The position numbers were made by a program, and so were the translations under genes. 64,000 nt of DNA from Candidatus Yanofskybacteria bacterium RIFCSPHIGHO2_01_FULL_44_24 (GTDB lineage: Bacteria; Patescibacteriota; Minisyncoccia; 2-02-FULL-40-12; GWA2-44-9): positions 3,170-67,169 of the forward strand of contig MGJK01000011.1 in NCBI GenBank assembly GCA_001794215.1, written 5' to 3'. The notes beneath the pieces were generated by a model, which did no database searches, was not told the DNA's origin, and saw nothing but the letters and a program-made list of their open reading frames with translations. Shown here in pieces: positions 1 through 64,000 of this stretch. Each line of letters begins with the position of its first letter. Position 1 is the first letter of the stretch.

Positions 1-210
1 TTTCCTCTGGTTACTAAGATGTTTCACTTCACCAGGTATACTTCTCGCTTGCGCGAGATAATCATGGTTCACATGATTGGGTTTCCCCATTCGGTTATCT
101 CCGGATCAATGGTTGCTAGTCGCCTCCCCGAAGCTTATCGCAGACACGCCACGACCTTCATCGCCTTTTAGTGTCAAGGCATCCTCCGTACGCCCTTATG
201 AGTAATATCC
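1..210 (-). rRNA. rrl: 23S rRNA, 5' terminal part (gene continues beyond window start)
   Basis: Reverse complement of 1-200 matches conserved 23S 5' domain (GGATGCC...GGCGATGAAGG[A/T]CGTG...GATAAGC...GAAACATCTTAGTAACC). A GACCTCCCGCTGGAGGTC processing-stem-like hairpin lies at about 216-233. Confidence 0.8.
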
Positions 211-298
211 ACACAATTTCCTATTTTGACCTCCCGCTGGAGGTCGATTGTGTAGTTTTTCTTTATCTTACTGATGATTATATGCAATTTCTTACTTG

Positions 299-346
299 TC
301 CCGTTAGAAGTAGGTCGTTCTTAAACGACCGGTAGTTCTAATGGGA
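299..346. repeat. H-family hairpin element copy 1 (TIR TCCCGTTAGAAGTAG / degenerate TAGTTCTAATGGGA), about 80 nt upstream of the 23S 5' end
   Basis: Shares terminal inverted repeats with elements at 2906-3023 and 5944-6058. Inner GTCGTT-CTTAAA-CGAC hairpin. Confidence 0.55.
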
Positions 347-447
347 TTATTTACCCGCTATCTATTTACTATTGTTAAAATACTTTCCTCGGTAACCAGT
401 GTCTAAATCCTTAAAGATTCAATCATCGGTTACAGAAAATACCCACG

Positions 448-553
448 CCCCATCTGGGGTCAAGCTACATACTATATACTTTATTAATTTTTGCAAATCC
501 GCCTTCGGCTTTTTACCTGCTACTATCTGAATTATCGCCCAGATGAAGCGGGG
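448..553. ncRNA. X-family structured element copy 1 (CCCCATCTGG ... GCCTTCGGC ... GCCCAGATGAAGCGGGG)
   Basis: Three copies (448-553, 8758-8862, 16400-16499) with conserved outer stem CCAUCUGG/CCAGAUGG, central C(UUCG)G hairpin and 3' AGCGGG tail. Copy 2 carries a compensatory change (CUAUCUGG/CCAGAUAG). Confidence 0.5.
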
Positions 554-1147
554 TTCTATTGTTAGCAGCCACTCATTACATTCGTGGGCTAACAATGAAA
601 AAACCGCTCTCAAGCGGCATTAGTGAATACGCACAAAAAATGGACGTTATCAGCCGCTTTTAGTAAGTAATTGTAAGAATATATTCATCAGTTTTGTGCT
701 TATAAGTATATCAGATGGGCTATCCACAAGTCAACCCCTCACTTGAGGAGGATAGGTTCTGTCAGGCAAGGCTTCGGAACAGGACATAAGTAGTATTTCG
801 ATATATAAATTGCGGTTTGTTTATTTTGAGAACAGTTGCCTTGCTGATCCTCTTCAAGTGCAGGGGTCAATACCGTACCATAGGATAAGCGCTCACCCGG
901 GAAAAGACCTCGAAAACTACCCCTTCCTTTCAATTTCCCTGTCTCTTTTCTGAAGGTAAAAGACGATACTATATAATACCGCGATCAAGACATGAAGCGC
1001 CAAGTGTTTTAAGAATTTATGCTCTGATAATTTCTTATGAATCGCCGGCAGATTGTGAGATCCGCGAGCTATACGAGATTCGGTTGTTTTAGATTTATCC
1101 TCCATACTTTAATACATGATACCACATTTAGAAAAACTATTTATGCC

Positions 1148-1183
1148 CTTGACAAAAACCTGAGTGTTGGTTATCATATAAAA
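1148..1183 (+). promoter_or_regulatory. sigma70-like promoter (TTGACA-17-TATCAT) for the small membrane-protein gene
   Basis: CCCTTGACAaaaacctgagtgttggtTATCATataaaa, about 30 nt upstream of an AGGAG Shine-Dalgarno and the ATG at 1211. Confidence 0.5.
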
Positions 1184-1210
1184 ACTTGGGCCAATCAGAC
1201 AGGAGTCGTG

Positions 1211-1399
1211 ATGGATCAGGTCTTACTGGTACTGGATGTGATCTTTAATATTGTAGGCTACTTTCTTGGAGCGCTCGGTTTGATATTCGGGGTTGTTACA
1301 TCATGCCAGAGCGCATTCGTCAAAGAAGATAAGTTGGCCGATTTAGCGGAGTACACTTTTCTGATTCTTGCTGGATATGTTTTAATCCACTTACTGTAG
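1211..1399 (+). CDS. small hydrophobic membrane protein (62 aa)
   Basis: ATG at 1211 is preceded by AGGAG. Two predicted TM segments (LLVLDVIFNIVGYFLGALGLIFGVV; FLILAGYVLIHLL). Compact unit with promoter and terminator. Confidence 0.5.
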   Translation: MDQVLLVLDVIFNIVGYFLGALGLIFGVVTSCQSAFVKEDKLADLAEYTFLILAGYVLIHLL

Positions 1400-1425
1400 T
1401 CGATCTTCGGATCGACTTTTTAATT
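1400..1425 (+). terminator. rho-independent terminator hairpin GTCGATC-TTCG-GATCGAC + TTTTTA
   Basis: Perfect 7-bp stem with UUCG loop followed by a T-run, directly after the stop at 1399. Confidence 0.6.
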
Positions 1426-1437
1426 TACCGCTATGGT

Positions 1438-2211
1438 CTAACCGGTCAATACAGCCGGTTCCTTCTCCGTTATCGCCACAGTATGTTCAAAATGGGCGGC
1501 TAAACCGCCGTCTTTAGTTGTAAAAACAAATCCGTCATCGCCGTCTTTAATTTTCCAACTGCCCGTAACAACCATGGGTTCGATAGCAATGACCATGCCG
1601 GGAACAAGCTTTTCGCCCGCTCCCTCTTTTCCATAATTAGGCACCTGCGGAGATTCGTGAAGCTCCTTGCCTATGCCGTGACCTACAAGATCACGGACAA
1701 CGCCAAATCCCGCTTTCTCAACAAACTTCTGTATTGCCGCCCCTATATCCCCCAACCTGTTACCGACAACAGCCTTAGCTATTCCTATCTCCAAAGATTT
1801 TTTAGTTACGGAAATTAATTTTTTCTCAAGAGAGTACTTTCGGTTAAAAACCCTTGAGAGCTTACCGCCCTTCGTAACTAAAACCGTAACCGCAGAATCG
1901 GTATGAAATCCTTTATAGAGAACCCCGAAGTCCAACTTGCATAGATCGCCTTCTTTAAGCTTTCTTTCGGAAGGTACGCCGTGAACGATTTCATCATTTA
2001 CGGACACGCAAAGAACGGCAGGAAAATCACCGTACCCCAAAAACGACGGCTTAGCTCCGTATTTTAAAATAAGCTCGTTGGCGAGCTTATTTAAACTTCC
2101 GGTAGTAACCCCCGGCACAGTCTTCTTCTTTAATTCTTCGAGGATGGATTTCAGTATCCTACCGCCTTCTCTCATGGCCTCTATCTCTTTTTTCGTTTTA
2201 AGATTAATCAT
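1438..2211 (-). CDS. map: methionine aminopeptidase type I
   Basis: 257 aa with the pita-bread metal-ligand pattern (FHTD..., HGIGKELHE). Position after adk as in the spc/alpha cluster. Confidence 0.9.
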   Translation of the reverse strand: MINLKTKKEIEAMREGGRILKSILEELKKKTVPGVTTGSLNKLANELILKYGAKPSFLGYGDFPAVLCVSVNDEIVHGVPSERKLKEGDLCKLDFGVLYKGFHTDSAVTVLVTKGGKLSRVFNRKYSLEKKLISVTKKSLEIGIAKAVVGNRLGDIGAAIQKFVEKAGFGVVRDLVGHGIGKELHESPQVPNYGKEGAGEKLVPGMVIAIEPMVVTGSWKIKDGDDGFVFTTKDGGLAAHFEHTVAITEKEPAVLTG

Positions 2212-2905
2212 TCAAAGTATATTTGGACAATTCCTTCCAAACGTCATCGGCAACGCCCTGAATACTATTCTCTCCCGGAATATTTATCGACTCGATGCCT
2301 CTTTTTTCGACATATTCAATGGCAGGAACTGTTCTTTGCTCAAATTCACCAAGACGAACCTTAATAACGTCCGGGTTATCCAAGGTTCTTCTTATGACCT
2401 TGCCTCCGTCTTCGGGACAAATGGACGGATTGGTCTTGGCAACTTCCGGATCGATAGGATGGCTGTTTTTCTGACAAAAAAGTCTTAGACTGTTTCTCTT
2501 CATCGATTCGCCTCCCGATACATGAAGCTTGAAAAGCACTATAGCATCTTTACCGCCGAAGGATTCAAGCTTAGGAATCTCCTGTTCAGCTTCGGGAAGA
2601 GTTCTCGGAGATCCGCTGAATATTATTCCTTTGACTCCGGAGTCAACAAGCTTTTGAACCGCTTCATTTACGACTCCGGCTACCCAATGCGGAGTTAACA
2701 GGATGCCATTATCCCACATATTCTTTTCTTTGATCATATCTTCGTAATCAGGATCTTCCGGCTTAGTATTCCTGAACTTTTCTTCAAGCGCCTGAGTGCT
2801 TTTGAAAATAGTATATCCGATCTTCGGAGCAAGAATGGCAGCCTGGGTATCTTTCCCGGATCCGATCGGCCCCATAAAAATAATAAATTTCTTTCGTAAA
2901 TTCAT
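2204..2905 (-). CDS. adk: adenylate kinase (long form with Cys-containing LID insertion)
   Basis: P-loop GPIGSGKDTQA and the GIIFSGSPRTLPEAE motif (compare GFPRT). Position secY-adk-map. Confidence 0.85.
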   Translation of the reverse strand: MNLRKKFIIFMGPIGSGKDTQAAILAPKIGYTIFKSTQALEEKFRNTKPEDPDYEDMIKEKNMWDNGILLTPHWVAGVVNEAVQKLVDSGVKGIIFSGSPRTLPEAEQEIPKLESFGGKDAIVLFKLHVSGGESMKRNSLRLFCQKNSHPIDPEVAKTNPSICPEDGGKVIRRTLDNPDVIKVRLGEFEQRTVPAIEYVEKRGIESINIPGENSIQGVADDVWKELSKYTLND

Positions 2906-3023
2906 CCAGTTAGAAGTAGCCCCGCCGAGGTCCTTTCGCGGAGTGGTCTCCTGGCCGTGCTTTAGCCGGCCGAGGAACTCCGTCGGACTCGCGACTTCGT
3001 CGCGAGCGAGACTTCTAACGGGA
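2906..3023. repeat. H-family hairpin element copy 2, directly 5' of the adk start codon
   Basis: Terminal inverted repeats CCAGTTAGAAGT ... ACTTCTAACGGGA around a GC-rich inner structure (CTCGCGAC-TTC-GTCGCGAG, GGAG-TGGT-CTCC). The 3' arm ends at the base before ATG. Confidence 0.55.
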
Positions 3024-3091
3024 TCAATAAATTCATATTATCAGATCATCCATAAAAAGCCAGATACTAACCGAAAATAAAAGCCCCCAAA

Positions 3092-3448
3092 TTATAGGAG
3101 CTTTACGATAGCAGGAGAGGAGGGAAGGAAGTGCTTACCTTCTTGTTTATACAGCTCAAGAGACCATGCCTGAATTTGACCAGTAATAAAGCGTTCTAAT
3201 TCTTCAGGATTTTCAGCCCGAAAAGATGCGGACATCATCTGGCTGTGAGCTTGCAGGTTGTCCAGCGGTCCAGAGATTGAAGTAAAAATTACATAGATAA
3301 AGAACATGATCCCGCCCCTCGCCTCGATAACCCACGCTCGGATATTACTACAAACTATATTTGGGGTAAAGTACATAGGATTTTTGATCATCTCTTTTTG
3401 CCTAAAATAAAATGCCCTACGAAATGGGCACTTTAAATATACGGCCAA
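3092..3448 (-). CDS. hypothetical protein (doubtful ORF in the secY-adk spacer)
   Basis: 118-aa ORF only. Overlaps the predicted secY terminator hairpin (GCCC-TACGAAAT-GGGC at about 3400-3430). Composition partly typical of AT-rich non-coding DNA. Confidence 0.2.
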   Translation of the reverse strand: MAVYLKCPFRRAFYFRQKEMIKNPMYFTPNIVCSNIRAWVIEARGGIMFFIYVIFTSISGPLDNLQAHSQMMSASFRAENPEELERFITGQIQAWSLELYKQEGKHFLPSSPAIVKLL

Positions 3449-3454
3449 AAAGCA

Positions 3455-4717
3455 CTAGTACTCGTACATAGAGAGCTGGGCATCCACCTGCTTCATGGTT
3501 TCCAAAGCCACTGAAACAACGATTAATATCGAGGTGCCTCCAACCTGAAGAGCCGTAATACCGGTGAAGCCCTGAACAATATTCGGTAATACCGCTATCA
3601 CTCCCAAAAATATAGCTCCGACCAAGGTAACTCGATTCAATAAGTGATTAAGAAATTGAGCCGTCATCGGTCCGGGCCTGATACCGGGGATATATCCGCC
3701 TTGTTTCTGAATGTTTTCTGAAATAGATTTAGGATCAAAGGTAATCGCGGTGTAGAAATACGTAAATAGGACGACTAAGAGGAAGTAAAACATGGAATAC
3801 CAGACTTGGGATTGCAAAAAACCGTTAACTATCTGAGAAATTCTTGAAATTACGGCGATATTTGTTCCGGCCAAAAAATTAGCAATCATGCCCGGAAAAA
3901 GCAGAATGGATAAGGCGAATATGATCGGGATAACGCCGGCATTATTGACCCTCATCGGTAAATAAGTAGATACCCCGCCATAAACCTTGAATCCCCTGAC
4001 TCTTCGAGCATAGTTAACCGGAATGTTCCTTTGGGCCTCGGATATATAAACTACACCGACAACAACTATAAGGGCGACTATGATAAAGCCGGCGTAAGAG
4101 AACAGATCTTGGCCCGATGTGTAAGAAAAGAGAGCCTGTTGAACGCTTCCCGGGAAACCAGCCACTATGCCGGCTAAAATCAAAAGGGATGTTCCATTTC
4201 CAAGATTTTTTTCGGTGATCAATTCACCAAGCCACATAAAGAATATGCTACCAGCAGTAATCACGAGCAGTGTTGAAGCCCATTCTACCATGCTTAAGCT
4301 GTCGATAACTCCTTGCCGGGATAAAAGAACCAGAAAACCATATCCCTGAAGAATAGCCAAAGGAACGGTCAACACCCTTGAATACTGATTAAATCTCGCC
4401 CGACCGGCTTCTCCTTCGTATTTATACATCTGCTCCATGGCCGGGAATATCATCGTTAAGAGCTGCATGATAATTGAGCTGGTGATATAGGGACCCAAAC
4501 CGAGCATGCCTATCGAAAGGGCGGAAAATGACCCTCCTGTGAAGGCGCTGATCAGGCCGAAAAATTGATTCTGGCTCAAAAAATCCTGAAGCCTCGAAGC
4601 ATCTATCGCCGGAATAGGAATATTCGAGATAATCCTGAAAACAACCAAAAGTCCGAAGATAAATAAAACCTTATTTCTTAATTCCGGTCTTTTAAAAATT
4701 TGAAGAATACGCTGCAT
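3455..4717 (-). CDS. secY: preprotein translocase subunit SecY
   Basis: 420 aa with 10 TM segments and typical SecY motifs (GLGPYITSSIIMQLL). Position after rplO. Confidence 0.95.
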   Translation of the reverse strand: MQRILQIFKRPELRNKVLFIFGLLVVFRIISNIPIPAIDASRLQDFLSQNQFFGLISAFTGGSFSALSIGMLGLGPYITSSIIMQLLTMIFPAMEQMYKYEGEAGRARFNQYSRVLTVPLAILQGYGFLVLLSRQGVIDSLSMVEWASTLLVITAGSIFFMWLGELITEKNLGNGTSLLILAGIVAGFPGSVQQALFSYTSGQDLFSYAGFIIVALIVVVGVVYISEAQRNIPVNYARRVRGFKVYGGVSTYLPMRVNNAGVIPIIFALSILLFPGMIANFLAGTNIAVISRISQIVNGFLQSQVWYSMFYFLLVVLFTYFYTAITFDPKSISENIQKQGGYIPGIRPGPMTAQFLNHLLNRVTLVGAIFLGVIAVLPNIVQGFTGITALQVGGTSILIVVSVALETMKQVDAQLSMYEY

Positions 4718-4820
4718 TCGAGTTTATAAAGTTTGTAAAGTTATAATGTTTATAAAGTTTTAGTGAATCTGAGCCTTACTTATTAACTTTATTAACTTTA
4801 AGAACTTGATGAACTTTTAA

Positions 4821-5291
4821 CTATTTGATTGTCCCTCCGGCTTTCAGAACTTTGTTTTTGGCTGATTTGGAGAACTGAAAACCTTCGAACTGCATTTTTT
4901 TCTTAAGCTCTCCCCCGCCAAGTATCTTTACCCCGTTTGCAATCTTATCGATCAATCCTTTTTCTTTAAGCAGACCGGGCGTAACGACATCTACGTCAAA
5001 TTGATTGAAAAATCCTAAATTTAAAACTCCGGGCTTTGTATGCCTGAGCTGAAAATACCGGTGCTTTGGATGGGGATTGGAACCTCCGGGCTTTTTTGAG
5101 GCTCCTCTTTGCTTGGGAAACAGCTGCCAAAGCCTGCTATCGCCGCCCCTGAAACCTGGCTTGACTCCTGCGCCGGCCCGGGATTTTTGACCTTTCATAC
5201 CTTTGCCGGAGTATGTCCCGCGTTTACCGCCACGGCCGACTCTTTTTCGGTTTTTTCGAAGCGTTTTAGATTTTAATTGTGATAAATCCAT
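4821..5291 (-). CDS. rplO: 50S ribosomal protein L15
   Basis: N-terminus KNRKRVGRGGKRGTYSGKGMKGQKSRAG typical of L15. Confidence 0.9.
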   Translation of the reverse strand: MDLSQLKSKTLRKNRKRVGRGGKRGTYSGKGMKGQKSRAGAGVKPGFRGGDSRLWQLFPKQRGASKKPGGSNPHPKHRYFQLRHTKPGVLNLGFFNQFDVDVVTPGLLKEKGLIDKIANGVKILGGGELKKKMQFEGFQFSKSAKNKVLKAGGTIK

Positions 5292-5374
5292 AGTCGTTTA
5301 ACTAAAGTTAAAATTTAAAAATCAAAATGCAAAATTCCTGTAACTCATTAAAATCTTTGATTTTAATGAGCATC

Positions 5375-5944
5375 CTAAACTTTTAACTTTTCGCTTTTAA
5401 TTTTTAATTTCTTTAAGGCTTCTATCGTAGCCATGGCAATATTGATCTTATTATTTGTTCTTTCGATGAGCTTTCCGGTCAATGCAGTTATGCCTAAAAG
5501 CTTAGCGACAACTCGAACGGGTCCGCCGGCTTTTACTCCACCGATCGTCGGCTTTAATAAAACTACGGCACTATTGTATTTGGCTTCAACTTGATAAGGA
5601 ATGGTACCCTTAACAATCGGGATTGTTATAAGATTTTTCTTAGCCCTGTTGAAAGCTTTTTGGACTGACTGAGCGACGTCTCTTCCTTTATTAATACCTA
5701 TGCCAACCCTTCCTTTGCCGTCTCCGATGACAATAGTCGCTCGAAAACTAAATCTCTTGCCGCCCTTAGTAACCCTTGTTACCCTGGCAATATCAATGAC
5801 TTTCTGTTCAAACTCCGATTTAGCATCGCCGGAATGCCCTCCTCTGCGAGGTCCGCGTCCACCCCTGCCTCCTCTTCCGCCCATTCTGTTCCTATTGTCA
5901 CCCCTGGGGACATTGCCTATATTATTTTGTTTAATTGGTTCCAT
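5375..5944 (-). CDS. rpsE: 30S ribosomal protein S5 with N-terminal Gly/Arg-rich extension
   Basis: S5 dsRBD and C-terminal domain (VTRVTKGGKRFSF..GDGKGRVG..). Start moved to the internal Met (MEPIKQ) because the upstream 8 codons lie inside the H3 repeat. RGGRGGRGPRRGG extension. Confidence 0.85.
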   Translation of the reverse strand: MEPIKQNNIGNVPRGDNRNRMGGRGGRGGRGPRRGGHSGDAKSEFEQKVIDIARVTRVTKGGKRFSFRATIVIGDGKGRVGIGINKGRDVAQSVQKAFNRAKKNLITIPIVKGTIPYQVEAKYNSAVVLLKPTIGGVKAGGPVRVVAKLLGITALTGKLIERTNNKINIAMATIEALKKLKIKSEKLKV

Positions 5945-6058
5945 CCCGTTAGAAGTAGTGCAAAGCACCCACTACCACCGTGCGGTGCGATACATTTCTT
6001 ATTATTGTTTTACCGATATTCATGTTATTCAACCACGTTAGGGGTACTTCTAACGGGA
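5944..6058. repeat. H-family hairpin element copy 3, filling the entire rplR-rpsE spacer
   Basis: TCCCGTTAGAAGTAG ... TACTTCTAACGGGA terminal inverted repeats (14/15 complementary). About 85 nt variable interior. Confidence 0.55.
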
Positions 6059-6062
6059 TTAA

Positions 6063-6422
6063 TTAAATTTTAAGCCCTCCCGCTCTCAATCCTTCAACTA
6101 AAGCCTTTATCCGACCATGATATTTAGATCCTCCCCGGTCAAGCACGGCTTCTTTGATTCCCATTTCTTTGGCTTTTTCAGATAACGCCTTAGCAATCGA
6201 GGAGGCCTTCTCGGTCTTAGTACCCTTTGCTTTATTGCTTTTTGAAACTGAACCCTTGATACTCAAGATTGTCTTACCGGTCTGATCATCAATAAATTGA
6301 ACTAAAAGATTTCTGTTACTCTTAAAAACAGATATCCGGGGACGCGCCTTGGTGCCGGCTACCTTGGCTCTTACTCTCTTATGGCGCCTCATTCTATTTA
6401 ATTTTTTATTTTCCGGTTTCAA
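6063..6422 (-). CDS. rplR: 50S ribosomal protein L18
   Basis: 119 aa. Conserved L18 core (RLSVFKSNRNLLVQFIDD..). TTG start. Confidence 0.85.
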   Translation of the reverse strand: MKPENKKLNRMRRHKRVRAKVAGTKARPRISVFKSNRNLLVQFIDDQTGKTILSIKGSVSKSNKAKGTKTEKASSIAKALSEKAKEMGIKEAVLDRGGSKYHGRIKALVEGLRAGGLKI

Positions 6423-6458
6423 TTTATTTTTAATTGATGTCCCTAATCGAACTCTTTA

Positions 6459-7004
6459 TTATCCGGCAGCTACCGCTTTCTTGCCGGCCTTTTTCTTTAT
6501 AACCTCCCCCTGATATCTGATTCCGCTGCCCTTGTAAGGTTCCGGCTCTCTCTTGGACCTTATCCCGGCGGCCACGTGGCCTATAAGCTCATTATCGATG
6601 CCGGATATCTTTATAACGCTCTTTTCAACTTTAAAAGTAACCCCCTCCGGCGCTTTAACCATGATTGGATGTGAATACCCAAGGTTTAGTTCCAGATCAT
6701 TGCCCTTTACATTAGCCTTGTAACCGATGCCTTCGAATTCAAGAACTTTTTCAAAACCGTCGGTAACTCCCTTGATCATGTTCTGAATAAGGGCTCTAAA
6801 CAATCCCCAGGAAGCATTGTCAATTACGGCCTGACCGCTCACCGGTTTAATCATAACTGATCCGTTAGAAACGCTTGCAGATACCGAACCGGAAATCTTC
6901 TTCTTTAATTCACCCTTGGGGCCCTTAACCGAAATCAGACCATCGTTAATCTGGACATCTACTCCTTTTGGTACTGGTATTGGTTTTTTGCCGATTTTCG
7001 ACAT
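6459..7004 (-). CDS. rplF: 50S ribosomal protein L6
   Basis: 181 aa with two L6 repeats (PIPVPKGVDV...GPKGEL). Confidence 0.9.
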   Translation of the reverse strand: MSKIGKKPIPVPKGVDVQINDGLISVKGPKGELKKKISGSVSASVSNGSVMIKPVSGQAVIDNASWGLFRALIQNMIKGVTDGFEKVLEFEGIGYKANVKGNDLELNLGYSHPIMVKAPEGVTFKVEKSVIKISGIDNELIGHVAAGIRSKREPEPYKGSGIRYQGEVIKKKAGKKAVAAG

Positions 7005-7126
7005 AAGCTTCGCTAAATTAAAAACGTAAAACTAAAAATTTAAAACTCTGGAAATCCAAAATTTTCCTTGGAGAAATTTTGGATAACATTAATTTTGCAC
7101 TTTTCGCTTTGCATTTTGAATTTTTA
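7005..7126. repeat. A-type AT-rich intergenic repeat (rpsH-rplF spacer)
   Basis: GCTTCGCTAAATTAAAA...CAAAATTTTCCTTGGAGAAATTTTG...TTTGCATTTTGA module shared with 7529-7645, 10653-10768, 11408-11529, 13410-13527 and 14630-14745. Confidence 0.7.
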
Positions 7127-7528
7127 TTACCACACCTCAAACAGCATTTCTCCTCCTATTTTATTCTTCATGGCTTCCTTGGAACTCATCATACCTTTAG
7201 GAGTCGAGATAACCGCTATTCCATATCCTGATCTTACCGGTTTTATCTCACTTGATTTAACATATAAATGGCGGGATGGACGGCTTATCACCTTGAATCC
7301 GCTTATAGCACCTTGGCCATCTTCGTATTTTAAAGTGATTTCTATATATTCATGTTCGGCCTTAACGGCTTTTTCCTTTTTTCTTTCTACTCCGCTTATG
7401 AATCCGTTTTCCTGCAAAATCGAGGCAATCTTGAACTTAGGTCCGGAAAAAGGAACCGAAACCTGCTCATGCTTAACCGCTTGAGCGTTCTTAATTCTTA
7501 CTAACATGTCTCCTATTGGATATGACAT
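7127..7528 (-). CDS. rpsH: 30S ribosomal protein S8
   Basis: 133 aa. MSYPIGDMLVRIKNA... typical S8 N-terminus. Confidence 0.9.
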   Translation of the reverse strand: MSYPIGDMLVRIKNAQAVKHEQVSVPFSGPKFKIASILQENGFISGVERKKEKAVKAEHEYIEITLKYEDGQGAISGFKVISRPSRHLYVKSSEIKPVRSGYGIAVISTPKGMMSSKEAMKNKIGGEMLFEVW

Positions 7529-7645
7529 AGCTTTACTAAATTAAAAGTTAAAAATGAAAAGTTTAAAATTCTGGTTATTAACTTCTCCGAACCATTCGGA
7601 AAAGTTAATCTCATTAATTTTGATTTTTGATTTTTGCATTTTGAT
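7529..7645. repeat. A-type AT-rich intergenic repeat (rpsN-rpsH spacer)
   Basis: Same module family, with a TCTCCGAACCATTCGGAAAAG inner hairpin variant. Confidence 0.65.
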
Positions 7646-7831
7646 TTACCAAGATGACTTCTTAACTCCGGGTAAAAGGCCTTGGCTGGCTAATTCTCTA
7701 AAATGTATCCGGCACAAACCGAATTTCCTCATGTATCCGCCTTTTCTCCCGCATAGAAAACATCTCCGAACTATCCGTGTTGAAAATTTAGGTTTCTTAT
7801 CTGATCTTGCAATTGTTGATTTCTTTGCCAT
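7646..7831 (-). CDS. rpsN: 30S ribosomal protein S14, zinc-binding type (61 aa)
   Basis: [23 protein letters not shown] zinc-ribbon S14 (type Z) signature. Confidence 0.9.
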
Positions 7832-7913
7832 GTTTGTCTATGAAGCGTAGCTGAATAGCTACAAACATGAGCACCTCGCCGAAGTTCCAAGGGAACGAAG
7901 GCGGGTAGCCCAT

Positions 7914-8459
7914 TTATTTATCTTTTTTTATCGGAAATCCCATTAATTTTAACAATTCAATGCCCCTCTCCCTATTCTTTGCCGTAGTAACAACCGTTAC
8001 CTCTAATCCAAATATATCTTTCAAGCTTTCGTAGGTGATCTCCGGGAATATGCTGTGTTCTTTGATGCCTAAGTTTAAATTGCCCGAGCTGTCAAAATTT
8101 TTCGAATCAATCCCTCTGAAATCTTTGGATCGAGGAAGAGCGACATGGATCAATCGATCTATGAAATCATACATCCTCTTACCGCGCAAGGTAACCACCA
8201 GTCCTATCCTCATCCCCTGCCTAGTCTTAAAACCTGATATAGACTGCTTAGCTGTCCTGAAAACCGCTTTCTGGCCGGAAAGAAGAGCTAAATCTTTCTG
8301 AGCTTTCTCTAAAAACTTTTCATCCTTCGCAACCTTGCCTATACCTACATTTATGACCACCTTTTCAACCCGCGGGACGGCCATCACGTTTTCTATATCA
8401 AAAGCCTTCTGCATTGCAGGTACTATTTTCTTTCTGTATTGTTCTAATAAACTTGACAT
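7914..8459 (-). CDS. rplE: 50S ribosomal protein L5
   Basis: 181 aa with L5 motifs (PRVEKVVINVGIG, RGKRMYDFIDRL). Confidence 0.9.
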   Translation of the reverse strand: MSSLLEQYRKKIVPAMQKAFDIENVMAVPRVEKVVINVGIGKVAKDEKFLEKAQKDLALLSGQKAVFRTAKQSISGFKTRQGMRIGLVVTLRGKRMYDFIDRLIHVALPRSKDFRGIDSKNFDSSGNLNLGIKEHSIFPEITYESLKDIFGLEVTVVTTAKNRERGIELLKLMGFPIKKDK

Positions 8460-8679
8460 ATATTAACGGATTGTTATGCTATCACTAAATTTGCTTTTTG
8501 AAAAGGGATTATCCATATGGAACAGTTTCTTACTCGCGGAAGATTCTTTATCGTTAGCTGGCTTGGACTTACATTTTTGGTCACTTATTTACTCCCTCAA
8601 GCATCACTTGCCGTACTTCTGCTCGTTTCCGGAATACCAGCTTGGTTACTGTCTGGCTGGCTATCCAAGCCCCGTACCG

Positions 8680-8705
8680 CCAAATAAGGCGGTTTTTTAT
8701 TGGGG
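8680..8705 (+). terminator. plus-strand rho-independent terminator (ACCGCC-AAATAA-GGCGGT + TTTTTTA) inside the minus-strand r-protein cluster
   Basis: Perfect 6-bp GC stem followed by a T-run on the plus strand only. On the minus strand the same hairpin is preceded, not followed, by the U-run. Confidence 0.45.
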
Positions 8706-8757
8706 CTCCATCCCCCACCAATTTCGTCCGCCAATCGTATCGCAAGTCGCTCCGTCC

Positions 8758-8862
8758 CGCCCTATCTGGATCCAAATTAACTTTTGGCACACTATCATCT
8801 TACAAATCGCCTTCGGCTTTTCTTCCTGTTAATACCCTTCTTTGTGCCCAGATAGAGCGGGG
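8758..8862. ncRNA. X-family structured element copy 2, inside a 412-bp non-coding insertion between rplX and rplE
   Basis: CCCUAUCUGG ... CGCCUUCGGCU ... GCCCAGAUAGAGCGGGG. The stem carries a compensated C-to-U / G-to-A change relative to copies 1 and 3. Confidence 0.5.
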
Positions 8863-8872
8863 TTCCGCTTCG

Positions 8873-9178
8873 TCAAACCTCCGCTTCACATTTCTTGCAA
8901 ATTCTGGTCTTGTTTACACCTTCCACTTTGTAACCGACTCTCGTCGGCTTACCGCATGACTTACATATCAAAGCAACGCTAGATACGCTGATGGCCCTTT
9001 CTTTATTCACAATCTGTCCTTTCTGGCCTTGCTTGCGCGGTCGAAGATGTCTCTTTACCAAGTTTAATCCTTCGACAACCAAGGTGCCGCTCTCAGGAGA
9101 AACTAAAACAACCTTCCCCTTTTTCCCGCGGTCTTTACCGCCCAGCATTATTACATTGTCACCGCGTTTTAATTTCAT
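8873..9178 (-). CDS. rplX: 50S ribosomal protein L24 with C-terminal C4 zinc-ribbon extension
   Basis: KOW motif (GDNVIMLGGKDRGKKGKV) plus C-terminal CKSCGK...CKKCEAEV. Confidence 0.85.
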   Translation of the reverse strand: MKLKRGDNVIMLGGKDRGKKGKVVLVSPESGTLVVEGLNLVKRHLRPRKQGQKGQIVNKERAISVSSVALICKSCGKPTRVGYKVEGVNKTRICKKCEAEV

Positions 9179-9257
9179 TAAAACAGTTAAAAGTTCGTCA
9201 AGTTCTTAAAGTTTTTAAAGTACTTTATGAACTTTACAAACCTTATAAACTTTAAAC

Positions 9258-9623
9258 TCATACTACTTCTTCCGCTAATGATGCTATCGTAGCAAATCCC
9301 CTCTCTTTTATCTCTCTGGGTATGGGTCCGAATATTCTACCGCCCTTGGGCTCTTTGCCGTCTAATATGACCACCGCATTATCATCAAAACGGATATAAG
9401 TTCCGTCTTTTCTCCTGAAAGCCTTTCTCTGTCTTACTACAACCGCTCTTAGGACATCCTTCTTCTTAACCGCCTTTCTCGGCTCAGCCACTTTAACTGA
9501 AACGACTACAATGTCGCCAAGTTCGGCATACCTTCTCTTTGATCCTCCAAGCACCTTAAAGACCCCCACTTTCTTGGCTCCTGTATTATCTGCGACATTT
9601 ACTATTGAACGTAATTGCAGCAA
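9258..9623 (-). CDS. rplN: 50S ribosomal protein L14
   Basis: [18 protein letters not shown]... canonical L14. Confidence 0.95.
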
Positions 9624-9713
9624 TTCAACTTACAACTGACAACTTACAACTTACAACAATTCTAATTCTATATTCTTTGTCGTTAGTAGTTGGTCGTTAG
9701 TCGTTGGTTAATA

Positions 9714-9968
9714 TTATTCCGCCTTGCTGATTATCACCCATCTCTTATCCTTGGACATCGGCTTGGTCTCGCTCATAAAAACCTGATCGCCGGTATGATA
9801 AGTATTCTCGGGGTTATGAGCTTTGAATCTCCTTGAAACTTTAAAATACTTCTTGTACTTGGGGTGTTTTTTCAAACGCAAGACTTCCACAACGGCTGTC
9901 TTCTGCATCTTATCTGATACGACCGTCCCCTTAAGCACTCTCGGTTTTGAATTAGTATTTTGATCCAT
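9714..9968 (-). CDS. rpsQ: 30S ribosomal protein S17
   Basis: 84 aa. VLKGTVVSDKMQKTAVV... HNPENTYHTGDQV, an S17 OB-fold. Confidence 0.85.
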   Translation of the reverse strand: MDQNTNSKPRVLKGTVVSDKMQKTAVVEVLRLKKHPKYKKYFKVSRRFKAHNPENTYHTGDQVFMSETKPMSKDKRWVIISKAE

Positions 9969-9980
9969 TTAGATTTTTGA

Positions 9981-10187
9981 TTAAGATTTTAATTGCTTAA
10001 AAGCAGTTAAAATTCTGGCTATATCTTTTTTTGTCTTATTTACAACGCTGAAATCCTTAAGTTTTTTGTCGGCCAATTCGAACCTGAACTTCAAAAGCTT
10101 AGCTCTTAATTCATTCAACAACTTTGATAACTCTTCGCCTGTTTTTTGTTTTAATTCATCTGCTTTCATTATATGCTTAAAGCTCAA
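9981..10187 (-). CDS. rpmC: 50S ribosomal protein L29
   Basis: 68 aa helical protein (ELKQKTGEELSKLLNELRAKL) between rplP and rpsQ. Confidence 0.8.
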   Translation of the reverse strand: MSFKHIMKADELKQKTGEELSKLLNELRAKLLKFRFELADKKLKDFSVVNKTKKDIARILTAFKQLKS

Positions 10188-10247
10188 TGACTAATGTGAC
10201 TAAGGCTATAACCGATCTGGCTTTAGTCTTTAGACTTTTAGCCGTGG

Positions 10248-10652
10248 CTATCGTTTCACGATTCTTGTTTTTAGGGGCAATTTATGGGAACCCAACCGCA
10301 AAGCCTCTTTAGCGTCGGCCTCAGAAACGCCGTCGATCTCGAATATTATCTTACCAGCCTCAACCGGTACAATAAAGTGCGAAAGGCCTCCCTTGCCTCC
10401 ACCCATACCCACCTCGGCGCTCTTAGCGGTCCTGGGCTTATCCGGAAATACTCTGGTCCATATTTTACCGCCCCTTTGAACAAATCGAGCCATAACCTTT
10501 CTGGCGGATTCTAACTGATTGGCCTTAACCCAAGATGATTCCCCCGCTTTAAGACCAAACGTACCGAAGCTTAACTCAACGCCTCTTGTGGCGCGCGCTT
10601 TCAACTTGCCTCGATGCACCTTCGGATGTTGTATTCTGGCTGGCTGTAGCAT
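10248..10652 (-). CDS. rplP: 50S ribosomal protein L16
   Basis: 134 aa. MLQPARIQHPKVHRGKLKARATRGVELSFGTFGLKA. Confidence 0.95.
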   Translation of the reverse strand: MLQPARIQHPKVHRGKLKARATRGVELSFGTFGLKAGESSWVKANQLESARKVMARFVQRGGKIWTRVFPDKPRTAKSAEVGMGGGKGGLSHFIVPVEAGKIIFEIDGVSEADAKEALRLGSHKLPLKTRIVKR

Positions 10653-10768
10653 GGCTTCGCTAAATTAAAAGTTAAAAGTTAAAAATGAAAAATTCAGGAA
10701 ATTCAAAATTTTCCTTGGGGAAATTTTGAATAACATTAATTTTGATTTTTGATCTTTGCATTTTGATA
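10653..10768. repeat. A-type AT-rich intergenic repeat (rpsC-rplP spacer)
   Basis: Over 90% identical to the copies at 13410-13527 and 14630-14745. Contains the perfect palindrome CAAAATTTTCC-TTGG-GGAAATTTTG and ends with GCTTCGCTAAATT abutting the start codon. Confidence 0.75.
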
Positions 10769-11407
10769 TTACTTATCAAAGACTTCACCTTTATATATCC
10801 AAACCTTAACGCCTACCGTGCCATATGTAGTATGGGCGGTAGCTTTAGCAAAATCGATATTAGCCCTAAGCGTCTGCAGCGGTAAATTCCCCTCTTCAAG
10901 ATGCTCCGATCTTGCTATTTCTGAACCGTCAAGACGGCCGCCCATCTGAAGCTTGGCTCCCTTGGCTTGCTTATTAGACAATATCTTCGCAAGGGTCTGC
11001 TTAAGAATTCGCCGATAGGGAATCCTCTTCTCCACCTGGTCAACCATAGATTCGGCCATTATCTGAGCTGATAACTCTGGGCTTTTTATCTCTTGAATCT
11101 CTATCCTTACCGAAACTTTATCTTTAAGAAGTCGCTGAACGGCTTTTTTAATATCTTCCACTCCTCCACCGCCTCGTCCTATCAAAAGACCGGGCCTGGC
11201 AGTATGAATAATTATACTTAAGGCATCACTGCCCCTTTCAATCTCTATCTTATCAATACTCATGTTCCTGAGCTTTGATTCTAAAAAGGTTCGGACTTTC
11301 AAATCGTCTTTAAGATAAGGGACGTATTTTCGCCCACCAAACCATCGGGACAGCCAGTCCTTATTAATGCCGAGTCGTAATGATGTTGGTGATATTTTTT
11401 GTCCCAT
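10769..11407 (-). CDS. rpsC: 30S ribosomal protein S3
   Basis: 212 aa with KH domain and S3 C-terminal domain (MGQKISPTSLRLGINKDW). Confidence 0.95.
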   Translation of the reverse strand: MGQKISPTSLRLGINKDWLSRWFGGRKYVPYLKDDLKVRTFLESKLRNMSIDKIEIERGSDALSIIIHTARPGLLIGRGGGGVEDIKKAVQRLLKDKVSVRIEIQEIKSPELSAQIMAESMVDQVEKRIPYRRILKQTLAKILSNKQAKGAKLQMGGRLDGSEIARSEHLEEGNLPLQTLRANIDFAKATAHTTYGTVGVKVWIYKGEVFDK

Positions 11408-11529
11408 AATCGCTTCGCTAAATTTAAAATTTAAAAATCATAGTTAAAAATTATTGAAATTCAAAACTTTGTTAACAAAGTTTTGAGTAACCTGAATTTT
11501 ACATTTTGACATTTGCATTTTGATATTCT
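11408..11529. repeat. A-type AT-rich intergenic repeat, divergent copy (rplV-rpsC spacer)
   Basis: ATCGCTTCGCTAAATTTAAAA...CAAAACTTTGTTAACAAAGTTTTG...TTTGCATTTTGAT. Confidence 0.65.
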
Positions 11530-12036
11530 TTACACCGACTTTCTCTGAAATAATTTTCTACCCATATTAAATACTCCCTTCTTCGATCCTATTTCCCTTT
11601 TAATTTCGTGCTTTTTCTCTTCAGCGTGATGAGCCTCAGTACTCAATTCTTCTTTATGCTTAGCGTCCTGCTCCTTAGTTTTACTGCGCTTGAGACCGGG
11701 AACCCTCTCATCCAAAACTATCGTAACATGGCTTGTCTTTTTCTGGATCGGCTCAGCTCTTCCGAAGCCCTTGGCTCTGAATCGTTTCAACTTTATACCT
11801 TCATTAACAAAGAATTTCTTAACGTAAAGATTATCTCTTACCATCCCGAAACTGTTCTCGGCATTAGCAATAGCGGAGTTAAGAAGTTTTCTAAGATTAT
11901 CGGCCGGTTTCCTAATGAATACCTCGAGCTGATTCAGGGCGTCAACGGCACTCTTTCCTTTGACCAAATTAACCACCGCCCTGACTTTTCTGGGCGCTAT
12001 CCTTAATCTGTTTAATTTTGCGGTGACTTCGGTCAT
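11530..12036 (-). CDS. rplV: 50S ribosomal protein L22 with about 55-aa basic/acidic C-terminal extension
   Basis: L22 core (RIAPRKVRAVVNLVKGKSAVDALNQLE) followed by a Lys/Glu-rich tail. Confidence 0.85.
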   Translation of the reverse strand: MTEVTAKLNRLRIAPRKVRAVVNLVKGKSAVDALNQLEVFIRKPADNLRKLLNSAIANAENSFGMVRDNLYVKKFFVNEGIKLKRFRAKGFGRAEPIQKKTSHVTIVLDERVPGLKRSKTKEQDAKHKEELSTEAHHAEEKKHEIKREIGSKKGVFNMGRKLFQRKSV

Positions 12037-12125
12037 AAATAAACTATCACTTAATCAAGGAACAATGAACATACAGCCCCCCTAATCAATTGTTTTTATG
12101 TTCAAATGTTTCCTGTTTGTATGTT

Positions 12126-12482
12126 TTACTTTTTCGGCGCCGCTGCCTCCGCCGCCGGCGCCGCTTTAGCCGCCTGGGCCGTTTCTATCTCTTTTTGCTT
12201 CTGGGCGGCCTCAAGCTCTCTTTGCATTCTTCCTCCATGCCTTAAGAATTTACGGGTATGGGAAAACTCTCCAAGCTTATGTCCGACCATATCTTCGGTG
12301 ATTAATACCGGGATATGAAATCTCCCGTTGTGCACGCCGAACGTATAGCCTATCATTTCAGGAACGATTGTACAGGCTCTGGACCAGGTCTTAATAACCG
12401 TTTTATCTCCGGCTCTAAGCTTGCTTATCTTCTTAAGCAATTTCTCATCAACGTATGGCCCTTTTTTGAGTGATCGTGACAA
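12126..12482 (-). CDS. rpsS: 30S ribosomal protein S19 with Ala-rich C-terminal extension
   Basis: [19 protein letters not shown]...HNGRFHIPV, a canonical S19, plus [18 protein letters not shown] tail. Confidence 0.9.
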
Positions 12483-12584
12483 CTCGGTTTATAAAGTTTG
12501 TAAAGTTATAAAGTTTATAAAGTTTTGTAAATCTGAACTTTTACCTCTCACTTTATGAACGTTATGAACTTGATGAACTTTTAA
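12483..12584. repeat. B-type AT-rich repeat with 9-10 bp periodic AAGTTTATAA units (rplB-rpsS spacer)
   Basis: GTTTATAAAGTTTGTAAAGTTATAAAGTTTATAAAG... Related copies at 4718-4820, 9179-9257, 21970-22050 and 37886-37986. Confidence 0.65.
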
Positions 12585-13409
12585 CTATTTAATCCGTCTT
12601 CGTATAATGAACTTATTCGACTTATTCTTCCTGTTTCTGGTTTTTACTCCACCCGTTATTCTGCCCTGAGCGGTCTTCGGTCTTCTAGTTCCCCTACCCT
12701 GTCTTCCTTCACCGCCTCCATAAGGATGATCTACCGGATTCATCGCCGTACCCCTAACCTTCGGTCTTATACCGAGCCAGCGCGACCTCCCGGCTTTTCC
12801 TGAAACAACGGAACTGTGCTCCATATTTGAAACATTGCCTATCGATGCGTAGCATTCCTCCGAAATCATTCTTGTTTCTGAAGAAGGCATGACCAATTGA
12901 ACATATCCTCCTTCGCTTGCCAAAACCGTAGCGCCGTTCCCGGCCGATCTCACCATTTTCCCGCCGCTACCAGGAAATGGTTCTATATTATGAACTATAG
13001 AGCCTTGGGGAATATTTTTGAGCTTCATCCTATTCCCGGGCTTAAGCGGTGCTTTTTCAGATGTAATGATTTTATCTCCCGGTTTAAGATCCTGGGGTGC
13101 AATGATGTATCTCTTTTCGCCATCGGCGAAGTGAAGACGGGCAATTCGGGCATTTCTGTTTGGATCATATTCTAAGGAAAAAACGGTAGCCGGAATATTA
13201 AATTTATCCTGCTTGAAATCAACGAGACGATATTGTTTCTTGGCTCCTCCGCCACGATGACCGGCGGTAATTCTTCCCTGGTTATTCCTTCCCCCGGTTC
13301 TTTTAAGATGCTCCTTCAAAAACCTTAAAGGCTCAGTCTTGGTTAATTGAGAAAAGTCCGGTCCTATCATGTGTCGCCTTGAAGGCGTTGTCGGCTTGTA
13401 ATACTTCAT
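12585..13409 (-). CDS. rplB: 50S ribosomal protein L2
   Basis: 274 aa. GRNNQGRITAGHRGGG ... HPYGGGEGR motifs. Confidence 0.95.
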   Translation of the reverse strand: MKYYKPTTPSRRHMIGPDFSQLTKTEPLRFLKEHLKRTGGRNNQGRITAGHRGGGAKKQYRLVDFKQDKFNIPATVFSLEYDPNRNARIARLHFADGEKRYIIAPQDLKPGDKIITSEKAPLKPGNRMKLKNIPQGSIVHNIEPFPGSGGKMVRSAGNGATVLASEGGYVQLVMPSSETRMISEECYASIGNVSNMEHSSVVSGKAGRSRWLGIRPKVRGTAMNPVDHPYGGGEGRQGRGTRRPKTAQGRITGGVKTRNRKNKSNKFIIRRRIK

Positions 13410-13527
13410 CGCTTCGCTGAATTAAAAATTAAAAGTTAAAAATGAAAAATTCAGGAAATTCAAAATTTTCTTTGGGGAAATTTTGAATAACATTAATTTT
13501 GATTTTTGATATTTGCATTTTGATCTT
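13410..13527. repeat. A-type AT-rich intergenic repeat (rplW-rplB spacer)
   Basis: Near-identical to 10653-10768 and 14630-14745. Confidence 0.75.
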
Positions 13528-13926
13528 TTAGGCCTTTGCCTGTTCTATTGTATAACCCTTTTTTAAAACTACGATTGCTTTCTTAAATCCTGATCTGAAT
13601 CCCGGATGCCTGCCCAAATCTTTTCGTTTCTGGGGCATATTTAAAATCTTAACGTCCTTCACCTTAACATTGAATAATTTTTCAACCTTTTCTCTGATCT
13701 GGGTTTTATTCGCATCAGGAAAAACTTTGAAAATATACTGATTATACGGAGCAATCAATGCCGATTTCTCGCTTATATAAATACTCTTGATAACACGGTA
13801 AGCATCGGAGTTGTCGGCTGAAATATGATCCGATAAGCTTCCCCCGGATGCAGATTCTTCCTGATTTTTTAATTCAGTTTCCTCGGATTGATCCTTTTTG
13901 GGTTTTTTGCTGAATAAGGCGGACAT
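13528..13926 (-). CDS. rplW: 50S ribosomal protein L23 with N-terminal extension
   Basis: L23 core (VIKSIYISEKS...FKV) preceded by a roughly 40-aa acidic/Ser-rich extension. Confidence 0.8.
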   Translation of the reverse strand: MSALFSKKPKKDQSEETELKNQEESASGGSLSDHISADNSDAYRVIKSIYISEKSALIAPYNQYIFKVFPDANKTQIREKVEKLFNVKVKDVKILNMPQKRKDLGRHPGFRSGFKKAIVVLKKGYTIEQAKA

Positions 13927-13993
13927 TTGTCTATGGCTTCAGGTCTAAGGCTTAAAGCAATGGGGCTTTAGTCTTTAGACTTTTAGCTATTAG

Positions 13994-14629
13994 CTATTTA
14001 CTAAAGTATGTCAATGAATCTTTCGTCATTAAAAGATATCTGCTGCCAAGAACGGCGGCTGCATTCAAATTCCTTGCCTCATAAACATCGGTTCGGGGAA
14101 TATTCCTTGAGGCTATCTTAATATCATTTTTGCTGTCGCTTGGAACAACTATCATCATGGATTGGTTCTTTTTTTCGACAAACAAATTTAAAACTGCCCT
14201 GGTAACCGCCGCCATTTCTCTTGTCTTCCTGTTCTCAAGCTTAATATCATCCAAAACTATAATCTGGCCGTCTCGAGCTTTAGCTGACAACGCAGTAAAC
14301 AAAGCTTTTTTGGCCATTTTCTTATTTATTTTTTTCTTAAAAATCCTCTCTTTAGTCGGACCGCCGGTAACTCCTCCGCCCTTCCAGATCGGAGATCGTA
14401 TAGAACCGTGACGGGCCCTACCGGTTCCTTTCTGTCTCCAGGGCTTCTTTCCACCGCCACGCACCTCTCCCCTTCCTTTGGTATGGGCGATCGTCTGTCT
14501 TTGGTTGGCTATCTGAGAAGTTACAACCTGATGCAGTAAATCTTTATTCATCTCCAAATTAAAAACCTGATCTACGAGATCAATCTGTCCGACTTTCTCT
14601 GCTTTTTGATTATACAGCGGCAATTTCAT
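13994..14629 (-). CDS. rplD: 50S ribosomal protein L4
   Basis: 211 aa. KGRGEVRGGGKKPWRQKGTGRARHGS, a canonical L4. Confidence 0.95.
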   Translation of the reverse strand: MKLPLYNQKAEKVGQIDLVDQVFNLEMNKDLLHQVVTSQIANQRQTIAHTKGRGEVRGGGKKPWRQKGTGRARHGSIRSPIWKGGGVTGGPTKERIFKKKINKKMAKKALFTALSAKARDGQIIVLDDIKLENRKTREMAAVTRAVLNLFVEKKNQSMMIVVPSDSKNDIKIASRNIPRTDVYEARNLNAAAVLGSRYLLMTKDSLTYFSK

Positions 14630-14745
14630 CGCTTCGCTAAATTAAAAATTAAAAGTTAAAAATGAAAAATTCAGGAAATTCAAAATTTTCCTTGGGAAAA
14701 TTTTGAATTTCATTAATTTTGATTTTTGATCTTTGCATTTTGATC
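14630..14745. repeat. A-type AT-rich intergenic repeat (rplC-rplD spacer)
   Basis: Near-identical to 10653-10768 and 13410-13527. Confidence 0.75.
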
Positions 14746-15354
14746 TTATTGTGTTTGGACCATAACTACTCCCCCATTATTACCGGGAACCGCTCCCTTT
14801 ACCGCTAAAAGTCCTTTTTCCTCATCTATCGCCACAACTCGAAGACCTCTGACGGTAAATTTATCATTTCCCATCCTACCGGGCATCCTCATACCTTTTA
14901 AAGTATGCTGAGGAAATCTTTGTCCGATTGAACCGGCATGACGCATTACAGAATGATGGCCGTGACTGGCAGGCATACCGGAGAATCCATGTCTTTTTAC
15001 CACGCCCTGAAAACCTTTTCCTTTAGTCATCCCCGTAACCTTCACCAAATCGCCGACGGCGAAGAGAGAAACATTGAGCTTATCTCCGCGCTTTAGCTCT
15101 CCGGGAGTAGTTCTGAATTCTTTTAAGACTTTGAAAGTTCCCAAGTCCTTGGTATGTCCTTTCTGAGCCTTGGTCACGTTTTTTTCCTTTCTTTTTCCGA
15201 ATCCAACCTGAACACCTTCGTATTTATCTTTTTCCTTCGTTCTAATCTGAACCACAGTATTCGTTTCCGCCTCAATAACCGTCACCGGAGTGACGTCACC
15301 TTTATCATCATATATCTGGGACATGCCCATTTTTTTACCTAATATGAACTTCAT
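14746..15354 (-). CDS. rplC: 50S ribosomal protein L3
   Basis: 202 aa. GMTKGKGFQGVVKRHGF... canonical L3. Confidence 0.95.
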   Translation of the reverse strand: MKFILGKKMGMSQIYDDKGDVTPVTVIEAETNTVVQIRTKEKDKYEGVQVGFGKRKEKNVTKAQKGHTKDLGTFKVLKEFRTTPGELKRGDKLNVSLFAVGDLVKVTGMTKGKGFQGVVKRHGFSGMPASHGHHSVMRHAGSIGQRFPQHTLKGMRMPGRMGNDKFTVRGLRVVAIDEEKGLLAVKGAVPGNNGGVVMVQTQ

Positions 15355-15363
15355 AGCTAAAAC

Positions 15364-15627
15364 TTATAATCCTCTTTCTAAAATACTATTGTAAATCTTT
15401 AATAACTCTTCTTTATCATCCGATCTTTCTATTAATTCATGAACTACTTGAATAGTCCTGCTTGGAACCATAAAAACTCCTCTTCCAAAACTCCGTATAG
15501 CGCTCCTTTCTTCATCATTAACGGCTAAATCCGACAGCCTTTTAGTCAGCTTGTCTCTTTCGGACTTTGTTTTATCTACTAGTTCTCTTTCCATTTTCCA
15601 CAAAAAACACCGGACTAGCCGGTGCAA
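15364..15627 (-). CDS. hypothetical small protein inserted between rpsJ and rplC (probably 76 aa from MERELV)
   Basis: ORF ends 10 nt before the rplC start. No recognisable family. Charged helical N-terminus, GRGVFMVPSRTIQVVHELIE core. Confidence 0.4.
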   Translation of the reverse strand: MHRLVRCFLWKMERELVDKTKSERDKLTKRLSDLAVNDEERSAIRSFGRGVFMVPSRTIQVVHELIERSDDKEELLKIYNSILERGL

Positions 15628-15840
15628 CCTAAGCTAATCTTAACAACTTATCTATTAAATGGTTCTATATTGATTTAAAACCAATCTTGATTATTTAAGG
15701 CATCATACCAATAATGAATTTTTAGTAAACCACTGGGCGCGGGAGGATTCCTCCTCCGGCCTTTCGTGGATAAATTCTACTATCGATTACTACCTTATTC
15801 TCTCGTCCCGTTCTTTGAGGCGAGAAGTAAGGGAATAATT

Positions 15841-16185
15841 TTAAAGTCTTTCTTTCAATTTTCCCAGCTTGTACTCAATGGTGTCCAAGGCGTCACGTTG
15901 TTCCAAGAATCTGTCCTGCAAATCGGTTCCCAGAACTTCCTCAGCCTTTAAATCGTTTAAGATCCTACTAATGCTATCCAAGGTCTCTGTCATTTGGCCT
16001 ATAACTTTTTCCGTATCAGTTTGTCCTTCAATTTTTGGTTCTTGGGGTTCTGAGGTTTTATCCGGAATATCTTCCCCTAAATTTCTCACTCTCAATTCTT
16101 CTTCATGCTGTTCAACTGATTCTTCGGGAGTATTTGGTTTTTTAAATTCTTTTGACATATCATTACTTATTGATTTTATACTCAT
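15841..16185 (-). CDS. hypothetical acidic coiled-coil protein (114 aa) inserted in the S10 operon
   Basis: Glu/Asp-rich, predicted helical (LNDLKAEEVLGTDLQDRFLEQRDALDTIEYKLGKLKERL). No family recognised. Confidence 0.4.
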   Translation of the reverse strand: MSIKSISNDMSKEFKKPNTPEESVEQHEEELRVRNLGEDIPDKTSEPQEPKIEGQTDTEKVIGQMTETLDSISRILNDLKAEEVLGTDLQDRFLEQRDALDTIEYKLGKLKERL

Positions 16186-16209
16186 GCCGCCCCAGCACCA
16201 ATCTTTTCT

Positions 16210-16377
16210 TTACTTGTTTTCTTTCAGTTTTTCTGTGTCGCCAAACAATTCATGTCTTGACGTTTTGTGAGGACCTCCGCATGTATCACACACAGGATTT
16301 GTTTTCATTTCTTCTCTTAATTCTTCCTCGGTCTCTGTTTCGGTGGGGTGCTTTTGTTTTGGTTCTTGGAGTTCCAT
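16210..16377 (-). CDS. hypothetical 55-aa ORF with CxxC motif (below the ORF-track length cut-off)
   Basis: Hand-translated as MELQEPKQKHPTETETEEELREEMKTNPVCDTCGGPHKTSRHELFGDTEKLKENK. Its stop lies 25 nt upstream of the start of the 114-aa ORF. Not in the ORF track. Confidence 0.25.
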   Translation of the reverse strand: MELQEPKQKHPTETETEEELREEMKTNPVCDTCGGPHKTSRHELFGDTEKLKENK

Positions 16378-16399
16378 GTTATTTATCCACGAATCCCGG

Positions 16400-16499
16400 C
16401 CCCATCTGGAGCGACACTCGTAATATTACTTGGTTTATTTTGCAAAACGCCTTCGGCTCTATCTGGTCTTTACTGTCATTCTTGCCCAGATGGAGCGGG
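16400..16499. ncRNA. X-family structured element copy 3, in the insertion between rpsJ and rplC
   Basis: CCCCAUCUGGAG ... ACGCCUUCGGCUCU ... GCCCAGAUGGAGCGGGA. Confidence 0.5.
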
Positions 16500-16554
16500 A
16501 TAAATTCCGGCAACCAATCGTCCTTCGCTACTGCTCGGACTCTTGGGCCGTCAT

Positions 16555-16908
16555 TTACATCTTTACCTCTATATCAACTCCGGCCGGTAAGTTTAAATTC
16601 ATTAAAGAATCGATTATTTTGGGTGTCGGCGCAGGAACATCAATTATTCTCTTATGGGTTCGCATTTCAAACTGCTCTCGTGAATTCTTATCAATGAAGG
16701 ACGAGCGATTTACGGTGTATTTATTTATTTCCGTAGGCAAGGGAACTGGTCCGGTCGGCTTACCGCCGTTTCTCTCTATCGTCTCGACAATCTGCTGAGC
16801 TGACTTATCGATAATTTTATTATCATAAGCCCGCAGTTTGATGCGTATTCTTTGACTAACCTCTTTTTCTTTTTCTTTTTTCGCCATACCCAGTATATCA
16901 ACTTCCAA
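16555..16908 (-). CDS. rpsJ: 30S ribosomal protein S10 (with short N-terminal extension)
   Basis: [39 protein letters not shown], a canonical S10. Confidence 0.9.
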
Positions 16909-17073
16909 TTGCCCTTAGGTTTCTTTTGGAAACCAAGTAATTGAAAACTAAATTAGTTAACATTTTATATACGTTATATTGCTTGCTATCGGCTGGAAAC
17001 CATTTGGAAGTTGTATGACTGGGCATATTCCTAAAGAACTACTCGAGCCCCGCTATAGCGGGGCTCGGTTTAT

Positions 17074-18276
17074 TTATACGTGAATCTTCGTTACAACTCC
17101 TGCTCCTACTGTTTTACCGCCTTCTCGAATGGCAAATCTCTGTTTCTCTTCCATGGCAATGGGGGCGATAAGTTTAACTTTCAAATTAGCCGTATCTCCG
17201 GGCATGACCATCTCAGTTCCCTCGGGAAGGATAACCTCTCCGGTAACATCCGTGGTTCTGAAATAAAACTGAGGTTTGTATCCCTTAAAGAATGGGGTGT
17301 GCCGTCCTCCCTCTTCCTTAGTCAATACATATATTTCCGCATCAAATTCAGTATGAGGAGTGATGGTTCCCGGCTTTGCCAATACCTGGCCTCTTTCGAT
17401 TTCTTCTTTCTTCGTACCTCGCAAAAGTATACCGGCATTATCGCCAGCCATACCTTCGTCTAACTGCTTATTGAACATTTCGATACCGGTAACAACGGTT
17501 TTAGCGGTCGGCTTCAAACCTACAATCTCGATTTCTTCGTTAAGTTTAACCATGCCTCGCTCAATTCTGCCGGTAACAACGGTTCCTCGGCCTTCGATAG
17601 AGAAAATGTCCTCTACCGGCATCAGGAACGGCTTGTCGGTTTCTCGGACAGGATTAGGAACATACGAATCAAGGCTATCGATCAATTCCTTAACTTTTTT
17701 GACCCACTCATCGTCTTTTGTTTTGCCTTCGAGAGCTTTCAAGCCGGAACCTCTTATAATCGGGGTTTTGTCTCCGGGGAACTGGTATTTATTCAAGAGC
17801 TCTCTGATTTCGGTTTCGACTAAGTCGATCATCTCGGGATCATCAACCTGGTCAACCTTGTTCAAAAATACCAAAAGATAAGGCACGCCAACCTGTCGAG
17901 CAAGAAGAATGTGTTCTCGGGTCTGAGGCATTGGACCGTCAGAAGCAGCAACAACCAAGACAGCCGCATCCATCTGAGCAGCTCCGGTAATCATGTTTTT
18001 AATGTAGTCCTGGTGGCCCGGGGCATCAACATGGGCATAATGCCTCTTCGGAGTTTCATACTCTGAGTGGTGTAAAGCGATTGTAATACCTCGGGCTTTT
18101 TCTTCCGGAGCATTATCAATCTGATCGACTGCTTCGACGCGGGCTCCATAACCTTCGTCTTTGTAAAGATTAAGTGTATGCAAAATAGCCGCGGTAAGAG
18201 TAGTTTTACCGTGGTCAACATGACCGATAGTGCCGACATTCAAGTGCGGCTTAGATCTTTCAAATTTTCCTGCCAT
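17074..18276 (-). CDS. tuf: elongation factor Tu
   Basis: 400 aa. [27 protein letters not shown]-motifs. Confidence 0.97.
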
Positions 18277-18397
18277 CTGTGTCCCTTACAACTTACAACT
18301 AATGACTTATCCTACTGTATGGCGGATCAGCCGTCGGTTGTTGGTTATTGGTTAAATAGTTAAAACAGCAATATTTATTGTAATCTAAGTATCAAAA

Positions 18398-18712
18398 CTA
18401 GTCAATCCCCGCCGTTCCGGATAATCCCCTCTCTTCGGTTTCTATCTGATTTTTCAACGCTGATATCTCCCGGTTCAATTTCTCCAGCAATTCAGTCTCC
18501 TTAGCGTGAATTCCGTTGCCCAGATGATGCATCTGTTCATTCGTAGCACCATTAGATGTCGAGCTGTTAATTTTAATATCCCTTTCTTCCTTTTCGGAAA
18601 CTAAGTCTCTATAGGTCTTATAATCTATAATAACCATCGAAGGATCGCCATTGTCCAAAACCAAAACAGAGGCGGATTTTTTTATTAGATTCTTAAGTTC
18701 GCTGATGTCCAA
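18398..18712 (-). CDS. hypothetical protein with YefM/Phd-like antitoxin-type N-terminal region and coiled-coil C-terminus
   Basis: N-terminus SASVLVLDNGDPSMVIIDYKTYRDLV resembles Phd/YefM beta-strand plus helix. No toxin partner nearby. Sits between fusA and tuf. Confidence 0.35.
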   Translation of the reverse strand: MDISELKNLIKKSASVLVLDNGDPSMVIIDYKTYRDLVSEKEERDIKINSSTSNGATNEQMHHLGNGIHAKETELLEKLNREISALKNQIETEERGLSGTAGID

Positions 18713-18790
18713 CGAATGTCTAAAGTCTAAAGACTAAAGTCTAAAGCCAGAAATTTAAGCCTTAATCCTTGGTCTTTTTGCCTTAAGCTA

Positions 18791-20926
18791 TCATTTCTTC
18801 CCCTCAACTATCAACTGGGCGATATTGTTCGGAACGGGCTCATAATGATCGAACTCCATATTAAACGTCCCCCGGCCCTCTGTCAACGACCTCAGGGCCG
18901 TAGCATATCCGAACATTTCAGATAGCGGAACACGCGATTCGATAACCTTAAGATTAAGGGGGCTTCGGTCATTAATGCTCAATATCTGTCCCCTTCTTGA
19001 AGCTAAATCTCCGGTTGATTCGCCCAAGCATTTTTCAGGAGTTATTATCTCAACTTTCATAATAGGTTCAAGTAAAATAGGCTTAGCTCTTTTGGCGGCC
19101 TCCTGCAGGGCGGTCGAGGCGGCAATCTTGAAGGCCACCTCTGAAGAATCGACTTCGTGGTATGAACCGTCATAAAGAGTCACCATCATATCAACCAAAG
19201 GAAAACCGGCAACAACTCCCTTATCCATAGCTTCACGAACTCCTTTTTCGGAAGGCGTGACAAACTCCTGAGGAATAGATCCTCCTTTTATGGCATTAAC
19301 GAATTCGTAGCCCTGTCCCCTTTCCTTGGGTTCGACTCTCAACCAAACATGGCCATACTGACCGCGACCGCCGGACTGTCTGATGTATTTACCCTCCGCT
19401 TCGGCCGTGCCGGAAATTGTTTCTTTATAAGCAACCTGAGGACGTCCGACGTTCAATCCAACGCCGAATTCCCTTTTCATCCGATCAACGATTATTTCTA
19501 AATGAAGCTCTCCCATACCCGATATGATAGTTTCTGCAGTTTCTTCATCGCTTCTTATCCTGAAAGTAGGATCCTCATCGGAAAGTTTTCTGAGCGCAAG
19601 ACTCATTTTTTCCTGATCAGCCTTGGTCTTGGGTTCCGCCCTCAAAGATATGACGGGTTCAGGAACATCTATACCCTCTAAAACTACGGGAACAGAGGGA
19701 TCGCAGAGAGTATCGCCTGTCTTAGTGGCTTTCAGACCAACCGTCGCCGCTATATTACCGGCGTATATCTCCTTTATTTCTTCTCTTTCATTGGCGTGCA
19801 ATCTGACAATACGGCTTATGCGCTCCTGCTGGCCGGTTCGGGTATTTAAAACATAAGAGCCGGAAGCAAGCTTTCCGGAATAAACACGAAAGAAAGTAAG
19901 AGATCCGACGAAAGGATCGGTAGCCGTTTTGAAAGCTAATGCGGCAAACGGAGCATTGTCATCAGGCGAAATAGTCATATCCTTTCCGGTCTTCTGATCA
20001 ACGGCATTGGTCGCTGAAATATCAACTGGGGAGGGCAAATAATACGCTACTGCATCTAAAACAAGCTGGACGCCCTTATTCTTTAGCGCTGATCCGCAAA
20101 GAACGGGGAAAATTTTATTTTCGATAGTCGCCCTACGAATAATTTTCCTCAATCTTTCGACAGAGATCTCCTTTCCATCGAGGTATTCAGCCATAGCTTC
20201 ATCGTCCTGCTCGACAATCCTTTCAATAGCAGCAGCTCTTTCTTGCTTAGCCTTATCAGCTAAATCGGCCGGAATAGCACCTTTGACTATCTTCTCACCC
20301 TTATCGCCCTCAAATGTGTAATATTCCATTGTCAAGAGATCGACGATTCCCTTGAACTGATCCTCGTGACCGTCGGGAATCTGAAGCTTCACCGCATGAG
20401 GTGATAACCTTTCTAAAATTGATTGAAATGAACGGTCGAAAGATGCACCAAGACGATCAAGCTTATTGATAAAACAAACCCGGGGAACCTTATAATCATC
20501 CGCGTACCTCCAGTTAGTTTCAGATTGGGGTTCAACTCCGGCGACACCGTCAAAAACGACAACCGCACCGTCGAGGACCCGCAAAGAACGCTTAACTTCA
20601 ATTGTAAAATCGATATGCCCGGGAGTATCTATAATGTTCAGCTTGACCTTCTCGTCTTCCCGCCCTTGGCGAGGCTCGCCTTCAGCGGCCTTGTTCTTGG
20701 CATCCGTTGGAGACCAATAGGCAGTCGTGGCAGCAGCAGTAATAGTAATTCCCCTCTCCCGCTCCTGTTCCATCCAATCCATTACCGTATCACCCTCGTG
20801 AACTTCTCCTATCTTATGCGAAATTCCTGTATAAAAAAGAATCCTCTCCGAGGTTGTGGTTTTGCCCGCATCAATATGGGCAATGACGCCGAAGTTTCTA
20901 ATTTTATTTATTGGATAATCCGCCAT
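18791..20926 (-). CDS. fusA: elongation factor G
   Basis: 711 aa. AHIDAGKTTTSERIL, DTPGHIDF, five-domain EF-G architecture. Confidence 0.97.
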   Translation of the reverse strand: MADYPINKIRNFGVIAHIDAGKTTTSERILFYTGISHKIGEVHEGDTVMDWMEQERERGITITAAATTAYWSPTDAKNKAAEGEPRQGREDEKVKLNIIDTPGHIDFTIEVKRSLRVLDGAVVVFDGVAGVEPQSETNWRYADDYKVPRVCFINKLDRLGASFDRSFQSILERLSPHAVKLQIPDGHEDQFKGIVDLLTMEYYTFEGDKGEKIVKGAIPADLADKAKQERAAAIERIVEQDDEAMAEYLDGKEISVERLRKIIRRATIENKIFPVLCGSALKNKGVQLVLDAVAYYLPSPVDISATNAVDQKTGKDMTISPDDNAPFAALAFKTATDPFVGSLTFFRVYSGKLASGSYVLNTRTGQQERISRIVRLHANEREEIKEIYAGNIAATVGLKATKTGDTLCDPSVPVVLEGIDVPEPVISLRAEPKTKADQEKMSLALRKLSDEDPTFRIRSDEETAETIISGMGELHLEIIVDRMKREFGVGLNVGRPQVAYKETISGTAEAEGKYIRQSGGRGQYGHVWLRVEPKERGQGYEFVNAIKGGSIPQEFVTPSEKGVREAMDKGVVAGFPLVDMMVTLYDGSYHEVDSSEVAFKIAASTALQEAAKRAKPILLEPIMKVEIITPEKCLGESTGDLASRRGQILSINDRSPLNLKVIESRVPLSEMFGYATALRSLTEGRGTFNMEFDHYEPVPNNIAQLIVEGKK

Positions 20927-21092
20927 AATTATAACTTGCTGACCGCTCTGCTGAGCTTCGCCCTAAAGCAGTGCGCTCTTGGTCAACTTCTTCGTTAAAA
21001 GCTCCGATCCTCCCTCGTCATACTATGGGTATGCCTCGTTTCGGTCCTCGCTTTTGCCTTGAATTTGGCCAAGCCAGCTACGTTCTAAAAAA

Positions 21093-21296
21093 CTAATACT
21101 TTTTTAACAAATGATTCAGAATTTTTAAAAGTGGCTTCCTCCAATCCTTTTCAAGCTGTGTTCGAATAAGATTAACAGTTTTTTTATCCTCTGATGACAG
21201 TTTATATTTTTCCAACTTATAAATCTTCGCTGATATTTGGTAATCTCGTTTTTCTCCTAAAACATATCTTTTTTGATCTTTTAAACTAACCTTCAT
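21093..21296 (-). CDS. hypothetical small basic protein in the rpsG-fusA spacer (doubtful)
   Basis: 67-aa ORF. AAGGAG present but 19 nt from the ATG. The 575-bp spacer also holds GC-rich hairpins. Confidence 0.2.
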   Translation of the reverse strand: MKVSLKDQKRYVLGEKRDYQISAKIYKLEKYKLSSEDKKTVNLIRTQLEKDWRKPLLKILNHLLKKY

Positions 21297-21501
21297 TTAT
21301 TTAAATCTTTAATGACTCCTTACGCTTACTTAAAAAATTAATCTGTTTATGCCAAGTTCGAGGCAAAATCGAGTATTGATTCGAGGCGTAGTTAGCCTAC
21401 GGCGAGAATCAAACGGAGATTTTAACGAAGGAATTGGCTAAACCCAAAGGGCATGTCGTCGGCCTAAAGATTCTTATCAGGCCAGACATGCAGATAATTT
21501 T

Positions 21502-21969
21502 TTACCAAGCAAAGTGAGCGAAAGCCTTGTTGGCTTCTGCCATTCTATGCACATCCATCTTCTTCTTGATTGCATTTCCGGTATTATTGAAGGCATTGAT
21601 CAATTCCTCGGCGAGTTTTTCCTCCATCGGTTTGCCTTTCTGAGACTGAGCAGATTCTATGATCCAGCGCATCGCAAGAGCGACTCTTCTCTCGGGCCTT
21701 ACTTCTACAGGAACCTGATAGTTGGCTCCGCCTATTCTTCGCGATCTTAATTCCATATTGGGCCCGGTATTTTCAAGAGCTTTATCGAAAACCTCTAAGG
21801 GCGGTTTTTGTGTCTTCTGCTCTATAATATCTAAAGCGCCGTAGACTATTTTAGTAGCTATCGCCTTTTTACCGGACTTCATGATTTTATTGATGAGCTT
21901 GGAAATCAAAACATTCGAATACTTTATATCCGGTTTTGCTATATTTCTTTTTTTAACTGGTCTGCGCAT
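21502..21969 (-). CDS. rpsG: 30S ribosomal protein S7
   Basis: 155 aa. Canonical S7 C-terminus ([13 protein letters not shown]...). Confidence 0.9.
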
Positions 21970-22162
21970 TCGCGGGTTAAAAGTCCATCAAGTTCTTAAA
22001 GTTAATAAAGTACTTTACAAACTTTATAACTTTACAAACTTTATAAACTATTTCTTAGGTCTCTTCGCTCCGTATTTGCTCCTCTGTTGTCCCGATTTTG
22101 TTCATCGGAACGATGACTACAAAATCGTGGATCCACGATTTGCCCTGCAAATCGGGACATTC

Positions 22163-22588
22163 TTACTTCGGACGCTTTGCACCATATTTCGATCTCTGTT
22201 GTTTACGGCCTTCAACTCCTGAAGCATCGAGCATGCCTCTCACTATATGATACCTGATTCCGGGCAAATCCTTTACCCTTCCTCCCCGGATTACAACCAC
22301 CGAGTGTTCCTGCAGGTTATGCCCTATGCCAGGAATATATGCCGTAACCTCCATACCATTGGTCAACCGGACTCGGGCTATTTTTCTTAAGGCCGAGTTA
22401 GGCTTCTTCGGAGTGGTGGTCTTTACCTGAAGGCATACCCCCCTTTTAAACGAGGCTGGGTAGTAGATGGGTTTGTTTTGCAGGGTATTAAAGCCAAACG
22501 TCAAAGCCGGCGACTTGGTTTTCGCTCGCGTAATATTTCGAGGTTTTTTCAATAGTTGTCGAAAGGTTGGCAATGGCTTAAGGCTCAA
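22163..22588 (-). CDS. rpsL: 30S ribosomal protein S12
   Basis: [11 protein letters not shown] ... [10 protein letters not shown] ... canonical S12. Confidence 0.95.
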
Positions 22589-22722
22589 CGACTAATAGCT
22601 AAGGCCGAATAAAATAATCTTCTCTTCTGGCTTTAAGCTTTAGACATTGGCTTTTTGGTTCATCAATCAAAAAGACCGATCAGGTCCTTGAGATTATAGC
22701 AAAAGATATTATCCCATGTCAA

Positions 22723-23361
22723 TCAAAAGCCTACTCCCGTTATAAACTTAAAGGCGAGGAAAACCAGCGGGAATATGAGCGGGAATATAAAGAACAGAAA
22801 AAATATAAATATAAACATGCTATAGCGATACATGAAATTCCTTAAACCGACCATCCTGCTCGGAAGAAAAGTCATCAGCAACCAGTGGCCGTCTAACGGC
22901 GGAATAGGAAAAAGATTAAATAAAGCCAAGACAAGGTTCAGGCTTACTATGAAAGAAAGCAGTTGAGGAATAAGAGAAGAAGAAAAAACGTCCGGAAGAA
23001 ACCTGAGAGTCAGGCCGAATAAAACAGCAAGGATAAGGTTGGTAATCGGCCCGGCAATGGCTACTTTGGCCGGTCCGTACTTTCGATCAGAGAGATTGTC
23101 GGGATTGTATGGCACCGGTTTGGCATATCCGAATATAAACGGGGCATTTACTAAAAACAAAAACAGCGGGAGAACGATGGATCCGAAAATATCCAAATGC
23201 TTAATGGGGTTAAGGGTTAGTCTCCCTAAATTTTTAGCCGTGGGGTCGCCTAATGCATTGGCAATCGCGCCATGGGCTACTTCGTGGATCACTACCGAGT
23301 AAAGAAGCACTAAAACCTGAAAGATGGCTAACAAAATATCCATACCTTGAAATGTTAGCAA
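22723..23361 (-). CDS. site-2 protease family (peptidase M50) zinc metalloprotease, membrane
   Basis: HEVAHG (HExxH) in a TM helix and the LFNLFPIPPLDGH motif. Six predicted TM segments. Confidence 0.75.
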   Translation of the reverse strand: MLTFQGMDILLAIFQVLVLLYSVVIHEVAHGAIANALGDPTAKNLGRLTLNPIKHLDIFGSIVLPLFLFLVNAPFIFGYAKPVPYNPDNLSDRKYGPAKVAIAGPITNLILAVLFGLTLRFLPDVFSSSLIPQLLSFIVSLNLVLALFNLFPIPPLDGHWLLMTFLPSRMVGLRNFMYRYSMFIFIFFLFFIFPLIFPLVFLAFKFITGVGF

Positions 23362-23362
23362 G

Positions 23363-23391
23363 TTTGGGGTATACTGACAAGCAAAATCCTA
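23363..23391 (+). promoter_or_regulatory. candidate promoter TTGAAA-17-TATACT upstream of rpmB
   Basis: CCTTGAAatgttagcaagtttggggTATACT on the plus strand in the divergent spacer. Confidence 0.3.
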
Positions 23392-23514
23392 AGCACGAAA
23401 TCCTAAATCCTAAACAAGGCTTGGAAATCTTAAATTCAAAATAATAAAAACTTTGAATTTTGGAAATTTGAGCTTAGATATTGTTTCGAATTTAGATATT
23501 CGAATTTCGAATTT

Positions 23515-23724
23515 ATGGCAACCAGATGTCCAAATTGCGGCAAAAAACCGATCATGGTCACTACTCGAAAGCTCCTTCGAGGTCATTATAATCCGACCAA
23601 CCGATCCAAGAGCTACCCAAACCTCCAATGGGCCAAGATCCAGGACAAAACAGCTCCTACTGGCTGGCGACGGGTAAAAATCTGTACTGACTGCATCAAG
23701 ACCCTCAATAAAGCCACCAAGTAA
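23515..23724 (+). CDS. rpmB: 50S ribosomal protein L28 (zinc-ribbon type)
   Basis: CPNCGKK...YNPTNRSKSYPNLQ...CTDC. L28 fold with C4 motif. Confidence 0.8.
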   Translation: MATRCPNCGKKPIMVTTRKLLRGHYNPTNRSKSYPNLQWAKIQDKTAPTGWRRVKICTDCIKTLNKATK

Positions 23725-23725
23725 A

Positions 23726-24673
23726 TTGATCAGGGAATCTATTAAGACGCAACGCGATCCTTCCATTATCTCTGAAGCCGAAGAGAGGACCTTTGGGTTA
23801 CTCGTCGAACGGCACAGAACGAACGCCATAAGGATGGAGGATTTTATAGGTAGAGAGGGTTACAGCCGAGAAGGCATAGAGCGCGACCACCTAAGCGTAG
23901 AGTCGAAAAAAGCCCGCATTAAAGAACAGGGGACAGAACCTACGAAAAGAGCCCAGATACTTGAGGCTCTGCTTGCTGAACAGATTGAACTTAGCGACTG
24001 GTTCGGGCCAAGCGCATTAACAATCCTCCCCTCCGAATATGACGACTTGTACAACGGGGTTGATACGGCTATCGAATTTGAAGACAAAGACGGTTTTCAA
24101 TATTTAGCGGCGGGAGTAGATATTACATCCTCGGCTCAAGCTGTTCAGGAAAAAATAGCTAAAATCAAAAAACGAATCGCCGAGGGGAAGTTAACAAGAA
24201 TTAAATATTTTGAGTCCGAAAGAAATAAAGATCGTAAGCCTGGCCCCTTAGAACAGGTCCCCTTGCTGATAATAGGAACTGAGGGCCGAACAATCAGAGA
24301 ACTGTCCGAACTGTGGCTTACTATCCATAGGACTAAATTGGCCAAAAAAGACGGCGGTACTGTCTTATCGGAAGAATCTCAAGCGAACCAAAGACAGATA
24401 ACTAAAGAAGCTCAGAAAAAAATAGCCGAACACCGAATTCAGATCATGCTCTTAGAGCAGATAGAAAAGCAACTGACGGTTTTCATGGAATACGCTAAAA
24501 AGATCAAGAAAAACGAAATAGCCAAGAAATATGAAGACCTGCTTGAATTAATAAGGGAGATACTCAAAGAAAAAGAGATAACTGACGAGGATCAGGAAAA
24601 AAACGAAGAAGACGCAGTAAACGCAGCGATAGAAGAGACCTTGATGCAATTTGATTCATTGCCCATAGATTAA
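23726..24673 (+). CDS. hypothetical protein (315 aa, TTG start), charged/coiled-coil C-terminal half
   Basis: Long ORF immediately after rpmB. No recognisable catalytic motif. Confidence 0.45.
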   Translation: MIRESIKTQRDPSIISEAEERTFGLLVERHRTNAIRMEDFIGREGYSREGIERDHLSVESKKARIKEQGTEPTKRAQILEALLAEQIELSDWFGPSALTILPSEYDDLYNGVDTAIEFEDKDGFQYLAAGVDITSSAQAVQEKIAKIKKRIAEGKLTRIKYFESERNKDRKPGPLEQVPLLIIGTEGRTIRELSELWLTIHRTKLAKKDGGTVLSEESQANQRQITKEAQKKIAEHRIQIMLLEQIEKQLTVFMEYAKKIKKNEIAKKYEDLLELIREILKEKEITDEDQEKNEEDAVNAAIEETLMQFDSLPID

Positions 24674-24816
24674 CCAATTCGGGCCCTCACACCCACTAAC
24701 CACCTGCTGCTTTTATTTCCACGTAAAGATAAATTGGTCCCTGATATATTTTACTTCTGAATGGGATCATGTTGCATGGCAGCTACTAAGAAACATGTGG
24801 TTAGTAGGTGTCAGGG

Positions 24817-24887
24817 CGGGCTGTCGGATAATGGTAGTCCGTACCCTTGGGGTGGGTATAGCCCGAGTTCGATTCTCGGCAGCCCGA
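24817..24887 (+). tRNA. tRNA-Pro (anticodon GGG)
   Basis: Hand-folded cloverleaf. Acceptor CGGGCTG/CAGCCCG, D-arm GGAT-AATGGTA-GTCC, anticodon arm TACCC-TTGGGGT-GGGTA, T-arm CCGAG-TTCGATT-CTCGG, discriminator A. No encoded CCA. Confidence 0.8.
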
Positions 24888-24978
24888 CTGAACGAAGTGA
24901 AGGAGGTCTCGAGCCGATTATTAAGGCGAGAGACAAGACATATTCAAAAACAGGTTCGATGCCTGTTTTTGAATTGGG
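24883..24978 (+). repeat. direct repeat copy 1: tRNA-Pro 3' end plus about 80 nt with terminator-like hairpin
   Basis: CCGACTGAACGAAGTGAAGGAGGTCTCGAGCCGATTATTAAGGCGAGAGACAAGACATATTCAAAAACAGGTTCGATGCCTGTTTTTGAAT. About 90% identical to 25723-25808. Confidence 0.7.
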
Positions 24979-25022
24979 CGGCATGGTTTACTTTGGAACT
25001 TTTTGGTGATTAAATTAAGATT

Positions 25023-25697
25023 ATGCCAGACGAATGGTCAGATCAACAATTTGCAGAAGATTGGGATAGTGGAGGTGCGACAAAACATCCTGTAAGAAAA
25101 GAGCACTTAGACATTCTCCTATCTATTATTTCGAGTAATTATTCTTCGGGTAAATATATCCTTGATTTAGGTTATGGTTCTGGCCAGGTAGAAGAAATGA
25201 TCTATCAACGGATACCAGATGCCCGAATAGTCGGAACCGACAATTCAGATGTTATGATAAGACTGTCAAAAAAGAGATTGGGCGATAAATTTTCTAAACT
25301 AACTGTTATAAATCATGGCCTAGAAAATGTAGAATCTCTCAAATTACCAAAAGTAAATTATCAATATGTAATCAGCGTCCAAGCCCTGCATCACCTGAAG
25401 CACGATCAACAGAAAGATATTTTTAAATTTGCTTATAATACCTTAGAAATAGGCGGAAGCTTTATATTTATAGATAGGATTGCCCTTGATATTAAAACAT
25501 TTGAAAAACCATATAAGGCTATCTATGAGAATATGTTCGGCAAAGCTTTTGAAGAATATGTTAAGGACATCGCGCAGAAAGAAGATTATCCAGCGAGCCC
25601 AGAAGAGCATATCGCTTGGCTAGAAAGAATCGGTTTTAAGGCTACCTGTCTAAATAAGAAATTCGACAGGGCATTCATAGTTGGCATCAAGGCTTAG
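25023..25697 (+). CDS. class I SAM-dependent methyltransferase
   Basis: Motif I ILDLGYGSGQ and post-I D (IVGTDNSD). Rossmann MTase fold spacing. Confidence 0.75.
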   Translation: MPDEWSDQQFAEDWDSGGATKHPVRKEHLDILLSIISSNYSSGKYILDLGYGSGQVEEMIYQRIPDARIVGTDNSDVMIRLSKKRLGDKFSKLTVINHGLENVESLKLPKVNYQYVISVQALHHLKHDQQKDIFKFAYNTLEIGGSFIFIDRIALDIKTFEKPYKAIYENMFGKAFEEYVKDIAQKEDYPASPEEHIAWLERIGFKATCLNKKFDRAFIVGIKA

Positions 25698-25722
25698 TTC
25701 CGTTCCAACTTCCTCCCACAAA

Positions 25723-25808
25723 GCCGACTGAAGTGAAGGAGGTCTCGAGCCGATTAAGGCGAGAGACAAGACATATTCATAAATAGGCTCGATGCCTATT
25801 TATGAATC
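25723..25808 (+). repeat. direct repeat copy 2 (att-like), without a tRNA
   Basis: CCGACTGAAGTGAAGGAGGTCTCGAGCCGATTAAGGCGAGAGACAAGACATATTCATAAATAGGCTCGATGCCTATTTATGAAT. Confidence 0.7.
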
Positions 25809-25810
25809 TA

Positions 25811-25900
25811 TATCCACCTAAAAACCGCCTTCCAGGCGAAGTTTCTTATAAGCGTGCTTTAGCCGCTTATAGAATCGCCTCCGGCGGTTTTTAGGTGGAC
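25811..25900. repeat. long imperfect hairpin (16-bp outer stem CCACCTAAAAACCGCC/GGCGGTTTTTAGGTGG)
   Basis: About 90-nt palindromic structure immediately after direct repeat copy 2. Confidence 0.5.
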
Positions 25901-26291
25901 CCATCCTTTGTCTCAAGTCTTCAGCTTTGTTTTTGAACCCGTTCTAAAGCTCTCCATTCTACTGCAATTTTAATATTTGGATTACGACTTCAAGAAAATT
26001 TTTCGACGTAGTTACCACTATGCCTTAAAATTTTCTTTTCGTCTCTTCTCAAATCTTAAAATTTCGTAACGAATAAGAACTTCAGAACGGGTTCACAGTG
26101 GGTGTCCGCAGAATAATCCCTCGGAATCCCCAAACATGAGGCTTCACCGGAATTATAGAATATAAGACTCCCCGATAAGACAATTTGTTCTAAAGCTTGG
26201 AAACAAAAGAAGAGCCTAACTTAATTATAGCAGTCCAACCGAAACTAAAAAGTGGATATCTCTACCCACTTTTTAGTAAATTAGGAGAATC

Positions 26292-26768
26292 CTACTCTCC
26301 CCTTTCAACGTCATAGTAGAAGTGAGCGTCTGGCTTATCGTAACCAAAGATCTCAGTTGTTTTAAAATAAAGTTTTATCTCCCTATAGGCGGCTTTTTCA
26401 TCTTCAGATGCATGAATTATATTCCTCGATATGGCACCACTATAGTCGCCCCTTATTGTTCCGGGAGGAGCATTCCTTCCATCAGTCGGGCCACACATAG
26501 TACGCACAACCCTTACCACCTCCAAGCCCTCCAATACAACCAGGACTACCGGCAACATTTGCATGTATTTCTTGGTCGGTTCAAAGAAATGTTTTCCCTT
26601 GTGTTGGGCATAATGCTTATCAAGCAGTAAATCAGACAGCTTAGCCATCTTCATTCCCACTATCTTTATCCCTTTCTGTTCAAACCTATCTATTATTTCA
26701 CCTACAATGCCTCGATGAATCGCATCGGGTTTTAATATAATCAACGTCCGCTGTAACTTATCTGACAT
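26292..26768 (-). CDS. ndk: nucleoside diphosphate kinase
   Basis: TLIILKPDAIHRGIVGEII... NDK fold. Confidence 0.9.
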   Translation of the reverse strand: MSDKLQRTLIILKPDAIHRGIVGEIIDRFEQKGIKIVGMKMAKLSDLLLDKHYAQHKGKHFFEPTKKYMQMLPVVLVVLEGLEVVRVVRTMCGPTDGRNAPPGTIRGDYSGAISRNIIHASEDEKAAYREIKLYFKTTEIFGYDKPDAHFYYDVERGE

Positions 26769-26770
26769 AA

Positions 26771-27637
26771 TTATTTTTCGGATGATATTAAATAATCAGT
26801 ACCATCGCTAATTAATTTAATATCGCCATTTAAATCATTCCTATAGACTTTTATATCATAATTTCCCAGCCTTTCCAATACTTCAGCTGAAGGATGGCCG
26901 TATTTGTTTTCGGCTCCAACCTGAATAATTCCGACCTGAGGTGTAACTTTATTCAAAAAATCTTCCGTAGTAGAAGTTTTTGATCCATGGTGAGCGACTT
27001 TCAAAACATCTGCATCCAAATCTACTCCGGCCAAAATAAGCTTATTCTCAACCCTTGCTTCCATATCCCCAGTCAATAAAACCCGCAGAGAACCGTACCA
27101 TAGCATCATGACGACCACATCGTTATGAGGATTGGATTCTTCTGTGCCGGCGACGGATTGAAATGGGTGAAGAAGATAAAGAACCACCCCATCGTCAAAA
27201 TTGATTTGCTTACCTATCACCGGTTCGGTTTCTTTTGCACTCTCCCCGGCTACGGCCTCTTGCCAGGCTAAGAATTGGGGCGAGTCATAAGATTCTTTGG
27301 CCTCAACAATGTTTTCCACCCGATAACGATCTAAAACGCCCATGAGTCCGGTAATATGGTCGGAATGGGGATGAGATGCCACCACCATATCAATATCCCG
27401 GTCATAAAACGGCATAACGCTTCCTATGGCCGAAAGAACCTTATTATCCGGCCCGCCATCAATCAAAATCTGATACCCGCTCGGAGTTTCGATAAATATA
27501 GAATCCCCTTGGCCGATGTCGAAGAAGTGGATTTTAAGAAGACCATCTTTTTGGGAGGCGACAGAATAGGTTGAGGATGCGAAGACGAAGAGACAGAGAA
27601 GGATGACGAAATGTATCAATTTAAGCTGTTTCGGCAT
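26771..27637 (-). CDS. secreted metallo-beta-lactamase-fold hydrolase (ComEC C-terminal-domain-like)
   Basis: Signal peptide. ASHPHSDHITGL (HxHxDH) motif. Confidence 0.7.
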   Translation of the reverse strand: MPKQLKLIHFVILLCLFVFASSTYSVASQKDGLLKIHFFDIGQGDSIFIETPSGYQILIDGGPDNKVLSAIGSVMPFYDRDIDMVVASHPHSDHITGLMGVLDRYRVENIVEAKESYDSPQFLAWQEAVAGESAKETEPVIGKQINFDDGVVLYLLHPFQSVAGTEESNPHNDVVVMMLWYGSLRVLLTGDMEARVENKLILAGVDLDADVLKVAHHGSKTSTTEDFLNKVTPQVGIIQVGAENKYGHPSAEVLERLGNYDIKVYRNDLNGDIKLISDGTDYLISSEK

Positions 27638-27696
27638 GAAAATTTAATACCATGAATTTAAATAAAAATAAAAGGACTCTTTCAAGTCCCAAGGAA

Positions 27697-28014
27697 TTAA
27701 TGTCCAGAATAGCGACTTGCTATCTTCTGGGCAGTCTTTTTGATTAGTTCTTTTTCTTCGGGAGTAGCATTCAAATCTTCCGAATTTGCAATAGCGACAA
27801 CGAGCTCAGCGGCATTTGGAGTATCCATCATAAGTCCAGTATACCCGGCACCTACAGTACCAACAACATAAATACCGTTTGGCAAGGTAACCTTTACATA
27901 CGTCACTTCTTTCTCCAAGGAACTGCATAACAACCGATTGGATATTACTACAAGTACTCCCAATTTGTCAATCATTTCACGAAGATATAAGGGTAGGTCG
28001 TCTTCTTTCCCCAC
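27697..28014 (-). CDS. hypothetical protein (105 aa)
   Basis: ORF only. Weak resemblance to roadblock/LC7-type folds, not reliable. Confidence 0.3.
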   Translation of the reverse strand: MGKEDDLPLYLREMIDKLGVLVVISNRLLCSSLEKEVTYVKVTLPNGIYVVGTVGAGYTGLMMDTPNAAELVVAIANSEDLNATPEEKELIKKTAQKIASRYSGH

Positions 28015-28098
28015 CCCGTCAGGTTGTCTGGAATTTCAAATACAAATACATGTTTAACTGCGGCTGATTGAGAAACTCAGACAAAATAAAATCCGACA

Positions 28099-28317
28099 CT
28101 ATCTGTCGGAATATAGCCACAGGATAAAGCGTCTTGGCATAAAATAGCCCAGAATAATTGAACCAACAATAACAGAACTAAAGGTCAACCAACTTATTAA
28201 CTCTGAAGGTCCGAATATTCGATTAACCTTGAAAGATAATACTAAGGCTATCATCACGCCCCATACTCCGAAGAGTGTCGTGGCACAAAGTATTCGATTC
28301 TGCCTTTCCCTGGTCAT
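28099..28317 (-). CDS. small membrane protein (72 aa, 2 TM)
   Basis: Hydrophobicity only. Confidence 0.3.
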   Translation of the reverse strand: MTRERQNRILCATTLFGVWGVMIALVLSFKVNRIFGPSELISWLTFSSVIVGSIILGYFMPRRFILWLYSDR

Positions 28318-28425
28318 AGCTACCTTCTTTCTAAAGTACCCGGGATATTTTTATCATAACCCTAAATGAAGTCAAGGGCTTTTTCCTATGCCTGCGCCAT
28401 AAATTCGGGCAAAAAGAAAACCACC

Positions 28426-28863
28426 TCAATTGGTGGCGCGAAATGACTTGAGAATTTTTTCTAATAATTTTTTCTTATTTTTATCTAAGTCAAACTCCCA
28501 GATACTCAGAGTAATCCGATAACCATCGAAACAGGCTCGCTTACGAAGAAAAGACGGTCCTTTTCCATCCTCTACTAAGTAAACTCTCAAGAAATCCTCT
28601 GACGGCTCCATACAAGCACCTTTTACAACTGATATCTCCATCGTTCCCGCTGGAGGGAGTCCCCCGTTGGCATATTTTTCTAAAGAAATACTGGAGACAT
28701 TGAGAACTCCCCTGTCCTTATCCTCATAGACGATAGACCATTCGGAAGGATACTCCATCCGAAAACCAGTAACACGATTTTTGTATAAAGACCAATTACT
28801 CGATGCGCAACCGATTGTTAAAACGGCACAAAGAACTAATACGATAGAGCCAGTCCGCCTCAT
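28426..28863 (-). CDS. putative lipoprotein (signal peptide with LTIGC lipobox)
   Basis: N-terminal signal peptide and Cys lipobox. No family. Confidence 0.45.
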   Translation of the reverse strand: MRRTGSIVLVLCAVLTIGCASSNWSLYKNRVTGFRMEYPSEWSIVYEDKDRGVLNVSSISLEKYANGGLPPAGTMEISVVKGACMEPSEDFLRVYLVEDGKGPSFLRKRACFDGYRITLSIWEFDLDKNKKKLLEKILKSFRATN

Positions 28864-29009
28864 TGAGCCACTCCCCGAAAGTATATAAGTACGCGCTACA
28901 ATGATACTGCTCTTATAGCGCCTGTCAATTCTTCTAAGCGTTGGGTTGACAGATCTGATATTTTCTATTAAAATCTCGAACGAAGCCTACCGGACTCACG
29001 AGGAAAAAT

Positions 29010-29882
29010 ATGGCAGGAAACTTCGTTACCGGTTCACCTATAAAATACCGAAAGAAGGGCAATTGGGAAGAATTTCCGATGAAATTCAGGTGGCAGACCG
29101 GCCTATGGTTCGAGCTCTTTGAAAAACACCTTGATTTGATAGTTGAAGACATCAAAAGGGCCCAAGCCGAGGATAGATTGATAACTTACTTAAGCTGTCC
29201 GATCAGCGGCCGAGAAGGAAGTCATAGTCTAACCAATATCGAGATAACCCGGCATGTCGCCCGACAGCTTGAAACAAAATGGGGCAGCCGATTCTGGGTG
29301 CTTAACCCGGCTCTTTACCAAATGGAGTCGAGTTCCGGAACAGGATTAATTAAGCGGCATGCTCACCTGCTAAGCGCCGAAAAGGGATTGATGCCGGAAA
29401 TCGACATAGAACAACTGCATAAGGAATCCCCTCTCACCGGCGGAGATTATCTGCGTATGTGGACCAAGGTGCTCGTAGGGGACGACGCCGACAATCTTGG
29501 GAATCGATTTGACGCTTTTTACTTTATCGGCCCAGTTGATGTCTGGAATTTTTTCACCAACTCAGGAAACACAGACCTGACCCGGGGAGTCGAAGATTAC
29601 TTCGCAAGAAAAATTGCAACAAACGCTGAATTCCGATCCTGCTTCGGAGAAGCAAGAAAGATTGATGATGCGGAAAGAGAATTCTTTAAATTCTATACCC
29701 TGAAAGCAGGAGCTCACTTCAGTCTTGGCTCTCACGACGAATATAATATTTGGCAAATTCTCAACGTCCTCCGCAGACGAGAGATACGGCCATTAGCCTC
29801 CATTCCCGGCTACTTCGACGGCAGACAGATCGGCCTCGGAGCGGCCGAAACAGAACTTTCTCCTGGCTATGCTATAAACTAA
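29010..29882 (+). CDS. hypothetical protein (290 aa), orphan on the opposite strand
   Basis: Long clean ORF flanked by terminators. N-terminal strand-loop ITYLSCPISGREGS faintly resembles nucleoside 2-deoxyribosyltransferase/SLOG-type P-loop-less nucleotide-binding folds. Confidence 0.45.
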   Translation: MAGNFVTGSPIKYRKKGNWEEFPMKFRWQTGLWFELFEKHLDLIVEDIKRAQAEDRLITYLSCPISGREGSHSLTNIEITRHVARQLETKWGSRFWVLNPALYQMESSSGTGLIKRHAHLLSAEKGLMPEIDIEQLHKESPLTGGDYLRMWTKVLVGDDADNLGNRFDAFYFIGPVDVWNFFTNSGNTDLTRGVEDYFARKIATNAEFRSCFGEARKIDDAEREFFKFYTLKAGAHFSLGSHDEYNIWQILNVLRRREIRPLASIPGYFDGRQIGLGAAETELSPGYAIN

Positions 29883-29953
29883 GAGGCGACGCATTGTCGT
29901 CTTTTTAATTTTAGGAAGTAAAAAACCGAGCTTAGCTCGGCTTTACTCTACTA

Positions 29954-30256
29954 TTACGACTTTTTATCAAAAATCTTATCGTAAATCTGTCCTAACGAAT
30001 TGCGTAAAAGACAAAAAATAGAAATTGCCGCAATCAACCCGACAGATAGATACGCCAGGACGCAAACGAACCAATCGACCATGGGCTCGCCGGACCAATA
30101 ATTCACTGCCAGCATAGCAGAAGATATAAGCATCCAAAACACCGCCCCTACCACCGTAAAGGAAAAAAGTTCAAAACCGAATATAAACGGCCAGGCAAAA
30201 ATTATAGAGAAGAAGAATCCGATGAAGAAAAGGACCTTCGAACCTCGAATAGCCAC
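29954..30256 (-). CDS. small membrane protein (100 aa, 3 TM)
   Basis: Hydrophobicity. Immediately downstream of comEC. Confidence 0.4.
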   Translation of the reverse strand: MAIRGSKVLFFIGFFFSIIFAWPFIFGFELFSFTVVGAVFWMLISSAMLAVNYWSGEPMVDWFVCVLAYLSVGLIAAISIFCLLRNSLGQIYDKIFDKKS

Positions 30257-30269
30257 CGCCTGTCTCCTT

Positions 30270-31886
30270 TCAAAGATCTGTAGTGCTGATTCTATATTTG
30301 TTTTCGGTTTTATGCAATAGGAAAAATATGGCCGAATAAACTACCGCCAATACGGGCAGATTGATAGACACGGGAATAGAGGCAAAGTTTAGCGAGGCAA
30401 AAAATTCTACGGCCCTTATTTGATATATGCCGATTGCCCAAACAATAAAACCGAAAGTCTGACCCAAGAAAGGAGCAATCATGCCCCCTACCCCGGCAAT
30501 AAAACCCGCTAACATGGCATAGGGAACAAAGGGCAGGATCAAAATGTTAGTCGGCAAAGAAACTAAAGAGATGGTTTTAAAATAATAAATTAAAAGAGGC
30601 AAAACCATCATTTGCGCCGATACGGTCATAAGGGCAATCTCCTTCAAGCCTCCTAATTTAGGGAGCCTCTTCAACTTATAGTTCAGCAACGGGTAAAGAT
30701 AGACTAATCCTAAAACGGCTAAAAAGGACAGCTGAAAACCTATATCAAAACTCAGAACAAACGGATTGATGTATATCATAATTGCCCCGGCCAGAATGAT
30801 CGAATTCTTAACGTCGTAGAGCTTGCCATAGCCATGAGCAAATAAAATTAAAAGGCCCATAACCGCTGCCCGGACTACCGAAGACGAGGCCCCCGTTAAA
30901 ATAGTAAATAGCACGATCACCGCCACCGAAATCCAAAAAGCCGCCCTTCTCCTTACAAAAAAAGTTAGGATAATCAGAATAGCTTCCGAAATAATCATTA
31001 TGTTAAATCCTGAAATGGCAAGAATGTGGGTAGTGCTTGTTTTATTGAAAGCTTCCTTAAGCTCTGCGGGTATATTCTGGCGGCTGCCTAACAATATACC
31101 GCTTGCGTAAGACGCAACCGGCTCCGAGACGGATTTATTTATCGCATCTTGGAAGATCTTTTTAACATTGAAAATGCCGCGATAAAGATTAATTTTTACT
31201 TTTTCGAACCGGCCGTAATCTATCTTCCCCGTATCATCCGCAATCAGCGGAAAAGACATGGTTGTCCTGACTCCTTCCTTCTTAAGATAGGTGACGTAAT
31301 CAAATTCATCGAAATTTTGAGGCTCTTTCAGCACTCCTATCAAGAGCAGTTGATCGCCGAATTTATAAACCGGAAAAGAATCGGTTGTTACCAGAGTTCT
31401 CTCTTTTAAATCAAAGGTTCGATTACCGATAATGACCCTCCTTGCGTTAAAAACAAACTTGGTTCTACTGCCCGCCGTTTCCGGCTCTCCGCCAACATAA
31501 CCCTGCAAATGTATCTGGGTTCCCGTTTCCCGACCCTTTGAGTCTTTCAAAAAACTCTTGCTTATACCGCTTAAAATACTATTTTCATAGTTAAAACCAT
31601 TGAAATGCACGATACCGAAAGTAAAAGATACGATTATAAATCCGATTAAAATGCCTATTTTTCTATTTAAAGCTGCATTTTTAGATTTAGATAAAGTCTT
31701 GCGGTAAGAAAAAACTGCCATAATCGAAATACCGCCGATCAGTAATGCCAGGATTTGAGAATAAGATATAATCCAAAAAGACCCGGTAAAAACTCCTACT
31801 ATAAAGGCGAGGAGCAGATAAAACAGCATCTGGGATTTGTGCATATCAGAAAATTTCATAAACAGTCGATAGGGAAATCGTAACAA
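30270..31886 (-). CDS. comEC: DNA internalization competence protein ComEC/Rec2 (membrane core, no fused MBL domain)
   Basis: DUF4131-like N-terminal TM region, and competence domain with THILAISGFNIMII motif. Confidence 0.8.
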   Translation of the reverse strand: MLRFPYRLFMKFSDMHKSQMLFYLLLAFIVGVFTGSFWIISYSQILALLIGGISIMAVFSYRKTLSKSKNAALNRKIGILIGFIIVSFTFGIVHFNGFNYENSILSGISKSFLKDSKGRETGTQIHLQGYVGGEPETAGSRTKFVFNARRVIIGNRTFDLKERTLVTTDSFPVYKFGDQLLLIGVLKEPQNFDEFDYVTYLKKEGVRTTMSFPLIADDTGKIDYGRFEKVKINLYRGIFNVKKIFQDAINKSVSEPVASYASGILLGSRQNIPAELKEAFNKTSTTHILAISGFNIMIISEAILIILTFFVRRRAAFWISVAVIVLFTILTGASSSVVRAAVMGLLILFAHGYGKLYDVKNSIILAGAIMIYINPFVLSFDIGFQLSFLAVLGLVYLYPLLNYKLKRLPKLGGLKEIALMTVSAQMMVLPLLIYYFKTISLVSLPTNILILPFVPYAMLAGFIAGVGGMIAPFLGQTFGFIVWAIGIYQIRAVEFFASLNFASIPVSINLPVLAVVYSAIFFLLHKTENKYRISTTDL

Positions 31887-32045
31887 AATTTACATAAACA
31901 AAAAAGATTAACGTTCTCCGCCAATTGGCGGATCGCTGCCTCCCATTCGGTTTAGTGTGACCAAGCAAAAAGGAGGATCACCTCCTTTTTGCTTGATCTT
32001 TTTCATATTTGTTCTGTTAATTTTAACCGAACAAATTAAAATAGC

Positions 32046-34961
32046 TTAGTTGCAGACCCCCGTTGTGGCAAAACAGTTCGGACAAGAATAGCATGATCCC
32101 GCTTTTATCATCATGGTTCCGCAGCTGACGCATGGCGGAGCGGTACTCTCGTGGAATGCACCGACAGAATAATCATTCTGAGACTGGGTTTCTGCGGCAG
32201 CTAACGTGGCTTCTGCTTCCGTTTCGCTCGAAGAATTTATCTTGGACTCTCCAATAACCATTTCTGAGTCTCCGTAGGCCTGTGCCGATCCGAATATTTC
32301 CTCCCTATCCTTCGGATTTAAGTACTTCATGCCTAAATACCTGAATATATAATCGATAACGGATTTAGCCGTAGGAACTTGCGGATTATTGGTGAATCCG
32401 GACGGATCAAAGCGCATATCTTTGAATTTCTTAACAAGGGTTTTAAGAGGTACGCCGGACTGCAGGCACATGGAAATAAGAGTGGCGATAGTATCGAACA
32501 GGCCCGAAATAGTACTCCCCTCCTTGGCGGTGGTGATAAACGTTTCTCCGGGCTTTCCCGTGTCAGGATATAATCCGACAGTGAGATAACTCTCATATCC
32601 TCCTATGGAAAACTTATGAGTGACCGAAGGCCTTTCATCAGGCAGTTTGACCCGGGTATAACCGTTAACCTTTTCCACCAACTGCGGCTTAGCAACCGGA
32701 TCATTAATATCGGAAGCTAAGTTAACTTTGGCTTGAGGCTTAGCCGCGTCATTTGTAAAATCATCCTTTTTGTCTTTGGATGTATTGAGAGGCTGAATTG
32801 ATTTTGATCCGTCCCGATATATGGCTATGGCCTTCAGCCCTAATTTCCAGCCCTGTATAAAAACGTCCTTGACGTCTTCAACTGTGGCATCATTCGGCAA
32901 ATTAACCGTCTTTGATATTGCTCCGGAGATAAAAGGCTGAGCCGCGGACATCATTCTTATATGACCCATGTGGCCGATGCTCCTCTTGCCGTTCATGGCC
33001 TTGAAAGAACAGTCGAATACCGGAAGATCGTCCTGAAGAAGATGGGGGGCGCCTTCAATTGTTTCTTTCACGAGCAGATAGTCGGAAATTTCTTTGACCT
33101 GATCATCTGAATATCCCAACCTCCTGAGAGCAGTCGGAACTTGATTATTAACTAACTTCAAAACTCCTCCGCCGACTAATTTTTTATACTTAACCAAAGC
33201 AAGCTCCGGTTCAATGCCGGTAGTATCGCAATCCATCAGAAAAGCGATGGTTCCGGTTGGAGCCAAGACTGTAACTTGCGAATTTCTGATTCCATGTTTT
33301 TTACCGAGAGCAAGGGCGTCATTCCACACAAGTCTTGAATGGCTTAAAAGATAATCGTCGTAAACTCCATGTTCGACTGATTGGCGATAAAGCTTTTCTG
33401 ATTCATCAAGATGTTTTGATAAAACTCCCAGCATCGGCGACCGATTGGTTTCAAAACCGTTGAACGGCCCTTTTATATCAGAAATCAGAGCGGACATTCT
33501 ATAAGCTTCCCCGCACATAAGGGAAGTGATCTGACCGGCCATCAAACGTCCGCCATCTGAGTCGTAGGGCAAGCCCAAAAACATCAAAAGCGATCCGAGA
33601 TTGGCATAACCCAATCCAAGCTCCCGGTAATCTTTCGCATTTTGATCTATTTTCTCGGTAGGGTAGGAAGAATTATCAACTAAAATATCCTGAGCCAGAA
33701 TCATCGTATCTACAATTTTCCTGAATAAATCCGTATCGAAAGTGCCGTTATCCCGGGCTAACTTAAGCAAGTTGATGGAGGCAAGATTACAGGCGCTATT
33801 GTCCAAATGCATATACTCGGAGCATGGGTTAGAAGCATTAATTCTGCCCGTATTGGGACAAGTATGCCATTCGTTAATGGTTGTGTCGTACTGCATCCCG
33901 GGATCAGCACTATGCCAAGCCGCATCAGCAATCCAGTTCAAGACTTCGCGCGCCGGCAGTTCTTCGATTATCTTGCCGTTTACAACTCCTTTTAGTTGCC
34001 AAAGGCCGTCGCTTTCTACGGCTCTCATAAACTCGTCGGTAACTCTGACCGAATTATTGGCGTTTTGATAAGGAAGAAGCGTGTAGGGGTTAAACAGATC
34101 CGCTTCAATTGAATCCTTAATTCCGCTCAGTTCAAGAGCCTTGGTCATATCCTCAATAATCTTTTTGCAGTAAATAAAATTCTTAACATCAGGATGATCA
34201 ACATTTAGAATAACCATCTTGGCCGCCCTGCGGGTTGTACCGCCGGAACGGATTGCATTAGCAACGCCATCGGCACCCTTCATGAACGAAACCGGACCGG
34301 AGGAAAACCCGCCCTTAGAAAGAGGCTCCCTGGATGACCGAAGTTTTGAAAGATTAGTTCCTGAACCGGAACCGTATTTAAAAATCCATCCTTCATCTCT
34401 GTACCAATCCAGGATGGACTGCATGGTATCTTCAACTGAAAGTATGAAACAAGCTGAACACTGAGGCTTTTCATAAACACCGACATTAAACCAAACCGGA
34501 CTATTGAATGCGGCAAATTGGTTGACTAAAATCCACCTTAAATCGTTTGTAAAATTAAGTGAATCCTCTTCTGAAGCAAAGTAACCGTCTTTAAGTCCCC
34601 ATTTTCCTATAGCAAGGGCGACCCGATCAATCATTTGGCGAGCGCTGTATTCTCTTTCCGGAGTATCGAACTGTCCCCTGAAATATTTTGAAGCTACGAT
34701 ATCAGTCGCTGTCTGAGTCCAAAAACTCGGCACTTCAACATTATTTTGTTCAAAAACAACCGTTCCGTCGCTCTTGGTGATCCGAGCGGTTCTTCTCTCC
34801 CATTCAATTTGATCGTACGGATTGGTTTCCGAAAACAAAGAGTTCCAAATAAATCCGCTTTTTAATATCCTGCTCCCTAAAGAATGGTCTTTCCCATTGC
34901 CGTGAGCATGCGAGTTATTTATCAGATCAGAGTATTCAACTGTGTTTAGTTTTCTATACAT
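32046..34961 (-). CDS. nrdJ: ribonucleoside-triphosphate/diphosphate reductase, class II (adenosylcobalamin-dependent), with C-terminal zinc ribbon
   Basis: 971 aa. Active-site NPCSEYMHLDNSACNLASINL. C-terminal CVSCG...CYSCPNC. Confidence 0.9.
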   Translation of the reverse strand: MYRKLNTVEYSDLINNSHAHGNGKDHSLGSRILKSGFIWNSLFSETNPYDQIEWERRTARITKSDGTVVFEQNNVEVPSFWTQTATDIVASKYFRGQFDTPEREYSARQMIDRVALAIGKWGLKDGYFASEEDSLNFTNDLRWILVNQFAAFNSPVWFNVGVYEKPQCSACFILSVEDTMQSILDWYRDEGWIFKYGSGSGTNLSKLRSSREPLSKGGFSSGPVSFMKGADGVANAIRSGGTTRRAAKMVILNVDHPDVKNFIYCKKIIEDMTKALELSGIKDSIEADLFNPYTLLPYQNANNSVRVTDEFMRAVESDGLWQLKGVVNGKIIEELPAREVLNWIADAAWHSADPGMQYDTTINEWHTCPNTGRINASNPCSEYMHLDNSACNLASINLLKLARDNGTFDTDLFRKIVDTMILAQDILVDNSSYPTEKIDQNAKDYRELGLGYANLGSLLMFLGLPYDSDGGRLMAGQITSLMCGEAYRMSALISDIKGPFNGFETNRSPMLGVLSKHLDESEKLYRQSVEHGVYDDYLLSHSRLVWNDALALGKKHGIRNSQVTVLAPTGTIAFLMDCDTTGIEPELALVKYKKLVGGGVLKLVNNQVPTALRRLGYSDDQVKEISDYLLVKETIEGAPHLLQDDLPVFDCSFKAMNGKRSIGHMGHIRMMSAAQPFISGAISKTVNLPNDATVEDVKDVFIQGWKLGLKAIAIYRDGSKSIQPLNTSKDKKDDFTNDAAKPQAKVNLASDINDPVAKPQLVEKVNGYTRVKLPDERPSVTHKFSIGGYESYLTVGLYPDTGKPGETFITTAKEGSTISGLFDTIATLISMCLQSGVPLKTLVKKFKDMRFDPSGFTNNPQVPTAKSVIDYIFRYLGMKYLNPKDREEIFGSAQAYGDSEMVIGESKINSSSETEAEATLAAAETQSQNDYSVGAFHESTAPPCVSCGTMMIKAGSCYSCPNCFATTGVCN

Positions 34962-35268
34962 TGAGATATTTTTTTAAAAAATTACCGCACAAGGCGGTCG
35001 TTATTGCCTTATCAAGAAGTTTTAAGCCCGCTCTTTTTGGGCGAGGCTCGCTTCCAGAGAAGAAGCGGCCCGCTTTAAGGCGGGGTTAATTCAATAGCAT
35101 CTACTTTTTAAAACTAAACTCATCAATTTAATTTTAGCCCTTTCAAAAAAATATTTCAAGAATAAAATTGTTGATAACCCCGATATTTTAACAACCAAAA
35201 ACGGACCGAAGTCCGCTTTTGGTTGTTAAAATCAAAAAATGAACTTATTTTTAAAATAAGCTGTCCCG

Positions 35269-36453
35269 TTACTTCATCTTCCTTCGAATAAAGGCGGGGA
35301 TATCGAACTCCTCCTCGCTGACAGACGAATCAACAAACTCTCTTACTTCTCTTGAAGACGCCGATCCGTTTCCGACACCACCTCCGTTGCCGTTAGTGTG
35401 GCCATTGGCCATTTTTCTGGAATCAAAATTAGCATCAAATAAGTTGGGTCTCTGCGGAACCGCCGCGGCCAAACCCGGTCTTGCCGAAGATTGGTGTCCA
35501 TTCGTAAATCCGGTCGCCACTACTGTTATCTTGATCTCTCCCTTCTTAAGCTTATCATCGAGCACCGCTCCAAAAATTACTTTGGCATCCTGATCAATAT
35601 GTTCGGTGATTATGCGGGCCGCTTCGCTGATTTCAGCCATTGCAAGATCAGTTCCTCCGGAAACATTGAATAGTACTCCCTTGGCACCATCAATTGAAAC
35701 CTCCAACAAAGGAGAGTTGATAGCCGTCTTAGCGGCCTCTATCGCCCTATCTTCTCCGCTGGCTCTGCCTATACCCATCAAAGCTGATCCTGAATTAGCC
35801 ATAACCGCTTTGACATCGGCAAAGTCAACGTTAATTATTCCCGGAACTGTTATTAAATCAGAGATACCCTGAACGCCCTGCCTCAAAACATCATCCACGA
35901 TCGCGAAAGACTCTAAGAGGGGTGTCTTCCGGTCTATTATGGACAGCAAACGGTCATTAGGAATAGTGATCAGGGCGTCTACTTTTTCTCTTAAAATATG
36001 CCAGGCATCTTCAGAGATTCTCATACGCTGAGCGCCTTCAAAACTGAATGGCTTGGTAACTACGGCAACAGTCAGCGCGCCTAAGTCGCGGGATATGTCA
36101 GCAACAATCGGGGCAGCTCCGCTTCCCGTACCTCCGCCCAAGCCGCAAGTAATAAAAACCATATCAGCGCCCTTTAAGGCATTTTGAATTTCTTCTTTGG
36201 TATCTTCGGCGGCTTGCCGGCCGATTTCCGGATTCATGCCCGCACCCAAGCCCTTGGTCAGGCTCTTGCCGATATGGACTTTGGTCGGAGCATTTGTATT
36301 ATGCAAAGCCTGAGCGTCGGTATTGACGGCTATAAACTCGACGCCATGAATCCTGGCCTCGATCATCCGAGCTAAAGCATTATTGCCGGAACCTCCGCAC
36401 CCAATGACCTTTATCCTGGCAAAAGTTTCAAATGCCGGTTTTATTTGAGCCAT
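35269..36453 (-). CDS. ftsZ: cell division protein FtsZ
   Basis: GGGTGSG tubulin signature (CGLGGGTGSGAAP). Confidence 0.97.
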   Translation of the reverse strand: MAQIKPAFETFARIKVIGCGGSGNNALARMIEARIHGVEFIAVNTDAQALHNTNAPTKVHIGKSLTKGLGAGMNPEIGRQAAEDTKEEIQNALKGADMVFITCGLGGGTGSGAAPIVADISRDLGALTVAVVTKPFSFEGAQRMRISEDAWHILREKVDALITIPNDRLLSIIDRKTPLLESFAIVDDVLRQGVQGISDLITVPGIINVDFADVKAVMANSGSALMGIGRASGEDRAIEAAKTAINSPLLEVSIDGAKGVLFNVSGGTDLAMAEISEAARIITEHIDQDAKVIFGAVLDDKLKKGEIKITVVATGFTNGHQSSARPGLAAAVPQRPNLFDANFDSRKMANGHTNGNGGGVGNGSASSREVREFVDSSVSEEEFDIPAFIRRKMK

Positions 36454-36640
36454 AGTCGATTCTCTAAATTAAAAACTTAAAACGAAAAATTAAAAATTGG
36501 ATCTATCCAAGGCCAAACCGCCTTAATTTTGCGCTTTTCGCTTTAAATTTTAAACTATCTTCTAACTTGTATTATCACAAAAGGAAATAGAGCACAAGGA
36601 ACACCCCCTGTGGATAAAATGTGTACAAGAATCCCCTACG

Positions 36641-37885
36641 CTATGGGAGAAAATTCTTAAACCATTCCTTCAGTTTTTTAAACGATTCGCCGTTATCGGA
36701 GGAAAATCCTCCTTTTGACTTGGGTCCCTCCGACTCGCTTTGAATCCCCCACATTACCAGGCCGATGGCTACAGCAAAAGACGGATCATCCACTATATCC
36801 GCAATACCGTCGACATGCAAAGCTCGAGCTATTCTTACAGGAAGCTTAAACCTTTCTTTAGCTAAGAGAGCGATGCCCGGAAGATTGGCCCCTCCCCCGC
36901 TGAGCACTATTCCAGCCGGCAACAATCCTCCGCGCGGTATCTTTTTCAACTCATTACCGACTACATCAAATAGTTCATGAACACGTGCGTCTATAGCCCT
37001 GACTAACTGCTTCTTGGGCAGTCTGAAATTATCTTCTCCTAACAATTTAGAAAGATCAACCTCGCTTTTCTTTCTTAAGTCTTCCGCATCGGATGTTGCA
37101 CCATGCTCAAGCTTCACGCGTTCCGCCACATCAATAGAGGTTCTCAATAAAACAGCCAAGTCGTTGGTGATATGCCTCGATCCGATCGGCAAAACGGAAC
37201 TGTACAGCATGTCCGACTCTTCAAAAACCGCCAGGCTGGAAGTTCCGCCTCCAAAATCAAGATTAATTACTCCATATTCTTTTTGATTCTTATCTAAAAC
37301 AGCAAGGGATGAGGCTAAGGGGGCATAAACTAAGCCGGACACCTCAATGCCGACAGCGTTGACGCACTTTGCCATATTTCTCAAATAAGGCGACAGGCCA
37401 TCGATGATAAGCACTTCGGCTTCAAGCCTTACACCCTTCATGCCGATCGGATTTTTTACATATTCAACGCCGTCAACGATATAGTTACGAGGGACTACGT
37501 GAATAATTTCCCTATTGGCAGGCATACTGATCACAGAAGCCGCTTGAATAACCCGATCAATATCGCTTTGGGAAATTTCATTATCGGCTCTTGATACGGC
37601 TATTACGCCCCGAGAAATTTGAGTCCTTATGTGCAAACCGTTTACGGCAAGATAGGCTCTCTTGATCTGATTGCCGGACATAGCTTCGGCTCTTTGGACC
37701 GCGGTACGTATGTTCTCTACGGTCTCTTCCATATCCACCACCGCTCCCTTTCTCAAACCGTTAGAGGGCGCACTTCCGGCTCCTAATATTTCGGGGGTTA
37801 AATTGTCAGTATTAAAACGGGCAATAATTGCCTTTACTTGAGAATTGCCTATATCGATTCCGCTGATGATGTGCTGCTTTGCCAT
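36641..37885 (-). CDS. ftsA: cell division protein FtsA
   Basis: Actin-like ATPase fold (DIGNSQVKAI..., GGGTS). Confidence 0.9.
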   Translation of the reverse strand: MAKQHIISGIDIGNSQVKAIIARFNTDNLTPEILGAGSAPSNGLRKGAVVDMEETVENIRTAVQRAEAMSGNQIKRAYLAVNGLHIRTQISRGVIAVSRADNEISQSDIDRVIQAASVISMPANREIIHVVPRNYIVDGVEYVKNPIGMKGVRLEAEVLIIDGLSPYLRNMAKCVNAVGIEVSGLVYAPLASSLAVLDKNQKEYGVINLDFGGGTSSLAVFEESDMLYSSVLPIGSRHITNDLAVLLRTSIDVAERVKLEHGATSDAEDLRKKSEVDLSKLLGEDNFRLPKKQLVRAIDARVHELFDVVGNELKKIPRGGLLPAGIVLSGGGANLPGIALLAKERFKLPVRIARALHVDGIADIVDDPSFAVAIGLVMWGIQSESEGPKSKGGFSSDNGESFKKLKEWFKNFLP

Positions 37886-37986
37886 TCAGTTCATCAAGTT
37901 TCTAAAGTTATAAAGTTCTTAAAGTTAAAACTTTATAAACCTTATAAACTTTCGACTTTTTACTGAAAATTATGCCACAAAAAAAT

Positions 37987-38454
37987 CTATAAACTTAATC
38001 TATCTAAAATAACTTGCTCTAATCTCTCCATTTCTCTTGCTTCCGCGGCATGATTTTCATGATCATATCCGGCTAAATGCAAAAACCCATGGACGACCAG
38101 CCGGGCAAGTTCGGTTTCTACAGCTATATTCTCTCTTTTTGCGGCCTTTTTGGCAAATGAAGGGTAAATAAAGATATCCCCAAGGTCGGTAGCATGCAGT
38201 AAGTAGTTAGTAGTGAGTAGTTTCTGGAGAGCGCCGATAGACATCGGAAAGGACAATACGTCGGTGACTTTATTCTTATGACGATACTTATTATTAAGCT
38301 CCTTTATTTTAGACTCCCCTACTAAATTAACACTTATCCCCACGTGCTTACCCTCCATATTTAATTCCCGCATACCGGCTTTGATAATATTTTCGAAAAA
38401 ATCCTTCTTCAAGGTTTTATCGGCGGTTAAATTTCGGAAAGTAAGGTCCAACAT
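37987..38454 (-). CDS. ybeY: rRNA maturation endoribonuclease YbeY
   Basis: HGFLHLAGYDHE zinc-binding motif. Confidence 0.9.
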   Translation of the reverse strand: MLDLTFRNLTADKTLKKDFFENIIKAGMRELNMEGKHVGISVNLVGESKIKELNNKYRHKNKVTDVLSFPMSIGALQKLLTTNYLLHATDLGDIFIYPSFAKKAAKRENIAVETELARLVVHGFLHLAGYDHENHAAEAREMERLEQVILDRLSL

Positions 38455-38527
38455 TAGAAAGATCTTATCACGGATTTAATTTTTTTGGTATTACCAATCA
38501 AAAATCGGCTCTTGGGCCGATTTTTGA

Positions 38528-39019
38528 TTACTTTGAGAGCTCTTCTTTGACTACCTTACTTACGAAAGTGCCGTCAGCTTTACCTTTGACCCTGGCCATA
38601 ACGGCGCCGATGACTTTGCCCATATCTTTGATTCCACCCGCCCCAACCGTTGCAATTACCCTTTTAACTTCTTCTCTGACGGCTTCTTCCGACATCTGCT
38701 CCGGCATATAAACCATGAGTATTTCCATTTCTTTCTTCTCTTTTTCGGCTAAATCTGAGCGATTGCCCTTCTCGTATTGCTCGATTGAATCTTTTCTCTT
38801 TTTTATCTCAGACGAAAGAACCTCAATAATCTCCTCCTCGCTCAGCTGACTTGCCTCTTCGAGTCTTGCACCATCAGATTCTGACTTGCTAAGCTTGGCT
38901 CTTTTTTCCAGCTCTCTCGATTTAACGGAACTCAAAACCAGTCCCAAAACCATCCGCTTATTGGCATTGCCAGATTTAAGAGCTTCTTTAATATCCTGAT
39001 GAAGCTTCGCTTTCAACAT
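38528..39019 (-). CDS. GatB/YqeY domain protein
   Basis: YqeY-like N-terminus (KEALKSGNANKRMVLGLVLSSVK). Confidence 0.7.
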   Translation of the reverse strand: MLKAKLHQDIKEALKSGNANKRMVLGLVLSSVKSRELEKRAKLSKSESDGARLEEASQLSEEEIIEVLSSEIKKRKDSIEQYEKGNRSDLAEKEKKEMEILMVYMPEQMSEEAVREEVKRVIATVGAGGIKDMGKVIGAVMARVKGKADGTFVSKVVKEELSK

Positions 39020-39112
39020 GGTGAATTAACCCAATTACCCTCATTGACCTAATTTCTAAAAAATTCCCAAGTCCCAAATTTAGATCAATTAGAAATTAGG
39101 ATAATGAGAAAT

Positions 39113-39379
39113 TTAAAGATCCAACTCCTGCTTAAGTTTTCTCTTCTGTTCCTCAAATGTATCTTCGTCGTATTTGCCAAGTTTTTCTAATTTTCTCCTT
39201 AATGCGCTTAGATGAAGCCCCATGATAGCGGCGTTCTTCTCCTTTCTCTCGGTTAATTTCTTCTGGCGGTATCGAGAGCTTTTTGCCTTAAGCAAAACTC
39301 CGCTTCTTTGCACGAAACGGTTAAAGCGCCTCATCAGGCTTCCGATGCTTTCGTTTTGTTTTCTTTTGACTTCAACCAT
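39113..39379 (-). CDS. rpsU: 30S ribosomal protein S21
   Basis: MVEVKRKQNESIGSLMRRFNRFVQRSGVL... S21 pattern. Confidence 0.75.
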   Translation of the reverse strand: MVEVKRKQNESIGSLMRRFNRFVQRSGVLLKAKSSRYRQKKLTERKEKNAAIMGLHLSALRRKLEKLGKYDEDTFEEQKRKLKQELDL

Positions 39380-39526
39380 AATGAACCTCCTCTCTCAAAT
39401 AAGAATATCGAATATCGAAATTCTAAACAAATTTCAAATCCGAATTCTCAAAACTTCAAACATTGATATATTTAGAATTTTGAATTTTCGGGCTTTATTT
39501 AGAATTTGGGGTTTAGTATTTCAGAT

Positions 39527-39874
39527 TTACTTTACTATCTTCGGTCCCAGCTTTTTCCCGCCCAATAAATGAATGTGAAAATGGGGCACTAATTTGCCGC
39601 CATCTTCTCCTTCATTAATTATCAGCCTATATCCCTTATCGCCTAAATCAAGATCATGAGCAACCTTGTCGGCAACCATCAAGCCGCGCCCCAACAAACT
39701 TGCATCCTTGTCGGTAACCTCATGAATACTTTCAAAATGCTTTACCGGAATAATAAGCAAATGAACCGGGGCTTGCGGATTAATATCTTTAATAACCCAA
39801 AATTCGGCATCTTTATATACGGCCTCGGCTTTCAGTTCGCCTTTTATAATTTTGCAGAAAATATCGTCAATCAC
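39527..39874 (-). CDS. HIT family (histidine triad) nucleotide hydrolase
   Basis: HFHIHLLGG histidine triad. Confidence 0.85.
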   Translation of the reverse strand: MIDDIFCKIIKGELKAEAVYKDAEFWVIKDINPQAPVHLLIIPVKHFESIHEVTDKDASLLGRGLMVADKVAHDLDLGDKGYRLIINEGEDGGKLVPHFHIHLLGGKKLGPKIVK

Positions 39875-39966
39875 AGAAATTAACCTAAGTACCCTAATTG
39901 ACCTAATGTCTAAAAAAACTCCAAGCCTCGAATTCAGATCAATTAGAAATTAGAATAATTAGAAAT

Positions 39967-41250
39967 TTACTTTTTAAGCCTCTTCTTCATCTCATCCACC
40001 ACCTTAGTCAGCAACAAGGTTTCCTGAATGCCGGTATCCATTTCTCTGAGAATAATGGTTCCCTCCAGCGCTTCTTTTTGTCCAAATATAAGGGTGTATT
40101 TTACTCCGAGCCTATGGGCAATTCGCAATTGGGATTTTATGCTGTCCCGGCCGAAAGAAGATTTGACTTCAATACCGGCTTTTCTTAAATTCTCAAACAA
40201 AGCTAAGCTTTTTTTCTTGGCCGCTTCCCCAAGCTGAGCCAAAAAAACCCTGGGCTTAATGCCGATCTCGGGAACCGAAATACCCTTGGCTTTTACTTCC
40301 GAAACAACCCGGTCGATACCCATAGCCCAGCCGGCAGCCGGCGTCTTTGATCCTCCCAGCATATCAATCAATCTATCATAGCGACCGCCGGAAATAACGG
40401 CAGATTGAGCGGTAATGTTTTCTTCAGGCAAAAATTCAAAAACAGTTCTTGTATAGTAGTCGAGCCCTCTGACCAAAGAGGAATCTAATATATACGGCAC
40501 CTTGGTTTCGTCCAAGAACTCAAGAACTCTTTTGAAATGCGTCTTGCAGGTATCGTCCAGAAAATCAATTATCGGCGGGGCTTCCTTATTTACCTCTCTG
40601 CATCCTTCTTCTTTGCAGTCAAGCATTCTAAGAACGTTCTTCTTGAATCTGATCCGGCATTGAGGGCACACTTTTTTTATCTTGTTTTTATAAAAGTCCT
40701 TCAACGCCCTGAGATAAGCGGGGCGACAGCTTTGATCGCCGATACTGTTGATATGCACATTGTATCCGTGAAGACCGACGCTATCCAAAATCTTATAGCC
40801 TAAAAATATCAATTCTGCGTCAACAACTTCCGAAGCGTCTCCTATAGTTTCCAGGCCCAGCTGATAAAACTGGCGGTATCTCCCCTGTTGCGGCTGATCA
40901 TGTCTGAACATCGGACCGATGTAATAAAGCTTGACCGGATGAGGCCTGACATTCATCCCGTTTTCCAGATAAGCCCTTACCGTTGAGGCCGTCCCTTCGG
41001 GACGCAAAGAGATATCATCGCCGCCTTTGGTTTTAAAATTATATATCTCCTTTTCGGCAATATCCGAAGAACTTCCGACGGAACGCAAAAATAATTCCGT
41101 CGGTTCCACTATCGGAGTATCAATTCTTTCAAAACTGTAATCCTCAATCAGAGATTGAGATTTTTTCATCACATGGCGCCAGTATTTTTGATCCTCGGGC
41201 AGAATATCATGCATACCCTTGGGCGCCTGAATTGTTTTCTGTTTTGCCAT
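39967..41250 (-). CDS. hisS: histidine--tRNA ligase
   Basis: 427 aa class II aaRS with HisRS motifs and anticodon-binding domain. Confidence 0.9.
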   Translation of the reverse strand: MAKQKTIQAPKGMHDILPEDQKYWRHVMKKSQSLIEDYSFERIDTPIVEPTELFLRSVGSSSDIAEKEIYNFKTKGGDDISLRPEGTASTVRAYLENGMNVRPHPVKLYYIGPMFRHDQPQQGRYRQFYQLGLETIGDASEVVDAELIFLGYKILDSVGLHGYNVHINSIGDQSCRPAYLRALKDFYKNKIKKVCPQCRIRFKKNVLRMLDCKEEGCREVNKEAPPIIDFLDDTCKTHFKRVLEFLDETKVPYILDSSLVRGLDYYTRTVFEFLPEENITAQSAVISGGRYDRLIDMLGGSKTPAAGWAMGIDRVVSEVKAKGISVPEIGIKPRVFLAQLGEAAKKKSLALFENLRKAGIEVKSSFGRDSIKSQLRIAHRLGVKYTLIFGQKEALEGTIILREMDTGIQETLLLTKVVDEMKKRLKK

Positions 41251-41367
41251 AAATTAACTAAATACTAATATCCCTACCTGCTCGCCTCGCTGAAGCTCCG
41301 GCGAAGCGAGCCGGCAGGCAAGTAAACTCTAAACTTTTAAAACCGCAGATTGTTTTTGATTTTAAAT

Positions 41368-41976
41368 TTAGTAGGAATATTCGACCTCAGAAATCGCTGT
41401 AAACCTCGAGAACGGCCAAGCTCTTAAAAACGCCCGTCCGGTTATAAAATGTTCAGCTAACGGACCCCACCTTCTTGAATCGGAGCTTTGCAGGCGATTA
41501 TCCCCTAAAACATAAAATTCCTTATCCCCTAATTTAACCTTGGAACTGCCCAGGGTTCTTTGATGGCCGTCCAAATAATCCTCTTTCAGATAAAAACCGT
41601 CGGGATACCGCTCGTTATAAATTTTAACTTTGTCGTTAAGAATCTCCACGCTTTCTCCGGGCAAGCCTATGATTCTCTTTATGAAAAATTGAGAGGGATC
41701 CTCGGGGTATCTGAATATTATCACGTCGCCCCTCGCCGGATCTTTGAACCGATAGCTTATCTCGTCAATCAGCAGGTAATCTCCGTCATCAAAACTCGAC
41801 TCCATTGATGCTCCTTTTACAAAAAAAGGCTGTACCAGATAATACCTGATTGGCAGAATTATAGCAAGCGAAATGATCACGACTTTCAGGGCCTCCCAAA
41901 CAACCAAAAAAATGTTATTTTTCGGTTTCATCGGCGTATCTTCTGAATGGTTATCATGGAAATCCTGCTCAGCCAT
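41368..41976 (-). CDS. lepB: signal peptidase I
   Basis: Catalytic Ser (GASMESS) and Lys box. GDNRLQSSDSR motif. Confidence 0.85.
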   Translation of the reverse strand: MAEQDFHDNHSEDTPMKPKNNIFLVVWEALKVVIISLAIILPIRYYLVQPFFVKGASMESSFDDGDYLLIDEISYRFKDPARGDVIIFRYPEDPSQFFIKRIIGLPGESVEILNDKVKIYNERYPDGFYLKEDYLDGHQRTLGSSKVKLGDKEFYVLGDNRLQSSDSRRWGPLAEHFITGRAFLRAWPFSRFTAISEVEYSY

Positions 41977-41989
41977 CTATGCATGATAA

Positions 41990-42265
41990 CACGATTTTTA
42001 GCTCATTTCAACCAAAAATGATTCTCCCCGGCTACCCGCCTCGCTCGCCTTGGCGTAGCCACGCTACAGCGAAGCCAGGCCGAAGACGTCGAGTCGAGGT
42101 AAGCAGCCGGGGTATCCTATCGGATACCATGAGTCGCATAGCCATTCGGCTATATTTGATTGCGACTCGGAGATACTGTTAGCCCCTCCGTCCCGTTAAG
42201 GCGGGACTACGGGCTTAGCTTCATCCGCGGGCTTACGCCCGCGGTATTCGCCTAAGGGCTAATAA
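41990..42265. ncRNA. GC-rich multi-hairpin region, candidate structured ncRNA (possibly SRP RNA-like). Strand undetermined
   Basis: About 58% GC in a roughly 40% GC genome. At least five perfect hairpins (GGTATCC-TATC-GGATACC, GAGTCGCA...TGCGACTC, CCGCGGGC-TTAC-GCCCGCGG, GGCTAC...GTAGCC). GTCGAGTCGAGGTAAGCAGCC resembles the SRP domain IV GUCAGGUCCGGAAGGAAGCAGCC. Confidence 0.3.
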
Positions 42266-42291
42266 AAAGCCTCCTACGAAGGAGACTGCTA

Positions 42292-42567
42292 TTACAATAG
42301 ATACTCTTCCAAAAATACTTTCCAGACAGACACCATCCATACAAAAAAATAGATCATTAATACGGCCTGTAACCCTCCCAAAAACAAGACCCCTAATTTA
42401 AGCGCAATTATATTTATACCCTGCCAGAAGCCTTCGTGCTTGGCTATCGCCTTGGCGACAAGGAATAACCATATCGGAGTCATAGCTAAAACCAAGCAAG
42501 TTAAACTTATCAATAAAAGAATTAAAGATGCCCAAAGCTTATTAATCCAAACCACGAGCTTATCCAT
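42292..42567 (-). CDS. small membrane protein (91 aa)
   Basis: Three hydrophobic segments. A terminator hairpin (CTCCT-TCGT-AGGAG plus U-run) lies downstream. Confidence 0.4.
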   Translation of the reverse strand: MDKLVVWINKLWASLILLLISLTCLVLAMTPIWLFLVAKAIAKHEGFWQGINIIALKLGVLFLGGLQAVLMIYFFVWMVSVWKVFLEEYLL

Positions 42568-42669
42568 TTACCACCCCTTTTTTTAATTGTAAAAAAGCTT
42601 AGTAGCGGTTAATTTACTAAAAACCTTTCAATTAGTCAATTAATCCTGTAGTATATCCTTACGCCTACG

Positions 42670-43233
42670 ATGAAATTGATAATCGGAATCGGAAACCCGG
42701 ATAAAGAATACCAGAACACCCGCCACAATGTCGGGTTTATGCTGTTGGATTACATGACCAAGAAAAGCGACCTTGGAGATTTCAAGCTCGATAAAAAATC
42801 AGATTCTCTTATCGTGAAGGGTAGGCTCGGCAAGTCTTCGGTCGTACTTGCAAAACCGCAGAATTACGTGAATAAATCGGGCGAGGCTGTCTCAAAATTA
42901 ATTAAAAATTTAAAATTGAAAATTGAAAATTTAGCCGTTATCCATGATGATCTCGATATTCCTTTCGGCAATACGAAACTTTCATTGGGGAAAAATTCTG
43001 GAGGACACAAGGGAGTGGAATCAATTATGAGAGCGGTCAAAACGAAAGACTTCTACCGTCTCAGAATCGGTACGGCCAAAAGAGCTCTCGATAACGCCCG
43101 CGACCAATCAGACAAGAAACGCGATGAATTTGTCAGAAACTTCGTCCTCTCAAAGTTCTCCCCTTCCGAACAGGATGAGCTTAAGAAAATCTTCAAAGAA
43201 GGGTACGAGAAACTATTGGGAATTATAAATTAG
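42670..43233 (+). CDS. pth: peptidyl-tRNA hydrolase
   Basis: MKLIIGIGNPDKEYQNTRHNVGF, a canonical Pth N-terminus. Confidence 0.9.
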   Translation: MKLIIGIGNPDKEYQNTRHNVGFMLLDYMTKKSDLGDFKLDKKSDSLIVKGRLGKSSVVLAKPQNYVNKSGEAVSKLIKNLKLKIENLAVIHDDLDIPFGNTKLSLGKNSGGHKGVESIMRAVKTKDFYRLRIGTAKRALDNARDQSDKKRDEFVRNFVLSKFSPSEQDELKKIFKEGYEKLLGIIN

Positions 43234-43289
43234 GCTTGCCCTAAACAAAAATCGCCCTATCGGGGGCGATTTTTGTTTGGGACAATTAC

Positions 43290-43979
43290 TTACTCCCCTA
43301 TTTTCTTTCGAAGATTGGCTACCAATTCTTCCGCATGCTTGACTCCGCCGAGGCCAAAGGCCAAACCAAAGGCCAAAGCGCTTCCGGCCACACCTCCGAT
43401 AATCACTATTCTGATTACGTCGTCGGCAACCTTAAGCTGAGACAGGGCGATCAGTAAAGCAAAGACGAAGATAGACCATTTGGTAATAGCACCAAGCAAG
43501 TTAGCCGAAACTAAACCTGCCGCCTTTACCGAACCTTTAACTAATCCTTCCAAGAACTTGGCGACTAAAATACCGATCAGTAGGATAACTGCGGCAATTA
43601 TCACATTCGGTATATATAGAACGACAGTCCTCAGAAACTCGCTCACCTGGTTAAGCCCTAAAATATTACTGGCGGCCATCAGAAAGACCACGATAAAAAA
43701 CCATTTGATCAGTTCGTTGAAAAATTTAGCGCTATCTAATCTTAAGCCGCTCCTTTCCCAGGCTCGCCTGAAGCCTACTCGAGCAAGTGCATTGTCAATA
43801 TGGAGGACTCTCACTACATGGCCGGCAACCTGTCCAAGAACGATGGCTATAAGCCAGCCAACGAGAAAAACAACTAAAGCCGCGATAAGGCGCGGGGCAA
43901 AACCTGCCACATTTGACCACATGGTCAAAAGCGAAGAGCCCACGATATCCGAAGCGGCTGTTACCTCAAAAAACATCAT
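43290..43979 (-). CDS. membrane protein with repeated conserved-TM-helix motifs (MscS-associated TM_helix-like)
   Basis: Three similar helices (LIAALVVFLVGWLIAIVLGQVAG / IIAAVILLIGILVAKFLEGLVKG / IVIIGGVAGSALAFGLAFGLGG). Confidence 0.4.
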   Translation of the reverse strand: MMFFEVTAASDIVGSSLLTMWSNVAGFAPRLIAALVVFLVGWLIAIVLGQVAGHVVRVLHIDNALARVGFRRAWERSGLRLDSAKFFNELIKWFFIVVFLMAASNILGLNQVSEFLRTVVLYIPNVIIAAVILLIGILVAKFLEGLVKGSVKAAGLVSANLLGAITKWSIFVFALLIALSQLKVADDVIRIVIIGGVAGSALAFGLAFGLGGVKHAEELVANLRKKIGE

Positions 43980-44055
43980 AAAAGCACCTCCGTTCCATGA
44001 ATATATCTTAACATCTATCGGTAGGGTATGCAGAAGGCGTGTGGATAATTAAAAA

Positions 44056-46080
44056 CTAAACGAGAAATTGAGCTATGAGCAAAGCAACAATATTAGCTAC
44101 TTTAATCATCGGATTAATTGCCGGACCGGCGGTATCTTTGTACGGATCCCCTACCGTATCTCCTGTAACAGCCGCTTTATGGGCATCTGATCCTTTTCCG
44201 CCATAATTCCCTTCTTCAATGTATTTCTTCGCATTATCCCAAGCCGCACCGCCGGATGTCATGGAAATCGCGACAAACAATCCGGTGATAATCACTCCGA
44301 CAAGAAGACCGCCAAGCGCTTCAGGACCCAAGATAAATCCAACCGCTACGGGAAAGGCTATCGGAATCAAGGCCGGAAGTATCATCTCTTTTATAGCCGC
44401 CTTGGTGACTATATCAACTGCTCTTCCGTAATCGGGCTTTCCGGTACCTGCCATAATTCCGGGAATTTCCCGAAACTGCCTTCGAACTTCGTCAACGATG
44501 GCCGATCCGGCTCGGCTTACCGCCTGCATCGCCATTGATCCGAAGAGGTAAGGCATCATTCCTCCGACAAACAGACCGAGTAAAACTCTCACGTCCTGCA
44601 GTTCAAAGAATACATTTCTTCCAAGATCAGCTAATTCTTGAGTATAAGCGGCAAAAAGAACCATGGCCGCCAATCCGGCAGACGCAATCGCGTATCCCTT
44701 GGTTACGGCTTTGGTCGTGTTGCCGACGGCATCTAAGGCATCCGTAGATTCCCTGACCGAGTCAGAAAGTCCGGCCATTTCAGCGATTCCTCCGGCATTA
44801 TCGGTGATCGGACCAAAGGCATCGATGGCAACGATAATCCCCGTCAAAGAAAGCATGCTCATCGTCGCTAATGCAATACCGTATAAGCCCATGAACCAGT
44901 AGGCTCCGAACATTGCCGCTCCGATCACCACGACAGGCAAGGCGGTCGACTGCATGGATACGGCCAGTCCCATAATTATATTCGTGCCATGACCGGTCGT
45001 TGAGGATTTAGCGATTGATTTTACGGGACCGAATTTTTTGGAAGTATAGTAATCAGTAATCAATACCATCAAACCGGTGACCCCTAACCCGATCAATAAA
45101 GCCCACAAAACATTCCACGAAGAGACAAGTCCTCCGGACAGTTCGGCTAAATTTTTTACATAATCAACTTTTTGGGTAATAAGCAGGAATAATCCGGCCG
45201 ATATTGCGCCGGTAATTCCCAAGCCCTTATAAAGAGCGCCCATGATTCCGCCCTTGCCCAATCTTACAAAAAACGATCCAGCTATTGATGCGAGTATCGA
45301 TACGGCTCCGATCAAAAGTGGAAGCTCAACGAATCCGGGAACGGACGGAATTAGAAGATGGCCCAAAAGCATTACCGAAATCGCCGAAACGACATAAGTT
45401 TCAAACAAATCCGCGGCCATACCGGCATCATCTCCGACATTGTCCCCGACAAGATCCGCTATCACTGCCGGATTTCGAGGATCATCTTCGGGAATACCGG
45501 CCTCAACCTTTCCGACTAAATCTGCACCAACATCCGCTCCCTTAGTAAATATGCCTCCGCCCAAACGGGCAAACACAGATATTAAAGAAGCTCCGAATCC
45601 AAGACCGATGAGGGCTTTTATGTCGTTAGTAAGCCAATAAAATACAGTAACAGATAAAAGGGCAAGTCCTACTACAAAAAATCCGGTAACCGCTCCGCCC
45701 TTATAGCCGAGACTGAAAGCCGGCGCCAAGCCGTTCTTGGCCTCTTCGGCAACCCGCGCATTAGCTCTGACGGATACGATCATACCGGCATATCCGGCTA
45801 AGGCCGAAGCAACCGCTCCCACCACAAATCCCATAGAAACGAACCTTCCCAACCAAAGAGACAAAATAACCGCCACCACCAAGCCCACCCCGAAAACAGT
45901 TTTATTCTGTCTCTTAAGATAGGCCTCTGCACCCTCTTGGATTGCCTTCTGGATGGACTGCATCTTGTCATCGCCGGCGCTCTTTTTTAAAATTTCCCAA
46001 ATCAAAAACGCTCCATATCCCAATGAGGCCAATGAGGCCGCTAAGGCAAGCCATAGAGTATTCATTGCGAGAGTAACCAA
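44056..46080 (-). CDS. hppA: membrane-bound proton-translocating pyrophosphatase
   Basis: 674 aa. Signature [22 protein letters not shown], multiple TM helices, GDNVGD motif. Confidence 0.95.
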
Positions 46081-46249
46081 TTTTCATTTTTCAATTTTCA
46101 AAATTTTTTTGAAAATCAATAACTGAAAATCGGGTAAAAATTAACTTAGAAATTATATCGGATTTATGAAATAAGTTCAAGGAAAGCTCTAACTCTTATA
46201 TGGGCCCGGTCTAAGACAAATTAAAAGCCCCGCATAGGGGCCGATTAAC

Positions 46250-47233
46250 TTACTTCTTCACCACCGGAGCGCCGGGCTTGGTCACATCCATCGTACCGAC
46301 GATGGGAACGCCCATCGGGCCTACGGGAATGTAGACGACCGTGTTGTTGGGTGAATTCACCATCAGCTTCTGGGCCTCGATGGCTTCATGCTGGAGATAC
46401 TGACCGGTCAGCTGCTGCTGGATGATAGCCATAGCCTGAGCAATGCCCTGAGCCTGAATTACACGCTTTTCTTTGTCTTTTTTCTCGATCTCGATTTCCG
46501 TAGTTTTCCTCTCAAGAAGCTGGGTGGTAGCTAACTTATTGGCCACGGCATCAGAGACCTCCTGGGGATATTGGATATTCCCCACAACAACGCTCGAAAG
46601 CTCAAATGGAGTCTTGTCGGTAATCGCCCTGATTCGCTTCTCAATCGCCTGGCCGATGGAGGTAATGTTATCCTTTACCTCGAGACCATTATGCTTCTGA
46701 ACTTCATCTCGCGAGAAAGTCCTAAGAGGTTCCTTGATAAAGTTGCCGTAGGCAACCCTTACGATTTCATCGGGATGTTCCGGATCTCCCTGGCCGTTTC
46801 CGAGATAAGAAAAGTTATCCATAAAATCCTGAACCCGATCGGGTCTCATTTTGAAAACGGTATGCACCCGGAAGGAAAGTTTCAGATTGTCTTTGGAAAG
46901 AACCGAATCTTCCTTCATGAAGTCTTCCGTGTAGGTATAGGGGGTTACGCTGACGTTGGTAACATCAAGGAGCCATCCCCGGCCGGTTGAAGTCGGTCCG
47001 GTCTGAAGTTTGACAAATTGAGCCTTGCCGAAAACAGCTCCTCGAGTAACATATCCAACATAGCCTGCCGGGGTATGAGGATTTGAAGAACCGACCAGCC
47101 AGACAACGACTGAAAGAACTACCAGTCCGCCCAAAACACCTGCAACAATTCTTGCTGTCCAGTTGCGTTCCATTTCCACTCTCCTTTTTTCAAAGAAAGG
47201 CTGATTGTCCAGCCTGGATATGATTATACACAA
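46250..47233 (-). CDS. SPFH/band-7 (prohibitin/stomatin-like) membrane protein
   Basis: N-terminal TM plus SPFH domain and C-terminal coiled coil (AQGIAQAMAIIQQQL). Confidence 0.8.
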   Translation of the reverse strand: MCIIISRLDNQPFFEKRRVEMERNWTARIVAGVLGGLVVLSVVVWLVGSSNPHTPAGYVGYVTRGAVFGKAQFVKLQTGPTSTGRGWLLDVTNVSVTPYTYTEDFMKEDSVLSKDNLKLSFRVHTVFKMRPDRVQDFMDNFSYLGNGQGDPEHPDEIVRVAYGNFIKEPLRTFSRDEVQKHNGLEVKDNITSIGQAIEKRIRAITDKTPFELSSVVVGNIQYPQEVSDAVANKLATTQLLERKTTEIEIEKKDKEKRVIQAQGIAQAMAIIQQQLTGQYLQHEAIEAQKLMVNSPNNTVVYIPVGPMGVPIVGTMDVTKPGAPVVKK

Positions 47234-47294
47234 AAAATCCTAATTGTCAAAACAAAAACCCCTTGCGGGGCGTCTGAAAGAGGTGGGGGGTCGG

Positions 47295-47879
47295 TTACTT
47301 TTTATCGTCGTTTTTTTTGTATTCTTCTCCCCGCACCACAATCAATCGCTCCAGATACAGTAACCCCTTTACTTTTTTATCGCCTTCTAATTTTTCGACG
47401 GCCGTTCTGAGTTTATCTATGTCAAAAGTAAATGAATCGGGCGTATCTACGTATACTAAATTGCCGCTCTGATCATACATAAAGTTATTAAAAAAACCGT
47501 CTAAGTTGGCGCCTGTTTCTGCATATATTTTATACCGTAGACCGTGGATCTCGGCATCCTTCTCTTTACCATCCTTAAAATATTCATTTTTTCTTCCCCG
47601 AACACCCGCCCTAACTCTTTTATTGATAGTGGCATTCGGATCTGAAAATGATCCGTGAATATCCCTTATATTATCCGGATATAAAAGATGCAGGATTTTA
47701 GACAGGTAGAACCGGCCTCGAGCTTGATTTGCTAAATATCTTTTGTCGTCATCTGTCTCTCCCTGGTATTCAAAAGCTCCGATGACTCTTTCGGGATTAT
47801 CTTTATCTTCGTATACTTTGCGCTCTCCCCCTTCTCCTAATTTCCTTCCTGTCTTGATTTTGAGCTTATCAATGCCCAT
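47295..47879 (-). CDS. hypothetical protein with kinase-like motifs (Gly-rich loop LGEGGERKVY; HGSFSDPN catalytic-loop-like)
   Basis: Resembles the APH/Kdo-kinase HGDxxxxN loop, but with Ser in place of Asp. Only 194 aa. Confidence 0.35.
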   Translation of the reverse strand: MGIDKLKIKTGRKLGEGGERKVYEDKDNPERVIGAFEYQGETDDDKRYLANQARGRFYLSKILHLLYPDNIRDIHGSFSDPNATINKRVRAGVRGRKNEYFKDGKEKDAEIHGLRYKIYAETGANLDGFFNNFMYDQSGNLVYVDTPDSFTFDIDKLRTAVEKLEGDKKVKGLLYLERLIVVRGEEYKKNDDKK

Positions 47880-47883
47880 TAGA

Positions 47884-48909
47884 TTAAATCTTAGGCGATT
47901 CTATTTTCCCGGCATCGGCGCTGTCGCCTATCTCAACGACATTCTTCACCCTATCCACCATAAGAGAAAGGCGTTTTTCTGAGTCATCATAAGCTGATTT
48001 GGAATCTGAGATATGCTTGCCGAGTTTTCTAAAGTTTTCCGATAATTTCTCTCCGTCAGTAGAAATCTGGGCTAAGCGCTTGATAATATCCTTGGTCTGC
48101 TTGCTGAACTGAACGTCTTTGAACCAATGCATAATGGCTGATATAGAAAGAGCAAAAGTATTGGGTGAAACCATGAAAACCTTCTTACTGCGGGCATAGT
48201 TGGGTATGTCGGCGTCCTTCACATTATTAATCAGCTCGTAATACACTGTCTCGGCCGGTATATACATAAGGGCCAGATCAGCCGTTCCTTCTGACGGCAG
48301 GATATACTTGGATGATATTTCATCGACTTTCTTTTTGACATCCGAGAAGAAGGCCTTACGAAAAACCTCTTTGTTTATTTCATTATCCGCGTTAACCATT
48401 TTCTCAAAATTTTCCCAGTTAAACTTGGCATCTATCGGTAAAATAATTCCATTCGGCAGTTTCAAAATTGCATCTACCGCCTCGCCCGATTTGAAATAAT
48501 ATTGTATTTCATATAAATCCTTCGCAAAGTACTGAGACAGCGCCGCCTCAAGAGACATTTCACCCCATATACCCCGAAGCTTGGGCGATTTAAAAATATT
48601 CTGAAAAGAGGAAACATCTCTGACGGATTCGTGAACACGCTTTAAATTTTCCTGAAGCATGGTGATCCCCTGAGTAAAACCGTGCACTTGCTGATGTACG
48701 CTCAGGGTGGCCCTTTCGGCCGCCTGGCGGTTTCTCTCAAGCTGTTCGTTGATAAGATTGGAGAATGAGTCGAGTCTTTGATGCAGGACGGCGTATTCAT
48801 TCACGTTTTCCTTTTTTCTCGATTTTAAAAGATAGTAGAGATTGATTACGAGAGTAACCAAAACCGCTCCGGAAACGATAATGGATAGGATTACGATGGG
48901 GTTAGTCAT
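47884..48909 (-). CDS. rmuC: DNA recombination protein RmuC
   Basis: N-terminal TM, coiled coil, and C-terminal PKLRGIWGE...LPNG..ILPIDAKF motifs of the RmuC family. Confidence 0.8.
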   Translation of the reverse strand: MTNPIVILSIIVSGAVLVTLVINLYYLLKSRKKENVNEYAVLHQRLDSFSNLINEQLERNRQAAERATLSVHQQVHGFTQGITMLQENLKRVHESVRDVSSFQNIFKSPKLRGIWGEMSLEAALSQYFAKDLYEIQYYFKSGEAVDAILKLPNGIILPIDAKFNWENFEKMVNADNEINKEVFRKAFFSDVKKKVDEISSKYILPSEGTADLALMYIPAETVYYELINNVKDADIPNYARSKKVFMVSPNTFALSISAIMHWFKDVQFSKQTKDIIKRLAQISTDGEKLSENFRKLGKHISDSKSAYDDSEKRLSLMVDRVKNVVEIGDSADAGKIESPKI

Positions 48910-49093
48910 GATTAGAGTATATAATATTATGTTGTTGCGGTTAAGGCAACCTGTCCGTTCGTTCGAAATTTGGGAACGGAGAGCTCATATCGCTACGATC
49001 GACAGGACCGCCCATTCCAAGCCTGTGGATTATATAAATAGACAGATCCCAATTAATATAGTAGAATTTAATCAAATAAACTAATTAACTAAC

Positions 49094-49465
49094 ATGTATA
49101 AATATATACGCGATCGTTTCGGTGTTGTACCCCTAATGGCCATCGGCTTAGTCATCGCCGTAGGTGGAGTCTTGATCCTCCAGAACAGTGTATCGGTTAG
49201 AGTTAATCTGGGCTCGGCCGAGTATGAATACTACGAAGGCGATGGCGCTCCTTGCGCAAAATTTTCCGATAATCCGTATTACTGTGGAGGTCAAAACATA
49301 GGCGATAAATGTACGTATGAGAGCGGGTGGCTTTGGTGGAAAAAGACTAACAGTGGTACCTGTCAGCAAGAGGACGGTAAACAAAATACTGACAGACAGC
49401 CAATTTGTTATTGCAAAACCGGTACGGAAGAAGATTCAGATTCAGGATACGATCTGTACGAATAG
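49094..49465 (+). CDS. membrane-anchored Cys-rich small protein (123 aa)
   Basis: N-terminal TM anchor followed by a domain with 8 Cys (CAKF..YYCGG..CTYE..CQQE..CYCK). Confidence 0.45.
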   Translation: MYKYIRDRFGVVPLMAIGLVIAVGGVLILQNSVSVRVNLGSAEYEYYEGDGAPCAKFSDNPYYCGGQNIGDKCTYESGWLWWKKTNSGTCQQEDGKQNTDRQPICYCKTGTEEDSDSGYDLYE

Positions 49466-49574
49466 CAGTCTCCTCTTATCAATTTAAAACACCCCTCGCG
49501 GGGTGTTTTAAATTGATTTTCCATCATCAATGTTTTAAAATATCGCAAGCACATTTATAACTGCGGGGTAATGA

Positions 49575-50192
49575 GTGAGGAGCGGTCGGACAGACAAAGA
49601 CCGCTTCTGGGCGGTCTTTGTAATCAATCTGATTATCTTCATAGCTGAACTGCTCGTCGGTCTTTATTCGGGAAGCCTGACGATGCTATCGGACAGCTTC
49701 CATCTTTCCATTCACGTCATAGCGTCGATAGTCGCCCTGATATCGGAGTATGGCTTTCTTGGCCTTCCGCAGGAGAAAACTAAGAAATGGTCAGCGGCAG
49801 TTAATATTTTTCTATTCTTCATTCTTGCCCTTGTTATCGGCAATGAGGCATGGGAAAGACTTCTCAACCCTAAGGCAGTCAACATAACAATAGTTTTCTT
49901 TTTGGTCGGTATCGCCGGATTATTGGCTAACTGGTATACAGTTAAGGTCTTAGAGAGCAGTCCCGATGAAGAATTCTCAGAAAATAGAGATATCCTATTT
50001 TGGGAAATGATTTATGACTACGTAAGCTCGATCATACTGATAGCCTGCGCCGTGATCATATATTTCACCGGCTGGTACATACTCGACCCGATCTTATCGA
50101 TCGTCCTCGCTCTGACGATGGTCTTTAAAGCAGTGCAGATGTCTTTGAGATTCCGCAGTATCCATCATGGACACGGTCCTCACCGCCACTGA
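49575..50192 (+). CDS. cation diffusion facilitator family transporter, short form (TM domain only)
   Basis: SLTMLSDSFHLSIHVIASI (HxxxD-type motif in TM2/TM5 pattern). Lacks the usual cytoplasmic C-terminal domain. Confidence 0.6.
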   Translation: MRSGRTDKDRFWAVFVINLIIFIAELLVGLYSGSLTMLSDSFHLSIHVIASIVALISEYGFLGLPQEKTKKWSAAVNIFLFFILALVIGNEAWERLLNPKAVNITIVFFLVGIAGLLANWYTVKVLESSPDEEFSENRDILFWEMIYDYVSSIILIACAVIIYFTGWYILDPILSIVLALTMVFKAVQMSLRFRSIHHGHGPHRH

Positions 50193-50218
50193 CAAAAACC
50201 TCGCAATCGCGAGGTTTT

Positions 50219-51562
50219 TTATCGGAGGCCGTTCACTATTTTTACAAATTGATCGTTCCGGTCGTACTCGTTACGGAAAAGCCTGCCGAAAGAAGCAAAG
50301 GCCGGACTGAAAAGAATGATATCCCCTCTTTCAGCCATGCCTATCGCCGATTTTATGCAATCTTTCAAATCCCGGCTCCGATGAACGGCTATATTTTTTA
50401 TTTTTAATACTTGGGGTTTTATTTTTTCCGTACCGCTGCCTTCAATCAATACTACGGCCCGGCATCTCTTTTTAACCTCGCTCAAAAGACCGGCCATGTT
50501 CAGCCCTTTATCGGATCCGCCCATGATTAAAACTATGTTCCTCGACCCTGTCAGGTCGAGAGCTTTGAGACCGGCGATAGTCGCCTCTGGAGTAGTGGAA
50601 TTATTATCATTGTATATCTTTATTCCGCGAACTGTATTCAGATATTCAAGCCGACCCGGGACACCCCGGAAATTTTCAACGGCTTTCCTGATTACTGCTT
50701 CTTTTATCCTTAAGGCTCTTCCGACTCCTATGGCTAAGGCGGCATTATCCCTGTTGTGCTCGCCCGGAATTTTTAACTTATAACTTTTCGGGGGATCTTG
50801 AGATGAAACGGCGATAATCCGGCTTTTAATCTTTCGCTTATAGAATTTTCTGATGACCGGTAGGAATTTTCTTTGGGTTACCAAAAAATCCTCCTTATCC
50901 TGATACTTAAAAACATTTGCCTTATCATTAAAGTACTTTTGCATACTGCCCCCGTAGTAATTGAGGTGATCCGGGAAAAAAGTGGTAAAAACTCCGACAT
51001 GGGGGCTGAGCTTCGAATCTCCGAATCCTTGAAGCTGCCAAGAATCCAATTCCAGGACGGCATAATCGCCGGGCTTAGCCTTCTTCAGCAACGGCAAGCT
51101 TGATCCACCTCGTATATTTCCGCCCACAAGCACCGGCCGGCCGGCCTGTTTTAATATACGGGATACGAGAAAGGTTACCGTGGACTTGCCTCTTGTTCCG
51201 GTAATGCCTATTACTTTGGCTCCCGACAGCTTAGCGAACAATGAGGCGTCCATTTCCACGGGAATCTTGTTTTTATGCGCTTCTTTTATATACGGTGAAT
51301 CAAGGGGCACTCCTGCCGCCTTTATAACCATGTCGCAATCTTTGAAATCCTTGAGATCGTGCCGGCCGAGAACATAACGGATGTTTTTGTATCTCTTTAG
51401 CTCCTGAAGACTTTGTTTTAATTCTCTATGGCTTTTAAGATCCGTAACCGTAAGTACGGCTCCGCAATCAGCCAAAAACTTAGCCACGCCGACTCCCCTG
51501 CCAAGAACTCCAAGACCCATCAGGGTTATTTTTTTATTTTTGAAATAAGACTTGTAACTCAT
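50219..51562 (-). CDS. murD: UDP-N-acetylmuramoylalanine--D-glutamate ligase
   Basis: N-terminal Rossmann (ITLMGLGVLGRGVG), Mur ligase P-loop GITGTRGKSTVT, C-terminal domain. Confidence 0.8.
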   Translation of the reverse strand: MSYKSYFKNKKITLMGLGVLGRGVGVAKFLADCGAVLTVTDLKSHRELKQSLQELKRYKNIRYVLGRHDLKDFKDCDMVIKAAGVPLDSPYIKEAHKNKIPVEMDASLFAKLSGAKVIGITGTRGKSTVTFLVSRILKQAGRPVLVGGNIRGGSSLPLLKKAKPGDYAVLELDSWQLQGFGDSKLSPHVGVFTTFFPDHLNYYGGSMQKYFNDKANVFKYQDKEDFLVTQRKFLPVIRKFYKRKIKSRIIAVSSQDPPKSYKLKIPGEHNRDNAALAIGVGRALRIKEAVIRKAVENFRGVPGRLEYLNTVRGIKIYNDNNSTTPEATIAGLKALDLTGSRNIVLIMGGSDKGLNMAGLLSEVKKRCRAVVLIEGSGTEKIKPQVLKIKNIAVHRSRDLKDCIKSAIGMAERGDIILFSPAFASFGRLFRNEYDRNDQFVKIVNGLR

Positions 51563-51590
51563 AGCTATTGGCGGAAATTAAAAGGCCGGA

Positions 51591-52199
51591 TTATTCCGGC
51601 ATAGCAAAAAATATATCCATATTTTGAGAGCGCATCTCTTTACCCATTAGAAATTGATGAATACGCATTTTAGTCAACTGACCCCTGTCATCAGTAAAGA
51701 AATCGCAAACTACTTTAATGTAATCGGGTAAATCCAATACTGTTATTGCATTACATTCTCCGGATCCTTCTGCCGGCAATGGCTGAATACTTTCTGCCCA
51801 CATAAGAGCAAGTCGAGGATCGTTGAATAGATATTTAGTGAATATCCCCAATCCATCATCATTATCTCCCTCGTATGGCTTATCACCTGTCAGTGTTTTA
51901 TAGTGTCTATTATCAAGATAGAAATCGATGGTTTTAAAATCTAAAAAGTCTTCTGCGTACTGAACTACTATCCTTTCTTCCCCTGGACTCCAAGGACTTT
52001 TATGTCGTAGTTCCATCTTAGCCGGAAAATAAGACATCCGATAGTACGCCGTACCAGAGCCTCTCGGATAATATTTTCCTGCTCCTTCACCGGTGAATTT
52101 TTTAATCATTAGATCTCTCAAAACATCGCCAAGCCTTACCCCCATCATACTCCTCCGCTTTTTAAGTTTGCTGAGATCAGTTAAACATAGCTGGCCCAA
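51591..52199 (-). CDS. hypothetical protein (202 aa)
   Basis: ORF only. No family recognised. Confidence 0.4.
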   Translation of the reverse strand: MGQLCLTDLSKLKKRRSMMGVRLGDVLRDLMIKKFTGEGAGKYYPRGSGTAYYRMSYFPAKMELRHKSPWSPGEERIVVQYAEDFLDFKTIDFYLDNRHYKTLTGDKPYEGDNDDGLGIFTKYLFNDPRLALMWAESIQPLPAEGSGECNAITVLDLPDYIKVVCDFFTDDRGQLTKMRIHQFLMGKEMRSQNMDIFFAMPE

Positions 52200-52212
52200 T
52201 TCCGCAAGACTA

Positions 52213-52494
52213 TTATCTTAACCTCAACGATCGTAGCCACCGAATAAAATAAGTAATACCAGAAACCACGATAAATGCTCCGAATAGATCTACGGCAAAG
52301 TTAGCTATGGAAAAAGACCGGCAAACTCCCCCATCAGGACAAAGTCCTCCATAAAAATAGAAGCCGAGAGGAAATCCCATGACCTGCGATCCATCATAAG
52401 CCGGGGCATCCGCAGTCATAAAATATGAGACAAATGAAGCGGTTAGAAAAAGTAAAACCGATAAAACAATATCTATTAAAACTTTTTTACTCAT
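52213..52494 (-). CDS. small membrane protein (93 aa)
   Basis: Two TM segments. Confidence 0.35.
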   Translation of the reverse strand: MSKKVLIDIVLSVLLFLTASFVSYFMTADAPAYDGSQVMGFPLGFYFYGGLCPDGGVCRSFSIANFAVDLFGAFIVVSGITYFIRWLRSLRLR

Positions 52495-52570
52495 TAGCTA
52501 TTCAAATAAATCTTAGTGGGTTCCGTCGATGCTAATTAGAACCAAGTTGTGCAGAAATTACTGAATTGGG

Positions 52571-52888
52571 CTATTCATTCTCTGAGCCAGCCCCACCTTT
52601 TTCCAACCGTTTTTCGTATTTAGCTAAAACTTTGTCAATTACTTCTTCCAAATCAACATTCAATGAATTTGCAATAGTAACCACAGAATATAGCAAATCA
52701 CCAAGTTCCGATTTCATCTCATCTTTAAATTCTGCCCTCTTTTTCCCATAATCCGTCATTTTAAGCATTTCTTTTGCAACTTCTCCAAGTTCTGATATGG
52801 CATCGAGAATTTTATACTCTGGAGCCGAATCAAGATTATGCTCTTTTGAAAATTCTTTTATTCTTTTTTGCAATTCTTGGATTGTCAT
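52571..52888 (-). CDS. MazG-like nucleotide pyrophosphohydrolase (small all-alpha NTP-PPase)
   Basis: EExxE/D-type motifs (ELGEVAKEM...ELGDLLYSVV). Confidence 0.75.
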   Translation of the reverse strand: MTIQELQKRIKEFSKEHNLDSAPEYKILDAISELGEVAKEMLKMTDYGKKRAEFKDEMKSELGDLLYSVVTIANSLNVDLEEVIDKVLAKYEKRLEKGGAGSENE

Positions 52889-52905
52889 AAATTATATATT
52901 TTATG

Positions 52906-52923
52906 GTAGATTTGGTGGACCCA
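52906..52923. repeat. 18-bp direct repeat of the tRNA-Ala 3' end (att-like left boundary)
   Basis: GTGGACCCAAGCGGACTC, identical to 55782-55799 inside tRNA-Ala. Confidence 0.7.
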
Positions 52924-53177
52924 AGCGGACTCCCTCCAAAGACGGACAAGCGAACCGCTCTGTCAATAAATAATGACGGGCCGCTTGTGGACCGTACCAG
53001 ATTCGAACCGCTGTCACAACTCTCGCAATCTTCCGATTGCTCGGTCGCGACCCCGTCTCATGGTATCACTCACCAAAAGCTCGTGATACATCATTACGAC
53101 TCTCAATTCTCTCAGAAAGCAAAGCAGTTTGCTTTCTTTCGTGGAATTGAGCCTCCTCATTGTCCCGATAGCAAGGG

Positions 53178-53273
53178 TGGTCTATTCTTGAAATAGTTCG
53201 GACGGTTTTCGCCGCCGCAGGCGGCGAAGAAAGCCCCCCGCGAAATTCCGAAATTGCGGCTCTGCCGCGCCGA
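53178..53273. repeat. IR-A left arm (96 bp, perfect inverted repeat of 54086-54180)
   Basis: Verified by hand reverse-complementation: GGTCTATTCTTGAAATAGTTCGGACGG...GCTCTGCCGCGCCGAT. Confidence 0.85.
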
Positions 53274-53372
53274 TGACAATTTCAAGTTTTTCTTTGGCGG
53301 CACAAATTCAATATGAATTTTAATCTAAAAACGCAAAAAATACAAAAAGAAAAAACTCCAGCAACAAGCAGG

Positions 53373-54008
53373 CTACTGGAGTGGGTGTCGGCGAATTTTT
53401 TCCGCCGCGGAAAGAACGTCGTTGGGAATTTCTACTTTTACAATATCGCCTTTCTTGGCGTACTCATTGAGTCTTTCAAGTTCACCGAGAAGTCGACTGA
53501 TTCGACGAGAAGTGAACCACTCTTTGGGCATTGGAAACGCACTACCGTAGACAGTAATTTCAGGAAATTGCTTTCGGAAAGTGGCGCACGACCTTCTCAA
53601 CAGAGGGGGCATGGCGCACAGGATTACCGATTTTGGATTTACTCCGGCATTGCGGCACGCAGACATTCCCAAAAGAACATTTTCGAGAGAGTTTGTAGAT
53701 TCTTTCTCAAGTATCAGGGCTTTTTTAGGAACACCATCGGATTCAATCAACGAAGCGTAAAATTCTGCTTCCGTTGCAAATCCATCTGGAATGGCATCTC
53801 TGCCTCTACCAGAGATGACAATGCGCGGTGCCTTACCTTTTTTCCAAAGTTCTGCGGCATGGTGTGCTACCTGCGGTTCGTAATGACCAAAAACAAAAAT
53901 GGTGTCAGATTGCGGCAAGTCTTTGGTTGGGACGCTTTCGGTCAGAAACTCGGTTACTGTGTCAACGAACGGCTGAATAGTTTTCAAGTCGGCCTCCTTT
54001 GTTTCCAT
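53373..54008 (-). CDS. DUF218 (YdcF/SanA-like) domain protein
   Basis: LILEKESTNSLENV matches the DUF218 LEdrSrnTyENa core. Flanked by the IR-A arms. Confidence 0.6.
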   Translation of the reverse strand: METKEADLKTIQPFVDTVTEFLTESVPTKDLPQSDTIFVFGHYEPQVAHHAAELWKKGKAPRIVISGRGRDAIPDGFATEAEFYASLIESDGVPKKALILEKESTNSLENVLLGMSACRNAGVNPKSVILCAMPPLLRRSCATFRKQFPEITVYGSAFPMPKEWFTSRRISRLLGELERLNEYAKKGDIVKVEIPNDVLSAAEKIRRHPLQ

Positions 54009-54085
54009 AGGATTAAAAATTTTCTTTTCCCAAAATTAAAATACAGTTCGAGCCGATATTTTTACAGGTTCTTTGGCAATTTTTA

Positions 54086-54180
54086 TCGGCGCGGCAGAGC
54101 CGCAATTTCGGAATTTCGCGGGGGGCTTTCTTCGCCGCCTGCGGCGGCGAAAACCGTCCGAACTATTTCAAGAATAGACC
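54086..54180. repeat. IR-A right arm
   Basis: Reverse complement is identical to 53178-53273. Confidence 0.85.
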
Positions 54181-54275
54181 ACATTTTAGAAAACCGCAAG
54201 TCATTGGAAGCCGCCTCGCTTTGCTCGGCGGCCAATTCGTATTGAATTTTGGGCGAAAAAATCAGTTGGCGATTA
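54179..54275. repeat. IR-B left arm (97 bp, perfect inverted repeat of 55689-55785), abutting IR-A
   Basis: CCACATTTTAGAAAACCGCAAGTCATTGGAAGCCGCCTCGCTTTGCTCGGCGGCCAATTCGTATTGAATTTTGGGCGAAAAAATCAGTTGGCGATT. Confidence 0.85.
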
Positions 54276-54312
54276 TGTATTTTTGGGAAAGAAAATTTTT
54301 AATCAAAACCAC

Positions 54313-55809
54313 ATGAAATACATACTTTACGCTCGCAAGAGCACCGAGGATGAAGACAGACAAATTTTAAGCATTGAGGCCCAAGTCTTTGAGTTAAAAG
54401 AATTTGCCGCCAAAGAAAAACTTGAAATTGTCGCCTCTTTTCAAGAGGCAAAAACTGCCAAAGAACCTGGGCGAATTAAATTCGCAGAAATGTTGTCATT
54501 GATTGAAAAGGGTAAGGCCGAGGGCATACTTTCATGGAATCCAGACAGATTGGCAAGAAACAGCGTTGACGGCGGAAGGATAATTCACATGATTGATCGC
54601 GGCTTGATTAAGTCATTGAAATTTCCAACGTTTTGGTTTGAACCGACACCACAGGGTCTATTTATGCTCCAAATTGCTTTTGGCCAAAGTAAATATTACG
54701 TGGATGCTTTACGCGAGAATGTAACGCGTGGAATGAGGCAAAAAGTGAGAAACGGCGTATGGCCAAGCAAAGCTCCGCTCGGCTATCTCAATAATCCGAA
54801 AACCAGAGGAATTGATATTGACAGAGAAAAAGCCCAGAAAGTTAAAAAGATTTTTGAACTTTACGCCACCGGAAGCTACAACTTGCGAGAATTGGCCGAG
54901 TGGTGCAAGCGAATAAATCTTAAAAGCAATTTGGAGTGGAACATCGCCATCTCTCAAGTCCATAAAATACTCCAAAATGTTTTCTACATTGGCTTAATGA
55001 AATACAAAGGTGAAATCTACGAAGCAACCCACGAGCCGTTAATTTTAAAGAAACTTTTTGATAAAGTGCAGGAAATTATGCGAGAGAAAGGAAAACCGCA
55101 AAAAGTGAAGAAACATAATTTTGCTTTTCTTGGCTTAATGAAATGTCCGTGTTCTGCTACGATAACCGCTGAAAAGAAAATCAAGCCAAGTGGCAAAGAA
55201 TATATTTACTATCGTTGCACAAAAAAGAAAGGACCTTGCCAAGAAAAGCACTTTTTGCGGCAGGAAGAACTATACACCCAAATCAAATCTTTTCTTCAAA
55301 AAGTTTCTTTGTCGAGCCACGACACCAAGAAGGTTTTATCTGAATTAGACAAAGAGGAATCACAAGCAAAAGAACAATCAAAAATCACTGTTCAAAATCT
55401 CAAGGCCAGTTTTTCTGAAATTGAAAAGAAGCTTGAAAAACTTCTCGATGTCTATTTGGCCGAAACTATTACCGCCGAAGAATACGTTTCGCGCAAAGAA
55501 AAATTGGTCAAACAAAAGGTCGGTCTGCAAGAGCAAATCCGAGATTTTGAACAGAAAGGCCTGTCGTGGCTCGAACCGGCTCGTGAGTTCGTTTTATCCT
55601 TAAATCAAGCCTCAAAACTGCTTGAATCAGAAAACAAAACAGAAATGACAACATTTCTCAAAAATATCGGCTCGAACTGCATTTTACAGAATCGCCAACT
55701 GATTTTTTCGCCCAAAATTCAATACGAATTGGCCGCCGAGCAAAGCGAGGCGGCTTCCAATGACTTGCGGTTTTCTAAAATGTGGACCCAAGCGGACTCG
55801 AACCGCTGA
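54313..55809 (+). CDS. large serine recombinase (resolvase/invertase catalytic domain, recombinase domain, zinc ribbon and coiled coil)
   Basis: N-terminal YARKSTEDEDRQ...SIEAQ catalytic region. CPCS...C..C zinc ribbon at about aa 290-320. Start set at MKYILY. The last 36 codons lie within the IR-B right arm. Confidence 0.8.
   Translation: MKYILYARKSTEDEDRQILSIEAQVFELKEFAAKEKLEIVASFQEAKTAKEPGRIKFAEMLSLIEKGKAEGILSWNPDRLARNSVDGGRIIHMIDRGLIKSLKFPTFWFEPTPQGLFMLQIAFGQSKYYVDALRENVTRGMRQKVRNGVWPSKAPLGYLNNPKTRGIDIDREKAQKVKKIFELYATGSYNLRELAEWCKRINLKSNLEWNIAISQVHKILQNVFYIGLMKYKGEIYEATHEPLILKKLFDKVQEIMREKGKPQKVKKHNFAFLGLMKCPCSATITAEKKIKPSGKEYIYYRCTKKKGPCQEKHFLRQEELYTQIKSFLQKVSLSSHDTKKVLSELDKEESQAKEQSKITVQNLKASFSEIEKKLEKLLDVYLAETITAEEYVSRKEKLVKQKVGLQEQIRDFEQKGLSWLEPAREFVLSLNQASKLLESENKTEMTTFLKNIGSNCILQNRQLIFSPKIQYELAAEQSEAASNDLRFSKMWTQADSNR
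55689..55785. repeat. IR-B right arm (overlaps the recombinase C-terminus and 3 nt of tRNA-Ala)
   Basis: Reverse complement is identical to 54179-54275. Confidence 0.85.
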
Positions 55810-55855
55810 CCCCCTCATTGCAAATGAGGTGCTCTACCAGCTGAGCTATGGGCCC
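55783..55855 (-). tRNA. tRNA-Ala (anticodon TGC)
   Basis: Minus strand GGGCCCATAGCTCAGCTGGTAGAGCACCTCATTTGCAATGAGGGGGTCAGCGGTTCGAGTCCGCTTGGGTCCA. Cloverleaf folds by hand. Confidence 0.9.
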
Positions 55856-55884
55856 ACCCTTGCTATCGAGGATCCTCGATTTCA
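55856..55884. repeat. direct repeat 1 containing the perfect 16-bp palindrome ATCGAGGATCCTCGAT
   Basis: GGCCCACCCTTGCTATCGAGGATCCTCGAT (including the tRNA 5' end). Repeated at 56243-56278. Confidence 0.7.
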
Positions 55885-55920
55885 CTATTATATTAAAATT
55901 GTAAATCGGGACAAACAAGG

Positions 55921-55948
55921 CGCTCTACCAGCTAAGCTAACGGCCCCT
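55921..55948 (-). pseudogene. tRNA 5'-half fragment (tRNA-Ala-like acceptor and D-arm only)
   Basis: Minus strand GGGGCCGTTAGCTTAGCTGGTAGAGCGC matches the tRNA-Ala 5' half, then diverges. Confidence 0.5.
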
Positions 55949-55960
55949 GCACCCAGAAAG

Positions 55961-56215
55961 CTATGCCAAAGAGTTTTTAATTCTTCGCTTTAGCTGGGTA
56001 TGTGCCTGCGAAAACCTTTTTAAGTTTTCTTCCCGATATTTGGCATCTTTCTCGGATTTATAATACTCGCAATATATCAACTCGTATGGACCCTTATTCT
56101 TGGTGGCTGTACTTTGGTTTTTATTATGTTCTGCTAATCTTCTCTCCAGGTTGGCAGTATAGCCTATATACAACGAGTTATCTTTGAGGCTTTTGATTAA
56201 ATATATACAGAACAT
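55961..56215 (-). CDS. GIY-YIG nuclease domain protein (84 aa)
   Basis: IYLIKSLKDNSLYIGYTANLERRLAEHN: GIY...YIG, R, E/H/N spacing. Confidence 0.75.
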   Translation of the reverse strand: MFCIYLIKSLKDNSLYIGYTANLERRLAEHNKNQSTATKNKGPYELIYCEYYKSEKDAKYREENLKRFSQAHTQLKRRIKNSLA

Positions 56216-56242
56216 AATATTAGCTTCCTGGGTGAGGGGCTA

Positions 56243-56278
56243 ACGGCCCATCATTATTTATCGAGGATCCTCGATCTG
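56243..56278. repeat. direct repeat 2 with the same 16-bp palindrome
   Basis: GGCCCATCATTATTTATCGAGGATCCTCGAT. Confidence 0.7.
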
Positions 56279-56362
56279 ACTACTGCAGTCGGTGTGTTTT
56301 ACAAAAAATGTAAAATCGTTTATATTTTATCACAGATTTTTAACATTTAAAAGCGGGGCTCC

Positions 56363-56719
56363 GTGAGCGAAAATCAGAAAGATTCACCCATTACAATCAC
56401 TGAAAAAGCGGCTGAAAAACTTCTCAAGCTGATAAAGGATAAGGATTTAACTCCCGATAAAGCATTCCTCAGAGTTTTCATACACGGAGGCGGATGCTCC
56501 GGATTCCAGTATGGCCTGATGCTCGAAGGCAGTCCTTCGGAAAACGATAAAATTTTTGAATCGAACGGAGCAAAAATCGTAATTGATCCTATCAGCCTCA
56601 GATATCTCAAGGGTGCGGAAGTAGATTTATCAAATGACCTGATGGAAAGTTTCACGATAAAGAATCCTAATGCCAAGTCAACTTGCGGCTGCGGACAGTC
56701 ATTCCAGCCCGAAAATTAA
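56363..56719 (+). CDS. erpA: iron-sulfur cluster insertion protein (HesB/IscA/ErpA family)
   Basis: GGGCSGFQY ... CGCGQSF conserved Cys triad. Confidence 0.85.
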   Translation: MSENQKDSPITITEKAAEKLLKLIKDKDLTPDKAFLRVFIHGGGCSGFQYGLMLEGSPSENDKIFESNGAKIVIDPISLRYLKGAEVDLSNDLMESFTIKNPNAKSTCGCGQSFQPEN

Positions 56720-56727
56720 GCAACTCA

Positions 56728-57705
56728 TTAAGAGTTGCTTTTTAAATACCCGAGAACCAATGCCTTTGCTTCGTCGATACTTTTGCTGTCCATCAATTGA
56801 GCCCGCAAATCCTTAGCTCCCGGCCAATCATTGATGTATATTTTGAAAAACCTCTTGAGCGTATCGAAGTTTTTGACGGTGGTCTTATCCTCTCCCTTCC
56901 ATAGTTTTGAAAAATTGTCGCAATGCTGAAGCATCAACTTAATCTTATCTTTCGGCCTGATTGAGTCCGGTTTGATATTTTCGTTGAAAAACCACGGATT
57001 GTTAAATATACCGCGCCCGATCATAATCCCGTCCAATTTATACTCGGATGCTTTTTGTCTTGCTTCCGCCATATCCTTTATATCGCCATTACCGACAACT
57101 AAAGTACCAACGGGCTTGGCCATTTCGGCTATCTTTCCCATCTCATCCCAATGAGCAGGGACAGAGGACATCTCTTTACGGGTCCGCCCATGAACTACAA
57201 GCGCGGCGATCCCCTCTTCGACAAGATGGGGTATCCACGATTCAGTTTCAATTTTATTGTAACCGAGCCGAGTCTTCACCGATATCGGCAAAGAGCCGGC
57301 AACTTGTTTTGCCGCCTTAATTAACGCGCGAGCCAATTTAGGATTTTTTATAAGCGCAGCCCCCGCTCCTTGTTTCTCGATAGACCTGTCCGGGCATCCC
57401 ATATTTATATCAACCCCGTCAAAACCCATTTTTACAGCCATCTCAACGCATCTTTTAAGTTTCTCCGGATCAGCAGTGAAGAACTGAGCAACGATAGGCC
57501 TTTCATTTTTTTCAAAATAAAGCTCGCCCCTGAATTTTTCCGGACCTAAAGCACAGATACCGTCGCATGAAACAAATTCAGTATAGAATACGTCCGGTCT
57601 TCCGGTCTGAATAATTATCTGCCTGAAAGCCCAATCGGTAACATTAGCCATCGGTGCCAGAACCGTAAAAGGCTTATTCAATTTTCCCCAGAAACCATAG
57701 TTCAT
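56728..57705 (-). CDS. dus: tRNA-dihydrouridine synthase
   Basis: TIM-barrel Dus motifs (LAPMANVTD, catalytic Cys in GCP). Confidence 0.85.
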   Translation of the reverse strand: MNYGFWGKLNKPFTVLAPMANVTDWAFRQIIIQTGRPDVFYTEFVSCDGICALGPEKFRGELYFEKNERPIVAQFFTADPEKLKRCVEMAVKMGFDGVDINMGCPDRSIEKQGAGAALIKNPKLARALIKAAKQVAGSLPISVKTRLGYNKIETESWIPHLVEEGIAALVVHGRTRKEMSSVPAHWDEMGKIAEMAKPVGTLVVGNGDIKDMAEARQKASEYKLDGIMIGRGIFNNPWFFNENIKPDSIRPKDKIKLMLQHCDNFSKLWKGEDKTTVKNFDTLKRFFKIYINDWPGAKDLRAQLMDSKSIDEAKALVLGYLKSNS

Positions 57706-57761
57706 AAAAGCACATTAGTATAGAAAAACCCTCCGCCGAGGATTTTTCTATACTACTAATG

Positions 57762-57835
57762 TGCGCATGCCTGGATTTGAACCAGGGACCTCGTCATTAT
57801 CAGTGACGCGCTCTAACCAGCTGAGCTACATGCGC
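57762..57835 (-). tRNA. tRNA-Ile (anticodon GAT)
   Basis: Minus strand GCGCATGTAGCTCAGCTGGTTAGAGCGCGTCACTGATAATGACGAGGTCCCTGGTTCAAATCCAGGCATGCGCA. Confidence 0.9.
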
Positions 57836-58506
57836 ATTATTGAATCAAGATAGGCCTTTATACCCATCATAATTTCCCTCTTAACTGAACTGCTCGAAAC
57901 CTTTATCGAACAAGTGCCATGCCTAAACGATTCTTTGTATAAAAAACTAGATTTTTTTAGTTTTGAAACATAGGTCTTATAAAACTGCCCTCTTTTAAGG
58001 CATAGCTCATTTTTCCAGAATTCTTTCTCTTTTTCAAGCTCCATGTTCTCGTAGAGATGAAGCTGAGCCCTGAGCTTTGATCTCGGTAGTTTAAAAAAAT
58101 AAATTAACCATTTTATAAAAAATCTAAGGATTCTCGGGTCGGTATTGGCCAAAGACACATTATAATAATCTGTCTTAGATCCTTCAGCTAAGTACAAAGT
58201 CAGCCCGGAAATTAAAAACGATATTTTTGAAAATTTTCCAAGTCTTTTTAAATACCGCCCATATATCTTCTCATCTTTCTTCTGTCTTATTGCTCTCATG
58301 GTATTACGGAACTTTTCACGACTCGCCTCTCCTTTTGACCAAGCCGATCTTCTTAACTCCAAGATTCGCTCCTCGCTCAAAGGAAATTGCCTTAACCAAG
58401 CACTTAAAGTGCTCTTGGCAACAGGAATTTGAGCTTTAATTGACCCATAGCCCAACTGCTGTCCTATTCTCATCTGGATAGCTTTTTCTTTTAGTTCTTG
58501 ATGCAT
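57826..58506 (-). CDS. hypothetical HTH protein with a LAGLIDADG-like motif. 3' end overlaps tRNA-Ile by about 10 nt
   Basis: N-terminal HTH (SIKAQIPVAKSTLSAWLRQ). GLTLYLAEGSKTD resembles a single LAGLIDADG motif. Confidence 0.35.
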   Translation of the reverse strand: MHQELKEKAIQMRIGQQLGYGSIKAQIPVAKSTLSAWLRQFPLSEERILELRRSAWSKGEASREKFRNTMRAIRQKKDEKIYGRYLKRLGKFSKISFLISGLTLYLAEGSKTDYYNVSLANTDPRILRFFIKWLIYFFKLPRSKLRAQLHLYENMELEKEKEFWKNELCLKRGQFYKTYVSKLKKSSFLYKESFRHGTCSIKVSSSSVKREIMMGIKAYLDSIMRM

Positions 58507-58631
58507 TTAATTCGAACCTTTGTTATTAGATTGCTCAGTAATATATCTTAACAAAGAAAAATATAGCAATCAACTATTTGCTATATCACGAGCAGTTCTT
58601 CGCACAAGAAATTAAAACTAAAAGAGGGCTA

Positions 58632-60353
58632 TTAAGCCCCCAGCAACAAAGCGGTAACTTTGTCGCTTAAATTCTCTTTATTGCCCGGACTGAACTTTAA
58701 CAGCCGGCGCAGAATAGACATCTGGGTTCTCTGGGTGTCGCCCTCCGAACACATGACCACGATTTCCCGCGTCAGCCTTTCTAATTCAAAAAGGTTGTCG
58801 TTAAAAATCAACCCCGTCAAAAGACTTTCTTTCTCCGTTCTATTTTTGGCGAATGCAGCCAAAACGCTTTCCAGAACATATATTTTAATCAGGCAATCCG
58901 CTAAACTGCTCAAAACAACCTGATGTTTTTCGAGTTCGAGTCCGAATTTTTCGTAAGCCGATCCGGCTGCCATCAAAACGGCTTTTTTGGCATTATTCAG
59001 GTAGATCTTAAGGCGTTCGACGTAATCTTCCGGCTCCGTCTGAATCGAAGGGGTCATTGATTCGTTGATTACTTTTTGAATCGCATCCTTGACCGGAAGA
59101 CTTCCGGTCATTGCTTTCTTAAACAGCATGCCCGCCAAGAGCAATCTGTTTATTTCATTGGTACCTTCGAAGATTCGGTTGATTCGAGAATCACGATAAT
59201 GCCTTTCGGGATGGCCCTCGCAGAATCCGGAACCGCCATGAACCTGAACATTCTCATCGACAACAAAATCAAGGGCTTCACTGCAGAATACTTTGACAAT
59301 AGAGCATTCTATGGCGCATTCTTCGATGGCCTTCAAAATAGCCTTGGAATCTTTCGCGTCGACACCATGGATGACTTCATCGAGCATTCCGGCAGTTCTG
59401 TAAACAACGGACTCCATCGCATAGTTCAAGGCCGCCATTTGGGCAAGCTTGTGACGGATAACTCCGAAATTGCCGATTTGCCGGCCGAACTGTTTCCGCT
59501 CTTTCGAATACTGCAAGGCCTCATCCACGCATACCCTGCCCGCTCCCAAACAAGCCGCACCCAATTTAAATCTGCCAAGGTTCAAAATATTGACCGCAAT
59601 CTTGAAGCCATTGCCCTGCTCGCCAAGCATATTCTCAACCGGTACTTTTACCGAATCGAGAATCAACGTCGCCGTAGAAGAGCCCTGAATACCCATCTTA
59701 TGCTCTTCTTCTCCAACTCTTAAGCCTTCAAAAGTTTTTTCAACGATAAAGGCCGTCGGGTCCTTGCCGTTTACTTTGGCAAAAATAATGAACAGGTCGG
59801 CAAAACCTCCGTTTGTAACGAATATTTTCTCGCCGTTCAATATAAGGCACTTTCCATCTTCGGATTTTACCGCAGTCGCCCGAATACTGTTGGCATCGGA
59901 TCCGGCCACCCCTTCCGTCAAAGAATAAGCCGCCACCCACTCCCCTGAAACAAGCTTGGGCAGATACTTTTTCTTCTGTTCTTCGGTTCCGAAAAACCTG
60001 ATCGGAAGAGTGCCAATCCCCGTATGCGCCAAAAACGTACAGGCAAAGGAACCCTGCTTGGAAACATGCTCGGCTACGATAGCGGCGACTACCGCTCCAA
60101 GATCAGTCCCCCCATACTCTTCGGGAACTTCAACTCCCAAGAAACCAACCTCGGCCAGCTCACGGATAAGCTCTCTCGAAAATCCGAAGTCCTTGGATTC
60201 AATTCTCCTAATAGCTTCATCGGTAATCAGTTTTTGATCAACCACCTCCGCTATCGTTTCCTTGATTAGCCGCTGTTCGTCGGTCAGATTATTGACCGTG
60301 AGTATATCGGGAATTTTATCGCTCGGAAGAATGAATTCTCCGCCCTTCGGCAC
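58632..60353 (-). CDS. acyl-CoA dehydrogenase family protein (long form)
   Basis: 573 aa. ACAD N-terminal, middle beta-barrel and C-terminal helical domains. Confidence 0.75.
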   Translation of the reverse strand: MPKGGEFILPSDKIPDILTVNNLTDEQRLIKETIAEVVDQKLITDEAIRRIESKDFGFSRELIRELAEVGFLGVEVPEEYGGTDLGAVVAAIVAEHVSKQGSFACTFLAHTGIGTLPIRFFGTEEQKKKYLPKLVSGEWVAAYSLTEGVAGSDANSIRATAVKSEDGKCLILNGEKIFVTNGGFADLFIIFAKVNGKDPTAFIVEKTFEGLRVGEEEHKMGIQGSSTATLILDSVKVPVENMLGEQGNGFKIAVNILNLGRFKLGAACLGAGRVCVDEALQYSKERKQFGRQIGNFGVIRHKLAQMAALNYAMESVVYRTAGMLDEVIHGVDAKDSKAILKAIEECAIECSIVKVFCSEALDFVVDENVQVHGGSGFCEGHPERHYRDSRINRIFEGTNEINRLLLAGMLFKKAMTGSLPVKDAIQKVINESMTPSIQTEPEDYVERLKIYLNNAKKAVLMAAGSAYEKFGLELEKHQVVLSSLADCLIKIYVLESVLAAFAKNRTEKESLLTGLIFNDNLFELERLTREIVVMCSEGDTQRTQMSILRRLLKFSPGNKENLSDKVTALLLGA

Positions 60354-60446
60354 TCGCCGCCTCGCCTGTTTTTAAAAGTTCAGGTACGCAGACTATCTAT
60401 GCCATAATCGATTTAAAGAGTAAATACTTGTCAAATTTGGCCTCTT

Positions 60447-61019
60447 GTGGTAGGATCTTATATGCCTTTAATGACCCCTGACCCAAAAATGAAGGGTGTC
60501 CATGACGCCCTGAAAAGGAAATTTAAAGGCCGGCAACTATTATTCGGCCAGGGTTTTATTGACGCAAAAGTCGTATTTGTGGCCGAAAACCCCATATCCG
60601 AAAACGGGTCCAAGGACCTGACAAGATGGACTCCTCAATCAGAAAAGCTCCTTAATCAGCTTATCCGATCAGCCGGAATCAATAAAAACAAAACTTACTT
60701 CACTACCGTATTAAAGCACTGCCCTCAGCCGAACAAAGTACCTACATCCAAAGAGATAAAATCTTACGTTCCCTTCTTAAGGGAGGAGCTTAAAACCATA
60801 GGACCGGCCATCGTGGTCACTCTGGGCAACTTAGCCCTTAATGGAATCGGCTTGCGCCAGCCATTGGCTAATATACACGGAAGGAGCTTCAATTTCGGAA
60901 GCTATGAACTGTTCCCTACCTTCCACCCGGAAACCGCATTAAAAAGCACAGAAATAAAAACGCTCTTAGAGGGCGACTTTATAAAGCTCAAGCAAATGAT
61001 AGACAGCAAGAAGACCTAA
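60447..61019 (+). CDS. uracil-DNA glycosylase superfamily protein (family 4/5-like)
   Basis: GQGFIDAKVVFVAENP (compare GEGPxxAxxMxVGEAPG) and the ...GNLALN...H-P-E C-terminal motif. Confidence 0.6.
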   Translation: MVGSYMPLMTPDPKMKGVHDALKRKFKGRQLLFGQGFIDAKVVFVAENPISENGSKDLTRWTPQSEKLLNQLIRSAGINKNKTYFTTVLKHCPQPNKVPTSKEIKSYVPFLREELKTIGPAIVVTLGNLALNGIGLRQPLANIHGRSFNFGSYELFPTFHPETALKSTEIKTLLEGDFIKLKQMIDSKKT

Positions 61020-61043
61020 AAAATCCACCAGACGGTGGATTTT

Positions 61044-62042
61044 TTAGGGGGTTAAAGCTTTTCTTCTAAGAACTCGCTTAGCGGCTTCTTTTATAGATCC
61101 AATCCCCATTCCGAAAGATTCTATCAGCTCTAAGTGCTCGCCCGATTCTCCGAATCTATTGGCAACTCCGATATACTCCTGCGGAACAGGGTAATTTCTT
61201 GACAGAACTTCGGCCACAGCTGAACCTAATCCCCCGTTGATTTGATGCTCCTCGACCGAGACAATAGCACCTGTTTTTTTAGCTGCCTCGATTATTGTTT
61301 TTTCATCGATAGGATCCACCGTATGAGAATTGATAACCATACACTCGATTCCTTCTTTTGATAATTCTTCTGCCGCTACCAGCACATTGTGTAAAAGAAT
61401 TCCGCAACCGACAATCGCAACATCTTTGCCCTCACGAAATACCTCTGCTTTTCCAATCTCAAAAGGGGTGTCCTTAGTTGTGAAAACAGGAGACTTTTCC
61501 CTTCCCAGCCTGATATATGTCGGCTTCCCGTTGAAAGCCGCCGCCACGGTCGCCTTTTGAGCTTCCAGGGCATCGCAAGGAACGAGCACGACCATGTTGG
61601 GCTGAACTCGCATCAGGGCGATATCCTCCAACTGCTGATGAGTTGCTCCATCCGGCCCTACCGAAATACCGGCATGAGCTCCGGCTATTTTAACCGGCAC
61701 ATTATTTAAAGCAATGGTCGTTCTGATCTGTTCATTATTTCTTCCCGGACTGAAAGCCGCATAAGAAGAAATAAAAGGGATCTTGCCGTAGTTGGCCATG
61801 CCCGAAGCGACCGTTGCCATATTCTGTTCGGCAACTCCTATTTCAACGAATCTATCCGGAAATTTTTCCTTAAACCAGTGGCTCATGGTTGATTCCGTTA
61901 AATCAGCGCAAAGCACAACAACTCTTTTGTCTTTTTCTCCGGCCTCAACCAAACCTTTTCCATAACCTTGCCGAGTAGGGGCCATCTCAACCTTGGCTTT
62001 ATCAAATAAGTTTTCGACTAAGTGAGCGTTTTTATTAAGCAT
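61044..62042 (-). CDS. transketolase, C-terminal section (pyrimidine-binding and C-terminal domains)
   Basis: Split transketolase subunit B pattern (GYGKGLVEAGEKDKRVVVLCADL...). Confidence 0.85.
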   Translation of the reverse strand: MLNKNAHLVENLFDKAKVEMAPTRQGYGKGLVEAGEKDKRVVVLCADLTESTMSHWFKEKFPDRFVEIGVAEQNMATVASGMANYGKIPFISSYAAFSPGRNNEQIRTTIALNNVPVKIAGAHAGISVGPDGATHQQLEDIALMRVQPNMVVLVPCDALEAQKATVAAAFNGKPTYIRLGREKSPVFTTKDTPFEIGKAEVFREGKDVAIVGCGILLHNVLVAAEELSKEGIECMVINSHTVDPIDEKTIIEAAKKTGAIVSVEEHQINGGLGSAVAEVLSRNYPVPQEYIGVANRFGESGEHLELIESFGMGIGSIKEAAKRVLRRKALTP

Positions 62043-62191
62043 AATAAGGTTAAATTTGACTCAAAATCCGAATTTCGAAATCCGAAATAAAATCCGAAAA
62101 TCTTAAATATCAAATCCTAAATAGTTTGGAATTTGAAATTTATAATTTTGATATTATTTCGAATTTCGTATTTCGTGCTTCGAATTTTCTG

Positions 62192-62485
62192 CTATTTGCA
62201 TCTTCCGCAATCTCCGCATCTGCAGGTCATTCCGTGACTGCACGTATCCGCATTGCCCGTACCAGCAGCCATGCCCTTCCAATGTCTACCGCAACAGCCG
62301 CAGGCTTTAGCGCCAAAAGCTAAGAGCGTTAAGACGACAACGGACCAGGCATACTGACTTTCTTCAAATCCGAATACCAAAAACCCTTCCCACGTACTCC
62401 AGAAAAACAAAACGCCGGCTAAGCAAGCCAAAAGATGAAGAACTTTAACCACCCAATGATGAAAACATCTACAATCTCCTGACAT
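62192..62485 (-). CDS. Cys-rich small membrane protein (97 aa)
   Basis: Two TM segments plus C-terminal CGCCGRHW...CSHGMTCRCGDCGRC. Confidence 0.35.
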   Translation of the reverse strand: MSGDCRCFHHWVVKVLHLLACLAGVLFFWSTWEGFLVFGFEESQYAWSVVVLTLLAFGAKACGCCGRHWKGMAAGTGNADTCSHGMTCRCGDCGRCK

Positions 62486-62585
62486 AAAGCACCTCCCTTC
62501 CTGATTAGCTTAGGGTCAAGAGATCAAAGCTGAAAGCAAGAAAATATTCCGCTTTAGACTTTAAGCCTCATGCCGAAAGCCGGAT

Positions 62586-63272
62586 TTAATACCTGTTTAA
62601 AAACGAGAAGAGGATCCAAAATACGATACCGATGATTCCGGCTATTATCGTTGCCCTAAACCAGAGGTCAAGACTTGCCCTATCTTGGTTCGTCCCCTCT
62701 TTATTGACGACTCCGTCAACCCCTACTCTTTCTAATCTCTGCAGAATACCGCTATGATCCGTATCTCCTATAATTTTCCGGAAATACTGTTCGTTGAAAA
62801 ACTTGATAAGGTCATAACGGCTGACTATCCCCAAGAGCCTCTTTTGATCGTCGACCACCGGAATAGGATTAACTCTGTGATGCTGAGCAAACTCTTTGGC
62901 TAAATCTTCGACTTTCACGTCGGGACCGACCACTAAAGGATCGACATTCATTACCTCCCTAATCTTTATTTCTCTTAACTTCTTGAAATGGTCATCGAGG
63001 GTTTTATTATCTACCTTGCTTTGAGAAGCCTGCTTCATAATATTCAGTATCGTAGGCAGATGCATTCCCGAACCCTGAAGAATCATATCGTAACCGGTGA
63101 CGATACCGACTAATTTTCGGCTATGGTCAATCACCGGAAACCCGTCATAATTATACTTTTCAAAAAGCTCTGCGGCGTATTCTAAGCTGTCCTCGGGTTT
63201 AACCGAGATAACTCCGACCCGCATTATATCGCTAACGCGCGCGATCGCTTCCTGCTCTTGTTTGTTTTCCAT
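62586..63272 (-). CDS. CBS domain pair protein with C-terminal TM anchor
   Basis: Two CBS motifs (GFPVIDHSRKLVGIVTGYD; PIPVVDDQKRLLGIVSRYDL). Confidence 0.75.
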   Translation of the reverse strand: MENKQEQEAIARVSDIMRVGVISVKPEDSLEYAAELFEKYNYDGFPVIDHSRKLVGIVTGYDMILQGSGMHLPTILNIMKQASQSKVDNKTLDDHFKKLREIKIREVMNVDPLVVGPDVKVEDLAKEFAQHHRVNPIPVVDDQKRLLGIVSRYDLIKFFNEQYFRKIIGDTDHSGILQRLERVGVDGVVNKEGTNQDRASLDLWFRATIIAGIIGIVFWILFSFLNRY

Positions 63273-63327
63273 GGTTGTTTAGTAAGGTTTATATTATTTA
63301 TAATTATACAATAACTGCTTAATTTGA

Positions 63328-63969
63328 CTATTGATGCTCAGATCTGATTTTACCCCCCAAGGTTCTTAGTTCATCTAACATCTTCTTGGCCTGCTCCCCT
63401 TTCGGCCAAACATCATCCGGACCTTTTCCCGGAGGATTACCGTGCCAGCGATAATCAAATTCTATTTCTTTTATTCCTTTGCCCGGAATAGTGTGGGCGA
63501 TGATGACGGTTGGTTTCTCATATATAGTTTTGGCTTCTTCGGTAGCATCGACGAACTGTTCTAAATTGTGGCCATCCACCTCAAGGACGTGCCAGTTAAA
63601 AGATTCGTATTTCGCCCTCAATGACTCAAGGGGCATTATGTCTTCGGTCATCCCGTCAATCTGAATATTATTGCGGTCAATTATACCGACTAAATTATTC
63701 AGCCTATATTTCCCGGCGAACATAATTGATTCCCAGGTATTACCCGCATCGTGCTCGCCATCAGACATGATGCAATACACACGATTTTTCTTTTTATCCA
63801 TGCGCATGGCATAGGCAATTCCGGCCGCCTGGCCAAGCCCCGAACCTAAAGGCCCGGACGTGGTCTCAACGCCGGGTAATCTCTCCCTCTCCGGATGACC
63901 CTGCAAACGAGATCCGAATTTTCGTAAAGTTTTTAATTCTTCAACAGGAAAATACCCCGCCTGAGCCAT
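63328..63969 (-). CDS. transketolase, N-terminal (thiamine-diphosphate-binding) section, probably 5'-truncated by the window edge
   Basis: GHPERERLPGVETTSGPLGSGLGQAAGIA TPP-binding region. Confidence 0.8.
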   Translation of the reverse strand: MAQAGYFPVEELKTLRKFGSRLQGHPERERLPGVETTSGPLGSGLGQAAGIAYAMRMDKKKNRVYCIMSDGEHDAGNTWESIMFAGKYRLNNLVGIIDRNNIQIDGMTEDIMPLESLRAKYESFNWHVLEVDGHNLEQFVDATEEAKTIYEKPTVIIAHTIPGKGIKEIEFDYRWHGNPPGKGPDDVWPKGEQAKKMLDELRTLGGKIRSEHQ

Positions 63970-64000
63970 TGATACATATCTGATCGGAGTAATATGTCCG

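Follow-up and report, generated by a model that had tools for sequence, protein, structure and literature searches.

Beside a tRNA-Ala gene in a 64-kb stretch of Candidatus Yanofskybacteria DNA (the window, meaning the whole stretch analyzed), a gene for a large serine recombinase (LSR) and a gene for a DUF218 protein each lie within their own pair of ~100-nt inverted repeats. Do these repeats serve to invert the genes, as the original prediction proposed, or do they stem from integration at the tRNA? The second answer is favored: positions 53181-55785 are probably one copy of a compact Patescibacteria integrative-element family that is moved by the LSR and carries two inverted copies of its attachment site, attP. 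The family is a widespread and apparently undescribed variant of serine-recombinase integrative elements; no description of the two-attP design was found in the literature.

The two repeat pairs, IR-A and IR-B, do have the predicted geometry of two adjacent invertible segments (Table 1). As expected, IR-A flanks only the DUF218 gene, and IR-B only the recombinase gene, whose body lies inside it. The arms of IR-A (53177-53274 and 54085-54182) are 100% identical over 98 nt and 98% identical over 105 nt; those of IR-B (54179-54279 and 55685-55785) match over 101 nt with one mismatch. The claim that all four arms are 100% identical to their partners thus holds for the 98 nt of IR-A and for a 97-nt core of IR-B, but not for the full 101 nt of IR-B. 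The pairs overlap by 4 nt (CCAC, 54179-54182) rather than by 2 bp. Each arm sequence occurs only twice in the window, and shuffled sequences are expected to contain none.

The recombinase has more than 7000 homologues. Its catalytic domain matches profile positions 2-145 of 145 of PF00239 (E = 1.7e-20), and its N-terminus, YARKSTEDEDRQ, bears an R-x-S-T motif whose columns are conserved in 51 homologues. Also present are the Recombinase domain PF07508 (E = 1.4e-14) and the zinc ribbon PF13408, at 26.0 bits with a cut-off of 25.3. Residues 169-306 align to the C-terminal domain of the A118 integrase (4KIS, E = 2e-6); residues ~330-440 are K/E/L-rich, with a weak match to a coiled-type Pfam family (PF05873, E = 0.008). 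Judged by this domain set (Resolvase, Recombinase and Zn ribbon) and by its attP/attB logic, the enzyme is an integrase-type LSR. The suggestion of a Hin/Gin-like switch rather than an integrase att pair does not survive, given an integrase-type architecture and repeats that are best read as att-site halves. The label "Piv-like", presumably, does not apply either, on family grounds. The recombinase stop codon lies 28 nt inside the tRNA, and the last 8 codons (TQADSNR plus stop) come from the tRNA antisense strand. Besides the recombinase and cargo genes, no further ORF, including one for a recombination directionality factor (RDF), on which excision by LSRs depends, was found in the element.

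The borders of the element are set by an empty site. This site rests on one short contig from another strain (L104, 1142 nt, with a left flank of 22 nt), in which the DNA at window positions 53155-53176 is joined directly to the tRNA at GTGG; over its first 22 nt, L104 agrees with that segment at 21 positions. The element so defined is ~2.6 kb long. Looking for an empty tRNA-Ala site in relatives had been advised, and this is the one found; two JGI metagenome scans gave no match to an empty tRNA-Ala site. With the LSR domain set, L104 upholds the reading of the locus as an integrative element at tRNA-Ala. The reported 18-nt copy of the tRNA 3' end is present and exact (52915-52932 = 55782-55799), but it does not delimit the insertion. 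Because L104 joins 53155-53176 straight to the tRNA, this copy lies outside the element, whose left border is GTGG at 53177-53180; the empty site keeps the DNA up to 53176. Positions 53166-53180 are the reverse complement of the tRNA 5' leader (55854-55868). The degenerate tRNA fragment that had been placed at 53020-53060 was not there; a tRNA-like fragment was found at 52986-53013 instead. A tRNA island of the tyrosine-integrase type was considered and rejected, since the sole recombinase is a serine recombinase and no direct repeat of the tRNA 3' end bounds the element.

Table 1. Features of the locus and its surroundings, in window coordinates
Feature	Position	Strand	Basis
Degenerate tRNA-Ala 3' segment (18 exact nt followed by 18 nt inserted in the T loop); belongs to the trailer region of the tRNA, outside the element	52915-52965	-	beyond the borders set by L104
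x, chromosomal DNA beside attL: the left attB half and native 3' trailer of tRNA-Ala	53155-53176	.	L104 match
Crossover core GTGG at attL	53177-53180	+	identity boundary in the window and 33 relatives
IR-A left arm: Q, right (P') half of the putative split attP, now at attL	53177-53274	+	100% reverse complement of 54085-54182
b', inverted copy of recombinase-gene nt 93-120	53275-53302	-	28/28 nt vs 54405-54432
Terminator-like hairpin and T run, 3' of the DUF218 gene	53355-53382	-	
Cargo gene, 211 aa, DUF218 domain	53373-54008	-	PF02698, E = 4.8e-14
U' (54011-54036), e' (54037-54063) and c' (54064-54084), together the cargo gene leader	54011-54084	-	inverted copies
Putative intact second attP, f-core-Q on the minus strand, made up of the right arm of IR-A (54085-54182) and the left arm of IR-B (54179-54279); core CCAC, 54179-54182	54085-54279	-	same composition in 33 loci
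U, recombinase gene 5' leader	54279-54304	+	inverted copy at 54011-54036, upstream of the cargo gene
Large serine recombinase gene, 498 aa	54313-55809	+	PF00239, PF07508, PF13408
b, hairpin (54433-54449) and c: nucleotide-level conserved element in the recombinase coding region	54405-54469	+	third-codon-position conservation
IR-B right arm: f, left (P) half of the putative split attP, now at attR; codes the last conserved recombinase residues	55685-55785	+	1 mismatch/101 nt vs 54179-54279
Crossover core GTGG at attR; reverse complement of the tRNA 3' terminus (...CCAC)	55782-55785	+	
tRNA-Ala(tgc), intact; conserved right half of attB	55782-55855	-	ARAGORN; Rfam tRNA 70.4 bits

The C-terminus of the recombinase reveals what the repeats are. 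Homologues are conserved up to ...F[SP][KV][MW]W and diverge directly after it. Most of their tails are tRNA-antisense peptides (ESNP/DSNR); a minority share a conserved native tail, x[IL]Lxx[IV]RTxFAAxGGE. In the window, the minus-strand ORF 54235-54083 extends the recombinase C-terminus from ...FSKMW into SILEIVRTVF..., which is the native tail of the homologues. Q at 53177-53274, read in frame past the core, would encode SILEIVRTVFAAAGGEE, which matches the same conserved tail. Because homologues share this native C-terminus, it shows f-core-Q to be the probable attP of the element, embedded in the 3' end of the recombinase gene; IR-A and IR-B would therefore each pair one half of a single split attP (at attL and attR, respectively) with a second attP, intact and inverted. 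The view of the repeats as dedicated inversion sites thus gives way, the middle block being an intact attP that includes the native C-terminal coding sequence, and the outer arms the halves of another attP that integration split.

attP and attB share only the 4-6-nt core, and the attL and attR junctions are hybrid (27-33 loci and the empty site). Across 27 sites, the consensus shows strong conservation in the Q half and not in the x half. The T-loop motif TCGAAC lies at +12 to +17 in the tRNA half and at +17 to +22 in the Q half of this consensus, an offset of 5 bp that refers to the right halves only, the left attB half not being conserved. Work on the A118/LI integrase reportedly found a difference between attB and attP in the spacing of the motifs for the LSR zinc-ribbon domain, the same as the TCGAAC offset.

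The layout recurs in 33 of 33 related Patescibacteria MAG loci that have enough upstream DNA: x joined to core-Q, the cargo, the inverted intact f-core-Q, the recombinase, and f-core joined to the tRNA. x is unrelated between the 33 loci, and the core (GTGG, TGGTGC, GGCTG, TGGCGG and others) matches the 3' end of the target tRNA. The targets include the tRNAs for Ala, Leu, Arg, Phe, Ile, Val, Lys, Gln, Glu, Ser, Met and Trp. The elements measure 2.4-4.9 kb. Their arm identity has a median of 99% (33 elements). Perfect identity over ~100 bp had been taken to imply recent or ongoing recombination or gene conversion; near-perfect arms are family-wide and therefore carry no specific information on recent events at the window locus. 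One locus, L116, has two different attPs and no IR-B, so identical attP copies are not obligatory. The 90%-identity cluster of the recombinase spans Microgenomates, Woesebacteria, Yanofskybacteria, Parcubacteria and Sungbacteria, and several copies occur within one MAG (three in JACPEK01, two in MGKI01), apparent signs of mobility and horizontal transfer. In the tandem array of L014, the native tail of an upstream recombinase is supplied by Q of the element that follows, and in L077 an older unit, 84% identical, is present; these arrays behave as would be predicted if attR can be re-used as a target.

The genes found at the cargo position in relatives are unrelated. Short inverted copies of recombinase-gene pieces, absent from the original prediction, flank the cargo: in addition to b', U' derives from the recombinase 5' leader (54279-54304), e' from nt 1348-1374 (55660-55686) and c' from nt 138-157 (54450-54469). 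b' adjoins the distal arm in relatives too, and the order of U', e' and c' is the same. The b, c and e segments are nearly invariant at the nucleotide level family-wide. At 54405-54469, third-codon-position identity is 0.90 against a background of ~0.45, and the hairpin at 54433-54449 is 97% paired, with compensatory changes.

In the mechanism that we propose, attP would be f-core-Q, where f is the final ~100 nt of the conserved part of the recombinase coding sequence, the core (GTGG in the window element) imitates the 3' terminus of the target tRNA, and Q codes the native tail and bears the T-loop-like TCGAAC. Two inverted attP copies would divide the recombinase segment from a cargo segment with one variable gene, and because the element carries both, excision would yield a small circle bearing a pair of inverted repeats; for the window element, neither a circle nor its junction was recovered. 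The LSR would catalyze integration between the attP at the recombinase 3' end and attB (tRNA trailer, core and acceptor/T-arm). That copy would be split, leaving Q at attL and f at attR, and the native recombinase tail would be exchanged for a few tRNA-encoded residues, while the other attP would stay intact in the middle. A split attP and an intact inverted attP would thus give two abutting inverted-repeat pairs sharing the core: the cargo would lie between Q and Q', the recombinase between f' and f. Both attP copies may be usable, by way of the putative circular two-attP intermediate. Canonical LSR rules predict no reaction among attL, attR and attP, which would leave the middle attP without an obvious partner in cis. 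Gene conversion or an occasional flip may keep the arms alike; like any purpose of the second attP, this is inferred. The two-attP model does not explain the flanking of the cargo by near-invariant b, c, e and U copies, nor the acquisition of cargo.

The orientation of the segments bears on a rather unlikely alternative, a double inversion switch, in which the ~100-bp repeats are selected as substrates for frequent flipping of the cargo and recombinase segments by RecA or by the recombinase. A flip of the recombinase segment would toggle the protein between a tRNA-tailed 498-aa and a native-tailed 522-aa form, and would set whether tRNA transcription opposes or reads into the recombinase gene; a flip of the cargo would alter its expression. 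The geometry is exactly that of two invertible segments, and a 99% median arm identity in 33 diverged elements needs continuing exchange between arms. The prediction of invertible segments is borne out in relatives, where L045 (recombinase 91% identical), L087 and L012 show the other orientation of the recombinase segment relative to the tRNA, with the tRNA upstream of f'-U-rec and a native-tailed recombinase, but not for the window element, of which no inverted isomer was found. Flipped isomers of either segment were found in 0 of 18 contigs with the DUF218 or recombinase protein, from many samples (assembled contigs being a weak test), and the predicted flipped 522-aa recombinase is absent from a collection of 15 billion proteins. 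Family-wide, orientation is very skewed, ~37:3 (canonical:opposite). About half would be expected with equivalent attPs, so under the two-attP reading a bias must be postulated; it may reflect selection, for example against tRNA-promoter read-through into the recombinase gene. The opposite states in L045, L087 and L012 would be expected if either attP, or a flip, is usable. L012 and L013 carry the same recombinase and a methyltransferase cassette in opposite orientations, but the blocks flanking the cassette differ, and a simple flip does not relate the two. Many contigs terminate within the arms, which any repeat longer than k would also cause. The enzyme, moreover, is of the integrase type, and for canonical LSRs neither attL nor attR is a partner of attP. 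Contig ends within arms, like the break of GCA_001795655.1 at this place (MGKL01000022 ends at window 54272 and MGKL01000017 starts at 54463), might equally suggest a chimeric or fold-back join at the repeats, to which we give virtually no credence. The repeat layout is no assembly artefact: independent assemblies from different Rifle groundwater samples and assemblers are colinear with the window across the repeats, including MEGAHIT contigs whose name, k141, would mean a k-mer exceeding both arms in length if it denotes the final k, the architecture is repeated in 33 other genomes from unrelated studies, and the junctions have only 4-6 nt in common, far under any assembler k-mer.

Two further schemes address the copied modules. 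The tRNA could have received, in turn, two single-attP circles, a cassette circle without recombinase (attP-b'-cargo'-U') and a recombinase circle (attP-c-e-U-rec), the block between them being inverted later; this we regard as quite unlikely. The 268-nt f-core-Q-c-e block (54037-54279) would have been inverted across the 26-nt U'/U repeat, a state that would persist because it removes direct repeats that would delete either unit. Inverting 54037-54279 between U' (54011-54036) and U (54279-54304) does yield a perfect head-to-tail two-unit array, each unit bounded by core-Q...f-core. The tRNA-Ile of L012 holds a cassette-only insertion of exactly the predicted form, two-cassette arrays exist (L049, L077), and in L011 the recombinase attP is followed by c-e-U-cargo in direct orientation. 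Yet the un-inverted tandem was seen in 0 of 33 canonical loci, no simple recombinase-only insertion (x-Q-c-e-U-rec-f-tRNA) was found, and an extra, unexplained inversion is required in every lineage. A single-strand phase, as ssDNA from natural transformation or as a long RNA, is improbable. Here the repeats would let the element fold, for example to rebuild a double-stranded attP or prime a second strand, and pairing would homogenize the arms. In the recombinase gene, synonymous sites preserve long-range helices, of which some show compensatory changes; b, c and e are almost invariant in nucleotide sequence, and complementarity of all repeat modules is kept in diverged elements. Many sense-strand U-G pairs, however, suggest mRNA structure rather than a DNA intermediate, the element has no replication or nicking gene, and the near-invariance of b, c and e alone accounts for identity to the element's own recombinase gene. 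By reasoning, an LSR acting on a folded single-stranded circle and a duplex attB would produce hairpin-capped chromosome ends.

Read as an integrative element with two attPs, the locus has close counterparts in the large serine integrases of phages and ICEs (A118/LI, phiC31, Bxb1, TP901-1; SCCmec Ccr; Tn4451 TnpX and Tn5397 TndX). It has the same domain set, a presumably conservative attP x attB recombination at a short identical core, an outer motif shifted by ~5 bp between attP and attB half-sites, and no long direct repeats at the element ends. Unlike these systems: i) it targets the extreme 3' end of tRNA genes generally, apparently via the T-loop motif, with one attB half conserved; ii) its attP sits in the recombinase's own 3' coding end, so that integration swaps the C-terminal tail of the protein; iii) it has a second, inverted attP; and iv) it is only ~2.6 kb long, has a single cargo gene and lacks genes for an RDF, replication or transfer.

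Small invertases are ~190-aa proteins with a C-terminal HTH that act on 26-bp sites and need Fis and an enhancer. The Hin/Gin/Cin/Pin invertases and shufflon-type systems share with the element a serine catalytic domain and inverted-repeat-bounded segments beside a recombinase gene, and the conserved element in the 5' part of the recombinase gene may loosely recall the hin/gin enhancer. A Hin/Gin identity was rejected for both protein and sites: the 498-aa LSR has Recombinase and Zn-ribbon domains and no HTH_7 match, and the arms are 98-101 nt of att half-sites and coding sequence, against the ~26 bp expected of crossover sites. The recombinase gene, moreover, lies inside a repeat pair, and no within-population inversion was detected in contigs.

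Attachment sites within recombinase genes have a precedent in SSV1-type fuselloviruses, whose attP lies within the int gene, whose target is a tRNA gene and whose integration alters the gene. SSV1 Int belongs to the tyrosine recombinases, and integration divides its gene into two parts, whereas here a serine recombinase exchanges only its last ~30 codons. The topology of the inferred free form, two inverted repeats that each carry the recombination site and part a recombinase segment from another segment, flip isomers being possible, is that of the yeast 2-micron plasmid and of plastid genomes. In the 2-micron plasmid, Flp, a tyrosine recombinase, acts on the repeats for copy-number amplification; the present element has no replication function, and its repeats would be integration sites.

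tRNA-linked genomic islands and tycheposons, mostly with tyrosine integrases, are likewise small cargo elements at tRNA 3' ends in streamlined genomes, with tandem build-up at one tRNA. Among 937 elements of the tycheposon study, 27 have an LSR gene in place of one for a tyrosine recombinase (bioRxiv 10.1101/2020.12.28.424599). The islands and tycheposons, typically several kb to tens of kb in size, rebuild the tRNA end by a long direct repeat; here there is only a 4-6-nt core with no flanking direct repeat, and the internal architecture is based on inverted repeats. An integron was also rejected, there being no IntI tyrosine recombinase and no attC hairpin sites, and the cassette boundaries being b/c/e/U copies of recombinase-gene segments. 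Like integron cassettes, however, each unit has one promoter-proximal, highly variable gene between conserved boundary modules, and multi-cassette arrays occur, as in L049.

Both inverted-repeat pairs of the original prediction are present at the tRNA-Ala(tgc) gene: IR-A around the DUF218 gene (211 aa) and IR-B around the body of the recombinase gene (498 aa), whose final codons and stop lie within the tRNA. The IR-A arms are perfect over 98 nt and 98% identical over 105 nt; the IR-B arms extend over 101 nt with one mismatch. The pairs share 4 nt, CCAC, instead of the 2-bp overlap predicted, and GTGG/CCAC forms the outer end of every long repeat. Within the 64-kb window no arm sequence is found outside its own two sites (0 expected in shuffles), which rules out chance or a genome-wide repeat as the origin. 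An assembly artefact is ruled out by independent assemblies and by the same layout in other genomes. The exact recombinase and DUF218 proteins were found in 18 contigs from independent Rifle-aquifer assemblies, colinear with the window to the full reach of each. The MEGAHIT contig k141 (ERZ4903072, 30 kb) matches window 44313-64000, the 19,688 nt compared, at 100% identity, the whole element included; the k141 in its name, if it denotes the final k-mer, is longer than either IR arm. Many contigs are broken within the repeats, among them both NCBI contigs of GCA_001795655.1.

Features of the element and its surroundings (window positions)
Feature	Position	Strand	Description
Degenerate tRNA-Ala 3'-part copy	52915-52965		contains the 18-nt copy of the tRNA 3' end (52915-52932)
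tRNA-Ala trailer	52933-53180	minus	about 250 nt
Flank B	53166-76		natural tRNA trailer
IR-A arms	53177-53274 / 54085-54182		around DUF218 gene
b'	53275-53302		reverse complement of 54405-32; flanks cargo
DUF218 gene	53373-54008	minus	cargo
U'	54011-36		reverse complement of 54279-304; flanks cargo
e'	54037-63		reverse complement of 55660-86; flanks cargo
c'	54064-84		about equal to reverse complement of 54450-69; flanks cargo
IR-A/IR-B shared core	54179-54182		CCAC
IR-B arms	54179-54279 / 55685-55785		around recombinase gene body
Recombinase gene	54313-55809		498 aa
Hairpin	54433-54449		recombinase coding region
Long-range helices	54486-54500 / 55644-55658; 55047-55061 / 55296-55310		recombinase coding region
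Further helices	54667-81 / 54922-36; 55388-401 / 55541-54		recombinase coding region
tRNA-Ala(tgc)	55782-55855	minus	
24-nt repeat copies	55864-87; 56259-82		395 nt apart
Partial tRNA 5'-half copies	55912-46; about 56236-46		near GIY-YIG gene
GIY-YIG gene	55961-56215	minus	84 aa

The repeats are attachment-site halves. The C-termini of recombinase homologues are conserved to ...F[SP][KV][MW]W and divergent beyond. In most, this point is followed by TRGELNP, TQADSNR, TYRESNPDL or similar peptides, which are antisense translations of tRNA T-arms, and a minority carry a conserved tail, x-[IL]L-x-x-[IV]RT-x-FAA-x-GGE. The middle block of the element (minus strand, 54235-54083) codes for ...FSKMW followed by SILEIVRTVFAAAGGEE, the native tail. 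This block, f-GTGG-Q (f, recombinase 3' coding end; Q, native-tail half), consists of the IR-B left and IR-A right arms and is an intact recombinase 3' end plus downstream sequence; since it codes for the native tail, it is the attP of the element, with the crossover within the gene. A second attP copy is split between the outer arms: attL, B-GTGG-Q, at 53177 and attR, f-GTGG-tRNA, at 55782.

An empty tRNA-Ala site, expected if this is an insertion, was found in a strain contig, L104 (ENA ERZ28564412, 1142 nt). Its start, CCTCATTGTCCCGATAGCACGG followed by GTGG and ACCCAAGCGGATTCGAACC, corresponds to window 53155-53176 (21/22 nt) joined straight to tRNA-Ala, and its remainder is 99.9% identical to window 55782-56901. 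L104 is therefore the unoccupied attB, and the insertion limits are 53181-55785. Flank B, which pairs with the 5' leader, represents the tRNA's natural trailer. Two search patterns for an empty site gave no match in JGI metagenome contigs; the first was too strict, L104 having 2 SNPs. The 18-nt copy of the tRNA-Ala 3' end, from which the insertion had been delimited, is exact, and L104 rules it out as attL: it lies 245 nt farther out than the boundary. It is part of a degenerate tRNA-Ala copy with an 18-nt insertion in the T loop, outside the present element and most simply an older scar or a trailer feature. The flank x (52889-53176) has no similarity to other element copies, and an Rfam scan of 52000-58500 returned two tRNAs only, with no known RNA family in x or in the repeats.

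The geometry of inverted repeats around a serine recombinase gene had been read as that of a Hin/Gin-type invertible switch. The size, domains (Resolvase, Recombinase, Zn-ribbon) and site type of the enzyme are not those of such an invertase, and its domain set and att-site features place it among the large serine recombinases (LSRs). A hallmark of LSR sites, known from the A118/LI integrase, is a 5-bp outward shift of the zinc-ribbon-domain motif in attP compared with attB. When 27 crossover sites were aligned, the Q half of attP (.gTATtcTtgAAaTAGTtCGaACgcaTTTCGc) was strongly conserved, the tRNA half of attB read GGAnTCGAACC, and the x half showed no conservation; the common TCGAAC motif lies at +12..+17 in attB versus +17..+22 in attP. 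Residues 169-306 of the window recombinase align to the A118/LI integrase structure 4KIS. Because the motif is that of the T loop, the family is able to colonise essentially any tRNA gene. As for inversion itself, the alternative orientation was seen in none of the assembled contigs of this locus, assemblies being a weak assay for minority isomers, and the 522-aa recombinase predicted for the flipped or circular form was absent from the protein collection on exact look-up. A switch function thus finds no support at this locus, though it may still exist. Integration of a single-stranded hairpin attP, as in CTX-like phages, is ruled out on topology: it predicts hairpin-capped chromosome ends rather than the observed layout.

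The family is very abundant, with more than 7000 recombinase homologues. Close homologue contexts (L011-L017) and GTDB species representatives were surveyed; at least 340 relatives were confirmed in the latter, and the 80 loci retrieved come almost entirely from Patescibacteria. The order everywhere is x/core-Q, b', cargo (minus), U', e', c', Q'-core'-f', U, recombinase, f-core/tRNA (minus), where b, c, e and U are short pieces of the recombinase gene or its leader and primes denote inverted copies. Both repeat pairs are present and abutting in the 33 loci with sufficient upstream DNA, with a common core of mostly 4-6 nt (range 1-10 by blastn arm ends). Arm identity inside an element has a median of 99%, though protein identity between elements falls as low as 52%. 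Their length is 2.4-4.9 kb (median 2.7 kb), and they occupy tRNAs for Ala, Leu, Arg, Phe, Ile, Val, Lys, Gln, Glu, Ser, Met and Trp; the core (GTGG, TGGTGC, GGCTG, TGGCGG) co-varies with the tRNA terminus, and the flanks x are unrelated between loci. The cargo is unrelated from element to element: DUF218, SAM methyltransferases, SDR, NAD(P)HX dehydratase, FAD oxidoreductase, NUDIX, MazG/deoxyribosyltransferase, and secreted or pilin-like proteins. The 90%-identity protein cluster of the recombinase includes MAGs assigned to Microgenomates, Woesebacteria, Yanofskybacteria, Parcubacteria and Sungbacteria. Identity of at least 90% across such deep CPR lineages implies either very recent transfer or cross-contamination in binning.

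Every cargo gene is flanked by the modules b, c, e and U, which share its sense. Within the recombinase gene itself, b and c stand on either side of a hairpin with a 7-bp stem. Across 51 genes b, c and e are nearly invariant in nucleotides, and identity at third codon positions reaches 0.90 in b and about 0.75 in e, compared with about 0.45 in the background. This near-invariance indicates that they are functional nucleic-acid elements in both places, and it is family-wide invariance, rather than gene conversion, that makes the modules match the element's own recombinase gene. No simple history of a single duplication, inversion or circular permutation of that gene yields the order b', U', e', c'; the best description, which is speculation, is a copy of the recombinase segment in which the hairpin-enclosed domains were skipped and cargo took the place of the first 92 nt. 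The hairpin and the nested long-range helices are conserved at synonymous sites in the 51 homologues. Pairing in the hairpin reaches 97%, with compensatory changes; helix H1 is 84% paired with 6 pairs changed on both sides, and helix H3 is 94% paired and nearly invariant; over all helices 80% of cells pair versus 40-52% with partners slid. Many sense-strand U-G pairs suggest an mRNA fold.

One relative at the same chromosomal site, L099 (ERZ27254763 k141_856425), has a recombinase identical to that of the window from nt 112 on, save a short diverged patch (window 55578-55629). Against window 54008-54432, divergence is 7-10% over its cargo side, middle attP, leader and the initial ~110 nt of the gene, and the cargo side is different. 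This suggests a natural mosaic or exchange (cassette-side replacement) with its breakpoint at b, or a chimeric contig.

From a split attP with an intact inverted attP, an empty site, an LSR and conserved att sites, all established here, a cycle can be proposed. Recombination of attL with attR would excise the element as a circle, divided by two inverted attP copies into a cargo segment and a recombinase segment. If the attP copy that ends the recombinase gene were then used for integration, exactly the observed layout would result, including the core common to IR-A and IR-B. The tandem arrays agree with attR serving again as a target, a plausible step given that conservation in attB is limited to its tRNA half. 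The upstream, diverged recombinase of L014 takes a native tail from the Q of the next element; in L077 an older, 84%-identical unit lies distal to the younger one; L049 has two cassettes. An alternative state, with the tRNA upstream in sense orientation followed by f'-U-recombinase, is found in L045 (91% recombinase identity across the 359 residues present, the contig ending inside the gene), L087 and L012, the last two with the native tail. With the common and alternative orientations at about 37:3, outcome must differ between the two attPs or orientations. A plausible, so far speculative, explanation of the bias is that tRNA transcription runs into the recombinase gene in the rare state and is convergent with it in the common one.

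A ~2-kb contig with a native-tail homologue, L116 (ERZ27293371 k141_317687), was considered as a possible circle and rejected, as it is not circular and has two different attPs. Its upstream inverted attP differs in core and arms from the attP at its own recombinase 3' end (GTGG-type versus TGGTGG-type cores), with apparently different tRNA specificities. The same recombinase, P0003, occurs in L012 and L013 from two samples, with a methyltransferase cassette oppositely oriented relative to it: L012 330-1202 is the reverse complement of L013 1-873 (99.8%). The blocks on either side are not the same, and the rearrangement is more than a simple flip. In addition, L012 carries an upstream tRNA-Ile and, downstream of the recombinase, a third gene enclosed by a 180-nt inverted repeat.

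It is possible, if rather unlikely as a whole, that these are previously unrecognised minimal mobile elements (~2.6 kb; an LSR plus an exchangeable cassette) that spread single genes among CPR via the universal tRNA T loop, are regulated by their own two inverted attPs, and capture cargo through b-hairpin-c, e and U. If so, integration through the in-gene attP would clip the native tail and set the gene head-on to tRNA transcription, locking the insertion; a flip across the f'/f repeat would restore the native enzyme and re-arm the element; and the invariant b-hairpin-c, e and U would be sites or RNA signals for capture of new cargo, so that the system would parallel integron cassettes, with a serine recombinase in place of the integron enzyme. 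Few mobile elements are recognised in the tiny genomes of CPR/Patescibacteria, and a family with near-identical recombinases across phylum-level CPR lineages bears on their gene exchange. Each element is a tiny self-contained one-gene vehicle for metabolic enzymes, methyltransferases, NUDIX/MazG or surface proteins. Target recognition seems based on the T-loop motif common to all tRNAs, the short co-varying core setting specificity; the family thus offers natural LSR specificity variants for comparison, relevant to LSR reprogramming for genome engineering. With the attP in the recombinase gene, the enzyme's own C-terminus is edited by integration. The second inverted attP, the invariant nucleic-acid modules and the conserved mRNA helices add mechanistic interest, and the element is of high interest to specialists in mobile DNA and CPR.

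The element works like a phage/ICE serine-integrase module. It differs in i) its generic targeting of tRNA 3' ends; ii) the attP embedded in the recombinase gene; iii) the second inverted attP; and iv) its content of only the recombinase and one cassette-like gene. Literature searches turned up no account of this architecture. The nearest ecological analogues are tycheposons (bioRxiv 10.1101/2020.12.28.424599), which have an architecture of their own and mostly tyrosine recombinases.

Other features surround the tRNA-Ala gene. Its T loop is canonical TTCGAAT in the empty site of L104 versus TTCGAGT in the occupied window, a single C/T at 55797 within the presumed recombinase-binding motif. The trailer is predicted to fold strongly into several hairpins (raw MFE -88 kcal/mol) and contains two tRNA-3'-end-like pieces. 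Strain contig L112 diverges from the window trailer right of 53056, each with a separate, differing hairpin. The trailer, which matches no Rfam family, may be an unannotated structured RNA or debris of older insertions. Just upstream of the tRNA (region 55856-56290), a GIY-YIG gene is flanked on both sides by a 24-nt repeat, which includes the perfect palindrome ATCGAGGATCCTCGAT, with partial tRNA 5'-half copies nearby. This unit resembles a small mobile GIY-YIG cassette that inserted into the leader of the tRNA.

Follow-up and report, generated by a model that had tools for sequence, protein, structure and literature searches.

How did a gene for an 84-aa GIY-YIG nuclease come to lie among pieces of tRNA-Ala genes, beside two copies of a perfect 16-bp palindrome, in the genome of Candidatus Yanofskybacteria, an ultra-small CPR bacterium? 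The window considered here is the whole stretch of DNA that was analysed, 64,000 nucleotides in length. An initial annotation of its tRNA-Ala locus listed the palindrome in two copies, the repeat around it, a tRNA-Ala-like 5′ half, a recurrent 11-mer and the 84-aa GIY-YIG ORF, and all of these are present in the sequence. That annotation combined them into a single mobile cassette, an interpretation that holds only in part, since it treats two types of element as one: a selfish-looking cassette does interrupt tRNA-Ala, but the palindrome was assigned to the wrong element. The locus is probably better described as a nest of selfish insertions, made up of a GIY-YIG cassette (type 1), a tRNA-carrying double hairpin (type 2) and a serine-recombinase element. 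On this reading at least three kinds of selfish DNA are stacked at the locus, in keeping with the original suggestion that more than one mobile system uses it.

The GIY-YIG cassette and its insertion site

The elements at the tRNA-Ala locus are all read on the minus strand. The type-1 cassette consists of the GIY-YIG ORF (55961-56215) within an inverted repeat of about 20 nt (CCCCTCAC…GTGCAGGGG). The left arm (GCCCCTCACCCAGGAAGCTA; 56221-56240) includes AGGAAG, which resembles a Shine-Dalgarno sequence, and stops 5 nt short of the ATG. The right arm (TAGCTTTCTGGGTGCAGGGGC; 55943-55963) runs from the stop codon into the restored tRNA 5′-end, of which it covers the first 4 nt. The termini read CCCCTCAC...GTG(C)AGGGG, and the two arms folded as DNA give -19.5 kcal/mol (z = -4.0).

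The insertion point of the cassette is after nt 11 of a tRNA-Ala gene, here termed tRNA-Ala*, and the cassette is flanked on either side by the 11-mer GGGCCGTTAGC, which occurs twice on the minus strand. The left copy (56239-56249, one position away from the 56238-56248 first given for this recurrence) represents the original nt 1-11 of tRNA-Ala* and lies upstream of the cassette. The right copy (55936-55946) is included in nt 1-35 of tRNA-Ala* (55912-55946), which has a GGGCCGT-type acceptor and is 83% identical to nt 1-35 of tRNA-Ala. Since nt 1-11 of tRNA-Ala* are found on both sides, the tRNA regains a complete 5′-end immediately after the ORF.

Comparison with a syntenic relative, contig L119, which has the same IscA-like gene upstream, provides the empty type-1 site (...AAATAATGACGGGCCGTTAGCTCAGTTGG...). 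L119 reads PAL-AAATAATGAC-GGGCCGTTAGCTCAGTTGG...ACGGTCCACAAGCGGCCCGTCATTATTTATCGGGA, PAL being the palindrome, and matches the window through tRNA nt 11 except for two substitutions in the leader region, after which the window continues into the cassette and L119 into a normal tRNA; this comparison was read directly from the sequences, a MAFFT global alignment having misplaced the 3′ part. The relative lacks the GIY-YIG cassette and its site is uninterrupted, which bears out the earlier proposal of a small selfish-looking cassette in a tRNA-Ala gene with a piece of the target, the 11-mer, duplicated at its flanks. Within this population the cassette is not polymorphic for presence or absence, since the GIY-YIG region is identical in all contigs that carry the window's ORF.

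A second, ORF-less type-1 hairpin is found on the plus strand at 734-867, about 525 nt upstream of the 5′-end of the 23S rRNA gene, whose start was located by Rfam at window positions 1-209. This hairpin has the termini of the GIY-YIG cassette (CCCCTCAC ... GTGCAGGGG, with the same extra C) and folds as DNA with -23.4 kcal/mol (z = -4.6). A group I or group II intron was considered and rejected: no covariance model for an intron matched in 52000-59000 at E ≤ 1, and the type-1 cassette has only about 50 nt outside the ORF, not enough to hold a ribozyme. Beyond tRNAs and the 23S start, Rfam gave no match in the locus, in the whole window or in the rpsL-rpsG element described below, so the elements are not known RNA families or introns.

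A minimal nuclease of the UPF0213/Slx1 type

The 84-aa protein matches Pfam PF01541 with 60.5 bits (cut-off 22.6; E = 2e-16), and residues Y5, Y16, I17, G18, R26, H30 and E62 are invariant across 37 sequences. In a profile search against the PDB, the matches were led by the UPF0213 proteins 1zg2 (2.4e-12) and 1ywl (6.6e-09), followed by SLX1 (7cq2; 3e-06), and no I-TevI or Seg protein was among the matches listed. By sequence, the protein belongs to the UPF0213/YhbQ-Slx1 (URI-type) clade of GIY-YIG enzymes. The group I intron endonuclease model TIGR01453 gave 22.1 bits against a cut-off of 56.

The setting of the gene resembles that of a homing endonuclease, as it lies inside tRNA-Ala and has an endonuclease-free syntenic allele in L119. 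Classical GIY-YIG homing endonucleases such as I-TevI and the Seg proteins are about 200-270 aa long and join an N-terminal catalytic domain to a C-terminal DNA-binding domain. The 84-aa protein does not have this build, consisting of the catalytic domain only and having no C-terminal DNA-binding domain. Its invariant catalytic residues and the low dN/dS of its homologs (0.05-0.09) indicate a protein that is intact and under constraint. Such strong purifying selection would also fit a function beneficial to the host.

Type-1 cassettes in other genomes

Homologs of the protein were surveyed at 80 loci. At 25 of these, the start of a co-oriented tRNA falls between about -15 and +40 nt relative to the stop codon; chance alone would give roughly 0.1 such loci. 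At 16 loci, in Ala, Lys and Val genes, nt 1-10/11 of the tRNA are duplicated, and this 10-11-nt duplication follows the sequence of each host tRNA. An inverted repeat with a score above the 95% null brackets 48 of 77 ORFs, and the termini CCCnnCAC / GTGnnGGG recur across different host genes. Besides cassettes at tRNA 5′-ends, type-1 cassettes reside inside 23S rRNA (L036, L050), tmRNA (L039) and RNase P RNA (L019, L024, L031, L042, L067), and some homologs are intergenic. Tandem cassettes occur in L006, and hairpins without an ORF in L015, L016 and L067 as well as at 734-867 in the window. The length of the duplication differs by clade (10-11, 17, about 35 or about 55 nt), and RNase P hosts show no evident duplication; this does not readily fit a simple target-site duplication of fixed length, which was not upheld across the clades.

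Insertions into structured RNAs could instead be RNA-level intervening sequences, in which case the inverted repeat would serve mainly as an RNase III stem, the ORF would be a passenger or maturase-like, and ordinary recombination would account for the spread. The type-1 insert places a closing helix of about 20 bp within a structured-RNA gene, as in RNase III-processed intervening sequences, the stems are stable, and rRNA, RNase P RNA and tmRNA hosts must tolerate or remove the insert. GIY-YIG insertions that are not introns have also been reported in CPR rRNA, with homing doubted by the authors (PMC11270868). Mismatches in type-1 stems, however, show no excess of G:U (12) over A:C (19), and the conservation of the terminal octamers across hosts suggests that a protein recognizes the DNA ends. 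In tRNA hosts, moreover, the rebuilt tRNA follows the cassette, and with this order RNase P would be enough. This explanation is unlikely, and it overlaps with a mobile hairpin cassette, which is the explanation that we prefer and which it does not exclude.

A domesticated housekeeping gene is more doubtful again. Under this explanation a UPF0213-type host nuclease is co-transcribed with the tRNA, and the repeats are debris of local tRNA-gene duplication or decay; it draws on the nearest solved relatives being UPF0213 proteins of Bacillus and Enterococcus, on the strong purifying selection (dN/dS 0.05-0.09) and on the invariance of the locus in this population. Grouping with UPF0213/YhbQ proteins had been named at the outset as a point against a selfish cassette if it came with conserved loci, and the grouping is indeed found by sequence, extending to Slx1-type proteins, but the homologs do not occupy conserved housekeeping loci. 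A UPF0213/YhbQ housekeeping locus was rejected on these grounds, as the homologs sit in many unrelated hosts (various tRNA isotypes, 23S rRNA, RNase P RNA, tmRNA and intergenic sites) with inverted repeats, duplications and the same element-specific termini. Against debris of local duplication stand the 10-11-nt duplication that tracks each host tRNA sequence, the syntenic empty site, and the tandem and ORF-less copies.

The palindrome belongs to a tRNA-carrying double hairpin

The exact palindrome ATCGAGGATCCTCGAT occurs at 55865-55880 and 56260-56275, and a palindromic variant, ATCGTGGATCCACGAT, at 22124-22139. Allowing up to two mismatches, the window holds 3 sites against 0.02 expected, a number that none of 100 shuffles reached. 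Around the two exact copies is a repeat of 24 nt with 92% identity (55864-55887 / 56259-56282), which continues, across a 1-nt indel, into GGCCCA(C/T)C.

Searching metagenome contigs for the pattern PAL-N8-11-GGGCC gave 42 matches, 4 of them attributable to chance; as the pattern demanded GGGCC after the palindrome, the count is enriched for tRNA-Ala starts, and other palindrome contexts fall outside it. About 36 contigs share an architecture, which we term type 2, with the layout TCCCGAT-(loop or second-subfamily GIY-YIG ORF)-ATCGAGGA|TCCTCGAT-leader-complete tRNA-Ala-trailer-ATCGGGA. In 35 contigs an intact inner tRNA-Ala comes with a complementary leader and trailer, the TCCCGAT and ATCGGGA flanks, and outer tRNA-Ala halves split at 35/36. 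The insertion point is between anticodon nt 35 and 36 (G35/C36) of another tRNA-Ala, at the dyad of TTG^CAA, and no target-site duplication is shown by the element. The length of hairpin 1 is bimodal, either 9-40 nt or 267-283 nt with a GIY-YIG ORF. In these longer hairpins of relatives the loop contains an ORF of 81-85 aa that ends a few nt before the palindrome; the encoded proteins score 50.9-58.9 bits against PF01541 and form a different subfamily, 32-41% identical to the window's protein. A GIY-YIG gene of this type was sought in the window and none was found. A scan of viral contigs for the palindrome gave 4 matches, 2 of which are the same contigs as GC-rich chance matches of the metagenome scan.

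The window contains two nested ORF-less type-2 copies, an outer one that carries tRNA-Ala* and an inner one that carries the working tRNA-Ala; nested copies are also seen in L093 and L110. In the outer copy, the 5′ arm and leader of H_A (TCCTCGATAAATAATGAT; 56250-56267) precede tRNA-Ala* and pair with the H_A trailer (CAAGCGGCCCGTCATTATTTAT; 52966-52987), which is complementary to the leader plus nt 1-5 of tRNA-Ala* and has lost the terminal CGGGA. L119 has the same trailer sequence, continuing there into ATCGGGA. The leader is AAATAATGAC in L119 and AAATAATGAT in the window, and leader and trailer together match L119. The 5′ part of tRNA-Ala*, homologous to the intact inner tRNA-Ala of L119, stops at G35, where the inner type-2 element starts. 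The 3′ part (52988-53162) extends from C36 (CAATGAGGAGG) to the T-arm and an acceptor strand, ...GGTTCGAATCTGGTACGGTCCA, that pairs with GGGCCGT, and holds a further insertion of 136 nt (53016-53151). Neither ARAGORN nor Rfam called a tRNA at 52988-53162, and tRNA-Ala* is therefore taken to be a pseudogene.

The inner copy begins with an ORF-less hairpin 1 (TCCCGATTTAC...GTGAAATCGAGGA; 55873-55911), which folds as a hairpin and, with the preceding TTG, contains a promoter-like TTGTCC-16-TATAAT (10 of 12 matches). The 5′ arm and leader of H_B (TCCTCGATAGCAAGGGT; 55856-55872) follow, immediately 5′ of the working tRNA-Ala. The complement of this stretch, CCCTTGCTATCGGGA, is at 53163-53177 (15 nt, 100% complementary), forming the H_B trailer and 3′ arm and the right end of an inner element built as in the approximately 36 contigs. 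Further downstream, at 52913-52961, a still older 'level 0' tRNA-Ala has left a remnant of its 3′-end, in which CCA is encoded and the T-loop is interrupted by 18 inserted nt. This remnant shares 17 identical nt with the working tRNA's 3′-end.

This arrangement indicates that the 16-bp palindrome marks the place where the two hairpins of the type-2 element abut, and that it lies outside the type-1 cassette. In copy 1 (55865-55880) the 3′ arm base of hairpin 1, ATCGAGGA, abuts the 5′ arm base of H_B, TCCTCGAT. Copy 2 (56260-56275), also an exact match, is the junction between a decayed hairpin-1 remnant and the H_A 5′ arm of the outer element, placed as the palindrome is in 38 metagenome contigs with PAL-leader-tRNA, and has its intact ortholog in L119. 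A minimal version of the same structure is provided by a complete 70-bp double-hairpin element with no ORF and no tRNA, on the plus strand at 22089-22158, in the rpsL-rpsG spacer between the genes for S7 and S12. Its core is ATCGTGGATCCACGAT, it folds into two abutting hairpins (z = -6.1), and its insertion site, CTGTTG^CATTC, is similar to the TTG^CA target in the anticodon loop.

Two other roles for these structures were rejected. The palindrome as a promoter operator or a terminator of tRNA-Ala is contradicted by its fixed place in a conserved element in about 36 unrelated contigs and by the variant in the rpsL-rpsG spacer. At the exon-intron junctions of archaeal-type spliced tRNA introns, a 4-bp helix lies between two bulges of 3 nt each. 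By inspection, the junctions of the outer tRNA consist of the anticodon stem, a 4x3 internal loop (UUUG/CAA) and a 7-bp helix, and lack the motif for bulge-helix-bulge splicing. When the outer halves were joined, no tRNA was called in about 17 of 30 contigs with both halves; outer copies are often decayed.

The initial annotation had taken the palindrome to be the recognition or cleavage site of the GIY-YIG nuclease, and the palindrome repeats to be a target duplication that brackets one cassette. Two exact palindromes do flank the ORF, and the ORF of autonomous type-2 elements ends a few nt before the palindrome, such that some GIY-YIG protein may well act on it. The palindrome-adjoining ORFs elsewhere are nevertheless of the divergent subfamily absent from the window, while homologs of the window's protein have boundaries of their own (CCCnnCAC/GTGnnGGG plus the tRNA 5′ repeat); a match to the palindrome core is absent at 78 of their 80 loci, and L013 and L026 have near-palindromic variants (ATCGAGGATCCACGAT, TCGAGGATGCTCGA) that are not the 16-mer. 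In addition, L119 has the palindrome and leader without the cassette, and the rpsL-rpsG spacer has the variant without a GIY-YIG gene. The true boundaries of the cassette are the inverted repeat of about 20 nt and the 11-nt direct repeat, and because the window holds two nested ORF-less type-2 copies, the palindrome-bearing 'direct repeat' is their homologous interior and no target duplication by the nuclease. That the palindrome might be independent of GIY-YIG genes had been foreseen as an objection; it does occur without them, but autonomous copies encode the second GIY-YIG subfamily next to it. The proposal that the palindrome is the site of the window's nuclease is thus largely refuted, and we consider it very improbable.

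The working tRNA-Ala and the serine-recombinase element

The cargo of the inner type-2 element is an intact tRNA-Ala(UGC) with G3:U70 (55783-55855; ARAGORN, Rfam 70.4 bits; the lower coordinate is 55782 or 55783). It is near-identical to the inner tRNA-Ala of L101 and L118, and is presumably the functional gene. Between its 3′-end and its trailer lies a large-serine-recombinase element (53178-55782), part of which is invertible. The genes of this element include the recombinase (54283-55809), with Pfam matches to Resolvase, Recombinase and Zn_ribbon_recom, and a DUF218 gene (53373-54008). Its inverted repeats I1 and I2 have a common GTGG core, and segment 54179-55785 is inverted in contig L083. 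The element would have integrated at the 3′-end of the working tRNA later than the type-1 and type-2 elements.

A chimeric metagenome assembly as the source of the repeats and tRNA fragments is suggested by the many contigs that break near the recombinase region, but can practically be discounted, since the stretch that runs from the GIY-YIG gene to tRNA-Ala shows 99.96-100% identity between contigs assembled independently from several samples and sources, the same architectures occur in unrelated genomes, and the breaks coincide with the real inversion polymorphism of L083.

A possible mode of spread

It is plausible, if somewhat short of probable, that CPR bacteria carry undescribed mobile 'cargo-in-hairpin' modules with minimal (~84-aa) Slx1/UPF0213-type GIY-YIG nucleases, which colonize tRNA, RNase P RNA, tmRNA and rRNA genes and rebuild the gene that they split, type 1 by a duplicated tRNA 5′-end and type 2 by a whole replacement tRNA-Ala in the anticodon loop. 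The mobility mechanism of both element types, and the roles of RNase P and RNase III, we infer from sequence features.

The tRNA promoter would drive transcription of the type-1 ORF, which would form part of the leader of the pre-tRNA. RNase P, possibly together with RNase III cleavage of the long stem, would then part the message from the tRNA. Expression of the nuclease may be kept low because the ribosome-binding site lies in the arm that pairs with the 3′ arm. The nuclease could drive the spread of the cassette in either of two ways: it could cut targets that lack the cassette, with homing-like copying to follow, or it could cut in a structure-specific manner where the hairpin is extruded, much like Slx1 on branched DNA. 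Slx1 cuts branched and stem-loop DNA, and by analogy such an activity would suit a hairpin-ended cassette. As the type-2 element brings its own tRNA-Ala, loss of the host gene would not be lethal; the carried tRNA also keeps the target site, leaving the element open to re-invasion, which would generate Russian-doll nests.

Relationship to known mobile elements

With regard to nucleases associated with tRNA genes, the closest parallel is SegB of phages T4 and T6, a free-standing GIY-YIG homing endonuclease in a tRNA gene cluster that recognizes a conserved tRNA-gene motif, the T-psi-C stem-loop (PMC2330249; PMC13096335). SegB spreads together with the tRNA genes beside it and brings about the segmental amplification of a tRNA gene, and segB is statistically associated with tRNA genes (PMC2330249; PMC13096335). 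Both systems have a GIY-YIG nuclease gene embedded among tRNA genes. SegB, however, is full-length with DNA-binding modules, resides in phage genomes and is not bracketed by a hairpin, whereas the window's protein is an 84-aa catalytic core of the UPF0213/Slx1 type, encoded in a cellular genome inside an inverted repeat and with a duplicated tRNA 5′-end.

Tsurumaki et al. (2024) described insertions in CPR rRNA genes that encode GIY-YIG proteins and are neither group I nor group II introns (PMC11270868). These share with the type-1 cassettes the organism group and the presence of GIY-YIG inserts in structured-RNA genes, and homologs of the window's protein are found in 23S rRNA (L036, L050). 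That paper is on rRNA only, whereas the window's copy is in a tRNA gene, and it does not include hairpin termini, tRNA, RNase P or tmRNA hosts, a tRNA 5′ duplication or a tRNA-carrying element (PMC11270868). In a literature search of incomplete coverage, no report was found of hairpin GIY-YIG cassettes hosted by tRNA, RNase P RNA or tmRNA, or of a tRNA nested in the anticodon loop of another.

The best sequence matches of the 84-aa protein among solved structures are UPF0213 proteins and Slx1 (1zg2, 1ywl, 7cq2). UPF0213 proteins are regarded as host proteins that are still uncharacterized, and Slx1 acts in eukaryotic repair as a partner of Slx4; we know of neither as the gene of a mobile cassette. 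Bacterial rRNA intervening sequences are similar in having a long stem, a variable loop and a position in a structured-RNA gene, and some have small ORFs, but to our knowledge they do not occur with nucleases, with terminal octamers shared across hosts, or in tRNA hosts with a rebuilt 5′-end.

Integrative elements with att sites in tRNA genes (phages, ICEs) also target tRNAs, carry sequence that rebuilds a functional tRNA and leave a direct repeat. They use tyrosine or serine integrases, usually at the tRNA 3′-end, and duplicate only part of the tRNA. Type 1 differs in rebuilding the 5′-end and encoding a nuclease only, and type 2 in carrying a whole tRNA-Ala and splitting the anticodon loop. 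Conserved terminal inverted repeats, a transposon-like feature, are found in both families (CCCnnCAC/GTGnnGGG; TCCCGAT/ATCGGGA). No recognized transposase (DDE, HUH, serine or tyrosine) was found in the type-1 cassette, where the GIY-YIG nuclease is the only ORF. The ORF-less copies at 22089-22158 and 734-867 resemble MITE- or REP-like sequences in being short, structured, multi-copy and non-autonomous; unlike these, they have autonomous partners that encode GIY-YIG nucleases, not DDE or HUH transposases, and prefer structured-RNA genes as targets.

Implications for CPR bacteria and the UPF0213 family

If this reading is correct, a nuclease of about 84 residues without a DNA-binding domain can power a mobile element, and hairpin ends, not a long recognition sequence, would therefore be the likely determinant of specificity. 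The cassettes would explain why tRNA, RNase P and tmRNA genes of CPR bacteria are often hard to detect or seemingly disrupted, and would account for the non-intron GIY-YIG inserts in their rRNA genes; pipelines that annotate such genomes should allow for tRNA-Ala genes that are nested or split. Part of the widespread 'uncharacterized' UPF0213 family would then be selfish. The type-2 element would swap an essential single-copy gene for its own copy, an addiction-like strategy that makes the host dependent on the element's tRNA-Ala and that allows recursive self-invasion.

Organization of the locus

A 16-nt palindrome (ATCGAGGATCCTCGAT) occurs as exact matches at 55865-55880 and 56260-56275 and as the palindromic variant ATCGTGGATCCACGAT at 22124-22139, giving three sites in the window against 0.02 expected, and the repeat around it is 92% identical over 24 nt. 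Nearby are the working tRNA-Ala(UGC) (55783-55855, minus strand), a tRNA-like 5′ half with 83% identity to it (55912-55946), and a minus-strand GIY-YIG ORF (55961-56215; GIY-YIG domain, E = 2e-16). The window's other RNA genes are the 5′ end of a 23S rRNA gene and tRNA genes, three tRNA genes in all. Independently assembled contigs show an identical arrangement of palindromes, repeat, tRNA pieces and ORF. The initial annotation described these features correctly, and the recurrence of the 11-mer GGGCCGTTAGC (55936-55946 and 56239-56249) is also real, with the second copy lying 1 nt from where it had been placed. The proposal that palindrome-bearing direct repeats bracket a GIY-YIG cassette that duplicated its target is not supported. 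The palindrome is part of an element separate from the GIY-YIG cassette (type 1), namely a double hairpin that carries a tRNA-Ala and splits another tRNA-Ala (type 2). Two type-2 copies are nested in the window, and the apparent direct repeat is therefore the homologous stretch inside each, running from palindrome through leader to tRNA start.

The type-2 element

A complete 70-bp double-hairpin unit, GTCCCGATTTTG…CAAAATCGTGGA followed by TCCACGATTTGC CCT GCAAATCGGGAC, lies in the rpsL-rpsG intergenic spacer (22089-22158). It folds into two abutting hairpins (z = -6.1), the palindrome being formed where the 3′ base of hairpin 1 meets the 5′ base of hairpin 2, and its insertion site, TTG^CAT, is similar to the tRNA-Ala anticodon loop. 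A metagenome scan with the pattern palindrome–N8-11–GGGCC, which is biased toward tRNA-Ala starts, matched 42 contigs, four of them by chance. An intact tRNA-Ala directly follows an 8-10-nt leader in 35 contigs, most of which continue with a leader-complementary trailer, ATCGGGA, and the 3′ half of another tRNA-Ala from C36, and have upstream the matching 5′ half up to G35 and then TCCCGAT. TCCCGAT and the palindrome are separated by 9-40 nt, or by 267-283 nt with an 81-85-aa GIY-YIG ORF of a second subfamily (32-41% identity to the window's protein), the first codons of which pair with its last codons in a stem. The element enters at TTG^CAA, the dyad of the DNA for the anticodon stem-loop. 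Wherever the inner and the outer tRNA of a contig are both readable, their anticodons agree (UGC or CGC), and the joined outer halves are called as tRNA-Ala by ARAGORN in about 13 contigs and not in about 17.

Nested type-2 copies also occur in contigs L093 and L110. On the minus strand of L093 (2343-2460), a unit of tRNA 5′ half, hairpin, palindrome and leader is repeated in tandem with an 88-nt period, giving two palindrome copies and three tRNA-Ala 5′ halves ahead of a complete tRNA. Pile-ups of the same kind as the window's are seen at loci L013 (3250-3760) and L026 (3250-3860), where a type-1 cassette, a tRNA-Ala copy with a double-hairpin element in its D-loop or anticodon loop, and an other-subfamily GIY-YIG gene are stacked before one intact tRNA-Ala.

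The GIY-YIG cassette and its empty site

On the minus strand the order is palindrome – AAATAATGAT – GGGCCGTTAGC – CCCTCACCCAGGAAGCTAATATT – ATG…ORF…TAG – CTTTCTGGGTGCAGG – GGCCGTTAGCTTAGCTGGTAGAGCGCCTTGTTTG. The ORF lies within an inverted repeat of ~20 nt (56221-56240 / 55943-55963) whose arms fold as DNA at -19.5 kcal/mol (z = -4.0); the AGGAAG ribosome-binding site falls within the left arm, and the right arm includes the stop codon and the tRNA's first four bases. Nucleotides 1-11 of the tRNA are duplicated and flank the inverted repeat, which the 10-11-nt repeat overlaps by GC at left and GGGC at right, and excising the cassette and one 11-mer copy from the sequence restores a normal tRNA 5′ half. 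The cassette-free state is found in contig L119, where palindrome, leader and tRNA nt 1-11 are as in the window and continue into an intact tRNA-Ala; from the palindrome through nt 11 the two differ by two substitutions, both in the leader region. This tRNA-Ala ends in a trailer also present at window 52966-52987, and an IscA-like gene lies upstream in both. A second, ORF-less type-1 hairpin (734-867), ~525 nt upstream of the 23S rRNA 5′ end (1-209, minus strand), has the same termini, including the unusual extra C at right.

Nested layers and the recombinase region

The oldest layer is a tRNA-Ala 3′ remnant with CCA (52913-52961). The outer type-2 copy, comprising the second palindrome, arm and leader (56250-56267) and trailer (52966-52987), carries a tRNA-Ala at which tRNA searches called no gene, and which is interrupted by the type-1 cassette (nt 11), the inner type-2 copy (35/36) and a 136-nt insert in the variable-loop region (53016-53151, minus strand). 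The inner copy has an ORF-less hairpin 1 (55873-55911), arm and leader (55856-55872) adjoining the first palindrome and the working tRNA-Ala, and trailer and arm (53163-53177; 15 nt, 100% complementary to the 5′ arm). The 136-nt insert opens with a 50-nt hairpin (CTCAATTC...GAATTGAG) and has no Rfam match. Elsewhere, an ORF of 226 aa that matches no Pfam family (57826-58506, minus strand) overlaps the 5′ end of tRNA-Ile (57761-57835) by about 10 nt, with a T-loop-like GGTTCGAAT (about 58511-58519) 4 nt ahead of its start codon; this may be one more case of a gene placed within the decayed copy of a tRNA.

A 2.6-kb large-serine-recombinase element separates the 3′ end of the working tRNA-Ala from its trailer. 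This region (53177-55785) is structurally polymorphic, many contigs break there, and all its junctions share a GTGG core. One inverted-repeat pair (53177-53281 / 54078-54182; 98% complementary) flanks a DUF218 gene; contig L083 has the segment between another, of 101 nt (54179-54279 / 55685-55785), in the opposite orientation. As called, the recombinase has 498 aa in the window orientation versus 438 aa in L083, and the inversion therefore alters its C-terminus. In contigs L092 and L094, foreign DNA directly follows the inner tRNA-Ala 3′ end (GGGTCCAC), that of L094 (ATTTTAGAAAAGG...) being similar to the window's recombinase-element junction, which suggests recurrent integration at this site.

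Type-1 cassettes in other genomes

An alignment of 37 type-1 homologs was used to fetch 80 genomic loci. In 25 of the 80, a co-oriented tRNA gene starts between about -15 and +40 nt relative to the stop codon, against ~0.1 expected from tRNA gene density. Nucleotides 1-10/11 of the tRNA are duplicated upstream of the cassette in 16 loci (Ala, Lys or Val hosts), each with its own host's sequence; in other clades the 5′ copy is longer, at 17-35 nt or, in one case, extending to the T-loop, and downstream of all of these the same tRNA is present intact. Of 77 ORFs, 48 are bracketed by an inverted repeat whose score exceeds the 95% null, with a conserved outer octamer (CCCnnCAC / GTGnnGGG) and inner arms that differ in sequence among loci while remaining complementary. 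Cassettes also lie within 23S rRNA (L036, L050), tmRNA (L039) and RNase P RNA, where the arms form P3 (L019, L031, L042, L067) or the cassette is mid-gene (L024). Two identical cassettes precede tRNA-Ala in tandem in L006 (1852-2500), and ORF-less hairpins occur in L015, L016 and L067. The RNase P RNA gene of L067 has its ORF-less mini-hairpin (CCCCCCACTTTCTA/TGAAAGTGGGGG, about 3680-3710) besides the ORF-bearing cassette at P3. Among genomic homologs the closest (75% identity; L001, 3001-3400) is a hairpin-bracketed cassette outside any RNA gene, immediately ahead of the gene for release factor 2 and its CTTTGAC frameshift site; structured-RNA hosts are therefore preferred, not obligatory. 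The window's 84-aa protein has an identical counterpart in a Candidatus Yanofskybacteria metagenome-assembled genome (CPR/Patescibacteria). It retains every invariant residue of the alignment, and dN/dS of 0.05-0.09 indicates purifying selection. Its sequence places it with the UPF0213 proteins and with Slx1, apart from I-TevI-type enzymes.

Mechanism and relation to known systems

Direct observation covers the structure of the locus, the empty site, the reappearance of the elements in many genomes and host genes, their multi-copy and ORF-less derivatives, and the constraint on the protein. The ORF would be transcribed from the tRNA promoter, with the type-1 stem restraining translation and the tRNA freed by RNase P and possibly also RNase III. 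The nuclease might drive spread through homing-like repair after cutting empty sites, or through structure-specific cleavage of extruded hairpins, consistent with its Slx1-like sequence. Microhomology joining of the G-rich cassette end to tRNAs starting GGG would fit the GC/GGGC overlap. A whole tRNA-Ala as cargo would make type-2 insertion into an essential gene survivable, and the new copy would still offer an intact target; this may be why type-2 elements nest.

In function, phage SegB comes closest: this GIY-YIG homing endonuclease recognizes the tRNA T-psi-C motif, moves together with adjacent tRNA genes and amplifies tRNA segments (PMC2330249; PMC13096335). The closest described CPR relatives of the cassette are the GIY-YIG ORFs of non-intron insertion sequences in rRNA genes (PMC11270868). 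In the literature searched, with incomplete coverage, no description was found of hairpin termini for these cassettes, of tRNA, RNase P or tmRNA hosts, of a rebuilt tRNA 5′ end, or of one tRNA gene delivered into the anticodon loop of another. The elements are best placed among the nuclease-associated selfish elements already known from conserved RNA genes, with unusual features of their own.
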